DNA of 64,000 bases, taken from contig NC_081373.1 in the NCBI RefSeq assembly GCF_030684315.1, positions 40,649,989 to 40,713,988 of the forward strand, written 5' to 3'. Below, one piece after another: positions 1 through 64,000 of this stretch; within the stretch, counting starts at the first letter, position 1, and each line of letters opens with the position of its first letter. The notes beneath the pieces are model-generated. The model ran no database searches, was not told the origin of the DNA, and saw nothing but the letters and a program-made list of their open reading frames with translations. Source of the stretch: Stegostoma tigrinum (lineage: Eukaryota). Position numbers and translations under genes: made by a program.

Positions 1-420
1 CTGCCTCCGTGACCCTCATTGACCACATTCACAAGCATCTATTCACTCCACCACTGACACTCAGGAGCTGCATTGTGTACAATCTATAAAATGCACAGCA
101 GAAATTCATCAAAGATCTTTAGACAGCACCTTCCAAACCCACAATCACCTCCAGCTTGAAGAACAATGGCAGAAGAAACACCAGAATCTGCAAGTTCTTC
201 TGCAAACCACTCACAGTTCTGACTTGGAAATATGTCACCATTCCTCCACTGTCACTGGGTCAAAATCCTAGAATTCCCTCCCTAAGGGCATTGTGGATCA
301 ACCTACATCACATGGACTGCTGCAGTTCAAGAAGGCAACTCACTGCCATCTTCTCTAGGATAAACGGTGACAGACAATAAATGCTGGCCAGCCAGCAACA
401 CACAAGTGAATATGAAAAAA
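1..420 (+). mobile_element. 3' end of CR1/L2-group LINE (family B, same as 59381-60590)
   Basis: Homologous to 60240-60590: ...gcagttcaagaaggcaactcac...caataaatgctggcc...gaatatgaaaaaa tail. Confidence 0.8.
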
Positions 421-435
421 GGCGGAGATGAGAGC

Positions 436-931
436 GAGATAACACGGTGCGAAACTGGATGAACACAGCGGGCCAACCAGCATCAGAGGAGCAGGAAAGC
501 TTGACATTTCAGGTCGGGTCCCGCTTCATCCAGCTTCACACCGTGTTATCTCAGATTCTCCAGCATCGGCAGTTCCTACTATCTCTGTGACAACTTTAAC
601 CCCGCTGCGAAACCTCTTCAAGGATGCCTTCCTTAAAGAAGCTATCCCCCTCCCTCCGAAAAAACCTCAGTTCATCCCTCTCCCACTGCAACCCTCTTGT
701 ACTTTCTTTGGCCTTGAAACTGCTTGACCACGTCCTAAAGCAAATCGGATACTACAGCCACATTTCTCAGTACCTGCCTACGGAACCGGATAATCCCCTC
801 AAAGGAAGAAGGGTCCAGACCCGAAACATCAAGCTATCCTACTCCTCTGATGCTGCTTGGCCTGCTGTGTTCATCCAGCTTCACACCGTGTTATCTCAGA
901 TTCTCCAGCATCGGCGGTTCCTAGTGTCTCA
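436..931. mobile_element. Penelope-like element fragment: inverted terminal arm, partial tandem arm, ORF 5' remnant and second arm
   Basis: 436-520 is the reverse complement of the arm at 810-930; a partial direct copy at 525-585 is followed by an ORF N-terminal remnant (SLRKNLSSSLSHCNP..LKLLDHVLKQ); gagatgag occurs on both flanks. Confidence 0.75.
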
Positions 932-949
932 GAGATGAGCGTTTGTTTT

Positions 950-1175
950 TGTTTTTCTCTTAGAGTCACTAGTCTGTTGAATTCTCCTCCCCAAAGACAG
1001 TGGAGGCTGAGTCATTGAACACATTCAATGCAGAGTTTGAAGAGTTCTCAATTGATAGGGGCAGGCTGGAAAGTAAGAGTTTTATTCACAATCAGTCTAG
1101 CCATGATTGTATAGTATAGCCGAGTTGGCTCAGGAGGGTCAATGCCCTACTCCAGATATTAATTCTTATGTTCTT
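950..1175 (+). mobile_element. CR1 LINE 3' end fragment
   Basis: ...gtggaggctgagtcattgaac...agccatgat...cctactcc...ttcttatgttctt tail shared with other CR1 copies here. Confidence 0.7.
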
Positions 1176-2409
1176 AAGTGTTTCTTTTCAGCAGCTTAAA
1201 GCTTCCCCATGGTGGCTCCCTCAGTTGGGCACTGAATGCCTGATATTGAGAGAATTCCCCACATTGAGGCCACGGGAAAACTCAACAGGGTTTGCTGCAC
1301 AGCTTTCAGGAGGCACAGCAGACTCATTTGAAACCCAAAAATACATCCCAAGCCTTCATTGAATGCCAGTGAGTTCAGGGATAATTGGCTTTAAGTGGTC
1401 ATTAAAGAACGATTAACTGACAGTCTTCCATCAATATGTGGGATTCCCACATCGGGTCTTGGCTGACATTCAGTACAGCTTTCCTGCTGCCCAGGATCAC
1501 ATGCAGATATTCCCACCAGATTTTCCTAGCACCCACCATCGTCCCTGTTCCTGTGTGCTCTCTAAATTGCCCCCAGGTCTTTGAAGAGCAAAGTTGTCTG
1601 TCATGCAGAAATAAAGATAGTCCTGGAAATCTGTGCTATAAGTTGTCCCTAATGGTCTTAACTCTCTGAAATATTGGCAAACGCAATAATGATCCTGGTA
1701 GTTCTACAGGCCTTTCAGAAACTGCCATGCCTACCTCTGTTTGTTGTTCCTGCCAGACATCATTAGCTCGAAATAACCAGCTTACTTTGACGTCCACTAT
1801 TCATGTTGAACTGCTTAAAATTGCAGAAAAACTGTGTAAATCCAACATTCTGAAATCAGCATCAATAGCCTTTTTATAATCAGGAAGAGGAAAATATGTC
1901 TATAAATTCTTAAAGAACGTTGACATTCAATTTAGCAAAATTTTCAAACAGTTTCAGCTGAAAAAATTGCAGGAACAGAGTGTTATCTCTGTAAAATCCA
2001 TTCTTTTTCAAACTGGTTCTAATAATATTGACCAGGATTCTGCTGAAACAATGTGGATCTCATCATCAACTGTTCAATGCACAGCGAGGAAGCCCCTCGG
2101 TTCTGCGGAGAAGGCAAAATGGAAGTGCTTTTCAGAAAGTGAGTGAAGACAGAATGCACAGTATGGTGTGTGGGTGTGGTCGGGGAGTTGGAAGCAAGGA
2201 TACACAGAGGTGACTTTCAGCAAATTGCCTGATCATAAAGACATCCCTAGAAATAGGACAGTAAATCCAACAAGGCATTTGTGACCTCCATTTAATCCCT
2301 GAGGTACGACTGAATTACTTTGGGCCAATGGATGTTAATTGACTCATTAACAAACTCAATCTTGTTGTCAGCCTCTGAGAACCCCACATCTGCCTCTTTC
2401 ATTCTTTGA

Positions 2410-2769
2410 TTGGTGGTACAGTTGCTCAGTGGTTAGCACTGCTACCTCACAATGCCAGGGACCTGTGTACAATTCTGGCCTTGGGTCACTGTCTGCATAG
2501 AATTGAACAGTTTCCCTGTGTTTTTGTGGGTTTCCTCCAGGTGCTTCAGTTGCCTCCCACAGTCCAAAAATCTGCACATTAGATGGATTTGCCATGCTAA
2601 ATTGCCCATAGAATCCAGGGATGTGCAGGCTAGGCCAATTAGCTATGGGAAATGCATGATTACATTTATAGGGTTGATGGTTAGATTTGGGTGGGATGGT
2701 CCTCAGAGAGTCAAAGCAGACTTGATGGGCCTAATAACATTGTTTACCACTGTAGGGGTGCTATGATTC
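2410..2769 (+). mobile_element. HE1-type V-SINE (tRNA-derived)
   Basis: ggtggtacagttgctcagtggttagcactgctacctcac head, V-domain gggtttcctccaggtgc...cccacagtccaaa, CR1-like tail ctatgattcta. Confidence 0.88.
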
Positions 2770-3119
2770 TACGAGTTAATCAAGGAGATTGATGTGGGTC
2801 CTTTCATGATCGATTTATCCCAGCTGCTGTGTTTCCCACTGCAAGTGGTCTGTAATACATCCATCCCATTGATATGAGTATTTGTTGCTGCATTTTCAGA
2901 AACGTGTACAATCATTGGCAGGTAGAGTGACATGAATACACTGTACTTGGCTCGTCCGATTTTTTTTTTTTCCCATTCATGATTGGCTGGAGTACTCATC
3001 ACTATCAAGATATCCCAGGATCCTTGATGCCAATGCTATGTCTAAAAGGCTGTTCTGCCCCTAGTAAAGTACTGGCAGTCTGGAGACGTCCTGCCCAATT
3101 GGAGACACGTTACCCCGAA

Positions 3120-3320
3120 ATGGAAGACAAGGGGAAATTCTGGAGTGCCAATTAGAGGTCCTGGTGGAAAAGGTGGTGCAGAGGAGGGAGGCCCCCACCA
3201 GCACAGGATGCCAAGATAACAAACACTGCCAGACTGATGGTCAGTGGGGCTCAATCATGCAGAGGAATGCCCAACAGTCTAGGAAGAATACCAATGAATC
3301 TTCTCCACTCTATGAATACA
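3120..3320 (+). mobile_element. Decayed Myb/SANT-like coding remnant (Harbinger-type)
   Basis: Translates in pieces to LEVLVEKVVQRRE...QRNAQQSRKNTN, resembling the LE.LV..V..RR...R...QCRKK.NDL pattern. Confidence 0.5.
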
Positions 3321-4121
3321 AATAAGTTGTGTTGGGGTTTTAATGAGATGCAACTGCATGGAAATAAGCAAATCACCACTCAAGGTCATGATCCTGAAGC
3401 TCCATTAAAGTAACATTCTCAACATTAAGAATCTAACTTTTTTTCATTCTTGCCCTATTTATCGTAGGCCTCACAATGTTCAAGCCACACCACGGAAGCA
3501 AAAATTCCACCCAATGTAACTAAACAACTGATGTTTTATGTACAATGTTTTCGTGACTAGAATAAGTAATTCATTTTTATTTGCCCCATCTTCTCCCAAA
3601 GGATTTTGCTTCTGGAATAAGCCTAGGAGTAGGCATACTGTCTCTGGGGAGGGAACAGGATGTGGTTTATAAGTCACAAAAGTAAACATAAAGGTGGCAC
3701 TTTTATTCAGCTTGTCATATAATTCCAATACTCTAAAAATGGCAGAATGGGGAGATGAGTTTTCTGACTGTTCTTGAATATACATAAATGGCATAGGTCT
3801 TCACTCTTCTCATGAGAGAATGGTAGAAAAAAGCTATTTAACTTAATGCTGTCAGTTAATAATTCCCTTTGGCAAGCCACCACTCCTGGCAGGGTATCTA
3901 GTATGTTCACTTAACATTGGTTCTCTCACAGCATTGCTTATGAGTTATACCATTGTATTACGTATGATTAATAGTGAAAAATTCCATAACATGCATTATA
4001 TAATAATGTCTTGGTCAGTTTACATAATGCCTCTGTTCAATGCTGCATCAAAATTGTACTGGTTGGCATACAGCTTTTCAATAATTTACAGTGATATAAA
4101 CTAGCAACGTAATATTCAATA

Positions 4122-4150
4122 TCCAGCATCTGCAGTTCCCATTATCTCTG
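4122..4150 (+). mobile_element. 29-nt extreme 3' tip of a PLE with perfect 16-bp TSD
   Basis: tccagcatctgcagttcccattatctctg matches the 3' end of the PLE copy ending at 45403; aacgtaatattcaata at 4106-4121 and 4151-4166. Confidence 0.9.
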
Positions 4151-4958
4151 AACGTAATATTCAATACTGACTTTCTCAGAGTCTTAAGTGTTGCATTATT
4201 TGCATTGAAGAATTCAATGATTCAGTCTGATTTCTTACATCAACAACCCAGGCAAACTTTGTTCATCAAAAAAAACGCAAAGTCCAAAAAAAAGCATCAA
4301 AATATTAACACAGTCCCATGAAATAGGCTCACAATTGCACAAATAAACAGAATTTTTATTTCATGAAGTTTTAAAAAACGTGAATATGGATATATTTTAA
4401 TTGGTGTCAGGGACATTATATGAAAGTGTGAATATATTTTCCTCCTACACAATATGAAATGTAATTTGTTATATGCTGTAAATTATACAAGAGCCAATGA
4501 TTTATAACTTAGTTGTGTTTTCCATGGTTAGTAATATTTGAAACAGAAATATTTACAATATATAAAATCCAGCATTGCTGCATAATTAAAGCTCTGTGTC
4601 TCGTGTTCAGCTATGGGTTGCCTTTGAAAATGTCACATTTATAAAACGTCTTACAACGAAATATCGATGATTGGATGAAAACAAGATACACAGTTCTTAA
4701 AGTGACAATCAAATATCATTTCAAAACAATATGAACTGATAGCAAGCAGCTATTTAGTAAAATCTGAGCAACAAATTTGTGATTCACAACTAACAGATAC
4801 ATCAGCCCATCAAATTGCTCAGATAGCTTTGCACTGCTTTCCGTCGCCCTATTTCTTCTTTTATCAGGTCAATTTCTAGCTAGAAATAATGTTCATAATA
4901 GAATCACATAGAAAAATAATATGTTTGGGACTTGTTATAATGTCTCCATTTTACTCAC

Positions 4959-5091
4959 CTTCTAAAACCTCCAGTTAAAGTCACAACGGCATCAGGTATG
5001 TAGCCATGAACGGTGGTTTCTATAATTTGAGCTACAGCTTCTGCCTCTGGTTTTGTTACAGCATTATTGATGTCCTCATAGAACAAAAAAC
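4959..5091 (-). CDS. DNTT: TdT exon 7 equivalent (palm): (G)FLFYEDINNAVTKPEAEAVAQIIETTVHGYIPDAVVTLTGGFRR
   Basis: Acceptor tttcccctccttag|GT, donor AGAAG|gtgagt; 133 nt, phase 1/2; ends in the Pol X TGGFRR(G) motif; the catalytic GHDVD exon was not found in the window. Confidence 0.98.
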
Positions 5092-5614
5092 CTAAGGAGG
5101 GGAAAGTTTCATGAAGCTTTCATTAAGTACTTCAGTGTGCAGCTGCATCTGAAACATTTAAGCCATGGTTAAAGTCAAATAACATCAACCCTTATGTTTC
5201 AGATTCCGCTTGCCTTTAGTTTACATCACCATAGGAGATGACATCCTCAAGCAGATTAGATTGCATAGAGAAACAGAATTGTGGGACAAATTTGATGGTA
5301 TTGGTTTATGATTTGGACAAGGATCCTACAAACTTCTGGATGCATAAATCTAGAAATTCATGTCCAGGCATGTGTTAAAAATCATTCTTGTCTGTCAGCC
5401 TTAGAAGAGACTGTGTTCATGCCAATAATAGATGTAATATATGATGGGTTGGTTCCAATAACATGTGAATTCTAAAATCCTACTTCCAATTCCATACAAA
5501 GCTACAACCCATATTTTTCTAAGCTATATTTTGTGATATTTCAACTGCAGAGGGCACACTTCCCATGTATGTACTTGCAGTCCCAGCGGTGACAAAGCTG
5601 CAAATGAGAAAAGA

Positions 5615-5751
5615 GTAGGAAGGCTGATGATGAAAGGCCTGGGCCTGAAACATCAGCTTTCCTGCTCCTCTGATGCTGCTGGGCCTGCTGTGTTCATCCA
5701 GCTCCACATCTTGTTATTTCAGATTCTCCAGCATCTGTAATTCCTACTATC
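5615..5751 (+). mobile_element. PLE terminal arm with degenerate hammerhead motif and 12-bp TSD
   Basis: tgatgaaaggcctgggcctgaaacatcagctttcctgctcctctgatgctgc...; TSD aatgagaaaaga at 5603-5614 and 5752-5763. Confidence 0.85.
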
Positions 5752-5829
5752 AATGAGAAAAGAATTCTGATCATTGAAAGGATTTGTCAAAAAGCAGAAG
5801 CACTTCTGTGAAATTTTCCATGGATTAGA

Positions 5830-7450
5830 GTACTTTATTGAACGTAGTAGAAACAATCCAAATGGCAGCCAGTAAACTCTGATTACAAGGTTACACTTTG
5901 CTGCCTGTTATTTCCCCGAGTGCAACATGTGCTTACACTGTATTAGAATTTTGCCAACACTCATTGTGGTGGGAGAGATTTTTGACTGAGGTGTTACTTT
6001 GTTAGCCTGAAATAAGTGATCATCTGTACCATCAGACAGACTAGAGATCAGAACAGCCAGACTTTGTAAAACTGTGCAGCAAGGGCTGAAGAAAGAACCA
6101 CAAGAGCACTGGGCAGAAATTTCAAAGGTTTTGAAACTAAATTGAACATAGCACATAAATGTTGTGTGTTCAAATTTACAGTGCAGAGTGAAGAAGGGCA
6201 GATTGATAGATAGGTGACTGCATGGAATAAGGTTGGAGAATCCTGTGAATTCAGGCACCTAAAAGGTGATTGAATTAAAGATAGAATTATCTTTGACATA
6301 AATGATCCTCTCCTAATGATCCTGCAATGACAATGAGCTTGTGATCAACAGCAAATGCGCATACTTGAGAGAAGGGTCTGTTTCCATGTTGTATGACTCT
6401 ATAACAGATGAGTTTGTCCACAATGTGCAAAAGCAGCCCAAATCTGTGTAATACTTTGAGCAGCTCAGACCTGTTCACAATCTTGAAAAGCAGTCTAGAT
6501 CTTTCGAGCGCAAAAATATGAAAAGCAACAATAAGTATCTGTGGAAAGTCAGCATAACAGATCAAGATTAGCAGATAACTTGTAGCTATCATGGGGGTCA
6601 TTCAAAAAAGATGTCCAACATGGAGAATGCAGCATTTTAACTGCAAGAAGCTAAACCACTTTGCACAGAACCTGCCAAGGATATAAACAAAGATATGAAC
6701 AAGGCTACAAAGCCTGTCGAGATGATTACTCCAGAGAGGCTGACAAGTCAAACACTTTTGCTACAGAAATGTCAGACAACAATTTTGGATAACTCAATAT
6801 ACACCTTTAAAACAGGTTAGCAACTTCAAATTTGAAGCAGAAAAATAGCCTGTAACGATTGCAATGGAGGACAGCAGAACAAAAGCAACAAAAGAAATGA
6901 ATTACCAGAGAGACAAAGTTGTTTCCCACAACATTAAGAGCTTCGTAGATGTGTAAAATTATACCAGATGTCAATCTAGAATGAAACTCTGGAAGGTAAC
7001 GCTAAAGCTCTGTGGAAGGAGTGAGGCTTACCACAAAAGGACAAATTAGTCTATAAGCCCAAAGCAATGACCAGGCAGATGATCTAGAATTCCAGACAAA
7101 GCTAAAGTATCAATCATGTCAGCGGAAGCAAGTCAAAAAATTGGACGAGCAACCCCAAATATGCCAATAGAGATTTATTATTACTAGGTTACTTTAAATG
7201 ATGAACAGGAAAATAATCTGCAATAAAGAAAGGGTCCAACTGCAAGACCACAAAGAAACTTGATGCTCTAGTTAAGATAATTGAACAGATTGCCTTGCTG
7301 GGCACAACTAAACATAACAAAAAGAACGGGACCAAAGACAGGATCAGTGAAAATCAGCAGATTCAGCTCAGAAGATTTCAAGACAAAGCCAGACAAGACA
7401 TCATTCCAAATAGCAAAAGTTGGCTAAAAACAAAGTTGCCTTTTGACAGA
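5830..7450 (+). mobile_element. Decayed Gypsy-type LTR retrotransposon internal (gag) remnant
   Basis: ESCEFRHLKGD*IKDRIIFDIND (~6238-6306) and degenerate knuckle KRCPTWRMQHFNCKKLNHFAQ (~6607-6670); boundaries approximate. Confidence 0.6.
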
Positions 7451-8314
7451 TTTTAAAAAAGGGGGTTGACCAGAATAACAAACAGTCTTGCCAATACAAT
7501 GTGAACAGTTTGCACAGTGAAACACCTGGGTAATTCACACTGTTAATGGTGATGCAGGCAAATTTGATTTCCTTTGATAAAGTGTTTTTATGGATTGAAA
7601 TCACATCAATGTCGTTCCTAGTCATGTTACCTCTGAAAGAGGCTCTCAATATAAGCAGTCATCCAACAACTATTTCAATAAGCTCACAGTACAAGCAAGA
7701 GTGTTGCCCTGTGAATTTGCAACAATATGAGAGTGTATACCTCCACAGGCAAATACAAGATCATTGTGAATTTATAGCAACTCCTTAGCTCAGCCCCAGC
7801 CAGCTTCCGCTTCTCTGGTGAGTGACCAGGACTTAGATTCAACTATATTTTTCTCCAGTTCTTCTTACACAACGAAAGGCAGTAGTGGTTTTATTAGTTG
7901 TTGTGCCGCTTGAAGCAGTGGGATAGGAGAAAAGGTAGATTTGACACTTTGCTGGTTCAGCCTGTGGAGAGACCCTTGGGCTGAAAGTTGCCTGGCAACA
8001 GCTTTGGGGTTTTGCTTCCTGTTTCCGACAGACCTGGGAGAGTGAGGCAGTTGAAAACAGACCTCAAAGAAACCTGCAGCAAAAGACAGCTCTCTTCAGC
8101 CTGGAAAAGAAAACCTACTGGTTGTTAAAGAAAATCCTCCAAAGGAACCTACACCAAAGATACATCTCTGCCCTGTTGCAGCGGGTGAAAAATCCTCACA
8201 GTTGTGGAGAAGTTGACCAGGAAACAATCCCCCTCCCCCTCTCCCTCTCCCTCTCCCTCTCCATAAAGTATAACGTTCAAAAAGACTCTGAAGGACGAAT
8301 AGTTACTCAGTAAA

Positions 8315-9125
8315 AGACTAACATAAGAACTAGGAGCAGGAGAAGGCCATCTGGCCCCTCGAGCCTGCCCTGCCATTTAATAAGATCATGCTGATCTTTG
8401 AGACTCAGCTCCACTTACCCACCCACTCACCATAACCCTTAACTCCTTTACTGTTCAAAAATTTATCTAGCCTTGCCTTAAAACATTCAGTGAGGTAGCT
8501 TCAACCACTTCACTGGGCAGGGAATGCCACAGATTCACAACCCTTTGGGTGAAGAAGTTCCTCCTGACCTCAGTCCAACATCTGCTTCCCTTTATTTTGA
8601 GGTGATGCCCTCTAGTCCTAGTTTCACCTGCTAGCAGAAACATCTTCCCTGCCTCCACCTTATCTATTCCCTTCATAATCTTACATGTTTCTGTAAGATC
8701 TCCCCTCATTCGTCTGAATTCCAATGAGTATTATCCCAGTCTACTCAGTCTCTCCTCATAATCCAACCTCTCAACTCTGGAATCAACCAAGACAATCTCC
8801 TCTGCACCACCTCCAGCGCTAGTATATCTCTTCTCAAGTACGGAGACCAAAACTGCACACCGTGCTCCAGGTGTGGCCTCACCAGGACCCTCTAGAGCAG
8901 CAGCATAGCCTCCCTGTTTTTAAAATCCATCCTTCGAGCAATGGCAGACAAAATTCCATTTGCCTTTTTAATCACCTGCTGCTCCTGCAATCCCACCTTC
9001 AGCGATTCATGCACAAGGACACCCAAGTCCCTCTGCACAGCAGCGTGCTGCAGTTTTTAACCCTATAAAGCATAGTCCATTTTGCCATTATTCCTAACAA
9101 AATGGATGATCTCACACTTATCAAG
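8315..9125 (-). mobile_element. CR1 LINE 3' fragment (RT C-terminus and 3'UTR)
   Basis: ORF 8467-8724 EFRRMRGDLTETCKIMKG...TRGH.LK...RRNFFTQRVVNLW is canonical CR1 ORF2 C-terminus. Confidence 0.92.
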
Positions 9126-10395
9126 GTAGACTTGGGGTCTTTGGACTGCAAGTCTGCAATTGCTCTGCTGCCGACAACAACATGATCATAGTCAATGGAA
9201 AGCTAACAATTACTATAAGAACATCACGTCATTCCACCCTCGTGATGTGGAATCTTGATTTACAGGACTTTTCCTTTTGTCTGCGTTTCTTTTTTCATCC
9301 AAATCATTTCTAAACAGTTGTATATCTTGTCTGTCTCTACCTATGCTCAACATATGGCTGTTTGCTATACAAACTTAAAACTATATCCCATTTAAAAGCA
9401 ATGATTAGTAATGATTTTGCTACTTGTCAACGAATAAGATCATTCGTAATGTATAAACCTTTTTTGCTCATTGATGAAACCTGACAGGATTGTCTTGGAC
9501 AGCAAACAAAGTAACCACCTTGGTAACTTAATTGTTCATTACTCTATTTTTAACACAATTAGCAATACTGGTATAATTTAGTGTACTGCTGTGCTGGAAG
9601 ATACGTCAAAATATTACAGGTTCAAAAACAAATTACACAATGAGAAAGTGTAACCACCATGTTAATTCAGAGACAACGAGTAGATTCCCCAATGTTAAGG
9701 TGAAGTGGGTCTTCTGTTTACATCTCCTGCAACACCTCACCCTATGAGTCAATTGCTCAGGTTGAGGTCATTTTAGGAACAGGACTTGAAACACCACATG
9801 AAAGTCCACCAGTTCAATGGAGGAGAATCATGACTGCACTGCAGTGCCTCCACTACAGAAGAAGCAATAAGGGGCCCAGGGTACAAAATGGAAAATTTAT
9901 TTGAAGGCTTCTGCTGATACTAAGACTTAGGAAGTTAAAGGTTTGGGGCAGAAGCAGAATGACCAGAAGCCTGGAGTGGAACCACTTTAATCTTCAGAAG
10001 AATCGTGGACCCAGCCAGCACCTCAGCCACAGCGATCTTCACATGGAATTCATGGAAAACTACAGTAACGATGGTCATTGGCAGAGAAAATGTCTTAAAC
10101 TGAGGCTCTGCCAACCTGTATATCTACGAGCAGGGATAAAGGATTATTCAGCAGTGGTCCTGCCAGTTTGGGGAGGGAAATTGAAGTTAGGCAATGGTAA
10201 TTTTGGGCAGGATCATGGAAGCCTAGTACAACCTGCGAGTAATGCCCATGAAGATCATGATATGAGTGCATCCCCATACAGTTTTGGACACAATTTTATC
10301 TTTGCTTCTTAGTTTCACACATGTACAGCATGGAAGCAATAGAGAGTAGAAGGTAATCAGAAGTACAATTATGCAGATTTTTTACTATGAAATTA

Positions 10396-10563
<168 letters not shown>

Positions 10564-11859
10564 CTACAGTAAAATGAACTATGTTAACTGGATATACATA
10601 CTCTGCCATGCATTATCATTTCACCATATATTCATTGCTTTCATATTAACATTCATTTTTAACAAATGCATCAAACACTGTAGGGCGAAAAATGCTTTGA
10701 ACAAAATTGCAACATTTTTCTGACAAGATTTTACTCACTTGAAATAAAACCTCTTATAATCCTGTTCATGCTATTTTCTTAACTAAATTCCAAAGTTTTG
10801 ACTTACATACAAATCTTCTCAAAACTCACTTACATATGAACTAACCACAGTGATAAGAAATATGAATTGTTAAAGTCACCCTAATTTGCTTGCATGTATC
10901 CACCTCTGTGCTGTATTGGTCTTAATAATGACATAAATGGCTAATGTTAAACACCAAAACAAAATGGACTGGATTCAAGTGCAATTTGTAAATTTTTAAA
11001 ACTTCAAACTGGATCCCAAACTTTCCACTTTTGAATAGGTGGCAGGCCCGCTACAGGAAGCAGATTTGTCTAATGAGCTTGAATAGTCTAATGACTTTAG
11101 ACGCTTCACATTTAACTTGTCTTATGCATTCAATCTCAATAAGTTTTTGAGGTTCCCAAATCTTGGTTATTTACAACTCAGGGGGTGGGTTAAAGTTGTA
11201 GGCCAGAAGGAGCAAGGATGCATCTTTCTAGTCCACCAAACCATCCACTTTACAATGACTGAACCCTTAACTCCATCATTGACATAACACTTGTCCAACA
11301 CCCATTCAAAACTCCCTCACTTCTGGGATCTGGCCATATCCTCCCCTCTGGAATAGAGAATCAAATTACTTTGGTCTTCCCATTACCTCCCAATAATAAG
11401 ACCCCAAAGAACACTCCCACCAAAGAAGCAACAGGTTAATTATCTTTTGCATGCACCTGAAACCTCCTCAAGACTATGACTGACAGAAGAGGCTACCAAG
11501 CTTGTAAGTCAGGCTACCACCTAGCTGAGAAAATCATTGGAAAAAATTGCCCATTTTGGAATCCAAATTCCACAGGAGTTGGGGAAGCCCAGATTCTAAT
11601 GTTTACCAACTAAAGCTGCTTCTCCTACTCACCACACAAACCACTCCTGTCATTATTAGGTTTAGAGACTACTTTGCCTTCGATTCTTACAGAACTGGGT
11701 AGAGTTTGTAAAGTTAGAAATAGAGCTGATAATTGTCAAGTCTAACAGACTCGGGAAACAGGTAGCAGGAATTTGGCTACCCATATAGCCCTCTACCTTT
11801 TACGTACATTTTTAATTATATACTCTCCTGTAACGCTTTTCCTCCATTACATACTGTAC

Positions 11860-13030
11860 ATAGAACAGAGAACAGTACAGCACGGCCCTTTGGCCCACCA
11901 TGTCTGTGCTGACCATAATGCCATTCTAAATTAATCCCATCTGGTTGTAGATGGTCTGTACCTCTTTACTCCCTGCTTGTTCATGTACTTGTCTAAATGC
12001 CTCTTAAGCATTACTATTTATCTGCTTCTACCTCCTCCCCTGGCAGGACATTCCAGGCACTTACAACCTTCTATGTAAAAAAGCCTTCTCCCGCTCACTG
12101 TAAACCTATGCTCCCTAGCATTTGACATTTTATCCCTGGGAAAAAGACCAAGTATCCACCCTATCCATGCCTCTCATAATTTTATATAGTTCTATTGGTT
12201 CACCCCTCAGCCTCCAATGCTCGACTGTAAACAGTCTAGGTTTGTCCTACCTCTCCTTATAGCTAATACTTTCCAACCCAGGCAACATCCTGGTTTTGCA
12301 AAGCCTCCACATCCTCCAACAGTGTGGTGATCAGAACTGCACACAGTGCTCCAAATGTGGCTTAGCTGAAGTTTTATACAGCTGCAATGTGACTGTGTCA
12401 ACTTTTATACTCAATGCCCTGACAAATGAGGGCAAGCATGTTGCATGCCTTCTTCACCACTTTATCTGTTTGTGTTGACACTTTCAGGGAGCTCTGGACT
12501 TGCACCCAAGATCCGTCTGTCTATCAATGCTCTAACGGTCATGCCATTTATTGTACATTTTCCTCTAGCATTTGACCTCCCAAAATGCATCATCTCATGT
12601 TTGGCCGAATTAAACTGTAGCTCAATGGTTAGCACTGCTGCCTCACAGCGCCAGGAACCTGGGTTCAATTCCACCCTTGGAAGACTGTCTGTGTGGAGTT
12701 TGCACGTTCTCCCCGTATCCCTGTAGGTTTCCTGTGAGTGCTCCGGTTTCCTCCCACAGTCCAAAGATATGCTGGCTAGGTAGATTGGTTCTGCTAAAAT
12801 GCCCATATTGTTCAGGTATGTGTAGGTTAGGTGGATTATAGTAGAATGGGTCTGGATGGGATGCTTTGAGGGTCAGTGTGGACTTGCTGGGCCTGTTTCC
12901 CCTGCAAAAATCTCTGTCAAGGCTCCAGGAATCTCCTCCCTTGTCTCCTTCAGTATCCTAGGAAAGATCCTATCAGGCCCTGGGGACTTATCTACTTTAA
13001 TGTTTTTCACTGCCTCCTTCTACATATCGA
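11860..13030 (-). mobile_element. CR1 LINE 3' fragment interrupted by an HE1 SINE
   Basis: QFNSAKHEMMHFGRSN and HLEHCVQF motifs on minus; CR1 sequence resumes after 12905 (atcaggccctggggacttatc). Confidence 0.85.
12617..12905 (+). mobile_element. HE1-type V-SINE nested in CR1
   Basis: gctcaatggttagcactgctgcctcacagcgccagg...gtttcctcccacagtccaaagat...gggcctgtttccc. Confidence 0.9.
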
Positions 13031-13589
13031 CATTGTCCAAAATATCAACACCCCCCGCCCCCCCAACAATCTTACCATTATCCATGTCTTCCTGTAATCA
13101 TAATACATGGTCATTACACACCTTACCCATAACATACCCCATTCACTACAAATCCCTTTCATTAAACACTTTGACCATTATACATGATGACCATTACAGA
13201 ACCTGACTGTTACACCCCTTACCCTTTATGTGCTCTAACCAGTACACATTCTTAGCGTTACGGTTTTACCTATTACATATCGTGTTCAATACACACTGTG
13301 GACAATTGTATGTTCTGACCAATAAACACTCTGAATGTTACACTCTAAGCTGAAGCTTACTCCTTTTTAAGTAAGTCTAAATTGTGTCAAGCTTTTTGGA
13401 CAGATTCCTATTATAGGCCTCATTGTATCTTACCAAACTCACCTCATTAATTACCTACCTCACCCCATGACATCTCCTACATCCAATGTCTGCCCCACCT
13501 TACCTACGCCATTCCCAGAACAACTGGTCACTTGGCAGATATCCCATTATTCCTTTGGCCCACACCATCTTCAAAACACCATAAGGAAC

Positions 13590-13865
13590 CCCGACGAGCG
13601 CTGGTAGTGTGGAGCAACCCGTACATTTGCCCTGGACAAAGCAGCCAAGGGGGAATCAGTAAGCTGCTTGGTGGGCAGGGTCACGGAGGTCCTGCTGGGA
13701 AGGGTAATGCAAATACTTGATTTCCTTCCCCGACTACACCCAGCATTGGAAAACGTGACACTACTCTACGGCAGCCTGAGTCGAGGTTTCCACACAGTTT
13801 AAGGTGGTGTGCCCAGAACTGTAGAAAGAAGATCGATGTCCTTCTCTACTCCGTCAGTGTAAGTA
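13590..13865 (+). mobile_element. Decayed Myb/SANT-like coding remnant (Harbinger-type)
   Basis: Ends QNCRKKIDVLLYSVS followed by a gtaagt donor-like site. Confidence 0.5.
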
Positions 13866-15051
13866 CCACTAACTTCTCTCCGATACCTCACACTCACTCT
13901 ATCTCTGCTACTGTACCCACCTCTCACCAAGGCTCATGCTCCACGTCTCTATATAGCCAGCAACATCTCCACTCTCACCTGAACCACACGAAATCACAGG
14001 TCCCACTAACTCTGTGTGCGCTCTGTGCTGCCTGCTCACTCACTCGGGACACCTCCACACCTGCACAAACAAAAAAAACTGTGCCCTCTACTTTCATCTT
14101 TGTAATACCAGCTTCTCTCACTCCATGAAGCGGTATGCTACCCATCATTCATCTCACCCTTTATGAAAAGAGAACTCTGACTATCGCCAAGTCGGGCCCG
14201 GACTATTATTGCAGGCTTCCCTTGACATTCTATGCCGCGACTCCCTGAGTGAAGGCTATGCCCCTTGGCTTGACTGAAGCCTACTGACAATTATGACAAG
14301 CTTCATGTGCCAGGCTTTGGTTCTGCATGAAACAACATGTTAAGACAGCAGTAATGTCAGCCTGATATCTCTGACTAAGGGGGCCAAGCACACAATGTCA
14401 ATACAAGGCAGTATTTCTCCCCAGCAATTTGCAACTCACCAGTACCAAGCAAGAGATTGTCTTTCCTCTTATGAAAAACATAAAAGATGGAGTGAGATGC
14501 TCCGAATATTGAGATGGTCCTTGTTGGAATTCTCATCCTATTCTGACACACACCTTGACATAGACTACAATGCTCAGACCCTTATAAGATTCCACCAGTC
14601 TGACTATTATAAAATTTGTCCATTTAACACTTCTCCTACTCCATTTCCTATTTGTCCTCTGTATTCACACCCTGACAATAACACAGCCTGACATCTACGC
14701 ATTCTAAGTTTAACATGCTCTGACCTCTTACACACTCACTACACACTCTGCATATTACATATGACTGTTACACATTCTGACAATTACAACCATTACCACC
14801 CATTACACACACCAGCCATCAAACATGTGGCAATTACACACTCAGTGACCCTGACTGTTGAACACACTGACCTTTACACAACATTTTGCAACGCATCCAG
14901 TAGACACTTTGACTGATATTACTTTTCCTTGAAATCAGCAATAGGCTAGAGAGCCCGAATTTGTCAAAGTTTAAAATATTTTCCCAATGTATCTGCACTG
15001 ACTTTAAATGCTTTGGGCTTGAGTGTACTGTCACCTCTTACATCTGCTTAC

Positions 15052-15123
15052 CTTTCTTGCCTTGTACTTCTCATCACATAGCAAATTCTCGACCTTCGAG
15101 CTAACCCCATCTTCCAGTATCTC
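15052..15123 (-). CDS. DNTT: TdT exon 5 equivalent: EILEDGVSSKVENLLCDEKYKARK
   Basis: Acceptor catcttttcatgtag|GAG, donor AAG|gtaagc; 72 nt, phase 0/0; matches TdT EI.EDG.SS.V...L.DE.Y; too short for the ORF track. Confidence 0.97.
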
Positions 15124-15744
15124 CTACATGAAAAGATGAAATAAATTTTGTACACTTTGTAGTTTTCCATACTTAGCCCATATAACATATCTTACAGAGA
15201 TTGGGGTTTTGACAAGACAGCTGTCTTAAAGTTTATTAACAATACTAACTACTTGTACTGCTATGATACAGATATACACATACAATCTGAATACTGTGCT
15301 TTCTCATGTTACTGTATATTATACACACAGCTAACTGACTGAGCACACTCCTTTTACTACATTATATGGAGAAACTGACTTTTGGAACATCACTTGTCAT
15401 AATATCACTTACATGTCTTAAAGGCACAGGCCTGTCTGGTCTGAAATCTATTCCATAAAATAGTTTGAGGCAAGGTAAGAATGACAGCCCTTGACATCAA
15501 GGCTACAATCAACATTACGTTGATAAATATAAATGTTTAAATTCATGTTCGCATTTTAACATCTTGTCTTATTTGAAAATTTTGCCAGAACAAGTGTCTT
15601 GGATGCAGAGCAGAGAGAGGTGGGGCAGAATGATTCAACTGCCAGGGTAAGTTATCCCCACTCTTAACTTTCCTATTCCTCACCTTTCACAGGGTCATAT
15701 AATTATGGCCAAATCATACATCGAAATATTTGCCTACTAATCTT

Positions 15745-16190
15745 CATCACCAGGATTTGCGATTTGTTAGCTTTTAGTTGTAATAATTTTCTAAGGACCC
15801 TTTCTCTGTGCTTATAATTGGTTTAAGTACATCTCTGCCTTTCAACGTTTGATTCACAATTATTTCTGGAATACTATTTATATCCTGTACAATGAAGACT
15901 AAGAGAAAATATTTGTGTAATTCATCTGCCATTTCCCAACATTCCAAGATTAATTCCTTAGACTTAATCTCTGGAGAGCTATTGCTCACTTTACTTACTC
16001 TTGTTTTCTTTTTCAATAACTGTAGAAACCCTTCCCGCCTGTTTTTTATATTTCTAGCTAGCTTTCTTTCGTACTGTAATTTCTCTTTCCATAGTATTCT
16101 TACAGTCGTCATTTTCTGTCTTTTATATTTGGTCTAAACTTGTGCACTTTTTCTTTCAATTTCATCGATTCTTTTAACTTCCTTACAGGT
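15745..16190 (-). mobile_element. CR1 ORF2 internal fragment
   Basis: ORF 15774-16112 KLQYERKLARNIK...EMADELHKYF..VF is the CR1 EN-RT linker. Confidence 0.85.
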
Positions 16191-16551
16191 ATATCTGTTT
16201 TAAACTGGTACCTGCTCTCCACCCTCTTTTAAACTCAGAGTTAAATTTGCTACTTAAGCAAACAGTAGTTCTTCCCTCATTGAACCAAATTCCTAAGCAC
16301 ATGACTCTGTGTCAAGCTTCACTCAGTGACAGGTTGATCACTTTGTGCTTGCTTACTTTGCACACACAGCAAGACTACATTTATACAAGCTGAAATTCTA
16401 CAAAGATGAGTCAGTTCCGCTGACTAGAAAAATTTATTTAGACTTGCTACTTAATTGATGAATTGTCAATACAGTAGGGAATTTGTATATCCCTTACCAA
16501 GACTGAAAGAAGCTTAACTTGAGAGGCAAGTTGTAATGAAATGCTAAAAGC

Positions 16552-16695
16552 NNNNNNNNNNNNNNNNNNNNNNNNNNNNNNNNNNNNNNNNNNNNNNNNN
16601 NNNNNNNNNNNNNNNNNNNNNNNNNNNNNNNNNNNNNNNNNNNNNNNNNNNNNNNNNNNNNNNNNNNNNNNNNNNNNNNNNNNNNNNNNNNNNNN
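16552..16695. other. Assembly gap (144 N) inside DNTT intron 4
   Basis: Run of N. Confidence 1.
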
Positions 16696-17242
16696 AGCGT
16701 GGTTTGCAGAGCCTAAAAACTGGTACTACACCATGTGAGTGATGTTAGCAAGCAATTCATCACACAAATAGTAGTGGAAACCTAGGTTTTTTTTCCCACT
16801 AAATAAACTATTGAGCCTAGATAAATTGCAAACTTTTAAACTGCTAGTTATTTTTAATCTATCAAGGGTACAAAAGTAAAGCATACAGATGAAGTTAGGT
16901 GGAGGTCAGCTATAAGCTAAAGGTGGAGCTTTAATGGTCTCATTCTGTCACTATACTCAGCCATTGCACCTTCAGCTAAAATCACAATTATGCATATTTT
17001 TCCACCAAATCTCTGTGCAAGTTACTTCATTAAAGCCTTAGGAAATTTTGGCATGCTTTTCATGCTGAGCTTGTCGTATCTAATTTTGGAGGGAAAATAC
17101 ATATTAACAAGGACATTGTAAGGTTATAAGGCCAATCATCTCCATTTTATGTGCTTGATTTTAAGAAATGCAGAACACGTAATAGTTACTCTGACAAAAA
17201 TTACAGTCACCAATTTGTAATATCCTCCTCACAGTCTTGTAC

Positions 17243-17413
17243 CTCAATTATGGCTCTTGTCTGGTCTCCGAAACAGGGTAGTCCATCCAGGGCTGCCATT
17301 TTACTTATGGTGTATGGAAGGGACTTTAATAAGGAAGTTGCTCTTGCAAATGCCACATAGGCACTTTCATTTTCATTAAATTCAAAATTTTCTGCCAAAA
17401 TGTCCAGTGCATC
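17243..17413 (-). CDS. DNTT: TdT exon 4 equivalent (8-kDa domain): DALDILAENFEFNENESAYVAFARATSLLKSLPYTISKMAALDGLPCFGDQTRAIIE
   Basis: Acceptor ttttgttttctgcag|GAT, donor GAG|gtacaa; 171 nt; strong similarity to vertebrate TdT D..DILAEN.EF.ENE...F.RA.S.LKSLP. Confidence 0.97.
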
Positions 17414-18059
17414 CTGCAGAAAACAAAAATTATACTTTGAACATCGGCAATGCTACCATGCAAAATACAAAGACACGTCCTGAAGTGAGTTGACATTGAC
17501 TTTTATGATTTTCCTAAAAACAGATCTGAGGTTTTAGGGGAGAAATCGGGCCCATCAGCATTCAATTCTTTGTGAGCTACAAGTTCCACAGAGCCACATT
17601 ATGGTCCCTGTAGATGCACTGTTTTCAGGCAAGTTGTATTAGAATCAATACTGCTGACGGTGTTAGTCCTCATGTGTTGGACACACATTGCATGCACCTG
17701 GAGCAGGCAGACCATCACATTAAAAGACACACAATGCTGCTTTGATGTCATCATGACCATTTTAAATGTCAGTGCTCCAGCTCTCATCCTCTCTTAGCCC
17801 CAAAATACAGAAAACTAATTCAGCAGCAGAAATGATCCCCACAATAGTTGTATTGAAAGGAATCATTAAATCATTTTACATTACAAGGCGGTTGGTATTC
17901 TGTTGGTTGCTTTGATTCCAAAGTGTTTGGTGCTTCCCATGTCTTAAGTCGCAAAAGTCCAGAAGGGAGCGATTTGGCAGATGTTGAAAGTGTTTCTGCT
18001 CTGATTTCAAGGCTCCAGCACCAGTCAGATTCCCCTACACCTAAGTATCCCATTGGACC

Positions 18060-18258
18060 AATTGTTGGGAAAACCCAAATGGTTCACTAATGTCCTTTAG
18101 GAGGGAAAATCAGCCATTCTTTCCTGGTCTGGCCTACGTATGACTTCAGACGACAGCAATGTGGTTGATTCTTAACTGCCCTCCAGCAATTACAGATAGG
18201 CAACAAAAGCTGACCAAGCCAGTGTCACCCATTTCCTGTGAATTCATAAAATAAAAAA
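18060..18258 (+). mobile_element. SINE 3' portion sharing its tail with LINE family B
   Basis: aaaacccaaatggttcactaatgtcctttagg...ctggtctggcctac...cagcaatgtggttga; homologues at 37105-37320 and 56280-56470. Confidence 0.8.
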
Positions 18259-19689
18259 TATAACGTGCAAAGGCCAGAAAAAGCAAGCAATTCTGCTAGA
18301 GGGGAATGAGAAAGAAAGGGAGGGCATTCTCAGCAAAAGACCATAGCTATCTACAGTGTTTAGGAAGCAGTGTTTCTACCTGATCCTCAGTGAGGGACAA
18401 TGATTAATAGAGATCATGGGGAGATGCGTGACGGGAGTGTTGCCATTGGTAGCAGGTGGGATCTATCATCAATATTCTAAGCTATAAGTTCATGGGCCAG
18501 CTACGTGCCTATTCACCCCACTATCTTAACTGCATGCTGCTCCCAGAACTTGCCCTCTAACTAGTGTCACAAGTCGGATTATATACATAAATGGCCAGTA
18601 ACCATCAGTGAAGTTGGCACCCACTGTTGGTCACAATCTCAGAAAATCTTCAAAAGTGATGTTAATCCATCCACTAGAAATTGAGAAATTAGAAATTGTG
18701 CCAGATTGGGTGGAAATAGACAACTGCAGTCCTTGTCATCCATCAAAATGAAATATTTTCTTGCTGAAATACGAAATGCTTTTCTCACTTTTCTCTGGTT
18801 GATAATGGTAGAATAGGTTACAGATAAATTACAAAAATAAGTTGCCCTGTCTGAAGTGAATGGCTGTTTTCAGCATAATGGCTACCATCAGTTCTCAAAA
18901 TAACACTTTGTCATTCTGGTGATAAGCTAGTTATTTTAATAATCATTTTTCCACACAATATCAAAACCTGACATGGTGAACAATGCTAGAGAACCTTTTG
19001 ATCTAGCAGCAGGCAGCCATAAAACAAATATTTATCTTTCAATCCAATCATGTTGCCATAAAAGACCACAGCTGAAGTGAACGATTATTGGAGTCACAAC
19101 TCCAACTGTGTCCAGAATGGAAACATTTGTTTAAAAATATTCTCAAAATTGTAAGATAAATTATTGAGTGTAGGCGTTTAATTTTCACTAATAGTCTTGG
19201 TTATATTTATGCAATCCTCATAATGTAATCATTGTTGTGTTCTGTCCAACACAACTCCTCCTTGGGACACATTAACTGGCTTTTAAAATAGACAATCACA
19301 AGTAACACTGCAAGTCTCAATCATGTCTATATCTATGGCAGAAACTGCATATTGAGACAGGCCTGTGATTTAATTCTCAGCAACCAAAATGTTGTCTTGC
19401 ACTTTCATCCTCTTATGAAGAGCTGCTAGTAAGAACAATAGCACTTGGGTTTAACCAATTGCCTGCCAACAACTATATATGACAGCCTACTTACATATGG
19501 TTTTGTTTTAGAGATTCCTACTGTATTGTTACCCAAATCAAATTTGGGCTGTCATGAGAAAATGCTGCTTCTTTTTTTGAGACTTGACCATTTCTTAATG
19601 GGGGTCTTCATCAGGCAGGAGCTAATTCTAATCTCTGATTCAAATCAATTTTTTTACAACTTTTCTCACTTTCTCAAACATTTTTGAAT

Positions 19690-20130
19690 GGCTACAATTA
19701 AAACAAGAAGTACCTTACATAAATTCAATCCCAAAGCCCTTCATGGCCAATTAAGTATTTCAGAAGTGTGCTGTAATGTAGGAACATGGCGGATAATTTA
19801 TAGACAAGGTTCCACAAACAACAAAGAGATAATGGTCGCATAATTTTTTTCAGTTGTATTGATTGTGGGATAAATATTGCCAAGGATAAAAGGCAAAACA
19901 CCCTTGCTCTTTTTATGAAACAGTCTTAGGATCTGTTCACCTAAGACTCTGAGTATTGCCTAGCCTTTGTTTAAAGTTTGATCCAAATGACAGCATCATA
20001 ATCTGTGCTGTCCTCCTTCAATATAGCAGTGAAGTATCAATTGAGATTATGAGCTCAACACTCTGTTGTGGGAATTGAGCCCATGGCCTTTCAAATCAGA
20101 GATGAGTGATTTTGCACTAAGCACTTAACA
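19690..20130 (-). mobile_element. Old DeuSINE (SacSINE1-like)
   Basis: Degenerate Deu-domain-like sequence (tgtgctgtcctccttcaatatagcagtgaagtatcaattgagattatgagctcaa), tRNA-like head at the right end, L2-like tail at the left. Confidence 0.65.
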
Positions 20131-20809
20131 CTTTATTTTCCTCAAGAGAAATTTATGAAGCGTTCTCTACCATTAGCTTGCACGAAGAATTACTTTTTAA
20201 ATCCTTGCTCAGCTACGTTTTTCACAGCTACTGTTCCTTTGCTTCCACATTTGTAGACTGACATACCAATTAGGGTGTATGAAGATTCCACTTCCCAAAG
20301 GAAATGGAAATGGCCACTCAATGTAATGACTAATACATGTGAATGTTTGATTAACTATAATACTGAACCATCTCAACTGTAGTGGGGTCTGATTTTCTTG
20401 TATGTACTATCCTGTTTACTTGGAGAATGAAGTAATAAACAGACAAAGAAAAAATTCCTACAGCAGCTCAATTTTCTAGCTGACTTTGAAGTAGGCAGCT
20501 AACATTCCCACTCATAAGAGGGAGGGACCTTGTTCAAACATATAAATTAGGAACTTATTCAGGTGACAGTGGGATGTTTTGCTGGTCCAAGGCTGCTAGG
20601 CTTATGGCTGCCCATATATGTATGACTTATGTCCAAATAGATGCTGTTGCCATCAAAGCCATGCAAAGGAATGTTGAGAACTGTGAGCAAACCATTTCTT
20701 GCTGTACATTGTGCCAACTCATGAAGGGCTCTAACTTACTCACTCTTGGTTCTGAGAAGTGCCCAGCTACCTGATATTACTCTGGAAAGGTAAGGTATCT
20801 CTACAGTTT

Positions 20810-22150
20810 GAATGAGGTTGTGGGTAAATTGTTGGAAGCAAATATAAAAGGTAGGATTAATGGATATTTAGAGAGGCAAAAATTGATTAGGGATAGTCAG
20901 CATGGTTGAATGTGAGGAAAATCGTGTCTGACAAACTTGATTGAGTTTTTTGAGGAAGTTAATAGAAAGGTTGATGACGGCAGAGTAGTAGATGCTATTT
21001 ATTTGGATTTTAGTAAAGCCTTCAATAGGGTTCTTCATAGTAGTCTAGTTAGGTCACATGGGATTCAGGGTGAGCTTGCCAGTTGTACACATAATTGGTT
21101 TAACAGCAGGAGATAGACAGTAATGGTGGAGGGTTGCTTCTCAGACTGGAGGTCTGTGACCAACAGTGTTCGGCAGGGATCAGTACTGGGTCCTCTTATT
21201 TTTGTCATTTATATAAATGATTTGGATGAGAATATAGAAGGCACAGTTAGTAAGTTTATGGATGACATCAAAATCGGTGACTTAGTCTCGAGTGAAAAGG
21301 GTTTTCTAAGATGACAAAGGGTTTTTGATCAAATGGGTCAACGGGCTGAGAAACAGCAGATGGCGTTCAATCTGGATAAACATGAGGTACACAACAAACC
21401 AGAGTAGAGCTTTCACGATGAATGATAGGGCCTTGGAGAGCATTGTAGAACTGAGGGACCTGGGGTGCAGGTGCATAATTCTTTGGAGTTTGCATCACAT
21501 ATAGACAGGGTGGTTAAAAAAGCACTTGGCACACTTGCCTTCTTTGCTCAGTCCTTTGAGTTTAGGAGTTGGGATGTGATGTTGAAGTTGTACAGGACAC
21601 TGGTGAGGTCTCTTCTGAAATATTGTGTTCAGTGCTGGTCGCCCAGTTATAAGAAGGATATTATCAAGCTGGAGAAGGTTCAGAAGAGATTCATCAGGAT
21701 GTTGCTGGGTATGGGAGGTTTGTGTGATAAAGAAAGGCTGGATAGGCTGGGATTTTTCTCACTGGGAGGTTGAGAGACAACTTAATAGAAGCTTATAAAA
21801 TAATGAGAGGTGTAGATAGAGTTAATGGCAGTCATCTTTTCCTTACCTTGAAGGATTTCAAGACTACAGGGCTCGTTTTTAAGCTGAGAGGAGAGAAATT
21901 TACAAAGTAAAACATGGGGCAATTTTTTTTAAATGAAGGGTTGTTCACAAGTGGAATGAGCTTCTTCAGGAAGTGGTGTCTGATGGGTACACTTACAATA
22001 TTTAAAAGACATTTGGATAGGTACTTAAATAGGAAAGGTTTGAAGGGATGTGGGACAGCAATAGGCAAGTGTGACTAGTTTAGTTTTGGATTATGCTTGG
22101 CATGGATTGATAGGATCAGAGGGTCCAATTCCGTGCTGTATGACTCTAAA
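20810..22150 (+). mobile_element. CR1 LINE 3' ~1.3 kb (RT domain, decayed)
   Basis: ORFs 21123-21314 (QGSVLGPLIFVIYINDLDE...SKFMDD) and 21465-21773 (LYRTLVRSLLKYCVQCWSP). Confidence 0.95.
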
Positions 22151-22849
22151 ACCCTACAACAGGTGAAACTAGTGGTACGATGCGGTAGAAATGCAAGTGG
22201 TTCTCCCCACTCAGAAGATGCTGCCATCAAGAGGAAAGTATGTTCTGCCAGTCACTTAATCATTAATGTGGTATGTGAATTTCAGTGCCAATCTGGTGCC
22301 AGTAGGCCACACATTCCAAAGACTGGCAAGGCGCATCAGACATCATGTCTTTTTGTCTGTTCACAGTTAGCAGTGTAATGAGCATACCAAACCAGCCCAC
22401 ACACACTTTCCAATATTTGATGTGATTCTGCAATTAGACAACATTTTCTAGATAATCCTGAATGTAAAAAGTTAAACTGACAAACAATTTAGGATTGTCA
22501 GCTGAGTTTGCAGTGTGGTGCGTGCACTGGAAGCTACGTAAATTAATGCTTTTTGCAGGCAAGAAATACTTGGACACGTGTTTAGTTTATTTCAATGCAG
22601 CAAAATAGATGACAGCTTTTCACTGGTTTAATTTTCAGGGATATTCCCTGACCAATCAGAGCCAACTTGCCTGTTTAAAATTTAATCAAAGCCTAGCTGT
22701 CAATTATCAATCATTATTATCTGGTGCATGCTCCATGCCAACAACAAAAAATCACTTGCTAAACAACCAACACTATCCTCTCGTGCGATATAAATGCTGG
22801 TTATCCACACAAATTAAGCGAATAAAAGAGCAGAGTGTTACCTGAAGAA

Positions 22850-24185
22850 TGACTCCTGAATTCTGAGGTGCTGAGGGATCTGGGTGTTCTACATGATTCT
22901 CAAAAGATTAGTTTGCAGATAGGGCAAAAATTTAAAAGGCTAACAGAACACTATCATTTATTACAGGATGAATTTAACATAAATATAAGGATTTTACAAA
23001 CCATTGGTAAGGTCACATTTGAATACTGCACACAATTTTGATCTTCTTATTTAAGTAAGGATATAAATACATTGGAGGCAGTTCAGTTCACTGGAGGATT
23101 ACTAAATTGATACCTGGAATGAGTGGGTTGTCTTATGAGGTCAGGTTGGACAGATTGGGTTTTCAATGGGGTCCAGAAGAATGTGGGGTGTCTTGATGTA
23201 ATAAAAGATTCTGATTGCGCCTGTTTACAATGTATCTATTAATGACCTGGAGGAAGAAAGCGAATGTGTTCTAGCCAGATTTGCAGAAGATCAAAAATAG
23301 GTGGAAAGGCAAGTTGCAAGAAGATTACAGTTTACAGAGAGATATTGATAGATTAAGCAGGCAAGATGTTGGAAAATGCAGTACAATGTGGGGAAATGTG
23401 AAGTTACTTGTTTTGGAGAGGAGAACAAAAGAATATTACTCCTTAAATAGGTAAAAACTGCAGAAAGGTGCAATACTAAGGGAGCTGAGGGCACTTATGC
23501 ATGAAACACAGACAGCTAGCACACAGGTACAGAAGGTAATCAGATTAGTGGAATGCCAGCCCTTATTTCCAGACTGTAGGAGTACTAGAGTAGGGAAGCT
23601 TCACTACAAATGTACACAGTGCTGGTGAGACTGAATCTGGAGCACTACGAGCAGTTTTGGTCCCCTTATTTATGGAAAAATATTGTTTAATTGGAGGCAG
23701 TTTAGAGAAGGTTCACTAGGATGCTCCCTGGTATGGAGGGAGGTCTTATGAACAAAGGCTAAAGAAGTCGGGATTCTATTCACTGGTGTGTAAGGGAATG
23801 AGAGGTGATCTTATTGAAACATATAGGATCCTTGAGGAGCTTGACAGGGTAAATGCTGCGAGATGTTTTCCTTTATGGGAGAGTCTAGGAAAGAGGGCAA
23901 AATCTCAGAATAAAGTCTCAGAATTAAAATGGAGATGAGGAGGACTTTCTTTTCTCTGAAGGTTGAGTGTCTTTGGAAGTCCTTGCTACAGACTGCTATA
24001 GGGGTAGAGTCCTTGTATAAATTTAAGGATGAGATGTTGATATTCTTGATTAGTAGGGGAATCAAGGATTACGGGACAAGTGGGTGTAAAGAATGTTCAA
24101 TCAGCCATGATCCTAATCAACGGTAGAGCAGTATCCAAGAGCTAAACAGCCAACCCAGTTCCTATTTCTCATGGATTTATGAGCA
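22850..24185 (+). mobile_element. Two adjacent CR1 RT/3' fragments (~22850-23210 and ~23220-24185)
   Basis: INDLEEE..C..ARFAED, VRLNLEHYEQFWSP and MRRTFFSLKVECLWKSL motifs; CR1 tail. Confidence 0.88.
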
Positions 24186-25989
24186 GTCTTAATAAAGTGG
24201 ATATGGAAATTATGTTGCATCTTATGGGTGAGTCCAGAATTAAGAGGCATTTTCTTCAGCCCCAGAATCCTCCAAGATATCGGAACTGCCCCAAGTCTGG
24301 CCTCTGATGTTTCCCTGAATTGAATTACTTCACTATTTAAGGTCATTTCTTGATTTGTCCAGGACCTATGTTCTGCAATACATGTCTCCAGCTCACTCCC
24401 TAACTTTCCTCCTTTAAGGCACTCCTTAAAGATACATCTTTAATCAAGCATTTGGTCATCTGACTTAATATTTCTTAATGTGACTCAGTGTGATATTTCT
24501 TTTATAATGTTCTTTTGAAATGCCTTTGATCATTTTATCATATTAAAGGCACCATATAAATTTAATTTGTTGCTGCTACATTTAAAGATTTGTGTATATA
24601 TAAACTCAGTGAACTTTGCCTCTCTACACTGTTTAGACACATTTTTTGGAGGGGACAATGAGGGTGAAGGGGCATTGATAGTAAGGGGGCAGTAAGGCTC
24701 AGGGAACACTGAGGGTTGGATGCTTGGAGGGAGTGGTCTGGTCTTGATGGTGATGGCACATGGCTTGTGTGATAACCGTAGATGTTAACCATTAGGGTGT
24801 CCTGTGACCATGCTGGGGGAGGAACAGGGTGGGCTGGGCCAGGGTTAAAGTTGAGGCGGGGCTTTTCTGATCACTGGGAGATTTGGCGATCACTGTTTGC
24901 TCCATGATCGCTTGAAGGATTTCTCAGGGAGATCCTGATTGTTAGGGATTTCTTGGTGAAAGCAGGAGCAGAAAAGAGGTCTATGATTGGGAGTGGTGGA
25001 AGTTGGCTGGTCACCTTTAGAAGTGAAAATGTATTAGCGTATGTTTGATATTTCTTACACTTTAAAATCTCAGCTGACGCAACTTTACTGTTTCCTTGAA
25101 GGTTAAAATAATGCCCTTTACCTCCAGGCCAAGGCAAATTACAATGCAGATGATCGCTGATGTTGTAACACATCTATCATTGCTTATCCTTAATATTTAA
25201 CTGGAGCTTGAACAGACGACAAGTTTATGGAACGTTATGTAAAATGTACACCCAATCTTAAATTAAACCTAGGTATCGTTTCTCCTTTACTTTAATGTAA
25301 TCGGAATTTTAGGCTTCCAATTTAAGTTTTGAATTTGCATATACATGCCAACTGCAGTGTTCACTAGATGTGCAAACAATGACAGCTGATATTTGATCCG
25401 GTAATTACTTGCCATATTTTATAACTGCAGGATCTTATGGCACCTTTTCTTGGCACATAGAAGTGGTACTAAATGTATTCTGAAATGTACCCCAGCAGGC
25501 AGCATACATGAAAGAAAAGAGGAAATAAATAACAGTGTTGATGAGTTTTTCTACTATGCTGAAACATATCGTGCACTGGAAGTGCAAAAACGTCTCACAC
25601 TCTGCATTTGACAAAAAAAGAAGTACATTCATCACATTAATTGCAGTTAGCTTTCTCACTTTGCGTCTAGTTTATTCAACTTCACTTTTGTGGAGACATT
25701 TCATAAAATGAATTGTAAAAGGTATTGCATTCAACACAAAACAAAATCTACGGGGATAAAAATCCCAATGAGATCCATTAGTGGGCACAGAGATTGCCAA
25801 GCTCCATTACTCCATGCCCAGGCCAAGTGACATAGGCAGCATGCAAATATTGTTCTGTCTGCTCAATTAAATGGTGCATATTGACTCACTACATACTCAG
25901 ATGTATGCAGGCCTAACGTGCTAGCCTATAATTCTTAAAGGCAGCTCGACCTCCAAAGTGTTTCTGAGATGGAAAAGGATTTCTTGTGG

Positions 25990-26215
25990 AGCAAAAGGCC
26001 AAAGAGTGGGCTCCCTGGTTCTCGAAAGCAAGACTGGAGGCATTGGTCCAAGAAGTGTAAGTAAGGCTAGAGATTATCTTTCTGCAGAGGGCTGTGTGTC
26101 TCCTTGTGTGCACACACGAAAGAGAATGTGAGCAGCTAGCCAAGGAGGTCAGTCCCAAGGAGTCTGGCCCCGAGGATATGGCTGGTGTTTTGTAATGCAT
26201 GTTCAAGGGTTACCT
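25990..26215 (+). mobile_element. Decayed Myb/SANT-like coding remnant (Harbinger-type)
   Basis: APWFSKARLEALVQEV*VRLEIIFLQ...CEQLAKEVSP, like PRF...LE.LV.EV..R...F.....W...A..V. Confidence 0.6.
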
Positions 26216-27888
26216 GCTACACACCATATCAGCAAACTCGCACACAGCTCAATTCACCAAACTGCCACTCGCCCTCCAGCAGTCAAAATCTAGCATTCAG
26301 ATACTGCATCTCATCCTCAGATACAAAACACAGTTTCAAATCTCACTGTCGCGTTTTGCAGCTTCAGTTTGTTTACAGCTATTCAGCTACAATAGGCATA
26401 TCACAAACACATTGTAATATACGGACTGATGGCCTTTCCTGACTATTGCAGAGTAACTGGCATATAACAGAATACAGCAGAGTTCTTCCTGCCCCTTTGG
26501 CCATTCCATTGGCTTAAAAACCTTTCCATTTCTGTTTCTCATCAGTTCTGAGAAAAAGTCATTGATCTGAAATATTTCTCTCTATAGATAACACCTAACC
26601 TGCTGAGGTTTGTCTAGCAATTTTTATTCTTGCTATATTTATTATTGTTCCTTAGTTGTACACATATACAGTGCTTACCCTTTTTTCAAAACTTATAATA
26701 TCTTGCAGTTTGCAAGGCTCAGTCTGGTTGGTTTGACAGCCAGGTGATAGCACTGTGTATTCTCTAGTGGACTGCTTTGAATCCTGCAGCAAATGTTGGT
26801 AGGCACATTTAGTGCGAGTTTGGTGAGCAGTCTATCAGGGTGACCACACTGCAAGTTGAGCTATCTTTGAAATTCTATTTGTGGAGGAGGTATGTTATTC
26901 TTGCATTGAGAAAGTGGATTGCATTAAGTGTGGACCACTGTTTTTGAAACAAGTCAAACCCTGGACACTCCACCTCCTACTGAAGTGATGCATTGTGGCT
27001 ACTGGCAGTGCTGCACTATGTAATAAGCATAAAGGTTATCAGATTGGAGAACTTGGTGGAAGAGATAGAAAGTACAGATGCCCTGTATCCTCAAAGGTTA
27101 GAAACGAAAAGGCTTTAGTATGATGCAGAAAAGGAAGTCAATGTTAACAGCAGCTCCATGTGCCTGATTACAATTCAGGAAGAAGTTTAATGCTTCTCTT
27201 TGTCAGTGAGTGTATGTTCCCATGCCACGCCCTACCACCTTCACCACTAAGCCTCATTAACTGCTCAGATCAACATACTGTCAGCAGTCCGACAATCTCT
27301 GTCAATCAGGACTCATTTGTATCATTCATTTGCTTCATCCCTTCAACACAAAGTTAACATTGCTGTAAGTCCCAAATCTACATCATTTGTACACAACATA
27401 GCTATTCAACCATGATAGACAATTCCCCAGACTTTTGACACTCATTAGCACATTTTCTACTTCCTTGCAGGAGATGTTGGCAGACAAAACAGGAATGAAC
27501 AAAATATGAAGAGGCACTACTGCATGTTTCGAGTGCCATGAGGGAGAAAGTATTGGCTATTAGAAGAATGTTGTGACCACTAGCATGCATAAAACAACTG
27601 AACAAGAGAATATCTGCATAGTTTATCCTCTCTCTCACATCTGAATTCTTCCTCATCCTCAATCTATTCTGGTATCTCAGCTGCAGATGATGCAAGCATC
27701 CACTACTGACTTTTGCTTCTCCTCTTACCACATCCCAATCCTTTCCCCTTCTTCAATAACTCAGCACCAGGCAGATCATTCATTGTAGACTATTGAAAAT
27801 ATTAATAATTTTGGAAAAGCATCCAAAATATTTGGAAATGTAGTATGTACCAAAAAAAGGTAGTATCTGAATTGCAAGTAGGTTATGA

Positions 27889-28100
27889 AGGAGCAAATTA
27901 CTGCAGATGCTGGAATACTAAATGCTGGAGATTATAGCAGACAGGCAGCAGCCATGGAGAGAGACCAAGCCTACATTTCAAGCCTACTAATGCTTCAAGT
28001 GTCAATGACTGTTCATCTCTAGACTTGAAACTTTAGCTTCCTGTCTCTCTATGAATGTTGCCTGACCCGCTGTGATCTCTAGCAGTTGTTGTTTTCAGTG
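27889..28100. mobile_element. Old palindromic PLE-derived mini-element
   Basis: Left arm (tgctggagattatagcagacaggcagcagccatggagagaga) is an imperfect reverse complement of the right arm (tctctctatgaatgttgcctgacccgctgtgatctctagca); same tail family as 40394-40480. Confidence 0.7.
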
Positions 28101-28652
28101 CAAGTGAGTTTTGATCATTTTAAATAGTGCTGGTGAAGAGGCCTTCATGCTATTTAAAATTATACTCAAGGAGCACAAGCTAGAGCCTGGGGTTCTCTAA
28201 TGGGGACATTATCTGACTGTCCAGCATCCTGCTAACAAGCATTGGGTACACGTGTGCAAATCCCTTTACAAGCATGGCATATGCTATACTTGCCACTGAA
28301 GTGCACACACTCACTGTAGACCCTATGTTCGTAATTTATGAAGCCTTATGACACCCAAGAAACAATTGGCTACAGAGGCCAATATCTCCCACAGGCTGAG
28401 CAAGCAAAGGGCCTATATAGGTTTGGATGAATTTTAAGAATAGTGAATTGTCCATGGATGAAGTGCACATAAGATGTCCCATGACAGTCAGAAGCTCCCT
28501 TTAGGGGAAACCAGGGGAAATAGTTGTCTTGGATCATACAGAGCACCAGTGCTTTAACAAAATACCAAAGTCTCTAAATTCTTCCACAGACTTGTAATAC
28601 ATGCCAAAGTCAAAAATAGGATTTCTTCACAAAATTCCACTTGAATCATTAC

Positions 28653-28757
28653 CGTGAAGATCTTGTTTCTATTGTTAAGGGTTGAACTCCTCTGACATGC
28701 ATATTGAGAAACAGTTACCACCGGTGGAGGTAATGGAAGATTTGATTGAAGCGTCTT
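28653..28757 (-). CDS. DNTT: TdT coding exon (exon 3 equivalent): KTLQSNLPLPPPVVTVSQYACQRSSTLNNRNKIFT
   Basis: Contains the TdT/Pol-mu SQYACQR..TLNN.N.IFT motif; donor ACG|gtaatg; acceptor ttgttttatttctttatgtgcag|AAG; 105 nt, phase 0/0, in frame with the next exon. The 5' boundary is uncertain by 6 nt (28763 vs 28757). Confidence 0.93.
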
Positions 28758-30949
28758 CTGCACATAAAGAAATAAAACAAAATCAAATTCATTGCTGGTT
28801 CAGGTTAAAGATTGTGGCTTCCTGTTGGGTCAGCTTCCATTATCAAGTCTATCAATGAACACATATGGTATTGTTTGTCGTCTGCAATTAGAAAGCAAAG
28901 ATTTATTAACACAACAAATGATAACTGAGAATCTATTTGTTGTTTGCTGTTTAGTTCAGCAGTTTAAGCAGCTTCCTTGCAATAGAGAAATAATCTCATA
29001 AGGATAGATTCTAACAAATCTTTTCTCCACTCTTATGGCTATCATACCCTATTCTCTTCAATGTGATTAAAGGGTAAGAAAGACTGAAGACTGGAATCTT
29101 AACCTGCATAACGTGTAAAACAAAAATAATAAACTACATTAGGAGGTGAAGCAGTAATATTGGACTTAAATGTCAGATGGCACAGCAAGTCAGCATTTAA
29201 AGGGTGTAATTAGCAAGTAATATTATTTGTAGATATTGATTTAACACTCCATTGGGCATGAAACTGAATTTAGAATTTGTAATCCAGATTCTAACAGTTA
29301 ACTGGATTGAGAGCTCAAGCTTAGTAGATGTGTGAAGTAGATCCTAGGACGCCTGGAGTACTGTAGCTAAATCTTCTAAGCAGACTGAGCATCAGTGTAG
29401 CCGTACTCCCAAACATTGGGTCCAAGATGTGAGAAATCTGTTTAAATATTTTGTGACCACTGAGAGATTTGGACCTATGGATATGGTAACAATCCAGAGA
29501 GAGGAATTTCAAATTGAAGTGAGACTGAAGAAGGTGCAGGGAACAGTTGGGTGAGGGTTGGGGGCATAATCTCACAGTGGTGCACAGATATAAACAGAAA
29601 TCACTGAGTAATTCTCAGCAGCAGAGAGAGATGGAGCCAAGATCCAAGAATGAGACATTTTTTGAGATCTCCTTCCTCATCTTCCTCCAGCTACGATAAA
29701 TTGATGTCCATTTGGAGAAATATCTCAAAGAATTCAGTGGGCCACACATGAGACCTATCACACATTGGGTCAATTGGTCTTCTCGTTTCTGTCAAAGATA
29801 CTGATGGATGTTGGGACATTGCAAATGATCTGTAGCTGCAAAGAAGCTTGATTGGCACATCAAGTGTTTCAAACTCCTTTAATTGCAAAGCACACTGGGA
29901 TGGCCTGAGGACATGAAATGCATTATAAAGGTTTATCTTTGTAACAAATGTGGTAAGCACCACACCGTCTCATCAAGCAGAAACCTATTCATCTGTTTTG
30001 ATAAAGTTACTGAACCATAAAAGACTTGGCAGTTATTTTTAATTTGTTCTTGGAATGTGGATGTCACTGGCAAGGTGAGCATTATTGCCCATCCCTGATT
30101 ACCCTGAGAAATATAGACACAACAAGCATTGTATTTAATTTCATATTACCTGTTTCAAAGAAATAATAGTCCTGATTCTTAATCAGTTCCCTTTGGTTAT
30201 TGGTTTGTCTTAGAAATCATCATGTGAGAAACAAACATCATGGAATCTATCATGGGGCTCTCACTCACATAACGAGATAATTAAATAGAAACAGGCTTGG
30301 CTGTTATTCTCTTTGTCCATAATCCATATCGGTATAAAAGAAAATATTACGGTTGTTATGAAGCAACAATATCAAAGTGGATTTCACTGATATCAAAATA
30401 CTGCCATAGTTGTTGAAATGCCATTGTGCTGGATGAATTAAATACCAATCAACACCTCAGTCGGATTTTACATATCCAATTAATGCTTGACAACGTATAA
30501 ACAGATAGCTAGTTGTCTTGCCAAACAAAGCACTTGGCCTGCAGCCTACAAACAGGATATGACTTTGCTATCATCTTCCAAACAACTAAACTTCCATTTA
30601 ATACACTTCAAAGTCATAGCAATTTCCCCAATGTAATTTGAGTTGACAAAAGAGAAAGTGTTTAAATTGGACAGCCCCTGAAACAGCTGTTTCCTACCCT
30701 AGGGATTGTGATATTCAATTGTCCCACCGCCATTCAGCGTAATACAGGCGACATTGTTTTGGCTGCTTGCTGATTATAATGGTTTCTGTGTGAAGCCTAT
30801 ATTGTGCTGTTCATTACCCTCACACTTCAGCAGACGACCCAATGTTATTACTTCCTAGTTCCACTTAAAGCTTGCTTACCCCAATTAAAGGAGAGCTTCC
30901 CTGAGGTCCTTGGAAATATGGAGATATTTGGGAGTAATGTTGTGGAACA

Positions 30950-31170
30950 AATGATTGGCAATGAGGGAAAACATGCACAATAGTATTCCAACTGCATTGG
31001 AGTCCGTGATGGAAGAGGAGCAAAGGAAGATATATGTCCTGTACCCACAAGGAGTGCAATGGAATACCCAGACATGTGAAGAGAAGACTGCAAGTGCAAA
31101 TATTTACTGAGATCAATGCCACAGGATTTGTCTCAAGGACCTGGATGTGATATTGTAAAAGTTTTCCATT
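30950..31170 (+). mobile_element. Decayed Myb/SANT-like coding remnant (Harbinger-type)
   Basis: ALESVMEEEQRKIYVLYPQG...EINATGFVSRTWM*YCKSF. Confidence 0.55.
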
Positions 31171-31898
31171 TACAGGAGTGATTAAGATCAGTAAATGCAC
31201 CTGTGCCATATCCTACCAACTCCTACAAATCATTTATGTGTTTCACTTCTTCCTCACAGAATTAATTGTAAGTTTGAAGCCTACATTTCACACCTCAATG
31301 AATAAGGGCCAACACCACAGTGATAAGGAACAGACACCATCACTTGATTTCACAATTCTGCACAAACTGTAGGCAGTTAGCCTGCCACAAAGTCTGTATT
31401 CAACATCAAAGAGCACGGAGTTGTCTGGCAGAGAGTGAGCGCTGGGCTTTGTGTGGAGCTTGAAGTCTAATGTTTGCAGCACACTTCTGACCCTAACCAT
31501 CCTACTACATCCGACATCTCAGCTTCCAAAACAGTAGCAGCAGTTGCCAAGTGATGTCTGAGTACCGTAGTTGAATTTCAGACTGCTACTGGCATGGATG
31601 TGAATCCCAGAGTCAATAAATCTGTTCTTTAGAAACATACTAAGATTACAGAAGTGCTAACCAGAGGGAGCAGCAGTCAATTCTGAGAGCATGAATCTAC
31701 TTCTCTGTCTCTGCTTGGATAGGATCCCAACCCTACAGGCCCTCCAATGCACTTGTTGTCTGTCAGCCAGCCAGCCAGACCAGACCAGATTGCTGCTGTC
31801 TGTGCCAAGACGGTGCAGTTTGAAACCAGATATTTTGCTGCTGTACGTCAACTACAAGGAAAACGCTCCAACTCCAAAGTCAGCAGCTTCCAACTGGA

Positions 31899-32120
31899 AC
31901 TAGGGGTCATAGTCTCAAGATAAGGAGGAGTAGGTTTAGGACTGAGCTGAGGAGGAACCTCTCCACCCCAAAGGGTTGTAAATCTGTGGAATTCCCAGCC
32001 CAATGAAGCAGTTCAGGCTACCTCATTAAATGTTATTAAGGCAAAGATAGATAGATTTTTCAACTGTGAAGGAATTAAGGATTATGGCAAGCAGGCAGGT
32101 AAGTGGAGCTGAGTCCATGA
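31899..32120 (+). mobile_element. CR1 3' end, split by the opposite-strand CR1; tail resumes at ~35393-35468
   Basis: TRGHSLKIRRSRFRTELRRN..., ends gagtccatga; continuation tgatctaattgaatggcacagcaagctcgaggggccag...ttcttatgttctt at 35396-35468. Confidence 0.8.
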
Positions 32121-32139
32121 GAACTGATCTACGTTTGTA

Positions 32140-35100
32140 CTAAATATTCTCAATGACCTGGCCTCCACAGCCTTCTTTGGCAGTGAAATTCCATCGATTC
32201 ATCACTGTCTGGCTGAAAACGTTTCTCCTTATCGCCGATCTAAAATGTCTTTTCTTTACTCTAAGGTTATGCCATCCTGAGAAGGATCCTTTTATCCCCA
32301 CTCTCTGATTTCTGCCAGAGAGCCAAGCTTCTATCCACACAAGTACCTTGCCTCTAACACCATGCGCCCTTATCTTACTCAGGAACCTCCTGTGTGGCAC
32401 CTTGTCAAAGGCCTTCTGGAAGTCCTCGTACATAATATCTCCTTGGTCTAACCTGCTCGTTAATTCCTCAAAGAATTCTAACAGATTTGTCAGGCATGAC
32501 CTCCCCTTGATGAAGCCATGCTAACTTTGCCCTATTTTACCATGAAGTTCCAAGTATTCAGAAATCTCAGCCTTCACAACGGACTCTAAAATCTTACCCA
32601 CAACTGAAGTTAGGTTAATCAGCCTTTAATTTTCAGTCTTTCACCTTGCTCCCTTTTTAAACACTGGGGTTTCATTTCAGCGATTTTCCCATTATTTAGG
32701 ACCCTCCCCGACTGTCGTGTTTCCTGAAAAATCACCATTAATGCCTCCACTATCACTACCAGCTGTCTTCTTTAGAACTCTGGGGTCTAGTCCATCTGGC
32801 CCTGGAAATGTATCCACCTTCAGGCCATTCCATTTTTCCAGAACCTTCTCCTTGGCCACCATACTCACCTCTGCCCCCTGACTCTCGAATTTTTGGCATA
32901 CTCCTCATATCTTCCACTGATGCAAGGTAATTATTCAGTTCCTTAGCTATTTTCTTTATCCCCACTACTACTCTCCAGCATCATTTTCCAGTGTCCAATG
33001 TCCACTTTTGCCTCACTTTTGCCCTTTGTAGATTCAAAGAAGCTCTTACAGTGGTCTTTTATATTATTGGCTAGTTTACCCTCCTATTTAATCTCCTCCC
33101 TCTTTGTTTCTTTTTTTTGTTGCCCTCTGTTGGTCTTTGTAAGTTTCCCAGTCCTCTGGTTTCCCACTGCCCTTCACCACATTATATGCTTTCTCTTTTG
33201 CTTTTATGCTATCCGTGACTTTGTTAGTCAGCAATGGTTGCCTCATCCTCCCTGTACCATGCTTCTTTTTCTTGGGGATGAATTTTTGCTGTGTCCCCTG
33301 AATTACTTACAGAAACTCCTGCCATTGCTGTTCTACTGTCTTTCCTGCTAGGTTCCTCTCCCAGTCAGTTCTGCCCTGCTCCTCCCTCATACCTCTATTG
33401 TCGCCTTTATTCAGCTGTAATACCATTGTCTCTGATTCTATCTTCTGCCTCTCAAACTGCAGAGTAAGTTCTATCATCTCCTGATCACTGCCTCTTAAGG
33501 GTTCCTTTACTTTAAGGTCCCTCATCAAGCCTGCCTCATTGCACAACACTGAATCCAGTATTGCCTGTTCCCTTGTGGGCTCCACCAAGAGCTGCTCCAA
33601 AAAGCCATCTCGTAGACATTCCACATGTAAAGTAAAATTCCTTTACTTGCAATCCACTACCAACATGATTTTCCTCTTCTACCTGTATATTGAAGCCCCC
33701 CATAATCACTGAGACTTTGCCTTTCTTACACACCTTTTCTATCTCCTGGTGTCTCTTGCGCCCTACCTCCTGACTGCTGTTTGGAGGCCTGTACACAACT
33801 CCAACTGTGGTTTTTTAACCTTTGCAGTTCCTCATTTCTACCCACACAGATTCCACACCATCTGACCCTACTTCATTTCCTCCTATTTATTTAATTTCAT
33901 TTCTCACTAATAAGGTAACCCCACTCCCTCAGCCCAGCTGCTTATCTTTTCGATGGGATGTATATCCTTAGATATTCAGTTCCCAATCCTGATCCCCTTG
34001 CAGCCATATCTCCGTGATGCCTACCACATCATACGTGCCAGTTTCAATTTGCGCCATAAGATCATCTTCCTTGTTCCTTATACTGCGTGTATTCAGATAT
34101 AACACTTGCAAGTCCTGCATTAACCCTCCCTCTTCTCATTTTCATTCGTTTTTCTATTGTTTGATTGCTAGCCCTTTCCAAAGACTCTGTCCTATTTGTG
34201 TCTGTGCTGGAGACTTTAATAACTTCTCCTGAGTTCTCCTTCCCTGTCCATTCTTTCATATTTTTCCACCACTGCAGATGTTAACCTGCTGCTTTGTTTC
34301 CCTCTGGGGTGAGTTTCACCGTTCCCTCCCCCACCCCCTCACTTTCTAGTTTAAAGCCCTGTTAACCAGCCTATTTACCACTTCTGCTAGAACCTTGGCC
34401 CCAGCTTGATTCAGATGGAGACCGTCGCAATGGTACAGATCCATCCTGTCCCAATGCTGATGCCAGTGCCCCATGAAAAGGAACCCCTCTTTCCCACACC
34501 ACTCCTTTTGCCCCGGGTTTACTACCCTTATTCTTGTGTCCCTATGTCAATTAGCATATGGCTCAGGCAGTAATCCAGAGATTATAACCCTTGAGGACCT
34601 GCTCTTTAATTTTGTTCCTTTCTTCTAATAATCCCTGAACAGGTCCCCTTTCCTTGTCTTGTCCATGTTGTTTGCCCCAACATGATCCACAACAACTGGA
34701 TCTTGCCCTTCCCTCTCCAATATCCTCTCAAGCCGGTCAGAGATGTCCCTTGCCCTGGCACCAGGCAGGCAACACACTATGCAGGACTCTCAATCCTGCT
34801 TACAAAGGATACTATCTATTCCCCTAATTATAGAATCCCCTACAAATACCACTTGTCTTTGTGCTCCCCCCTCTTGAATGGCCTCCCATGCCATGGTGCA
34901 GTGGTCAGTTGTCTCATCCTCCCTGCAGCCCTTTTCCTCCTCTCACAGGGAGAAGAGTACCTCATACCTGTTGGACAAGGTCAAGAGCTGAGGTTCCTCT
35001 GTTCCTGACTGCAGGATCCCTCTACCTGCTTCGCTTGCAGTCACCCCCGCTGCTGTCCCTGGCCACTGATTAAATTTGAATTACTTAATCCACCAGTTGT

Positions 35101-35310
35101 GACTGCCTCCTGAAACACAGCGTCCAGGTACTTCTCCCTGTTCCGAATGTGCCACCATGTTTGACGCTGTGATTCTAGTTCATCAACTCTGAACCGAAGT
35201 TCCTCAAGCAACCAACACTTGCTGCAAATGTGGTCACTGCAGTTCGCAATGGCACCAGTCCGCTCCCACATCATACAGCTACAACACATCACCTGTCCAA
35301 CTATCTCCAT
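32140..35310 (-). mobile_element. Near full-length decayed CR1 LINE (ORF1 Zn-finger/zipper + SGNH esterase; ORF2 APE endonuclease + partial RT) with internal deletions
   Basis: ORF 35041-35310 CCSCMMWE...HICSKC.LLEELRFRVDELE; VIGDS/CCLPGA esterase motifs at ~34750-34850; YRPPNS, MGGFN, EPTREQAILD, SDQEMIE endonuclease motifs; DFQKAFDKVPH RT motif. Confidence 0.95.
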
Positions 35311-35669
35311 TTAGTTAATTACTTTATTGAGTTAATTAAATGTATTCACACTTCTTTGCTGAATTCTTTTTCAAATTTAGTGCAGATGCAAATGATGATC
35401 TAATTGAATGGCACAGCAAGCTCGAGGGGCCAGATGGCCTACTCCTGCTCCTGTTTCTTATGTTCTTCATGTAGGCATTTCATAGGATGTGGGGCAAAGG
35501 CACTGATATACCAATCACTTAGGATATGCACAGGGTGAACAGTTTAATTTTGTGTGCAACATAGCATGGTTTAATTTATAAACCTCACTTTGAATGTATA
35601 TTTCATTAAGGCTTTTATTTTTGTGTTACAATCAACAGTGACAAAACTGATGTTCACTGATTAAATATT

Positions 35670-36051
35670 GTGAAGGTAGCTTTGGGAGTTTGTGGCTTTG
35701 TAGTGGATGGCAGGACCTTGAAAAATTTGTTCATTTTGATTCCAATTTCCACCCCTCTATAACTTTCTCATCATCCATTTCGGACACTTCCCTTCCTTTC
35801 CTTGACTCCTCTGTCTCCATCTTGGCGAATAAACTGACGATTGCTAGTTACGTACAAATCCATTCTACCTTTCTGGGCACAAGGGATCAAATCCCACCAG
35901 GGCAGATGGAGAAAATTAAAGGGGTTTTGTGTTGCAGCGGTGTTGACTATACCTTTGGATGAGAAGGCACGAGTACTAGTCCCATCTGATCCAGAGGTGT
36001 GTCAAAACATCACTCAACAGTTTACTCAGAAAATATCTAAGCAAGTTATTG
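35670..36051. repeat. Left arm of 382-bp inverted repeat (partner 37430-37811)
   Basis: Reverse complement of 37430-37811 with 3 mismatches found by eye; the ORF track shows the same peptides on opposite strands. Confidence 0.97.
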
Positions 36052-37104
36052 TGGGATCTTTGGTGAATAGGGAGTTGAGTTGAGGTGACTGATGTCACAC
36101 TTGAAATGGGTCTACATGTTCAATTCAGGCAGAAGGGGCCGCCTAGGTTTCAGCTTCCTTTTGTCTTCCTGTTCTCATGCCTGCACCTTGTCCATATCTT
36201 CCTCCATCTCTTTATGTCCCTGTCCCTGTTCCTCAGTTTCTTGCATGATCGGGTGTGGGAAGGGCCACTACCCCATAGTGCTGATACGGTGCAACATGTT
36301 GCACGTGGCCACTAATCCTGAGACCCACGGCCAAGTTTTCCTGGACAACACCGGAGCAGGCAAGGAGCAAAATGGGTACTTCAGCAAGACAATGATCTGC
36401 TGCTGTGTTATACCTTGAGCAGCAGCATAGTTCTGATTGCTCACATACTGGTGTTGTTAACCAGGCCATGAGCCATGTATCAGCAGACAGCTTTTTGAGC
36501 TAAGTGGCCATTCTTCAGTGTGTCATCGGGGCTGAAATACAGCTTGAGTAGTAAACTGCCACAGAATGAAGATGGCATGCCTACTGTCAAGATATTGGGC
36601 CTTGATCTACATGATACACTGTCTGTGAAAGGATTATTTCGCTCAGATGGCTGGTTTTTCAATGCAGAGTGAAGCCATAAGTGTGGGGCTCTATTCCCAC
36701 ACCAGCTGAGATTACCATGAAAGACCTTCTTTCTCAACCTCTCCTCTTGGTGCCCTCCAGTTTAACCACACCAATGGTCTCTCTCTATTGAGGGAGCTGT
36801 TCTATAGTCTGGTAGGGCCATGATGACTTTACCAGTATGTTGACTATGGTCACATGTCAGTTGAGGTTGATGGAGTGGAAACCCTTTCACCTCAAATACA
36901 TACCACAGTTGCCAAGAGGCACAGAAAAAGCATCCAATGTGCACTATACCATGAAAAAGCCTGTAATCTTTTTAAACTCTTAAAATGGAGTTCTCTTGCT
37001 TTGATCAGAGGCCATTACTGGCCTCCCCTATATGATAGTGGACTGCAAACTGCCCGATGTTGCTAATATTTCCTGCACCAGCCTGGAAGGAGCCAATTAT
37101 CACT

Positions 37105-37320
37105 GTTGTTTGTCATATAAACCATCTAGTTCGCTGATATCCTTCAGGGAAGGATATCTGCCATCTTTACACAGTCAAGCCTACATATAACTCGAGACTG
37201 ACAGCAATGTGGTTACCTCTTAACTGCCTCAGATATGGTTTGCAAGTCATCCAGTTAGGGCAATTAGACATAGGCTATAAATACTAGCTAAGCCAGCAAT
37301 ATCAACTTCCCATGAACCAA
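37105..37320 (+). mobile_element. SINE 3' portion (family B tail)
   Basis: ccatctagttcgctgatatccttcagggaagg...cagcaatgtggttacctcttaactgcc...gggcaattag. Confidence 0.78.
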
Positions 37321-37429
37321 TCTTAAAAGTGCTCAAAACATTATCAGCCCCTATTACCTTCACCAGATGACAGAGTCCTTGCTCTGCTGAGACGTTGGGA
37401 TTTCGACTGCAGCAGGCGGCATAGCTCAG

Positions 37430-37811
37430 CAATAACTTGCTTAGATATTTTCTGAGTAAACTGTTGAGTGATGTTTTGACACACCTCTGGAGCAGATGGG
37501 ACTAGTACTCGTGCCTCCTCATCCAAAGGTATAGTCAACACCGCTGCAACACAAAACCCCTTTAATTTTCTCCATCTGCCCTGGTGGGATTTGATCCCTT
37601 GTGCCCAGAAAGGTAGAATGGATTTGTACGTAACTAGCAATCGTCAGTTTATTCGCCAAGATGGAGACAGAGGAGTCAAGGAAAGGAAGGGAAGTGTCCG
37701 AAATGGATGATGAGAAAGTTATAGAGGGGTGGAAATTGGAATCAAAATGAACACATTTTTCAAGGTCCTGCCATCCACTACAAAGCCACAAACTCCCAAA
37801 GCTACCTTCAC
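37430..37811. repeat. Right arm (probable donor) of 382-bp inverted repeat
   Basis: Partner of 35670-36051; continues seamlessly into the PLE after 37811. Confidence 0.97.
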
Positions 37812-38944
37812 TACAGCTTGTCATACCCCACATCCTGCAAGGAACTGTACCCCATTCTTCCTTCGCCTATGTCATACCTGTTCTGATGATGCTACCTTCC
37901 AAAACAATGCTGCTGATATGAATTGCTTCTTCCATGACTGTGATTTCCCACCCATTGTGGTTAACAGGGCCTTCAACCACATCTAACCTATCACCCGTGC
38001 TTCTGCCCTTGCCCCTTCACTTCATTCTGTGATCAGGGTCTCTTTGTCCTCAATCTATGCCCCAGCAGCCGCCACATTCAAAAGGATCATTCTCTACCAC
38101 TTCAGGCAACTCCAGCAGAATGCCACCACCAAACAACTCTTCCCCTCACTTCCCACTTTGCATTTTGCAGGGATTGTTCCCTCTGGGACAACCTACTTCA
38201 TTCTCCAAATCACCAACACCAATCCCTTCCCTCGGCATCTTCCCATGTAACTGCAGAAGGTGCAACACCCGCCCCTGCTCACCATCCAAGGGCCTAAACA
38301 GTCTTTCCAGGTGAAGCAGCATTTCACCTGTACCTCCTCCAATCTTGTGTGTTATATTTGCTGCACCCAATGTAGCCTACTCTACAGTGGAGAGACCAAA
38401 CGTAGACTGGCTGACCACTTTGCAGAACACTTCCAATCCATGCACAAGCATGGCCGTGACCTTCCAGCAGCCGGTCACTTAGAGATGGTGTCTTGCTCGT
38501 GTACCCCATTATCTGTCCTTGGCATTCTGCAATGTTCCAGTGAATCACAGTGAAAACTGGAGGAGCAACATCTCATCTTCAGACTAAGCACTTTGTAACC
38601 TTCTGGGCTCAATATTGAGTTCAACACCTTCAAATTGCAAACCCATCCCTTTCCTTTATTTCCTTCAATTTTACTTGTTACATTCTCTGTCACTATGTCC
38701 TGTCTCCACCACCACCCCCAACTCCAGTGGGACTGTCTATTCTTCCCAGTCTGGCAATCAGACATACCATTGTTCTTCTATCCTCACATTCCAGTCACTT
38801 AATCTGAACTATCAACATCCTTTCTCCCCCAGCATTCCAACTGCCACACCAATTGTAGCATAGGTGCTGTCCCCTCCACCCTTCACTTCAGCTCTGATGA
38901 AGAGTAATCTAGACTCAAAATGTTAGCTTGCTTTCTCTCCATGG
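37640..38944 (+). mobile_element. Penelope-like retroelement, 5'-truncated with inverted 5' segment (RT C-terminus, GIY-YIG, 3' arm); tail resumes at 40394-40480
   Basis: IHYKATNSQSYLHY, LRLCHTCSDD, QVKQHFTCTSSNLVCYICCTQCSLLYSGETKRRLADHFAEH and EEQHLIFRLSTL; segment 37640-37772 is on the minus strand. Confidence 0.93.
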
Positions 38945-40393
38945 CACTACCAGTGCATGAGCATCTGTGACCAGTTCAAACTGACCTCAGGAACCAAGGT
39001 AAATTGGGGCAAGAGTGAGGCCCTGTTCTTTGAGAATTTGGCCAACCAATCCTTCATTTACTTCACTGTCAGGAGAAGCTACCTGAAGCTGATGGGATGA
39101 TAGTTCAGAGGGACCAGGGCATGCATCTTGGAAGGAGTGCATTGCCAAAGTGAAACTGGTCTTTTGACAGCACCACTTCTTCTCCACTGCAGGTAAAAGC
39201 CTAGTCATGAGGTGTGCGGCAATCTGTTGTTGTATGTGGCACAGGCATGGCCCGGCCCCCAAAACTGCACTGTTTTACTCACTTGAACCATCTTTCATTT
39301 CATGTAGAAGCCCAAGATAGATTGTGTCCACAGGGACATCATGTACAAAACTCTAGATAAGAGGGGGAAGAACGTACCCAATTTTGCCCTCATCCTGAAG
39401 GCCACCCTTGTGCGTGTTCGCATTAAGCTGTACGTAGATCCTTGGTATGAAAACACCAAGTGTTACTGCTTACTGAGGCTCTACTTGTCCCCAGCATAGC
39501 AAGTATGGGTTTGGCCTTGTTGCTGTGGAACATTCCAAGCAGTTGGACCGTCCCATATCACCTGTCCTTTGTAAAAAAAATTGAAAGAAAAACACATTTG
39601 ACCACCAGTCCTTCAAGAAATGGTCAACATGTAGCATCCTTGAGACCCTGAGAGAAAAGGAGAGGGTGGATCCTGTTGTGTGGTCATCACCAGAACTTTC
39701 CAACAAGCATCCAGGCATCACTTGGCTGGTGGTGGGAAGGACACTACCTGTGAGATCCTTTATGTACACCCAGTCTGTCAGCGCCACTGCACGCTGTCCT
39801 CAATGCAGCCGTGAGGGGGCTTCAAACTGTCACACATATCCTTCTGGAATTTGCCTTTGAAAAGGAAATCTGGAGAAAGGCGCACTGGTTTGTGTCAAGG
39901 TTTGTCCCAAGAATCTCCATGACACGGGACTCTGTGTTCTAACTCTGTTCCTTGGGATGCACACCACAACATCAGCTGTTCCTGGTTGACCATAACTTCA
40001 GTGAAAGATGCTCTTTGCTCTGCCTGAAACTGGTTGGTCCCCCAAAGCAAAGAGTTGACCCTGACTGAGTGTTTCAGACTGGCACATTCCAGCACTACTG
40101 AGTGTTGAGGAACAGCTGTCGGCAAGGTGCAGCAGGGAAAGACCGCTGTCTGAGGTCTTCTTGCTGAAGGTAAATAGGCGTCTCTTCAATTATCAGACCC
40201 TCTCAGTGTCTCAAATATATGTACATATTGGCATTGTATGTATAAGAGAAGTCTTCTTTTTGGATAGAGTCAAAATCCAATATTTTGTTTCTTTACTTGA
40301 TATGCAACTGTACAGAACCAAACTGCATTTGTGACAATGTATATATACAAAGAGATTTTTTATGAATAAAGTATATCTTTGAAATAAAGCAAA
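38945..40393 (+). mobile_element. L1/Tx1-clade LINE 3' fragment with 17-bp TSD
   Basis: KSEALFF.N, RSYLKLMG, WLVVGRTLPVRSFMY...ARCPQC...THILLEF (degenerate CCHC); ends tttatgaataaagtatatctttgaaataaa; TSD ttgctt(t)(c/t)tctccatgg at 38928-38944 and 40394-40410. Confidence 0.85.
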
Positions 40394-42329
40394 TTGCTTT
40401 TTCTCCATGGATGCTGCCTGACCTGCTGTGATCTCTTTGTTTTCAGTACAGATTCCAATATCTGCAGTAATTTGCTCCTATGTTTAGCAAATCTTACTCC
40501 CCACATGTGCCAACAACAGAATGTAAACTAACTAGTGCTCAACATTAGGTTAGTAGTGACAAGGTTATTGCAAACAGTTTGAATTTGGAATTTAAATATT
40601 TCCATTAAATGTATCTATGATTTTACGAGCTGGTGGCATGTTTATGAGCTGCGTCCCATAACTACATTATAATTCTTTAATTTATTATTCAGCCTAACAA
40701 CAATATTTTGTTAATTTTTGGAGTGCTTTTGATGGAAGCTACCTTTTTTTTACAAGGGGCACCCATCAATTTGTTTCTCATGTTCATCTTTCAATTCTTC
40801 CATTATATTTAAAGTATAGTGTAGTTTCCTTGTGGTGCATGACACCAGATGGTTTATGCTGTGAGGTAGATTAAAGCTGATAGCAGTTGCTTGTTATATA
40901 TTTTTAGCACGACAACAGGCTGCCACTTGCATGAAGATGTCAGTTCACTTGTTTTTCAAGTGTGTTGATTTCAGAAAATGTTACCAACAACTCTCCAAAA
41001 AAATTGCTGAACATATTTCAGATTTTCCACATGACAGAAGGTTTCTTCAATGGCAGTACCAATTCAGCCAGGATGCAGCATTCATCTCCATAGTACAACA
41101 AGACTAATTAAAAATAAGACAGTAATACATTGAACAATTGATAATCAGCAACTTCAGGCTTTTGCATATGTAATGTCCTTCAAGCATTTTTCCATCATGC
41201 AAAACAAAAGTGTACTTTCCACTTGGGTAGAAGTGCAGAAGCAACATGGAAATAAGGGGTTATGGATCAGTCTGCTTGTCTGCTAGTTCTGCCACCGCAT
41301 CAGCTGCAAAAACTGAAAAGAGAAGTTGGATAAATGCCAGACCATAATGAGGTGTGTACACTTCCACTGTGTTTTGCAATTATGTCAGCTTAGCCTGTAA
41401 TTGGAAGTGATAAACTCAATGGTACGGCTTTGAAACCTTTTACTGTTCCCTGATTACTGAGCAGCCTTAAAATGCAGCACAGAATTATCTTTGTGTCGGC
41501 TTAAAACTTTGTTATTCTCATTTGTGCTTGAGATGTTATTATATTTGACTAATTAGGTGCAGTCAAGTTGCTTGGAAGCACTAACACTATGACATTGACC
41601 AAAGTTTTCACTGTCTCTTTGAATTGGACTGTGCCCCATATAAAAATTAGTGTTTTGTGCTTTGGTGCCTGGACCGTCAGCTAAAGATTTCAGTGACTTC
41701 TACAAGAGAGGTAGGGAACACTCTGGCAGATTTTCTTCCCTCTGATCTGGGTACCAATCCAGCACAGTATTTGAAAAATGTGCTTATCCTGCTCTTGATT
41801 ATTATGGCCTGTAAGTATATACCATTAACTTTAGTTTAATATATTGCTGTCACTGTCAGGGCCCAGCCCCTGGACATGACTCAAACCAGATATGGAACCT
41901 TCTGTACAAAAACAGTAGCCAGAAGCCATTCAGCCTCACAGATATTGGCAGGTGCCATCAAAGAAGGGTAAGTGCTATTTTCCTGAATGTTTCCTCTTTC
42001 TGCCTGCCTTCCCTTTGATGGTTCAATGGCACTACACTTACAGCCCCAGTCTCCTGAGTATTACTAGCAATGAGCAAGCAAACAGCACCCTAACAGCAAA
42101 CAAAAACAAGAGATGTCATTATTTCAATGTTAACAGTTTGCCAGAACTGGCTCCAGGCTCCTCTCTGAGCAAACCCTGGAAGTTCCGGGATGTTCACCCT
42201 ATTTCTTCTCTGCTTTGTATCAGAGAGATAAATGGTCTTTTCAGCCCCCCCTAGAAGTAGGATATATTTAGTGACACAAAACAAATAAGTAATTACAACA
42301 GCCTTAATGAAGTTTTAACTGGATCTTAC

Positions 42330-42482
42330 AACATTTGTTTATCAACTTTGCTTCTGATTTCTACTCCATCCCTACCTTCACCTGGTCCATCCCAAACTTC
42401 ACCCTTCCTTTCCTCAGCATCTCTGTTTCCTTTTCTGCAGATAGGCTGGCCACCAATACCTATCACAAACCAATTGACTCCC
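42330..42482 (+). mobile_element. PLE RT internal fragment
   Basis: FINFASDFYSIPTFTWSIPNFTLPFLSISVSFSADRLATNTYHKPIDS. Confidence 0.85.
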
Positions 42483-42544
42483 TTAGTGAAGTGATACGAA
42501 GTGAAATTGTTTCACTTCATGACAGAGGATGTGTTGCCATATTA

Positions 42545-43315
42545 AAGAACAAAGAAAATTACAGCACAGGAACAGGCCCCTTCAGTCCTCCAAGCCTGCG
42601 CCGATCCAGATCCTCTGTCTAACCTGTTATCTATTTTCGAAGGGTCTATGTCCGTTTGCTCCCCGCCCATCCATGTACCTGTCCAGATGCATCTTAAAAA
42701 ACGCTAACGTGTCTGCGTCTACCACTCCGCTGGCAAAACATTCCAGGCACCCACCACCCTCTGCATCAAGAACTTTCCACGCATATCTCCCTTCAACTTT
42801 CCTCCTCTCACTTTGAACTCATGACCCCTAGCAATTGAGTCCCCCACTCTGGGAAAAAGCTTCTTGCTATCCACCCTGTCTATACCCCTCATGATTTTGT
42901 AGATCTCAATCAGGTCGTCCCTCAATCTCCGTCTTTCTAATATAAATAATACTAATCTACTCAATCTCTCTTCATAACTAGCGCCCTCCATACCAGGCAG
43001 CATCCTGGTGAACCTCCTCTGCACCCTCTCCAAAGCATCCACATCCTTTTGGTAATGTGGCAACCAGAACTGTACACAGTACTCCAAATGTGGCCGAACC
43101 AAAGTCCTATACAACTGCAAGATGACCTGCCAAGTCTTCCACTCAATACCCTGCCCAATGAAGGAAAGCATGCCATATGCCTTCTTGACCACCGTATTGA
43201 CCTGCTTTGCCACCTTCAGGGAACAATGGACCTGAGCACCCAGATCTCTCTATTCATCAATTTTCCCTAGGGCTTTTCCATTTACTGTATAGTTCGCCCT
43301 TGAATTAGATCTTCA
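42545..43315 (-). mobile_element. Relatively young CR1 3' fragment
   Basis: ORF 42719-43213 open for 164 aa: LYRTLVRPHLEYCVQFWLP...LERVQRRFTRMLPG. Confidence 0.96.
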
Positions 43316-44274
43316 CATTCAATGTGCCTGAAGCCATTGGATCATTTGTTGACCCCGAACTTCCAGCTCAACAGTTCTGTGCTTTTGGCATAGCGAAGGC
43401 AGATTAGGTGACAAGTACATTCGTACAGCTCCTGGCTGTTTGTGGCCTGGTCTGCACAAAGTGTCATGTTGATGATAACAGTATTGTAGGCAGGCTGTAG
43501 AGCCAGTCAGAGGCTACTAACAATTTGGCACCTAATCTGCTCTTTCCCACCTCACTGCTCTGGTTAACACAGTTCCTGAAATAGACATAGCTGAACAGGT
43601 GTCCAGAGGCACGAACATTTTCCAGGAGTGCCACACAAAAAGGGTATCACCCAAGTTGCCAGCTGTAGAATCACAAAACCACAGAAATGGTCCTGCATCG
43701 ACAACAATCATTCAGCACACCATGTCTGCACAACTTTCCAAATGAACAATTTACTTTCTGTCATTCCCACTCCCTCCCCTCTCCAAGTACTGCTGCTCTT
43801 TCTTCCATTTCAGATGACGGTCTAATTCCCATTTGAATGCTTCAGTTGAATCTGCCTCCAACAGTTTCAGGCATTCCAGACCTTAATCATTTGCTGCAGA
43901 AAAATGCTGTTTAATGACGACTGGATATTGCTGTGTTTGCTACGCTTTTAGCTCTGACACCTCAGGCTGACCAGGAGGCAGCCCCTGCTGTTGAAAAGCT
44001 TGGAAGGGATTTTTCAGTCTCAGAGAAGATGTGAATAATGACCGGTGGGTGACTTTAATCGGGCAAGCGGCAAAACACCAGACTCTTGTCATCAGTATGA
44101 ATTTCAGAGGGTATTCTGTCCTCTGCCTTCAGATACTGGGTCAGGTATGTCACAAATAGAGGTCTACATTTCCATCTCATTAAAAGCATAAATAACTCTT
44201 TGGTCACCTTGGGGATGGAACTTGTTGCTTCATTATTATAGGGATATTGGGTTAAGTGATAACCACAGTCAATT

Positions 44275-44570
44275 CTTAGAATCTTTACAGTGTGCAAACA
44301 GGCCCTTTGGCCCAACAAGCCCACAGTGGCCCTCAGTGCATCCCACCCAGACCCATCTTCCTATAACTCACCTAACCTACACACCCCTGAACACTACGGG
44401 CAATTTAGCATGGCCAATCCACCTAACCTGCACATCTTTGGACTGTGGGAGGAAAACCACGTAGATACCGGGAGAATGTGCAAACTCCACATAGTTGCCT
44501 GAGGATGGAATTGAAACCACGCCCCAGTGCTGTGAGGCAGCAGTGCTAATGATTGTGCTACTGTGCTGTC
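44275..44570 (-). mobile_element. HE1-type V-SINE
   Basis: caatttagcatggccaatccacctaacctgcacatctttggactgtgggagg...tgtgaggcagcagtgctaa. Confidence 0.9.
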
Positions 44571-44841
44571 CAATTATGCTCTCACTTATTTCTTTACAGT
44601 CAATATGTCCAAGCAGTCCTTGCCTTGTACAGCCATCTCCAAGGCCCACTGACACACACCAGCTGGGGGACAGCTTATGACTCATGAACAAGTTTTTGCA
44701 AGTGTGGCAAATGAAGGATTCTTGTTGAAGAGCAGGTTTTAGTGGCTATTGCAAAGGGCTCCTTAAGGCTGAAAGGATGGCATCACAAAAGCAGTAAACA
44801 GGGAATGACAGTGTCAACGTTGAATAGAGATGTGAAAAATG

Positions 44842-45401
44842 TGAAACAGCAACTCATATTCCGCCTGGGAACCCTGCAGCCATATGGTATCAATGTGGAC
44901 TTCACCAGTTTCAAAATCTCCCCTTCCCCCACTGCATCCCTAAACCAGCCCAGTTCATCCCCTCCCCCCACTGCACCACACAACCAGCCCAGCTCTTCCC
45001 CCCCACCCACTGCATCCCAAAACCAGTCCAACCTGTCTCTGCCTCCCTAACCGGTTCTTCCTCTCACCCATCCCTTCCTCCCACCCCCAGCCGCACCCCC
45101 AGCTACCTACTAACCTCATCCCACCTCCTTGACCTGTCCGTCTTCCCTGGACTGACCTATCCCCTCCCTACCTCCCCACCTACACCCTCTCCACCTATCT
45201 TCTTTGCTCTCCATCTTCGGTCCGCCTCCCCCTCTCTCCCTATTTATTCCAGTTCCCTCCCCCCATCCCCCTCTCTGATGAAGGGTCTAGGCCCGAAACG
45301 TCAGCTTTTGTGCTCCTGAGATGCTGCTTGGCCTGCTGTGTTCATCCAGCCTCACATTTTATTATCTTGGAATCTCCAGCATCTGCAGTTCCCATTATCT
45401 C
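44842..45401 (+). mobile_element. Young PLE 3' fragment (GIY-YIG C-terminus, C-rich 3' region, hammerhead arm), 9-bp TSD
   Basis: QQLIFRLGTLQPYGINVDFTSF; TSD tgaaaaatg at 44833-44841 and 45402-45410. Confidence 0.92.
45275..45302 (+). ncRNA. Minimal type-I hammerhead ribozyme motif in a PLE arm
   Basis: CTGATGA-A-GGGTCTAGGCCC (stem II)-GAAAC-GTC: intact core with the palindromic ACGT mini stem III; stem I is weak; activity not shown. Confidence 0.7.
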
Positions 45402-45858
45402 TGAAAAATGGTGTAGTCAGTTCAGTGGGAGTGGTGGGAGAGTGCACTCAATCCCAATTGGTCGATTCATGTCAGAGGATCAATACAGGAACTGGTGAAG
45501 TGGAAGGAATGGTCACCAAGACAGGGACCAGTTGAATATTGTAGTCAGATATCTGGAATCTGAGGGGCTAGGAGTGTAGGTCTCAAGAGGTTGGGGAGGA
45601 GGGAGGTATAGAGAGCCAAAGAACCTCAGGGTAATGAATGAATACTGGAAGAACAACAAATTTCAGGTAAAGAAATGGGAGCAACTAGTTTTTTCATCAA
45701 AAAAAATGCATAGATTTGATGGGCTAAATTACCTCATGTGCTGCATCATTCTATGATTCCAAGTCATGCAATACCAGAAAGTTTGTAAAGAATAATTGGT
45801 CAATTTCAAATCCTATTGGGACCAATGAAATAAACAGCAATGTTTATTCAAATTGTCT

Positions 45859-45860
<2 letters not shown>

Positions 45861-45889
<29 letters not shown>
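45861..45889. repeat. (CA)14 microsatellite
   Basis: Direct read. Confidence 0.98.
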
Positions 45890-45892
<3 letters not shown>

Positions 45893-46452
45893 CAATTTTA
45901 CTTTGCATTCTGCTGCGCCATCACATAGTTGTATTTATAAGCTGCATCTCATTTACTTCACAGCACAGAAAACTATTATGATGACATTGGTTTCATTATT
46001 TTTTGCAAAATGTTATATATTTATTCAAATCAGCATCAAGACAAAATAAATAGAGGTGCTGCTATTTTGAAATATTGCCTATCCCTTTGTCTCTACAAAA
46101 ATGTACAAAATTTGCATTATGAAGAATGTCTTTTATTGAACACGCTTATTAGTGCAAATTCATTACTTTGGAACAGAAAATACATCACAGAGTCTTATAT
46201 ATAAGCTATAATGTACGTTAGATGAAGTATGTGATACTGTTCCAAAGTAACACATAATCCCATTCAGGCTCATGGAAATATGGGCCAGATTTTGCAGTCA
46301 ACGGTGAATTTCAGTGAACATTTCAAATTGTTACGTCTGCAGTTTTTTCACAGATATTTTGGGGACTTCTTCATTGGATTTGTCTCTCACTTAGCATCAA
46401 AATAGTGCACTGCCCTCTACAGGACATCTGTAAACAGGACAAGTAATTGTGA

Positions 46453-46691
46453 GATAATAAGATGTCAAGCTGGATGAACACAGCAGGCCAAGCAGCATCA
46501 GAGGAGAGGGAAAGTTTCCGGCCTAGAACCTTCTTCAGAAATGTTCAGAAATGTGCATTTCTGAAGAAGGATCTAGGCCCGAAACGTCAGCTTTCCTGCT
46601 CCTCTGATGCTGCTTGGCCTGCTGTGTTCATCCAGCTCCACACCTCGTTATCTCAGATTCTCCAGCATCTGCAGTTCTTACTATCTCTCTG
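46453..46691. mobile_element. Palindromic PLE mini-element (two inverted arms) with 12-bp TSD
   Basis: gctggatgaacacagcaggccaagcagcatcagaggag pairs with ctcctctgatgctgcttggcctgctgtgttcatccagc; TSD aagtaattgtga at 46441-46452 and 46692-46703; hammerhead core CTGAAGA-A-GGATCTAGGCCC-GAAACGTC at 46561-46588. Confidence 0.9.
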
Positions 46692-46911
46692 AAGTAATTG
46701 TGACTCAGCCACTGAAATTGAGAAATCAGTAATGCACAGCCTCACGTCTGAATCAGGAAGCACCAGCTGGAACAGTTAATTCAAAATCAAATCAGGTACA
46801 GCAAGTTAAATAAAGGGACAGAAAGAACTGGAAAAGAGAGAAACCAAAAAAAAGTCAGAAAAGCGAAAACAAAAGGTACAGTTTCGAATAATTGTCCAGA
46901 AATAATCATCC

Positions 46912-47097
46912 AAGTGCTCTGATTTCCTCCCACAGTAAAAAGATGTGCAGGTTAGGTGGATTGGTTATCTTAAATTACCCACAGTGTCTAGGATGGGAAA
47001 TGCAGGGACAGGATAGTGGGTGGGATGCCCTTCGGAGGGGGGGTGTGGACTCAGTGGACCAAATGGCCTGCTTCTACTCTGTAGGGATTCTATGATT
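46912..47097 (+). mobile_element. 5'-truncated HE1-type SINE
   Basis: tttcctcccacagtaaaaagatgtgcaggttaggtggattgg...tgtagggattctatgatt. Confidence 0.85.
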
Positions 47098-47651
47098 CAA
47101 CAATTAAAATGTGAAGGAATTAGACTCGACAGCAACAGCTTGTATTCATATACTGACTTTAACTTTGTAAATTATCACAATGTGTGACAGGAACATCATC
47201 TACCAAAATTCAACATATGCCACATGACGGGATATTATGACCACAAGATTAAGACAAATAATAAATGAGTGGAAAGAAGTAGAGAGGCTTTGGGAATGAT
47301 ACCAAAGCCGAGGCCGTGGTGAAGCAATTGAAATCAGGGTTGGATGACAGGATTTTAGGTGACCTCAAGTCTAAGGAGGGTAGACTGTACGACGAATGCA
47401 ATATTGTGCAGAATAAGCTGAGTTTACGGCCCAATATTTTGGTAGAAACTTGTTGCTGAAGTGTCGACAGGAGTTGTGCATCGGGGCCGTATGGATGTCC
47501 TGATGCAGCTAATTCAGCAGGAATTACCTGGGAATTTTAAATGTCCAGTGGGCAATTACTCTGAAACCCTCCAACAAAGTCCCAAATCTAAGTCAGAGTT
47601 GGAGACATCAGATGGTTCTGAGTCACTTACCTAAAAAGGTTAGAGAAACTA

Positions 47652-47737
47652 AAGATAACAAAGTGTGGAGCTGGATGAACACAGCAGGCCAAGCAGCATC
47701 TCAGAAGCACAAAAGCTGACGTTTCGGGCCTAGACCC
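47652..47737 (-). mobile_element. PLE arm fragment
   Basis: Reverse complement of 45283-45368; lacks the CTGANGA core. Confidence 0.85.
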
Positions 47738-48439
47738 AAGCTCCAATGTCCATGTAACAACAAAACTGACTCTACCCCAATACACCACTGATACCACTCC
47801 CTCCCAAACAACTGAGCTGACCCCACCCCTCCCCACGTACACCCAACTACCTTCCCCAAACTGACTCGTGAATGTACCCTGATCCCATTCCCAACACCCC
47901 ACTAAACTCCTCCCCATGCAGCGTCCTAGACCTGACAACCTGTGATTCTTCCCTGAGCCCCGCACCTGACATCCAACACCTAACTGCACCTCACATGGAA
48001 CTAACCAATCCAAACCCTCTGCCCATCCAAATGTCCACTGTCCCATCAACCTACCAGGTATGCTAGCTTTCCATCTGACACCATACAACCTCACCCACCT
48101 GCCCAACCTACCATACACACTGAACTTCTCTCAGTAAATGTCAATGTGATATTAGGCCCTTTAAACTATGCAATAACAGGGTGTTTGGTTTCTGCACGAA
48201 TCTACCTACATGGATTCCAGGACTGGACTGTATTACTTTTACTGTGATGACTCTTGGCCCATTGGTTTGCCTGGAAAACTAATCCAAAGCCAAAAGGGCA
48301 ACTTATAGTCAGATCTGGGTCACATAAAGGAATTCCAACACAGATCGGAAGATTGGACCTTCTAGTACAATAGTACAACAGTTAACAATTATCTTCAATT
48401 TGAAGAGTTACAAAATTGTGCCAAGACTATCACACAAAA

Positions 48440-51400
48440 TTAGAAATAGGAGTAGGCCATTCAGCCTGTCAAGCCTGTTCTACTAGTCAATACAATCATG
48501 GGTGATCATCAACTTTTTCCTACATTATCTCCATATCCAATTTCATCATTGGTATTTCAAAATCTGTCGATCTATTCTTTAAATAAACTCAATAGCTGAG
48601 TTTCCACAGCCCAATGGAGTGGAAAATTCGAAGATTCACAACTCTCTGAGTAAAAGGAATTCTCATTATCTTGGTCTTAAATGACTTTCCTTTTTATTTT
48701 GAAATGGTGTCCCATGGTTCTAGACTCCCATGGTTCTAGAAAACAAAGGAAACATTTTAGCTGCATTTACATGGCCTAATCCTGTAAATATTCTGTATGT
48801 TTCAAGATATTATCTTTCATTCTTTGAAGCTCAAAAGAATATAGGTCTCATTTGCCCATTGTCTATATAGGACACACCCACCACCACAGGAACAAGACTT
48901 ACGTACCTTTCTTGCACTCCTGCTATCGGCAATAATATTCTTCCTAATGTAGCGGGTCCAAAGCTGCACACAGTACTCCAGGGGAGGACTAACCAATCTC
49001 TTGTACAACTGAAACGACACGTTCCTGTACTCCAACGTTCTTGCAACAAAGGCTGACATACCTTCCTAATTCCTAATTGCTTGCTGCAGCTGCAAATCAG
49101 TGCTCAGTGAATTTTGACCACGTCCCAGGTCCCTTTGTACATCTCCACATTCTAATGTCTTAACATTTTAAGAAATATTCTGCACATTTGTTCTTTCTAT
49201 CAAAGTAGATAATTTCACATTTTTCCACGTTATATTCCATCTGCCACACACTCACCCATTCACTAAGCTTGTCCAAAGCCTCTTGAAGCCATTCTGCACC
49301 TTCCTCACATCACATAATCTCACTTAGCTTTGCCTTATCATAGAATTTGGAAATAGGACAGTTGGTCCCCAACACCAAACTATTGATTTTTCTTTTTGTG
49401 AACTCCTAAGGCCCATGTACTATTCCTTGCATTCCCCCACAGTTCACTGTCTGCCAACTTGAGAATGCCCCACATATTTCTACTCTGTGTTCTCTATTAG
49501 CCAATCCTTATTCTATGCCATCTATTACCTCATATCCCATGTACTTTAATCTTGCTAATCAATCTCCTTTGGGCACTTTATCTCAAGCTTCTGAGAATCC
49601 AAGTGTACTATAATCTAATGATTTCCTCCCCTTATCAATTATGGTAGCAACATTTTCAAAATCCCCCAAAAATTCATCAAACATTATTTCCCATCCAGAA
49701 ATTCATGCTGATCATGGCCAGGCAGGTCACTATTATAAGTGTACATTCATCACATCTGGGAGAATATATTTTAGTACTTTCCTTATTACAGATGTAAGTC
49801 TACCAAGGCAGTAGTTCCCTGCTTACTAGTACCTTCTAATCTGCAGGAACCATTCCAGAATCTAGGCAATTTTAGAAGATTGTCACCAATGCATCTACTG
49901 TCTCATAAATACTTCCTTCAACACTCTAGTGTGTAGGTTATCAAGTCCGAGGCACTTAGCAACATGAGACCCATTAATTTCTCCGACACAACGTTCTCAC
50001 AAATTTTCTTTAGACTTTCATTCCGTTTACTCCCTTGGATCTTTAATTCTGGGAGATTTCTTGTTTCTTCCTCTATGAGGACAGACACTCAGAAATAATT
50101 TGATTAGATTAGATTCCCTACAGTGTGGAAACAGGCCCTTTGGCCCAACAAGTCCACACCGCCCCTTAAGGCATGCCAGCCAGACCCATCCCCCAATAAC
50201 CCACACACCCATGAACACTATGGGCAATTTAGCATGGTCCATCCACCTAACCTGCACATCTTTGGGCTGTGGGAGGAAACCGGAACACCCGGAGGAAACC
50301 CACGCAGACACGGGGAGAATGTGCAAACTCCACAAAGACAGTTACCTGAGGCTGGAATTGAATCCAGGTCCCTGGCGCTGTGAGGCTGCAGTGCTAACCA
50401 CTGAGCCACCGTGCCACCCTTTAAGTTTTATGTTATTTCTTTATTCCCCATTCCTGCTGACTCTTCCTGTAACGGATCCATATTTGTTTTAGTCAACGTT
50501 TTCCTTTTACATACTTATCAAAGCTTACAGTCTTTTTTGATTTTTTTTTAACATTCATTCGTTTTCTATTCTCCATTTATCAGTTGGCCCACTTTTGCTG
50601 TGCTGTGAAATCCTCCCAATCCTCGTGTTTACTACTATTTCTGGAAATTTTATAGCTTTTTCTTTTAGTCTTATGTAATCATTAACATCCTTTGTTAGTC
50701 ACAGTTGATGAACTTTTTTTCAGTCTTTGAACTTTGAAGGAATGTAGAATAATTTTTTAAAGACTATATGTTGCAATGTACTATTATACGTATTAGTATA
50801 GTGATCCAATCCAAATCAGCCAGTGTGCTCCTTATACCTTTGTTCAAATTTAACATTCAGACTTCTGATTAAATAATCTCACTTTCAAATATGAAGTAAA
50901 TATTATAGTCATTCATCCCTAAAGATTATTTTAAAACAAGAATATTCATTATCATTTTTGTTATATAAAACTGGAACTAGTTCGTTAATTTATTTCTCAA
51001 CATACTGCTCTAGAGGAACATCACTAGACACTCCAAAACATATCCACTACAGCATTAATGTTCATCACGCTATGCAGTCTATGTGTTGATTGATGTTACC
51101 CAAAATTACTGTATTACCCGTGCTACATCTATTTCCAAACTCCTGATTAATACCATACCTTGCTTAACTATTACTATCTGTTGGGCTATGAACAACTCAT
51201 ATCAATACTTGCTATCGCTTGCAGTTACTAAGCACCACCTAAACAGAATTCCACATTTTGTTTTTCCAATTCAAGATCCCCTCGTATTAATGCACTGATC
51301 CCATCCCTTAGTATCAGTGCAATTCCACCTCTTTTTCCTACTTTCCTGTCCTTCCAAAATGCCAAATAACCTTAAATATTCAATTCCTAGTCTTGGTCAC

Positions 51401-52550
51401 GCAGCATCTATTCTTCCATGATGGCAATTGGATGAGACCCATTTACATCTGTTTGTGTCTCTAAATCATTTACCTTGTTGTACATTCAGGTCACGTACCC
51501 TTAACCCTTTTTTTTCCTTTAGCCATTAATCCACATTCCAGGCTTTGTTGATGCTTGCCTTCATTTCAACTGAATTCCAATTTCACATGTCACTTTTCTA
51601 CTTCTTGTTACCAGTTTTCTTGCAATTTGAGCTACTCCTCAGGTTCCCATTCCCCCGATAGCTTAATTCAAACACTCTCAAACATCAGTAGCAAATTTCC
51701 CTTAGAGGATATCAGTCCCAGTCTATTAAAGTGTGACCTGTTCTGCTTGTACAGATCTCATCTGTACCAAAACTAATCCCAATGTCTCAGAAATCTATTG
51801 CCTTCACTTCTATTTGAACTCTCCAACATGAATTCATTTGATCAACCATCCTGTCCCAAAATTCACTAACACATAGCCCTGGGAGTTTTCCTGAGATCAC
51901 TGCTCTTTTACTGCATTTTCATTTTTCTTAACTCCCTAAAATTTCCTCTAAGAACCTCATTCCTCCTCCTAACTATATCATTGGTAACAGTGCACACCAC
52001 AGCCTCTGGTGGCTCACCCTCTCCTCAGAGAGATGCCCTGCAGTCACTCGGTGGCATCACAATGCTTGTACCAAGGAGGCAAAGTGCCAGCCTGGACTCC
52101 TAGTGCCACAGAAAAGCCTTTGAGACTCTGAGGCTATGGAACCCTCATCACTGTTGCTCTTCCACATTTCTCCTTCCACTCCTACACACTGCTGAGGTGC
52201 GCATGGTGCCACAAATGTGTCTCTGGCTGCGCTACCCTCTTGAGTCATCGCCCTCACCAGTAACCAAAATGCAAAACAAATTAGCAAGGAAAGAAGTGTC
52301 AGGCGACTCCTTCACCTAGTTCTCTTAGACTCCTTGGCTCATTCCTTCGCTGCCCGCATACTCCTACCTTGCAGTGTGACAGCCTCCCTAAACATACTAT
52401 CCATGAGGTTACCTACCTCACAGTGGCACCAGCCACTGCCGAAATTCCAAAATCCTGACGGCAAACTTCTGCAGCTGATGACATTTGTTGCAGATTTACT
52501 GATCTAGAACTCATTGTACATGTGCGACATCCCATATATTCTGGGATGTA
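48440..52550 (-). mobile_element. Long, old CR1 LINE (ORF1 remnant through 3' end), heavily decayed
   Basis: LYKRLVSPPLEYCVQLW (ORF 48817-49059); CR1 tail at 48440-48520; esterase/ORF1-like sequence at 51650-52550 homologous to 34350-35300. Confidence 0.85.
50101..50418 (-). mobile_element. Full-length HE1-type V-SINE nested in CR1
   Basis: Minus strand reads gggtggcacggtggctcagtggttagcactgcagcctcacagcgccagg...ggaatctaatctaatca. Confidence 0.95.
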
Positions 52551-54131
52551 CTTTGCATTTTGAGCTGGCCTTCCAATAAGTAACTTGAAAAAATGCTTTA
52601 TTCCAATTTCAACAAGTAGAGTAACTTACCAGTTGCTCACCAATCAGCTTTTCCCCTTTACGGCATGCTGCTTCAGTTGACCAAGTTTCATGCAACAGCT
52701 AAATATATTTTAATTCAAAATGCCATAGATTGTTTTGTCTTGCATGATGATAATTAGGGCTAATTTTTATTAGTATTGCTCAAACAAAATTTTCACTTCT
52801 GCTAAGTATGCTGATATTGATATCCATATGGTTATATTTAGCTTCTACATTTCACACGTTTGAATACGTCCAGCAACAGAAACAATGAGAGTCCTGGGTG
52901 TCGCATACCTAAATGCAACATATTGTTTCAGCTAGTCAGCTCCAAAAATATACCTTAAATCCCATGCCACATCAGCATAAATTTACTGGTTTCCCACAGA
53001 AATCTGCCCTTATGCCCTCTCAGAATGAGATTCCCAACTTAATGCAAGTTGCTATAAAATTCTAGCACATTGTTTTGTAGGGCTATGTCTATCGGGAGCT
53101 AGGTCAAAACCTGCCAAGATTGTTTCAAAGATTGTTCCTGCAGTTAACCAAGAGATAAAATTTCTATTTGACCGAGCTGGATGGAAGCATAAGCTTGAGA
53201 TTGTCTCTCATCATCAATGTGACTTAATATGTTGGTCACATTTTACTACTTTGTTAACAATTCCTTTCCTAATGGCAAAGACTGTGTGAATTAAGTTTAA
53301 GGGCTGAACGCAAAATTAATTTGTATGAATCCAAAAGCAAAGATTTTTGATAAATGTGATCAGGCCAGAAGATGCAGCATTGTGGAATTCACAACTAAGG
53401 CAGTGAGGACGATTTGGCTTTTTATTATTGAGACAATGTGGGTGTGACATTTTGCACCCTCCCCTAAATTCCTTAATAAGCTACCTTCTTGAGTCACTGC
53501 CATCAATCTGGTGTGGGAGTAGTCAGAGTGCTGATAGGGACAGAGGTACAGGATTTTGACCCACGGCCAGAGAAGGAACAACAATACACTTTCAGATCAA
53601 CATGTTGAATGACTTGAAGAGGAACTCAAGAGTTTGCATTTTGTTTATCCCTGGACTATTTGGCTAGTTGACAGTTATCTGTAGAATAGTAATGATATAC
53701 CCTCTGGAATCTCAGACCTTAAGGAAGGGGCAATTTAAGTAACCAGTTTTAATTAAAGGTTAAAGCGTGGATGATGGAAATCTGAAATAAAATCAGAAAA
53801 TGTTGGCAACCCTCAGCAGTATCAAGTAATACCTGTGGAGCAAGGAAATTAGGTTCAATGACTTTATGCCAGAAAACATAAACAATGAGATATGTTTTCA
53901 ACAACACCAAGGGAGCAGCTGCACTCCAAGGAATTGACAGAATTAGGACAAACAGTCCTTAACCTCGAGCTGGACCTCACTTTTTGCATTTAGAAGTGAT
54001 CTGAAAAAAATCAAATGTCAAAAAAAGCAAGAAAGCCCAAGGAAGGGACAGAGTACAGGATTTATTATTTTCCCATGCTTACAAGGAGATAAATTAGTTT
54101 AAAGTAAGTAATCTGATTTCCCTTGTTTAGT

Positions 54132-54363
54132 AAAAACCAAAAGAACTGCGGATGCTGTAAATCAGGAAAAAAACAAAGTTGCTGGAAAGCTCAGCAGGTC
54201 TGGCAGCATCAGTGGAGGAGAAAACAGAGTTAACGTTTCAGGTCCAGTGACCCTTCCTCAGACCCCTCTTCAGAGGAAGGGTCACAGGACCTGAAACATT
54301 AACTCTGTTTTCTCCTCCACAGATGCTGCCAGATCTGCTGAACTTTTCCAGCAACATTGTTTG
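54132..54363. mobile_element. Palindromic PLE mini-element (another arm family) with hammerhead motifs on both strands
   Basis: ~90-bp inverted arms; minus strand CTGAGGA-A-GGGTCACTGGACCT-GAAAC-GTT (54261-54232); plus-strand copy mutated (CAGAGGA...GAAACATT). Confidence 0.88.
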
Positions 54364-55339
54364 TTGTTTGGTTCTGCCTATGTTTGCCTGTTGTCGGTGA
54401 AATTGAGTGGTTTAATAATTTGCCTTCGATCTCCTCTCAGCAAATTTACCTTCCACCTTTCATAAGAATTTCAAAACATGTGATGTACTTGTAAAAAACC
54501 AAAGATCCGATTTAAACTAAGAAAAGTTCTGCCTGTATGCTCCTACCCTGCTGTGTGACTGCCTCCCTAAATGTGCTATCCATGTGGCTCTCTGCCTCCC
54601 AGATTGATTCCAGCCACAGCTCAAACTCCGAAAACCTGACCTCCCCAGACAATAGTTACCAATTTGTTGTCGGCAGTAGGTGTGGAAATAAGAAGGTCAA
54701 TTCCAACGATTCTGAACCAGAAACAGCAGCAATTTATTACTTTCCACTGCTTTATGAGTATAAGCACCTGAAGAGAAGGTAAAAGGAAAAAGGCAGGGGA
54801 CTGAAACTAACAAAGCTACTTTTGCAATTGACTAACAGGGTTGGATCACTTGTGCCTTTGCTCTAATCATTCTATGATTGAATAATTATTCAATTCTTTG
54901 CCTGGTGACAACGCACAAGCTTTCCAGAAAAACAAACAGCAGGATACTTGGTTGATGGAAGCACACGGAATTCCGTCACTTGCAGATTTTGTCATTCTGC
55001 AAAACCTTTGCCAGTCAGTTCTTACGTCCGGACTTAGTGAAGTCCAAATCCAGGTGAAGTGAGCAAAGAAGAAGGATAATTCTCTGTAACTTTGAAGGGT
55101 GAGCCAGATTGTTGAGACTTCTGCAAGGTTGGGGTCTAAATAAAACCACAAGAACTGCAGTCTGCCTTCTGTGTGCGTGCCATGAACAAAATGGCAAATT
55201 GCAGCTGCAAACCCATGCTGTACTTGTCCAAGATCTCATATCCAGCAGCAATGGTTCACATAGCGCTTGTGAACATCTCGCCCATCAGAATTATTGACAT
55301 TGTGGCTTGCTGAATTTGCAACTTTAATCTTCTTATGGC

Positions 55340-55790
55340 ATGCAAGTCAAGCAAGTTAAGAAAAAGGGCAACTGAAATGTTGGTCTTACTGCAAGAAGGG
55401 TGGAGTGTAACAGGAGGAAGTCTTGATGCAACTGCACCAGGCATTTGTGAGATTATACCAAGAATACTGTGCACAGTCTCCTTATATTATGATTTACTTG
55501 TACTGGAAGCCATACAAAGAAGATTCATTAAGTTGATTTCTGAGATTAAGAGATCGCCGTTTGAGAAAATATTGAGTAGGTTTACGCTTTATTCACTGGA
55601 GTTTAGAAGAATGAGAGGCAATCTTATTGAAATAGCTTGGCATGTAAGATGCTGACAGGATGTTTCCCTTCTTTGGGGAATTTCAGAGGTGAGGTGAGAG
55701 TGACTGTCCTTGGCCACATATGACAGAGAGCAGAATAACAGAGCCCTAAAAAAGACGTCAATGGGAATCAGAAGGAAAGTTTTCCACAGT
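55340..55790 (+). mobile_element. Old CR1 3' fragment
   Basis: LEAIQRRFIKLI...YSLEFRRMRGNLIE. Confidence 0.82.
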
Positions 55791-56279
55791 CTAGAAACAT
55801 ACCTAGCACAAAGAAAAAATGTTATGGTGTTAGTGGCCAATCATCTCAAACTCAGGACAATTCTGCAGTTTTTCAGAATTGTGTTCTAGCCCAGCATTGT
55901 GAGGAATGTGTCTATTTGGTTTTGTGTCTTTAAAAGCTGTAGACTGCAATGAGACAGAACTGTTTTTAAAAACAGGAATTTAATAAGTGCCTGCATAATT
56001 TTACAATAAGAACTTGATACCTATTGTAACCATTGTATTTTTTTGTGGGTCTGGGTTCCGGCAATGTGCAGATGATCAGGACCTGAGAAGTTGATTACAA
56101 TTTTCCAGCTAATTCTGCAGATTGGAACTGGAAACAAGTTATAGAGACACAGACACATGGAAACAGAAAGACACAAAAGTGAGTTCTGTTGGTTTCTCCA
56201 ATTGGAGCTGCCTGTTCTCTGCAGTAAAAATCAACTTAAACATTAAGAAAACCAGTTACCTTTCCTGTAGCAGTTGCTG

Positions 56280-56470
56280 ATTGTTGGAAAAACCCATCTG
56301 GTTCACAACTGCCCTTTAGAGAAGGAAATTGCCATCCTTACCTGGTCAGGCCTCTATGTGACTCCAGACCCACAGCAATGTGGTTGACTCTGAACTGCCC
56401 TCTGGGCAATTAGGGATGGGCAGTAAATGCTGCCTAGCCATTGATGCCCTCATTTCGTGAATGAATAAAG
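56280..56470 (+). mobile_element. SINE 3' portion (family B tail)
   Basis: aaaacccatctggttcac...ccagacccacagcaatgtggttgactc...gggcaattagggatgggcagtaaatgc. Confidence 0.85.
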
Positions 56471-57009
56471 AATAAAATGTAAGGGGGTATTTTATGAGGA
56501 GAATTTGGTTAGTCATGTTGTATGAACATGGTTTATATCTGTTTATATGTAGCTGTAGTCTAATCACTTGGAATAAATAGCATTTCTTATTTAGTATTGA
56601 AACATGGTCTACACTTTCTATCAACCTTGATCTGAAAGTCAGGTAAATCCAAGTCATGTGTATAACCTAAAAAATTTTAACTTTTAGTACAACTCTACCT
56701 CAATTTATAGCATATTATCCCAGCTGGTTGTAACGCCATCTTCAGCTGCTTACACAGTGCTCTCCCCTCCATCACAAGATGAGAAGTAGGGAAATTCACT
56801 GACGATTGTATAATGCCCAGTTCCATCTGCAGTTGCTCACATAATGACACTGCCCATGGCCAAAAATAAAAAAAAACTGGGCAATGGTCAAACATATAAA
56901 TACTTGAGTGACAAGATCTGTTTGAGGTTAGGAATTCTATGATGAAAGCGGGTCAGATAGTGTATATCCTGTGGTGAGTAACTCTCCAACATATATATGT
57001 AGAGAGTTA

Positions 57010-57535
57010 CATATTTGGAGCAGGACGAGGCCATTCAGTCCTTTGTGCCTTTTCCACCATTTGATCAGATCGTGGATAATCAAATGCGGTCTCAATTCCA
57101 CTTTCCTATCTATCCTCTATATCATTTGGCTGACTTGTCAAGAAAAACTTATCTAGCTCAGCCTTAAAAATATCCATTGTCTTGTCTCTGCTGACTGCTA
57201 CAGATAAGAGTTGCAAAGGCGAACAACTCTCTCTGAGAAGGCATTTCTTCCCAACTCATATTAAATGGAAGAGCCCTTATTTTTAAAATATACTGACGAG
57301 TTCTAGATGCTCCACAAGAGGTTAACATCCTGTCGACAACAATCCTATAAAACTCTCTCAAAATCTCATATGTTTCAGTAAGAGTACTTCTCATTCTCCA
57401 ATTGCAATCAGTATGGACCCAAAATTTCTTCATAAAATAACTCCTTCATCTCAGGAATTGGCCAAGTAAACCTTCTCAGAACTGTTTCTAATGCAAGTGT
57501 ATCCTTTGTTAAGTAAAGAGAGCAAAATTGTACAT
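57010..57535 (-). mobile_element. Old CR1 3' fragment
   Basis: RMRSTLTETYEILR...SRTRQYILKIR; CR1 tail near 57015. Confidence 0.78.
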
Positions 57536-57829
57536 CACAGAATTGTCACAGTGCCCAAGGCCAAACAGTAACCCCACGCCACCATTGTGTCTGCGCCAGT
57601 TCTCCAAAAGAGCACCAAAACTTAGTGCTACTCTCCTGTCCTTTCCCTGTAACCCTGCACAGTGTTTCTGTCCAAACATTTATCTAATGCCCTCTTCAAT
57701 TCATTGATGACACAGCCTCCACTGCACTTTCAGGCAGTGCATTCCAGATCTAAACCTTTTGCTGTCTGAAGATGTCTTCTCTTGTGTAGTAGCTGCTGAA
57801 ATGATAGTCCTGATATTGAAAACCTTTAA

Positions 57830-58800
57830 ATGGAATTAAGTTGAAGGTGGATCTTGATAATGTTAACTTTTGAGGCTGTGGCTATTTCCTTTGGTGACTT
57901 GTTCCATTGTGGCATTAGCCCCAGGAAAAAAGATTTTTGATGCACTACCTTGAAAATAAAGGTGTGTGGATGACTGCTTTGTACGTTATCTACCAGGTGC
58001 ATGATTCTATCAACTCCCACCAGTCTGTTCAATATTTTATAGAAAATGGTCAGTCAGATGTTTGCCTTCCTTTGCTGTTGTGATCATCATTCCAAATCTT
58101 TGATCAATGATGCAGCACTGGTAAGCCTTCAAATGCTGATTCATGCAGAATTGTACTGCACAGCTTTGAATTCAATCTTGCTTATATCTCTCAATGTACA
58201 AGGATCCCACAAACAACTTACATAGTCTGGGATTGGATTAACCAGTGTTCCATAAGCTGTAACTCAGATATTTTTGTTGCAATACCAAAGATTCCTCCAT
58301 AGAAATTTGAACTCTTGTTATTATAGAATTAATCTACAGAATGCGGAACCCTCATTAAAGGATATTTTTAATACGAACCCCTTAGTCATGGCTGTGTATC
58401 TACCTGGTTGAGAATTTGATTGTAGGAATTAAAGATGTCTGTTGGTGTGTGTTTTTTTTAATTATGGATGAAAGTGACATAATGATTTTTTTTCTCATTG
58501 AGGACAATCCCTCATTGTCTGCATTTTTTTCAATTCCAGAAGATCATCTTGTAATGAATTTTTATGATCTCAATCTTTCCCTAATGTGTAAACCATTCAA
58601 TATCCTGTGAATAGTCATAACCTGCTTATTGATTAATTGAGAAGGCCCTGTATGTAGCCAAGATAAGGGGAAATTCATAACACAATTCCCTGGGGCACCT
58701 CGTCATTACATCTCTGGGAGAGGATGATTCCTTATTCCAATTCATTCCCTGATTTCTGCTGGTAAGGAAGTGGCAAATCCACATTAATAATGTCCCATGT
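57830..58800 (-). mobile_element. Very old LINE remnant (CR1/Crack-like RT C-terminus)
   Basis: Minus strand gives degenerate LWRNLWYC...AYGTLVNPIPDY...LWDPC..RDISKIE (58160-58300); boundaries uncertain. Confidence 0.45.
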
Positions 58801-59380
58801 TCCATAAAAGTGAAATTTATTCCTGTATCTGTACTTTCTTGAAAAAAAATTACATTTATTATGTTTCAATCTGATTGGGCCTTTCCAGAATGTGGAGAAC
58901 TACTGAAGAATTTTGGAAAATTACAATCAATCATCTATAATTTCAACTGCCACTTCTTCTTAAGACCCTAGGAGCAGATTCTGGGGATTTGAATTAAATT
59001 GAATTAGCTTTATTGTCACACATACTCACAGTGAAGAAAAGTTTACACTTATAGTGGCATCTTAGATACCAAGGCACCTAGATACAGATTCTTAAGTACA
59101 AATTCTTCGGGAAAAAATTAGAAACCAACGATAAAGTCCAGCAGTACAGACGTTGAAAAGTACAAAAACATGGTAATAAATTAGAAAAATAAAGAAATAA
59201 AAAGTTCAGAATAACAGTCCTTCCATGAAAATATAATAAAGAAAAAAATTTAAAGACAATGAGTATTTAAGACAAAAGTCTTAAATTGTGAGTCTTTAGT
59301 TCTAATTGAGCGCTTTCCATGGTCATTGTATTACCTGACATTCAAAAGCCTTTTCACAATCTAAAAGATACAAGTCAGTG

Positions 59381-60590
59381 TGGGTTCTGCCAGGGCCACT
59401 CAGCTCCTGACCTCATCACAGCCTTGGTTTAAACTTGGAAAAAACAGCTGAATTCCAGAGGTGAGGTGAAAGTGACAGCCCTTGACATCAAGGCTGCATT
59501 TGACTGAGTGTGGCATCAAGGAACCCTCAGCAAAACTGGATTCAATGTGTATTAAGGGTAAACTCTCCAAAGGTTAGAGATATACTTAACACATCGGAAG
59601 ATGGTCATCATTGTTGGAGGTCAGTCATCTCAGCTCCAAGACAGCTCTTCAGTAGTTCCTCAGAGTCGTGTCCTGCGGTCAACCATCTTCAGCTGCTTCA
59701 TCAATGACCTTCCTTCCATCATAACCTTAGAGGTGGGGATGTTCACCGATGATGGCACAATGTTTAGCACCATTCATGACTCCTCAGATACTCAGCAAAT
59801 ACAACAAGATCTGGGCAATATCCAGACTTGGGCTGACAAGTGGCAAGTAACATTTGTGTCACACAAATGCCAGGCTATGGCCATCATCAATAAGAGACAA
59901 TCTAACCACAGCCCTTGATATTCAATGGTGTTACCATCACTGAATCCCCCACTAACAACACCATGGGGTTACCATTAACAGGAAGTGCAACTGGACTCAC
60001 TGGGTAAACACAGTGGCTACAACAGCAGGTCAGAGGCTTGGAATAATGCCTTGAGTAAAACACCCCCTGACTCCCCAAAGCCTGTCCACCATCTACAAGG
60101 CACAAATCAGGAGTGTGATGGAATAGTCCCCACTTGTATGGATGAGTGCAGTCCCAACAACACTCAAGAAGCTTGACAACATCGAGGACAATGTAGCCCA
60201 CTTGATTAGCACCAAATCCACAAGCAACTGCTCCCTCCAACACCAATGCTCAGTGCAGCAGTTTGTATTATCTGCAAGATGCACTGCAGAAATCCATCAA
60301 ACACCCTCAGAAAGCACCTTCTAAACCCATGACCATTTCCATCTAGAAGGACCAAGGCAGCAGACACAAGGGAACACCACCATCTTCAAATTCCCGTCCA
60401 AAGCCATTCATTAATCTGACTTGAAAATATTCTACTGTTTCTTCATTGTTGCCGGATCAAATTCCTGGAATTCGCTCCATAACGGCATTGAGGTAGACTG
60501 CAGTGGTTCAAGAAGGCAGCTCACCGCCACCTTGGGCAGCTAAGCATGGGCAATAAATTCTGGCAACGCCCACATCCCAAAAATGAATCT
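59381..60590 (+). mobile_element. LINE family B 3' half (RT and tail); lies inside the inferred inversion
   Basis: ALDIKAAFD*VWH, VPQSRVLRSTIFSCFINDLP, MFTDD, DKWQVTF motifs. Confidence 0.93.
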
Positions 60591-60999
60591 ATAATTAAAT
60601 AAATAAATCCTCGTCCTTGGCTTCAAACTTCTTAGTCACCTCTATCCCTTTAACCTCCTCCCGCCTCATATATTTCTGAGACACCCATCCTCCTCAAATT
60701 ATTAGCTTTTGTGCATTCCCAGATTCTCTGCCTAAAACTCTCCTACTCTACTCTCTGTTCTCTTTTAAAATGTTACTTAAAAATTATCCCTTTCACAACG
60801 CCTTTGCTGATGCGCCCTAATGTTTACTTCTGGGTTTCTGTGTTCAGATTTGACATTATGCTTCAGTATGATTGGAAGCATCACAGGAGCAGCAGGGCAT
60901 TCAGATGCTCTAACCTCTCCAACTGAGTCAGGCCACGGATGGACTCTATCATAACTCCACTGATCTGCCCATCCATCCATAATCCTTCATAAGCTTCAT

Positions 61000-61500
61000 T
61001 CATTCATTGAATGTGGGCATCATTAACAAGACAAAGATTGATTGCTCATCCTGAATTGCCTTTGAAAGTGTCTTGTTAATTTGCCTTCTTAAACCACAGT
61101 CGTCTTGGACTAAAAGTAACCTTTTGATGTGCTATTAGTTTGTTCCATAGTGGAATTGGCCCTGGGAATTTGATTCAGTGATGATGAAGGAATTGTGATA
61201 TATTTCCTAATCAGGATAATTTGGTGCATTGTTGGGGGAAATTTGGAAGTCACAGCTTTCCCATGTGCACGCTGACTTTAGCCTTCCGAAACATAACGGT
61301 TATGAGTTTAGAGGGTGGTTTCTGAGGAGTCTTGACAAGTTGCTCATGTACCTTCTGAGTTGGCACACACAACGTATCAGCACTGTTGATGAAAGGAGTG
61401 GTGGATTAAAGCTGGTAGACAGGGTGCTAATCAAGTTGATTACATTGTCTTGGATGAGCATCAAGCACCTGAAGTGTAAGTAGAACTACACTCTTCCAGA
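61000..61500 (-). mobile_element. Old family-B LINE 3' end
   Basis: cattcattgaatgtgggcatc...attgctcatcctgaattgcc is the reverse complement of the family tail. Confidence 0.65.
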
Positions 61501-61782
61501 AGGTGGAGGTCTGGGTAGGAACTCCATCTCAGGACCAGATGCCCACAGAAGGCGAATCATAATGTGACCAAGCAAGTTGATTATCGATATATAAATCTTT
61601 CCAATACATCTATGGCAGGCAATAAGAGTGAGAGAGTTTCCTGTCTAGCCAAAAGCCAGGAGCAACTGCATGGAACAGCCTCTCCCATGTTAAAAGACTC
61701 TACATGCAGGTTTTTGCCATGGGCAAATATAATCTTCATTCCTAGAATCTACGATACAATTAGCCAGGCAAATTGAGAGTAT

Positions 61783-63350
61783 TCAAATGCAGCCTTGATG
61801 TCAAGGGCTGTCACTTTCACCTCACCTCTGGAATTCAGCTGTTTTGTCCAAGTTTAAACCAAGGCTGTAATGAGGTCGGGAGCTGAGTGGCCCTGGCAGA
61901 ACCCAAACTGGGCATCGCTGAGTATGTGCTGCTTGATAGCACTGTTGAAGACACCTTCCATCACTTTACTGATGACTGAGAGTAGACTGATGGGGAAATA
62001 ATTGGGCAGTTTGGATTTGTCCTTCTTTTTATGTATAGGACATACTTGGGCAATTTTCCACATTGTTGGGTAGTTGCCAGTGTTATAACTGTCCTGGCAC
62101 AGTTTGGCTGGGGGGGCAGCATGTTCTGAAGCACAAGTCTTCAATTTCATTGCTAGAATGTTGTCAGGACCCATAGCCTTTGCTGTATCCAGTGTCTCCA
62201 ACCATTTCTTGATATCACATGGAATGAATTGTATTGGCTGAACACTGGTATTTGTAATGCTGGGGATAAAGTTTTATCTTTTGCATTGATGTGCTGGACT
62301 CCTCCATCATTGAAGATGTGGATATTTGTGGAGCTTCCTCCTCCTGTGAGCTGTTTAATTGTCCATCACCATTCATGACTGGATGTGGCAGGATTGTAGA
62401 GTTTAGATCTGATCCATTGGTTGTGGGATCATTTAACTTTGTCTACCTCCTGCTATGTTTACCTCATCTTCAGGCATGCCTGGTGCTGGTCCTGGTATGC
62501 CCTCCTGCACCCTCTATTGAACGAGGGTTGATCCTCTGGCTTGATGGTAATGGTTGAGTGGGGGATATGTCGGGCCAAGAGGTTACAGATGGAGTACAAT
62601 TCTGCTGCTGTGGATGGCCCACAGCGCCTCATGGATGCCCAGTCTTGAGTCGCTAGATCTGTGTGAAGTCTGTTCCATTTAGCACGGTGATAGTGCCAGA
62701 CAACACGTTGGAGGTCTTTCTCAATGCAAAGGTGGAACATTGTCTCCACAAGGACTATGCAATAGTCAATCTTACTGATACTGTCATGGACAGATGCATC
62801 TGCAGCTTCAGACTGGTCAGGATGAGGTCAAGTAGGCTTTCCCCCTTGTAAGTTCCTGCACCACCTGGCGCAGACCCAGTCCACCAACCACATCCTTTGG
62901 GGTCCGACCAGCTTAATCTGTACTACTGCTGCCGGGTCACTCTTCATGGTGGACTTTGAAAGCCCCCCTCCCAGAGTACATTTCGTGCCTTTTCCATCCT
63001 CAGTGCTTCCTCCAAGGGTTGTTCAACCTGGAGGAGCACTGCTTCATCAGCTGAGTGAAGATGGTATATGGTAATCAGAAGGAGGTTTCCTTGCCCATGT
63101 TTAACCAGAAGCCATGAGACTTTGTGGGGTCTGGAGTCAATGTTGAGGACTTCCAGGCCAACTCCCACCCGACTGTATACCACTGTGCCATAACCTCGGA
63201 TGGGTCTGTCCTGCCAGTGGGACAGGACATATTCAGGGATGGTGTAGGTGGTGTCTGGGACATTGTCTGTTAGGTATGATTCTGTGAGTATGACTATGTC
63301 AGGCTGTTGCTTGACTAGACTGTGAGACAGCTCTCCCAATTTTGGCAGAT
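61783..63350 (-). mobile_element. LINE family B 5' half (APE endonuclease and RT N-terminus)
   Basis: ORF 62944-63363 QQPDIVILTESYL...; ORF 61854-62201 KAMGPDNI...PISLLSVISKVME...QFGFCQGHSAPDLITALV. Confidence 0.93.
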
Positions 63351-63369
63351 GCAGCCTACTCACACAGGC

Positions 63370-64000
63370 CTAGGCCACTACCCTGAGGAACTCCTGCAGG
63401 AGGCCTGGAGCTGAAATGACTGACTTCCATCAACCACGACCGTCTTCCTTCGTGTCAGGTATGACTCCACCACCAGAGAGTTTTTCCCCGATACCCATTG
63501 ATTCCAGTTTTGCTCGGGCTCCTTGATGCCACATTCGGTTAAATGCAGCCTTGATGTCAAGGGCTGTCGCTCTCACCTCTCCTCTGGAATTCAGCTCTTT
63601 TGTCCATGTTTGAACCGAGGCTGTAATGAGGTCAGAAGCTGAGTGGCCCTGGTAGAACCCAAACTGGGCATCACTGAGCAGGTTATTGCTGAGCAGGTGC
63701 TGCTTGATAGCGCTGTTACTGACACCTTCCATCACTTTACCAATGATCAAGGCTGAACTGATGGGGCAGTAATTGGCCAGGTTGGATTTGTCCTATTTTT
63801 TATGTATAGGATATACTTGGGCTATTTTCCACATTGTTGGGTAGACGCCAGTGTTGTAACTGTACTGGCACAGTTTGGATAAGGGAGCGGCAAGTTCTGG
63901 AGAACAAGGCTTCAGTACTATTGCCGGAATATTGGCTGGGGCCATAGCTTTGCAATATCCACTGTCTCTAATCATTTCTTGCTATAACGTGGAGTGAATG
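63370..64000 (-). mobile_element. Separate LINE family B RT fragment
   Basis: ORF 63430-63750 QFGFYQGHSASDL...ALDIKAAFNRMWHQG. Confidence 0.92.

What the first reader, a model, noticed from the sequence alone, without database searches (positions are those of the whole stretch)
59330..61910. ~2.4-kb inversion with a 123-bp inverted duplication, supported by two LINEs that re-form when it is flipped
59381-59503 and 61783-61905 are inverted copies (3 mismatches) sharing variants, including a CAA>TAA stop (gtttaaacttgg), that are absent from the paralogue at ~63540-63665. Flipping 59504-61782 has two effects. (a) It joins the minus-strand LINE 5' half (63350-61783, ending gctgcatttga) to its continuation ctgagtgtggcatcaagg. 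(b) It joins the left flank ...aaagccttttcacaatctaaaagatacaagtcagtgtg to aatactctcaatttgcctgg, restoring an older LINE segment like the intact one at ~60077-60150. This is a staggered-break or template-switch inversion that post-dates LINE decay. It is the second local inverted duplication within ~25 kb of the same intron.
Basis: seen in the sequence. Interest (0 to 1): 0.7.

Follow-up and report, generated by a model that had tools for sequence, protein, structure and literature searches.

The report
Flipped intron segment with mirrored ends
A 2.3-kb piece of an intron in a TdT-like immune gene lies back to front between two mirrored 123-base copies, splitting two dead jumping-gene remnants; it is likely the harmless scar of one copying or repair slip of a kind already described in humans and flies.

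Summary
Real, and of a known kind. The arms 59381-59503 and 61783-61905 match at 120 of 123 bases and share four bases that differ from the majority of 29 other copies; none of the 29 has more than two. The 2,279 bases between them are inverted: one LINE copy runs through both arms' native sides, and an older LINE stops at 59378 and resumes, about 10 bases on, at 61782 on the other strand. Both junctions are unique in the genome and appear in contigs of another individual; a relative about 94% alike has the LINE tail but leaves the window's sequence at 61786. One odd result: two more distant relatives match across the right junction. Geometry equals the 1-3-4-2 template-switch type and one-sided staggered-break inversions. 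It lies in an intron of a TdT-like gene, touching no exon found. The 'second event' at 35.7-37.8 kb is more likely an inserted inverted copy, and such pairs occur about once per 160 kb (10 in 1.6 Mb), so two in one intron is unremarkable. The scan noted insertion-linked inversions elsewhere in this genome.

The parts
59334..59378 (+). Left flank: short piece of an older LINE copy, cut at the left breakpoint
   Evidence: nhmmer profile positions 115-159, E 5.7e-6; 10 of 45 bases off the family majority
59376..59380 (+). Left junction zone: 3-base microhomology (59376-59378), 6 of 7 bases alike to 59382; exact switch point ambiguous
59381..59503 (+). Left arm: new copy of 123 bases of the younger LINE's reverse-transcriptase-like region
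59504..60608 (+). Inverted segment, part 1: 3' part and tail of the younger LINE
   Evidence: aligns to family copies to about 60590; 138 of 1085 bases off majority
60609..61035 (.). Inverted segment, part 2: host DNA between the two LINE tails
   Evidence: no long match to the family; covered by relative's contig 60548-61617
61036..61507 (-). Inverted segment, part 3: 3' part of the older LINE
   Evidence: profile positions 178-629, E 1.4e-43
61508..61754 (.). Old SINE-like repeat nested in the older LINE, between two decayed copies of about 25 LINE bases (possible target duplication)
   Evidence: 40 genomic matches at 69-83%; ends; 'SINE' is my label from size and copy number
61755..61782 (-). 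End of the inverted segment: continuation of the older LINE from 59378
   Evidence: profile positions 172-199, weak alone (E 0.11); 17 other LINE copies within 2 mismatches of 61760-61784
61783..61905 (-). Right arm: the original 123 bases; 2-base microhomology at 61783-61784
   Evidence: 54 third-copy alignments cross its right edge
61906..63345 (-). 5' part of the younger LINE, left in place
   Evidence: 39 of 361 and 115 of 1027 bases off majority
63367..64000 (-). Separate paralogous LINE copy (runs out of the window)
   Evidence: 111 of 123 to the left arm
35670..36051 (+). Second pair, left arm: likely an inserted inverted copy of 37430-37811
   Evidence: 379 of 382; the same 7 bases span both of its edges
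37430..37811 (+). Second pair, right arm: native on its right side
   Evidence: 9 third-copy alignments cross its right edge, none the other three edges
28653..28757 (-). Exon-like stretch of the TdT-like host gene; nearest downstream exon found (ends approximate)
   Evidence: motif match and splice-like ends
17243..17413 (-). Exon-like stretch of the TdT-like host gene (lyase-type helix-hairpin-helix part)
   Evidence: Pfam HHH_8 E 2e-5 below cut-off; E 1e-16 to TdT chains, 8e-10 to Pol mu

Best explanation
This is a 2.3-kb intronic inversion with a 123-128-base inverted duplication at one breakpoint and about 10 bases lost at the other, likely made in one germline event by two template switches of a replicating or repairing strand, and likely neutral. 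Shown: the inverted geometry, the duplication, the small loss relative to other LINE copies, the short microhomologies. Inferred: the strand left the older LINE at a 3-base microhomology, landed 2.4 kb away on the opposite strand inside the younger LINE, copied back through arm, tail and host DNA to within 10 bases of where it had left, and returned at a 2-base (perhaps 4-base) microhomology 123-128 bases short of its landing point (order 1-3-4-2). Inferred age: after most of the LINE's decay and after the split from a relative about 6% diverged. I put the inversion itself at about 0.93 and this mechanism at about 0.55.
For: Diagonal pattern of native joins: 58 third-copy alignments cross the left arm's inner edge and 54 the right arm's outer edge, 0 cross the other two. 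Older LINE split across the two breakpoints on opposite strands, 9-11 bases apart in reference copies. The two halves of the younger LINE are equally decayed, 11-13% and 11%. Four derived bases shared by both arms; 14, 12 and 3 of 29 other copies carry 0, 1 and 2 of them, none more. Each junction pattern occurs once in 3.2 Gb. Run X16, an individual that differs from the assembly nearby, has contigs 59199-59405 and 60505-61810 at single-copy depth. Run X8 (organism A, about 94% alike) has the LINE tail in place (60548-61617) but its contig fits only to 61786 and then has 98 letters that do not follow the window. Microhomology at both junctions. One initiating event explains duplication, inversion and deletion together; type 1-3-4-2 is 23% of high-confidence human-chimp events (PMC5453318).
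Against: In one search, one unlisted record in each of X10 and X12 (organisms B, C) covers 61760-61800, across the right junction, and by the class counts is 95-99% alike; I could not see it. The 98 loose letters of X8 were not printed, so the un-inverted join is not seen directly. X16's contigs reach only 25 and 28 letters into the arms, under the tool's 31-letter rule for bridging. Microhomologies of 2-3 bases are near chance. The four-point model was built for much shorter events; a 2.4-kb switch-back is an extension. A staggered break gives the same product. Arm similarity alone is not unique: 2 of 406 pairs among other copies also differ by only 3 of 123.
Confidence: 0.55

Rival explanations
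1. Same inversion, made by two breaks 2.3 kb apart, one staggered by about 125 bases and filled in, the other nearly blunt and trimmed by 10 bases, rejoined by end joining at microhomologies.
For: Identical product. One-sided inverted duplications are 12 of 18 duplication-bearing Drosophila inversions and are explained by one staggered and one plain break; median duplication 321 bp, shortest 46 (PMC1885836 passages).
Against: Needs two breaks close together and a long fill-in, where template switching needs one stalled end (inference). No hairpin-prone sequence at the four ends (z -0.43 to 1.03), which favours neither.
Confidence: 0.33
2. The inversion and duplication arose while the younger LINE was inserting (twin-priming-like or repair-linked), as noted for Penelope-type insertions elsewhere in this genome.
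For: One breakpoint and the duplicated bases are inside a LINE; earlier notes e1-9532882 and e1-9016473 describe insertion-linked flips in this genome (unchecked).
Against: The LINE halves are 11-13% off the family majority but the arms only 2.4-3.1% apart; if the distance to majority is age, 4 or fewer differences has P 6e-9. Organism A has the tail in place without the right junction. The flipped piece includes 1.2 kb of host DNA beyond the tail.
Confidence: 0.04
3. The junctions are old, shared with distant relatives, and the arms were homogenised later by gene conversion; organism A lost or changed the right junction.
For: The unlisted 95-99% records over 61760-61800 in X10 and X12. Arm distance alone only weakly favours an age younger than the split from organism A (P 0.06-0.12).
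Against: Those records stop at 61760, at the edge of an old nested repeat that an orthologue should carry; X10 and X12 have no depth at 61730-61759 at 85%. Four pieces are unlisted for two records, which fits ordinary LINE copies laid in two pieces; 2 of 11 copies tested hold both motifs 436-603 bases apart, though with 4-5 mismatches.
Confidence: 0.04
4. Two independent LINE insertions that happen to overlap by 123 bases, or an assembly chimera.
For: The region is conserved in the family (mean pairwise 8.8%, minimum 3 of 123). No long reads were laid.
Against: Does not explain the older LINE split in register on opposite strands, the four shared derived bases, or junction-spanning contigs in another individual.
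Confidence: 0.03
5. Ectopic recombination between the two tail-to-tail LINEs.
For: Before the flip the older and younger LINE 3' ends faced each other and were roughly 70% alike over some 450 bases; note e1-9908521 describes a hybrid-LINE junction in another shark genome (unchecked).
Against: Both junctions are out of register: the right one joins the end of the arm to a LINE position 617 bases further 3', and the left one is offset further still; crossing over in register would duplicate nothing.
Confidence: 0.01

Closest known systems
Four-point template switch, type 1-3-4-2 (Loytynoja and Goldman 2017, PMC5453318; parts 1-2 of 6 and passages read)
   Same: One reverse-complemented fragment; product is an inverted repeat around an inverted spacer; switch points in the order 1-3-4-2.
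   Different: Their search concerns short mutation clusters in unmasked sequence; this fragment is 2.4 kb and lies in repeats.
Staggered-break inversions with inverted duplications (Ranz et al. 2007, PMC1885836; passages read)
   Same: Inverted duplicate of one breakpoint at both ends; size within their 46 bp to 1.9 kb range; one-sided case described.
   Different: Theirs are large chromosomal inversions, often duplicating genes; this is 2.3 kb inside one intron.
CNV-flanked inversions dupINV / INVdup (Collins et al. 2017, PMC5338099; passages read)
   Same: Inversion flanked by a duplication, here with a 10-base loss at the other end.
   Different: Below their roughly 5-kb resolution; apparently fixed or common here rather than a rare variant (one other individual seen).
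'Inverted Dup' class of the 1000 Genomes SV map (Sudmant et al. 2015, PMC4617611; passages read)
   Same: Copies under 1 kb within 5 kb of the other copy, 54% of sequenced inversion sites; fits the 35.7-kb pair and most informative background pairs.
   Different: As I read it the spacer is not inverted in that class; in this finding it is.

Membership tests
Template switch type 1-3-4-2 | [quoted passage not shown] | tested here: met
Template switch type 1-3-4-2 | Order of points 1<3<4<2 on the ancestral sequence | tested here: met
   inferred ancestor: 3 lies about 10 bases after 1; 4 lies 123-128 before 2; ancestor not seen directly
Template switch type 1-3-4-2 | Both switches within one replication fork | not testable with these tools
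   2.4-kb span; mechanism leaves no distinct mark
Staggered-break inversion | Inverted duplication of ancestrally single-copy breakpoint sequence | tested here: met
   four derived bases shared by the arms, at most two in any of 29 other copies
Staggered-break inversion | Origin by staggered breaks and end joining | not testable with these tools
   same product as template switching
dupINV / INVdup complex variant | Inversion with a flanking copy gain | tested here: met
dupINV / INVdup complex variant | Un-inverted allele seen in another genome | tested here: inconclusive
   X8 leaves the window at 61786 but its 98 further letters were not printed
Repeat-mediated (non-allelic recombination) inversion | Junctions in register within pre-existing inverted repeats | tested here: not met
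   offset 617 bases at the right junction; arms are product, not cause
LINE 5' inversion by twin priming (features recalled, not read) | Inversion confined to the element and formed at insertion | tested here: not met
   1.2 kb of host DNA flipped; arms far closer than the copy's decay
Inserted inverted copy ('Inverted Dup') | One arm native on both sides, spacer not inverted | tested here: not met
   native joins are diagonal, 0/58/0/54

The most novel reading that the evidence does not exclude
Kilobase-range template switching is a major, undescribed source of structural change in shark genomes: about 20,000 locally private inverted duplications (10 in 1.6 Mb, scaled to 3.2 Gb), mostly inserted mirror copies with a minority of true inversions like this one, each datable from nested repeats, giving a fossil record of germline replication slips in a slowly evolving vertebrate.
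Probability: 0.25. Interest if true: 0.45.

Novelty: new member of a known kind. Interest (0 to 1): 0.2.

Why it matters
Little by itself: an intronic scar in dead repeats. It is a clean teaching case, because two nested LINEs fix both breakpoints, the direction of change and the relative age from one genome. If fixed in this species and absent in its relative it is a low-homoplasy lineage marker. The by-product, a rate of about one private inverted pair per 160 kb, suggests a genome-wide survey would be more informative than this locus.

Tried and rejected
An internally deleted LINE subfamily behind the right junction: the junction pattern occurs once in the genome. Hairpins at the breakpoints: none beyond shuffles. 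Removal of cryptic poly(A) signals as a benefit: the flip moved 2 AATAAA to the strand opposite the host transcript, but 25 others remain on the transcribed strand in 28800-64000. An exon inside the inversion: none found by Pfam on the 140 longest of 336 low-repeat frames or by motifs. Pfam placement of the LINE: 5 fragments, no relevant family, so 'CR1/L2-type LINE' is my label from recalled reverse-transcriptase and endonuclease motifs, not a call result. Topology of the 35.7-kb pair by repeats: no third copy crosses its inner edges. First read-laying was swamped by LINE paralogues (6,612 joints not shown); the second did not print the key loose end. Target-site duplication of the younger LINE: ends printed, none evident by eye, not tested formally. 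Paper searches for this locus or for such scars in sharks listed nothing on it; the library is partial.

Full report
1. Observation. Self-comparison finds the inverted pair 59376-59503 / 61783-61910 at 97%. Base by base, 59381-59503 and 61783-61905 differ at 3 of 123 sites, and the five bases before add one more mismatch at 59380. The window lies on a 58-Mb contig of a 3.2-Gb assembly; earlier notes of the scan call the genome a shark's, which I did not check. The arm is part of an abundant LINE family (4,341 candidates, 40 scored). It translates as a reverse-transcriptase-like stretch with a stop at 59430 (the family label is from recalled motifs, Pfam gave nothing on five fragments).

2. Are the arms a duplication? 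Against the 29 best other copies (chosen for likeness to the left arm, so a hard control), the best match is 116-117 of 123 and the arms match each other at 120. Similarity alone is not decisive: 2 of 406 pairs among those copies also differ by 3. But both arms carry the same four non-majority bases (seen in 4, 2, 10 and 2 of 29 copies), and no copy has more than two of the four. Of the ten sites where both arms differ from the neighbouring paralogue, six are the paralogue's own changes. Since the duplication the left arm has two or three changes and the right arm one.

3. Is the spacer inverted? The younger LINE is continuous from the left arm into 59504 onwards and from the right arm into 61906 onwards; third-copy alignments crossing the four arm edges number 0, 58, 0 and 54. 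This diagonal pattern cannot come from simply inserting a mirror copy. The two halves are equally decayed (11-13% and 11% from the majority). Independently, the left flank 59334-59378 is an older LINE piece on the + strand at profile positions 115-159, and the far end of the spacer, read on the - strand from 61782, takes up at 172 (weak alone, E 0.11) and, after a nested repeat, runs to 629 (E 1.4e-43). In 11 genomic copies picked by the far-end motif, the left flank's best local alignment ends 9-11 bases before that motif in 9 (L100-L106, L109, L110), 15 in one and off target in one; the score exceeds all 200 shuffles in 7 of 11 (L100-L102, L104-L106, L109). (The observation field gives 8 of 11; 9 of 11 is the count from the call.) About 10 bases are therefore missing at this breakpoint, unless the older copy had lost some before. 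The left junction has a 3-base microhomology (6 of 7 bases alike), the right one 2 bases. Each junction pattern is found once in the genome with up to two mismatches.

4. Other individuals and species. The run search gave four runs of the window's species and 14 of four other organisms at 0.10-0.14 of words. X16 differs from the assembly by several bases and an 11-base gap nearby, so is another individual; its contigs 59199-59405 (no difference) and 60505-61810 cross both junctions at depth 18-19 against 21 in the flank, though only 25 and 28 letters reach into the arms, under the tool's 31-letter rule. X8 (organism A) has 60548-61617 at about 94%, which starts inside the LINE tail, so the insertion predates that split; its next contig fits 61593-61786 and carries 98 more letters that do not follow the window. 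That is what an un-inverted allele predicts, with up to 4 bases of microhomology, but the letters were cut from the output. Against the reading: X10 and X12 each show one record over 61760-61800, not listed, which the class counts put at 95-99%. They have no depth over 61730-61759, four pieces are unlisted for the two records, and ordinary LINE copies can hold both motifs on one strand (2 of 11, 436 and 603 bases apart), so a two-piece paralogue match is plausible, but I could not confirm it. X2, a second sample of organism A, had no orthologous cover there.

5. Age. Four shared against one to three private changes per arm, and 2.4-3.1% between arms against about 11% decay, put the event in roughly the last tenth to third of the copy's life. 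Against a 6% species distance the arms are closer than expected only at P 0.06-0.12, so the age relative to organism A rests on the X8 contig.

6. Setting. A frame at 17243-17413 (-) matches TdT chains at E 1e-16. Motif searches place further exon-like stretches at about 10560 and 28653-28757 in the window and at about 70.2 kb and 82.0 kb on the window's scale, beyond it. Both inverted pairs lie in the 41-kb intron between 28.8 and 70.2 kb; no exon was found in the inversion (one search scanned 140 of 336 low-repeat frames).

7. The second pair and the background. 35670-36051 / 37430-37811 match at 379 of 382. Only the right arm's outer edge is shown native. The same seven bases span both edges of the left arm, as expected if a mirror copy was inserted into a continuous site; an inversion would explain five of them equally well and leave two to chance, so insertion is favoured modestly. 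In 1.663 Mb held (0.66 Mb around the window, five 200-kb stretches of other contigs, picked by round coordinates), 419 pairs of at least 70 bases, 90% and spacer up to 30 kb were found; 14 inverted pairs lacked a comparable third copy, 11 of them with spacer up to 10 kb, 10 outside the window. The finding's own pair passed this filter and failed it once its nearest genomic copies were added, so the filter undercounts pairs inside LINEs. That is one per 160 kb; another within a 64-kb window has chance 0.33. Of the 14, none shows the diagonal inversion pattern, five look like inserted copies, two weakly so, and seven are uninformative. Private direct pairs with a spacer were about as many (11 by my count, leaving out one tandem array, one short overlap and the C1 duplicate). 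Some inverted pairs could be terminal repeats of low-copy DNA transposons, which this small library cannot exclude.

8. Mechanism. On the inferred ancestor the switch points fall in the order 1-3-4-2, the type that makes an inverted repeat around an inverted spacer (PMC5453318). One staggered plus one plain break gives the same product (PMC1885836). I favour template switching (0.55 against 0.33) because one stalled end explains inversion, duplication and loss, with microhomology at both joins; the sequence cannot separate the two. Recombination between the facing LINEs fails on register, formation at insertion fails on age.

9. Verdict. Confirmed, ordinary in kind (also the dupINV/INVdup class, PMC5338099; the neighbouring pair fits the inverted-duplication class of PMC4617611), probably without effect. 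Interest 0.2.

Noticed in passing
window 10560-28757 (-) and G000:C24 about 40720170-40732200: Host gene is TdT (DNTT)-like, spread over roughly 190 kb by motif hits, with a 41-kb intron holding both inverted pairs.
   Followed up: partly
window 35670-36051 / 37430-37811: 382-base inverted pair at 99.2%, younger than the finding; likely an inserted mirror copy with short microhomology at both edges.
   Followed up: partly
G000:C1:90024405-90069699: 22.6-kb direct duplicate at 99.996% around a 13-base run of N; likely an assembly overlap.
   Followed up: no
G000:C1:90142096-90157598: Three nested private inverted pairs (75, 711 and 244 bases, 93-95%, 10-15 kb apart), perhaps one older complex event.
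   Followed up: no
G000:C24:40714340-40717927, just right of the window: Two 1,629-base copies of a young repeat in inverted orientation, 99.1% alike, 330 bases apart, in the same intron; a third copy is as close, so two insertions or one mirrored insertion.
   Followed up: no
window 61487-61782: Old SINE-like repeat nested in the older LINE between two decayed copies of about 25 LINE bases, a possibly long target duplication.
   Followed up: partly
window 58896: Run X16 lacks 11 bases here and has several other differences from the assembly nearby.
   Followed up: no
window 436-933 and 45274-47737: Short repeat ends in inverted pairs (for example 436-522 / 811-897), resembling the Penelope-type mirrored insertions noted elsewhere in this genome.
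   Followed up: no
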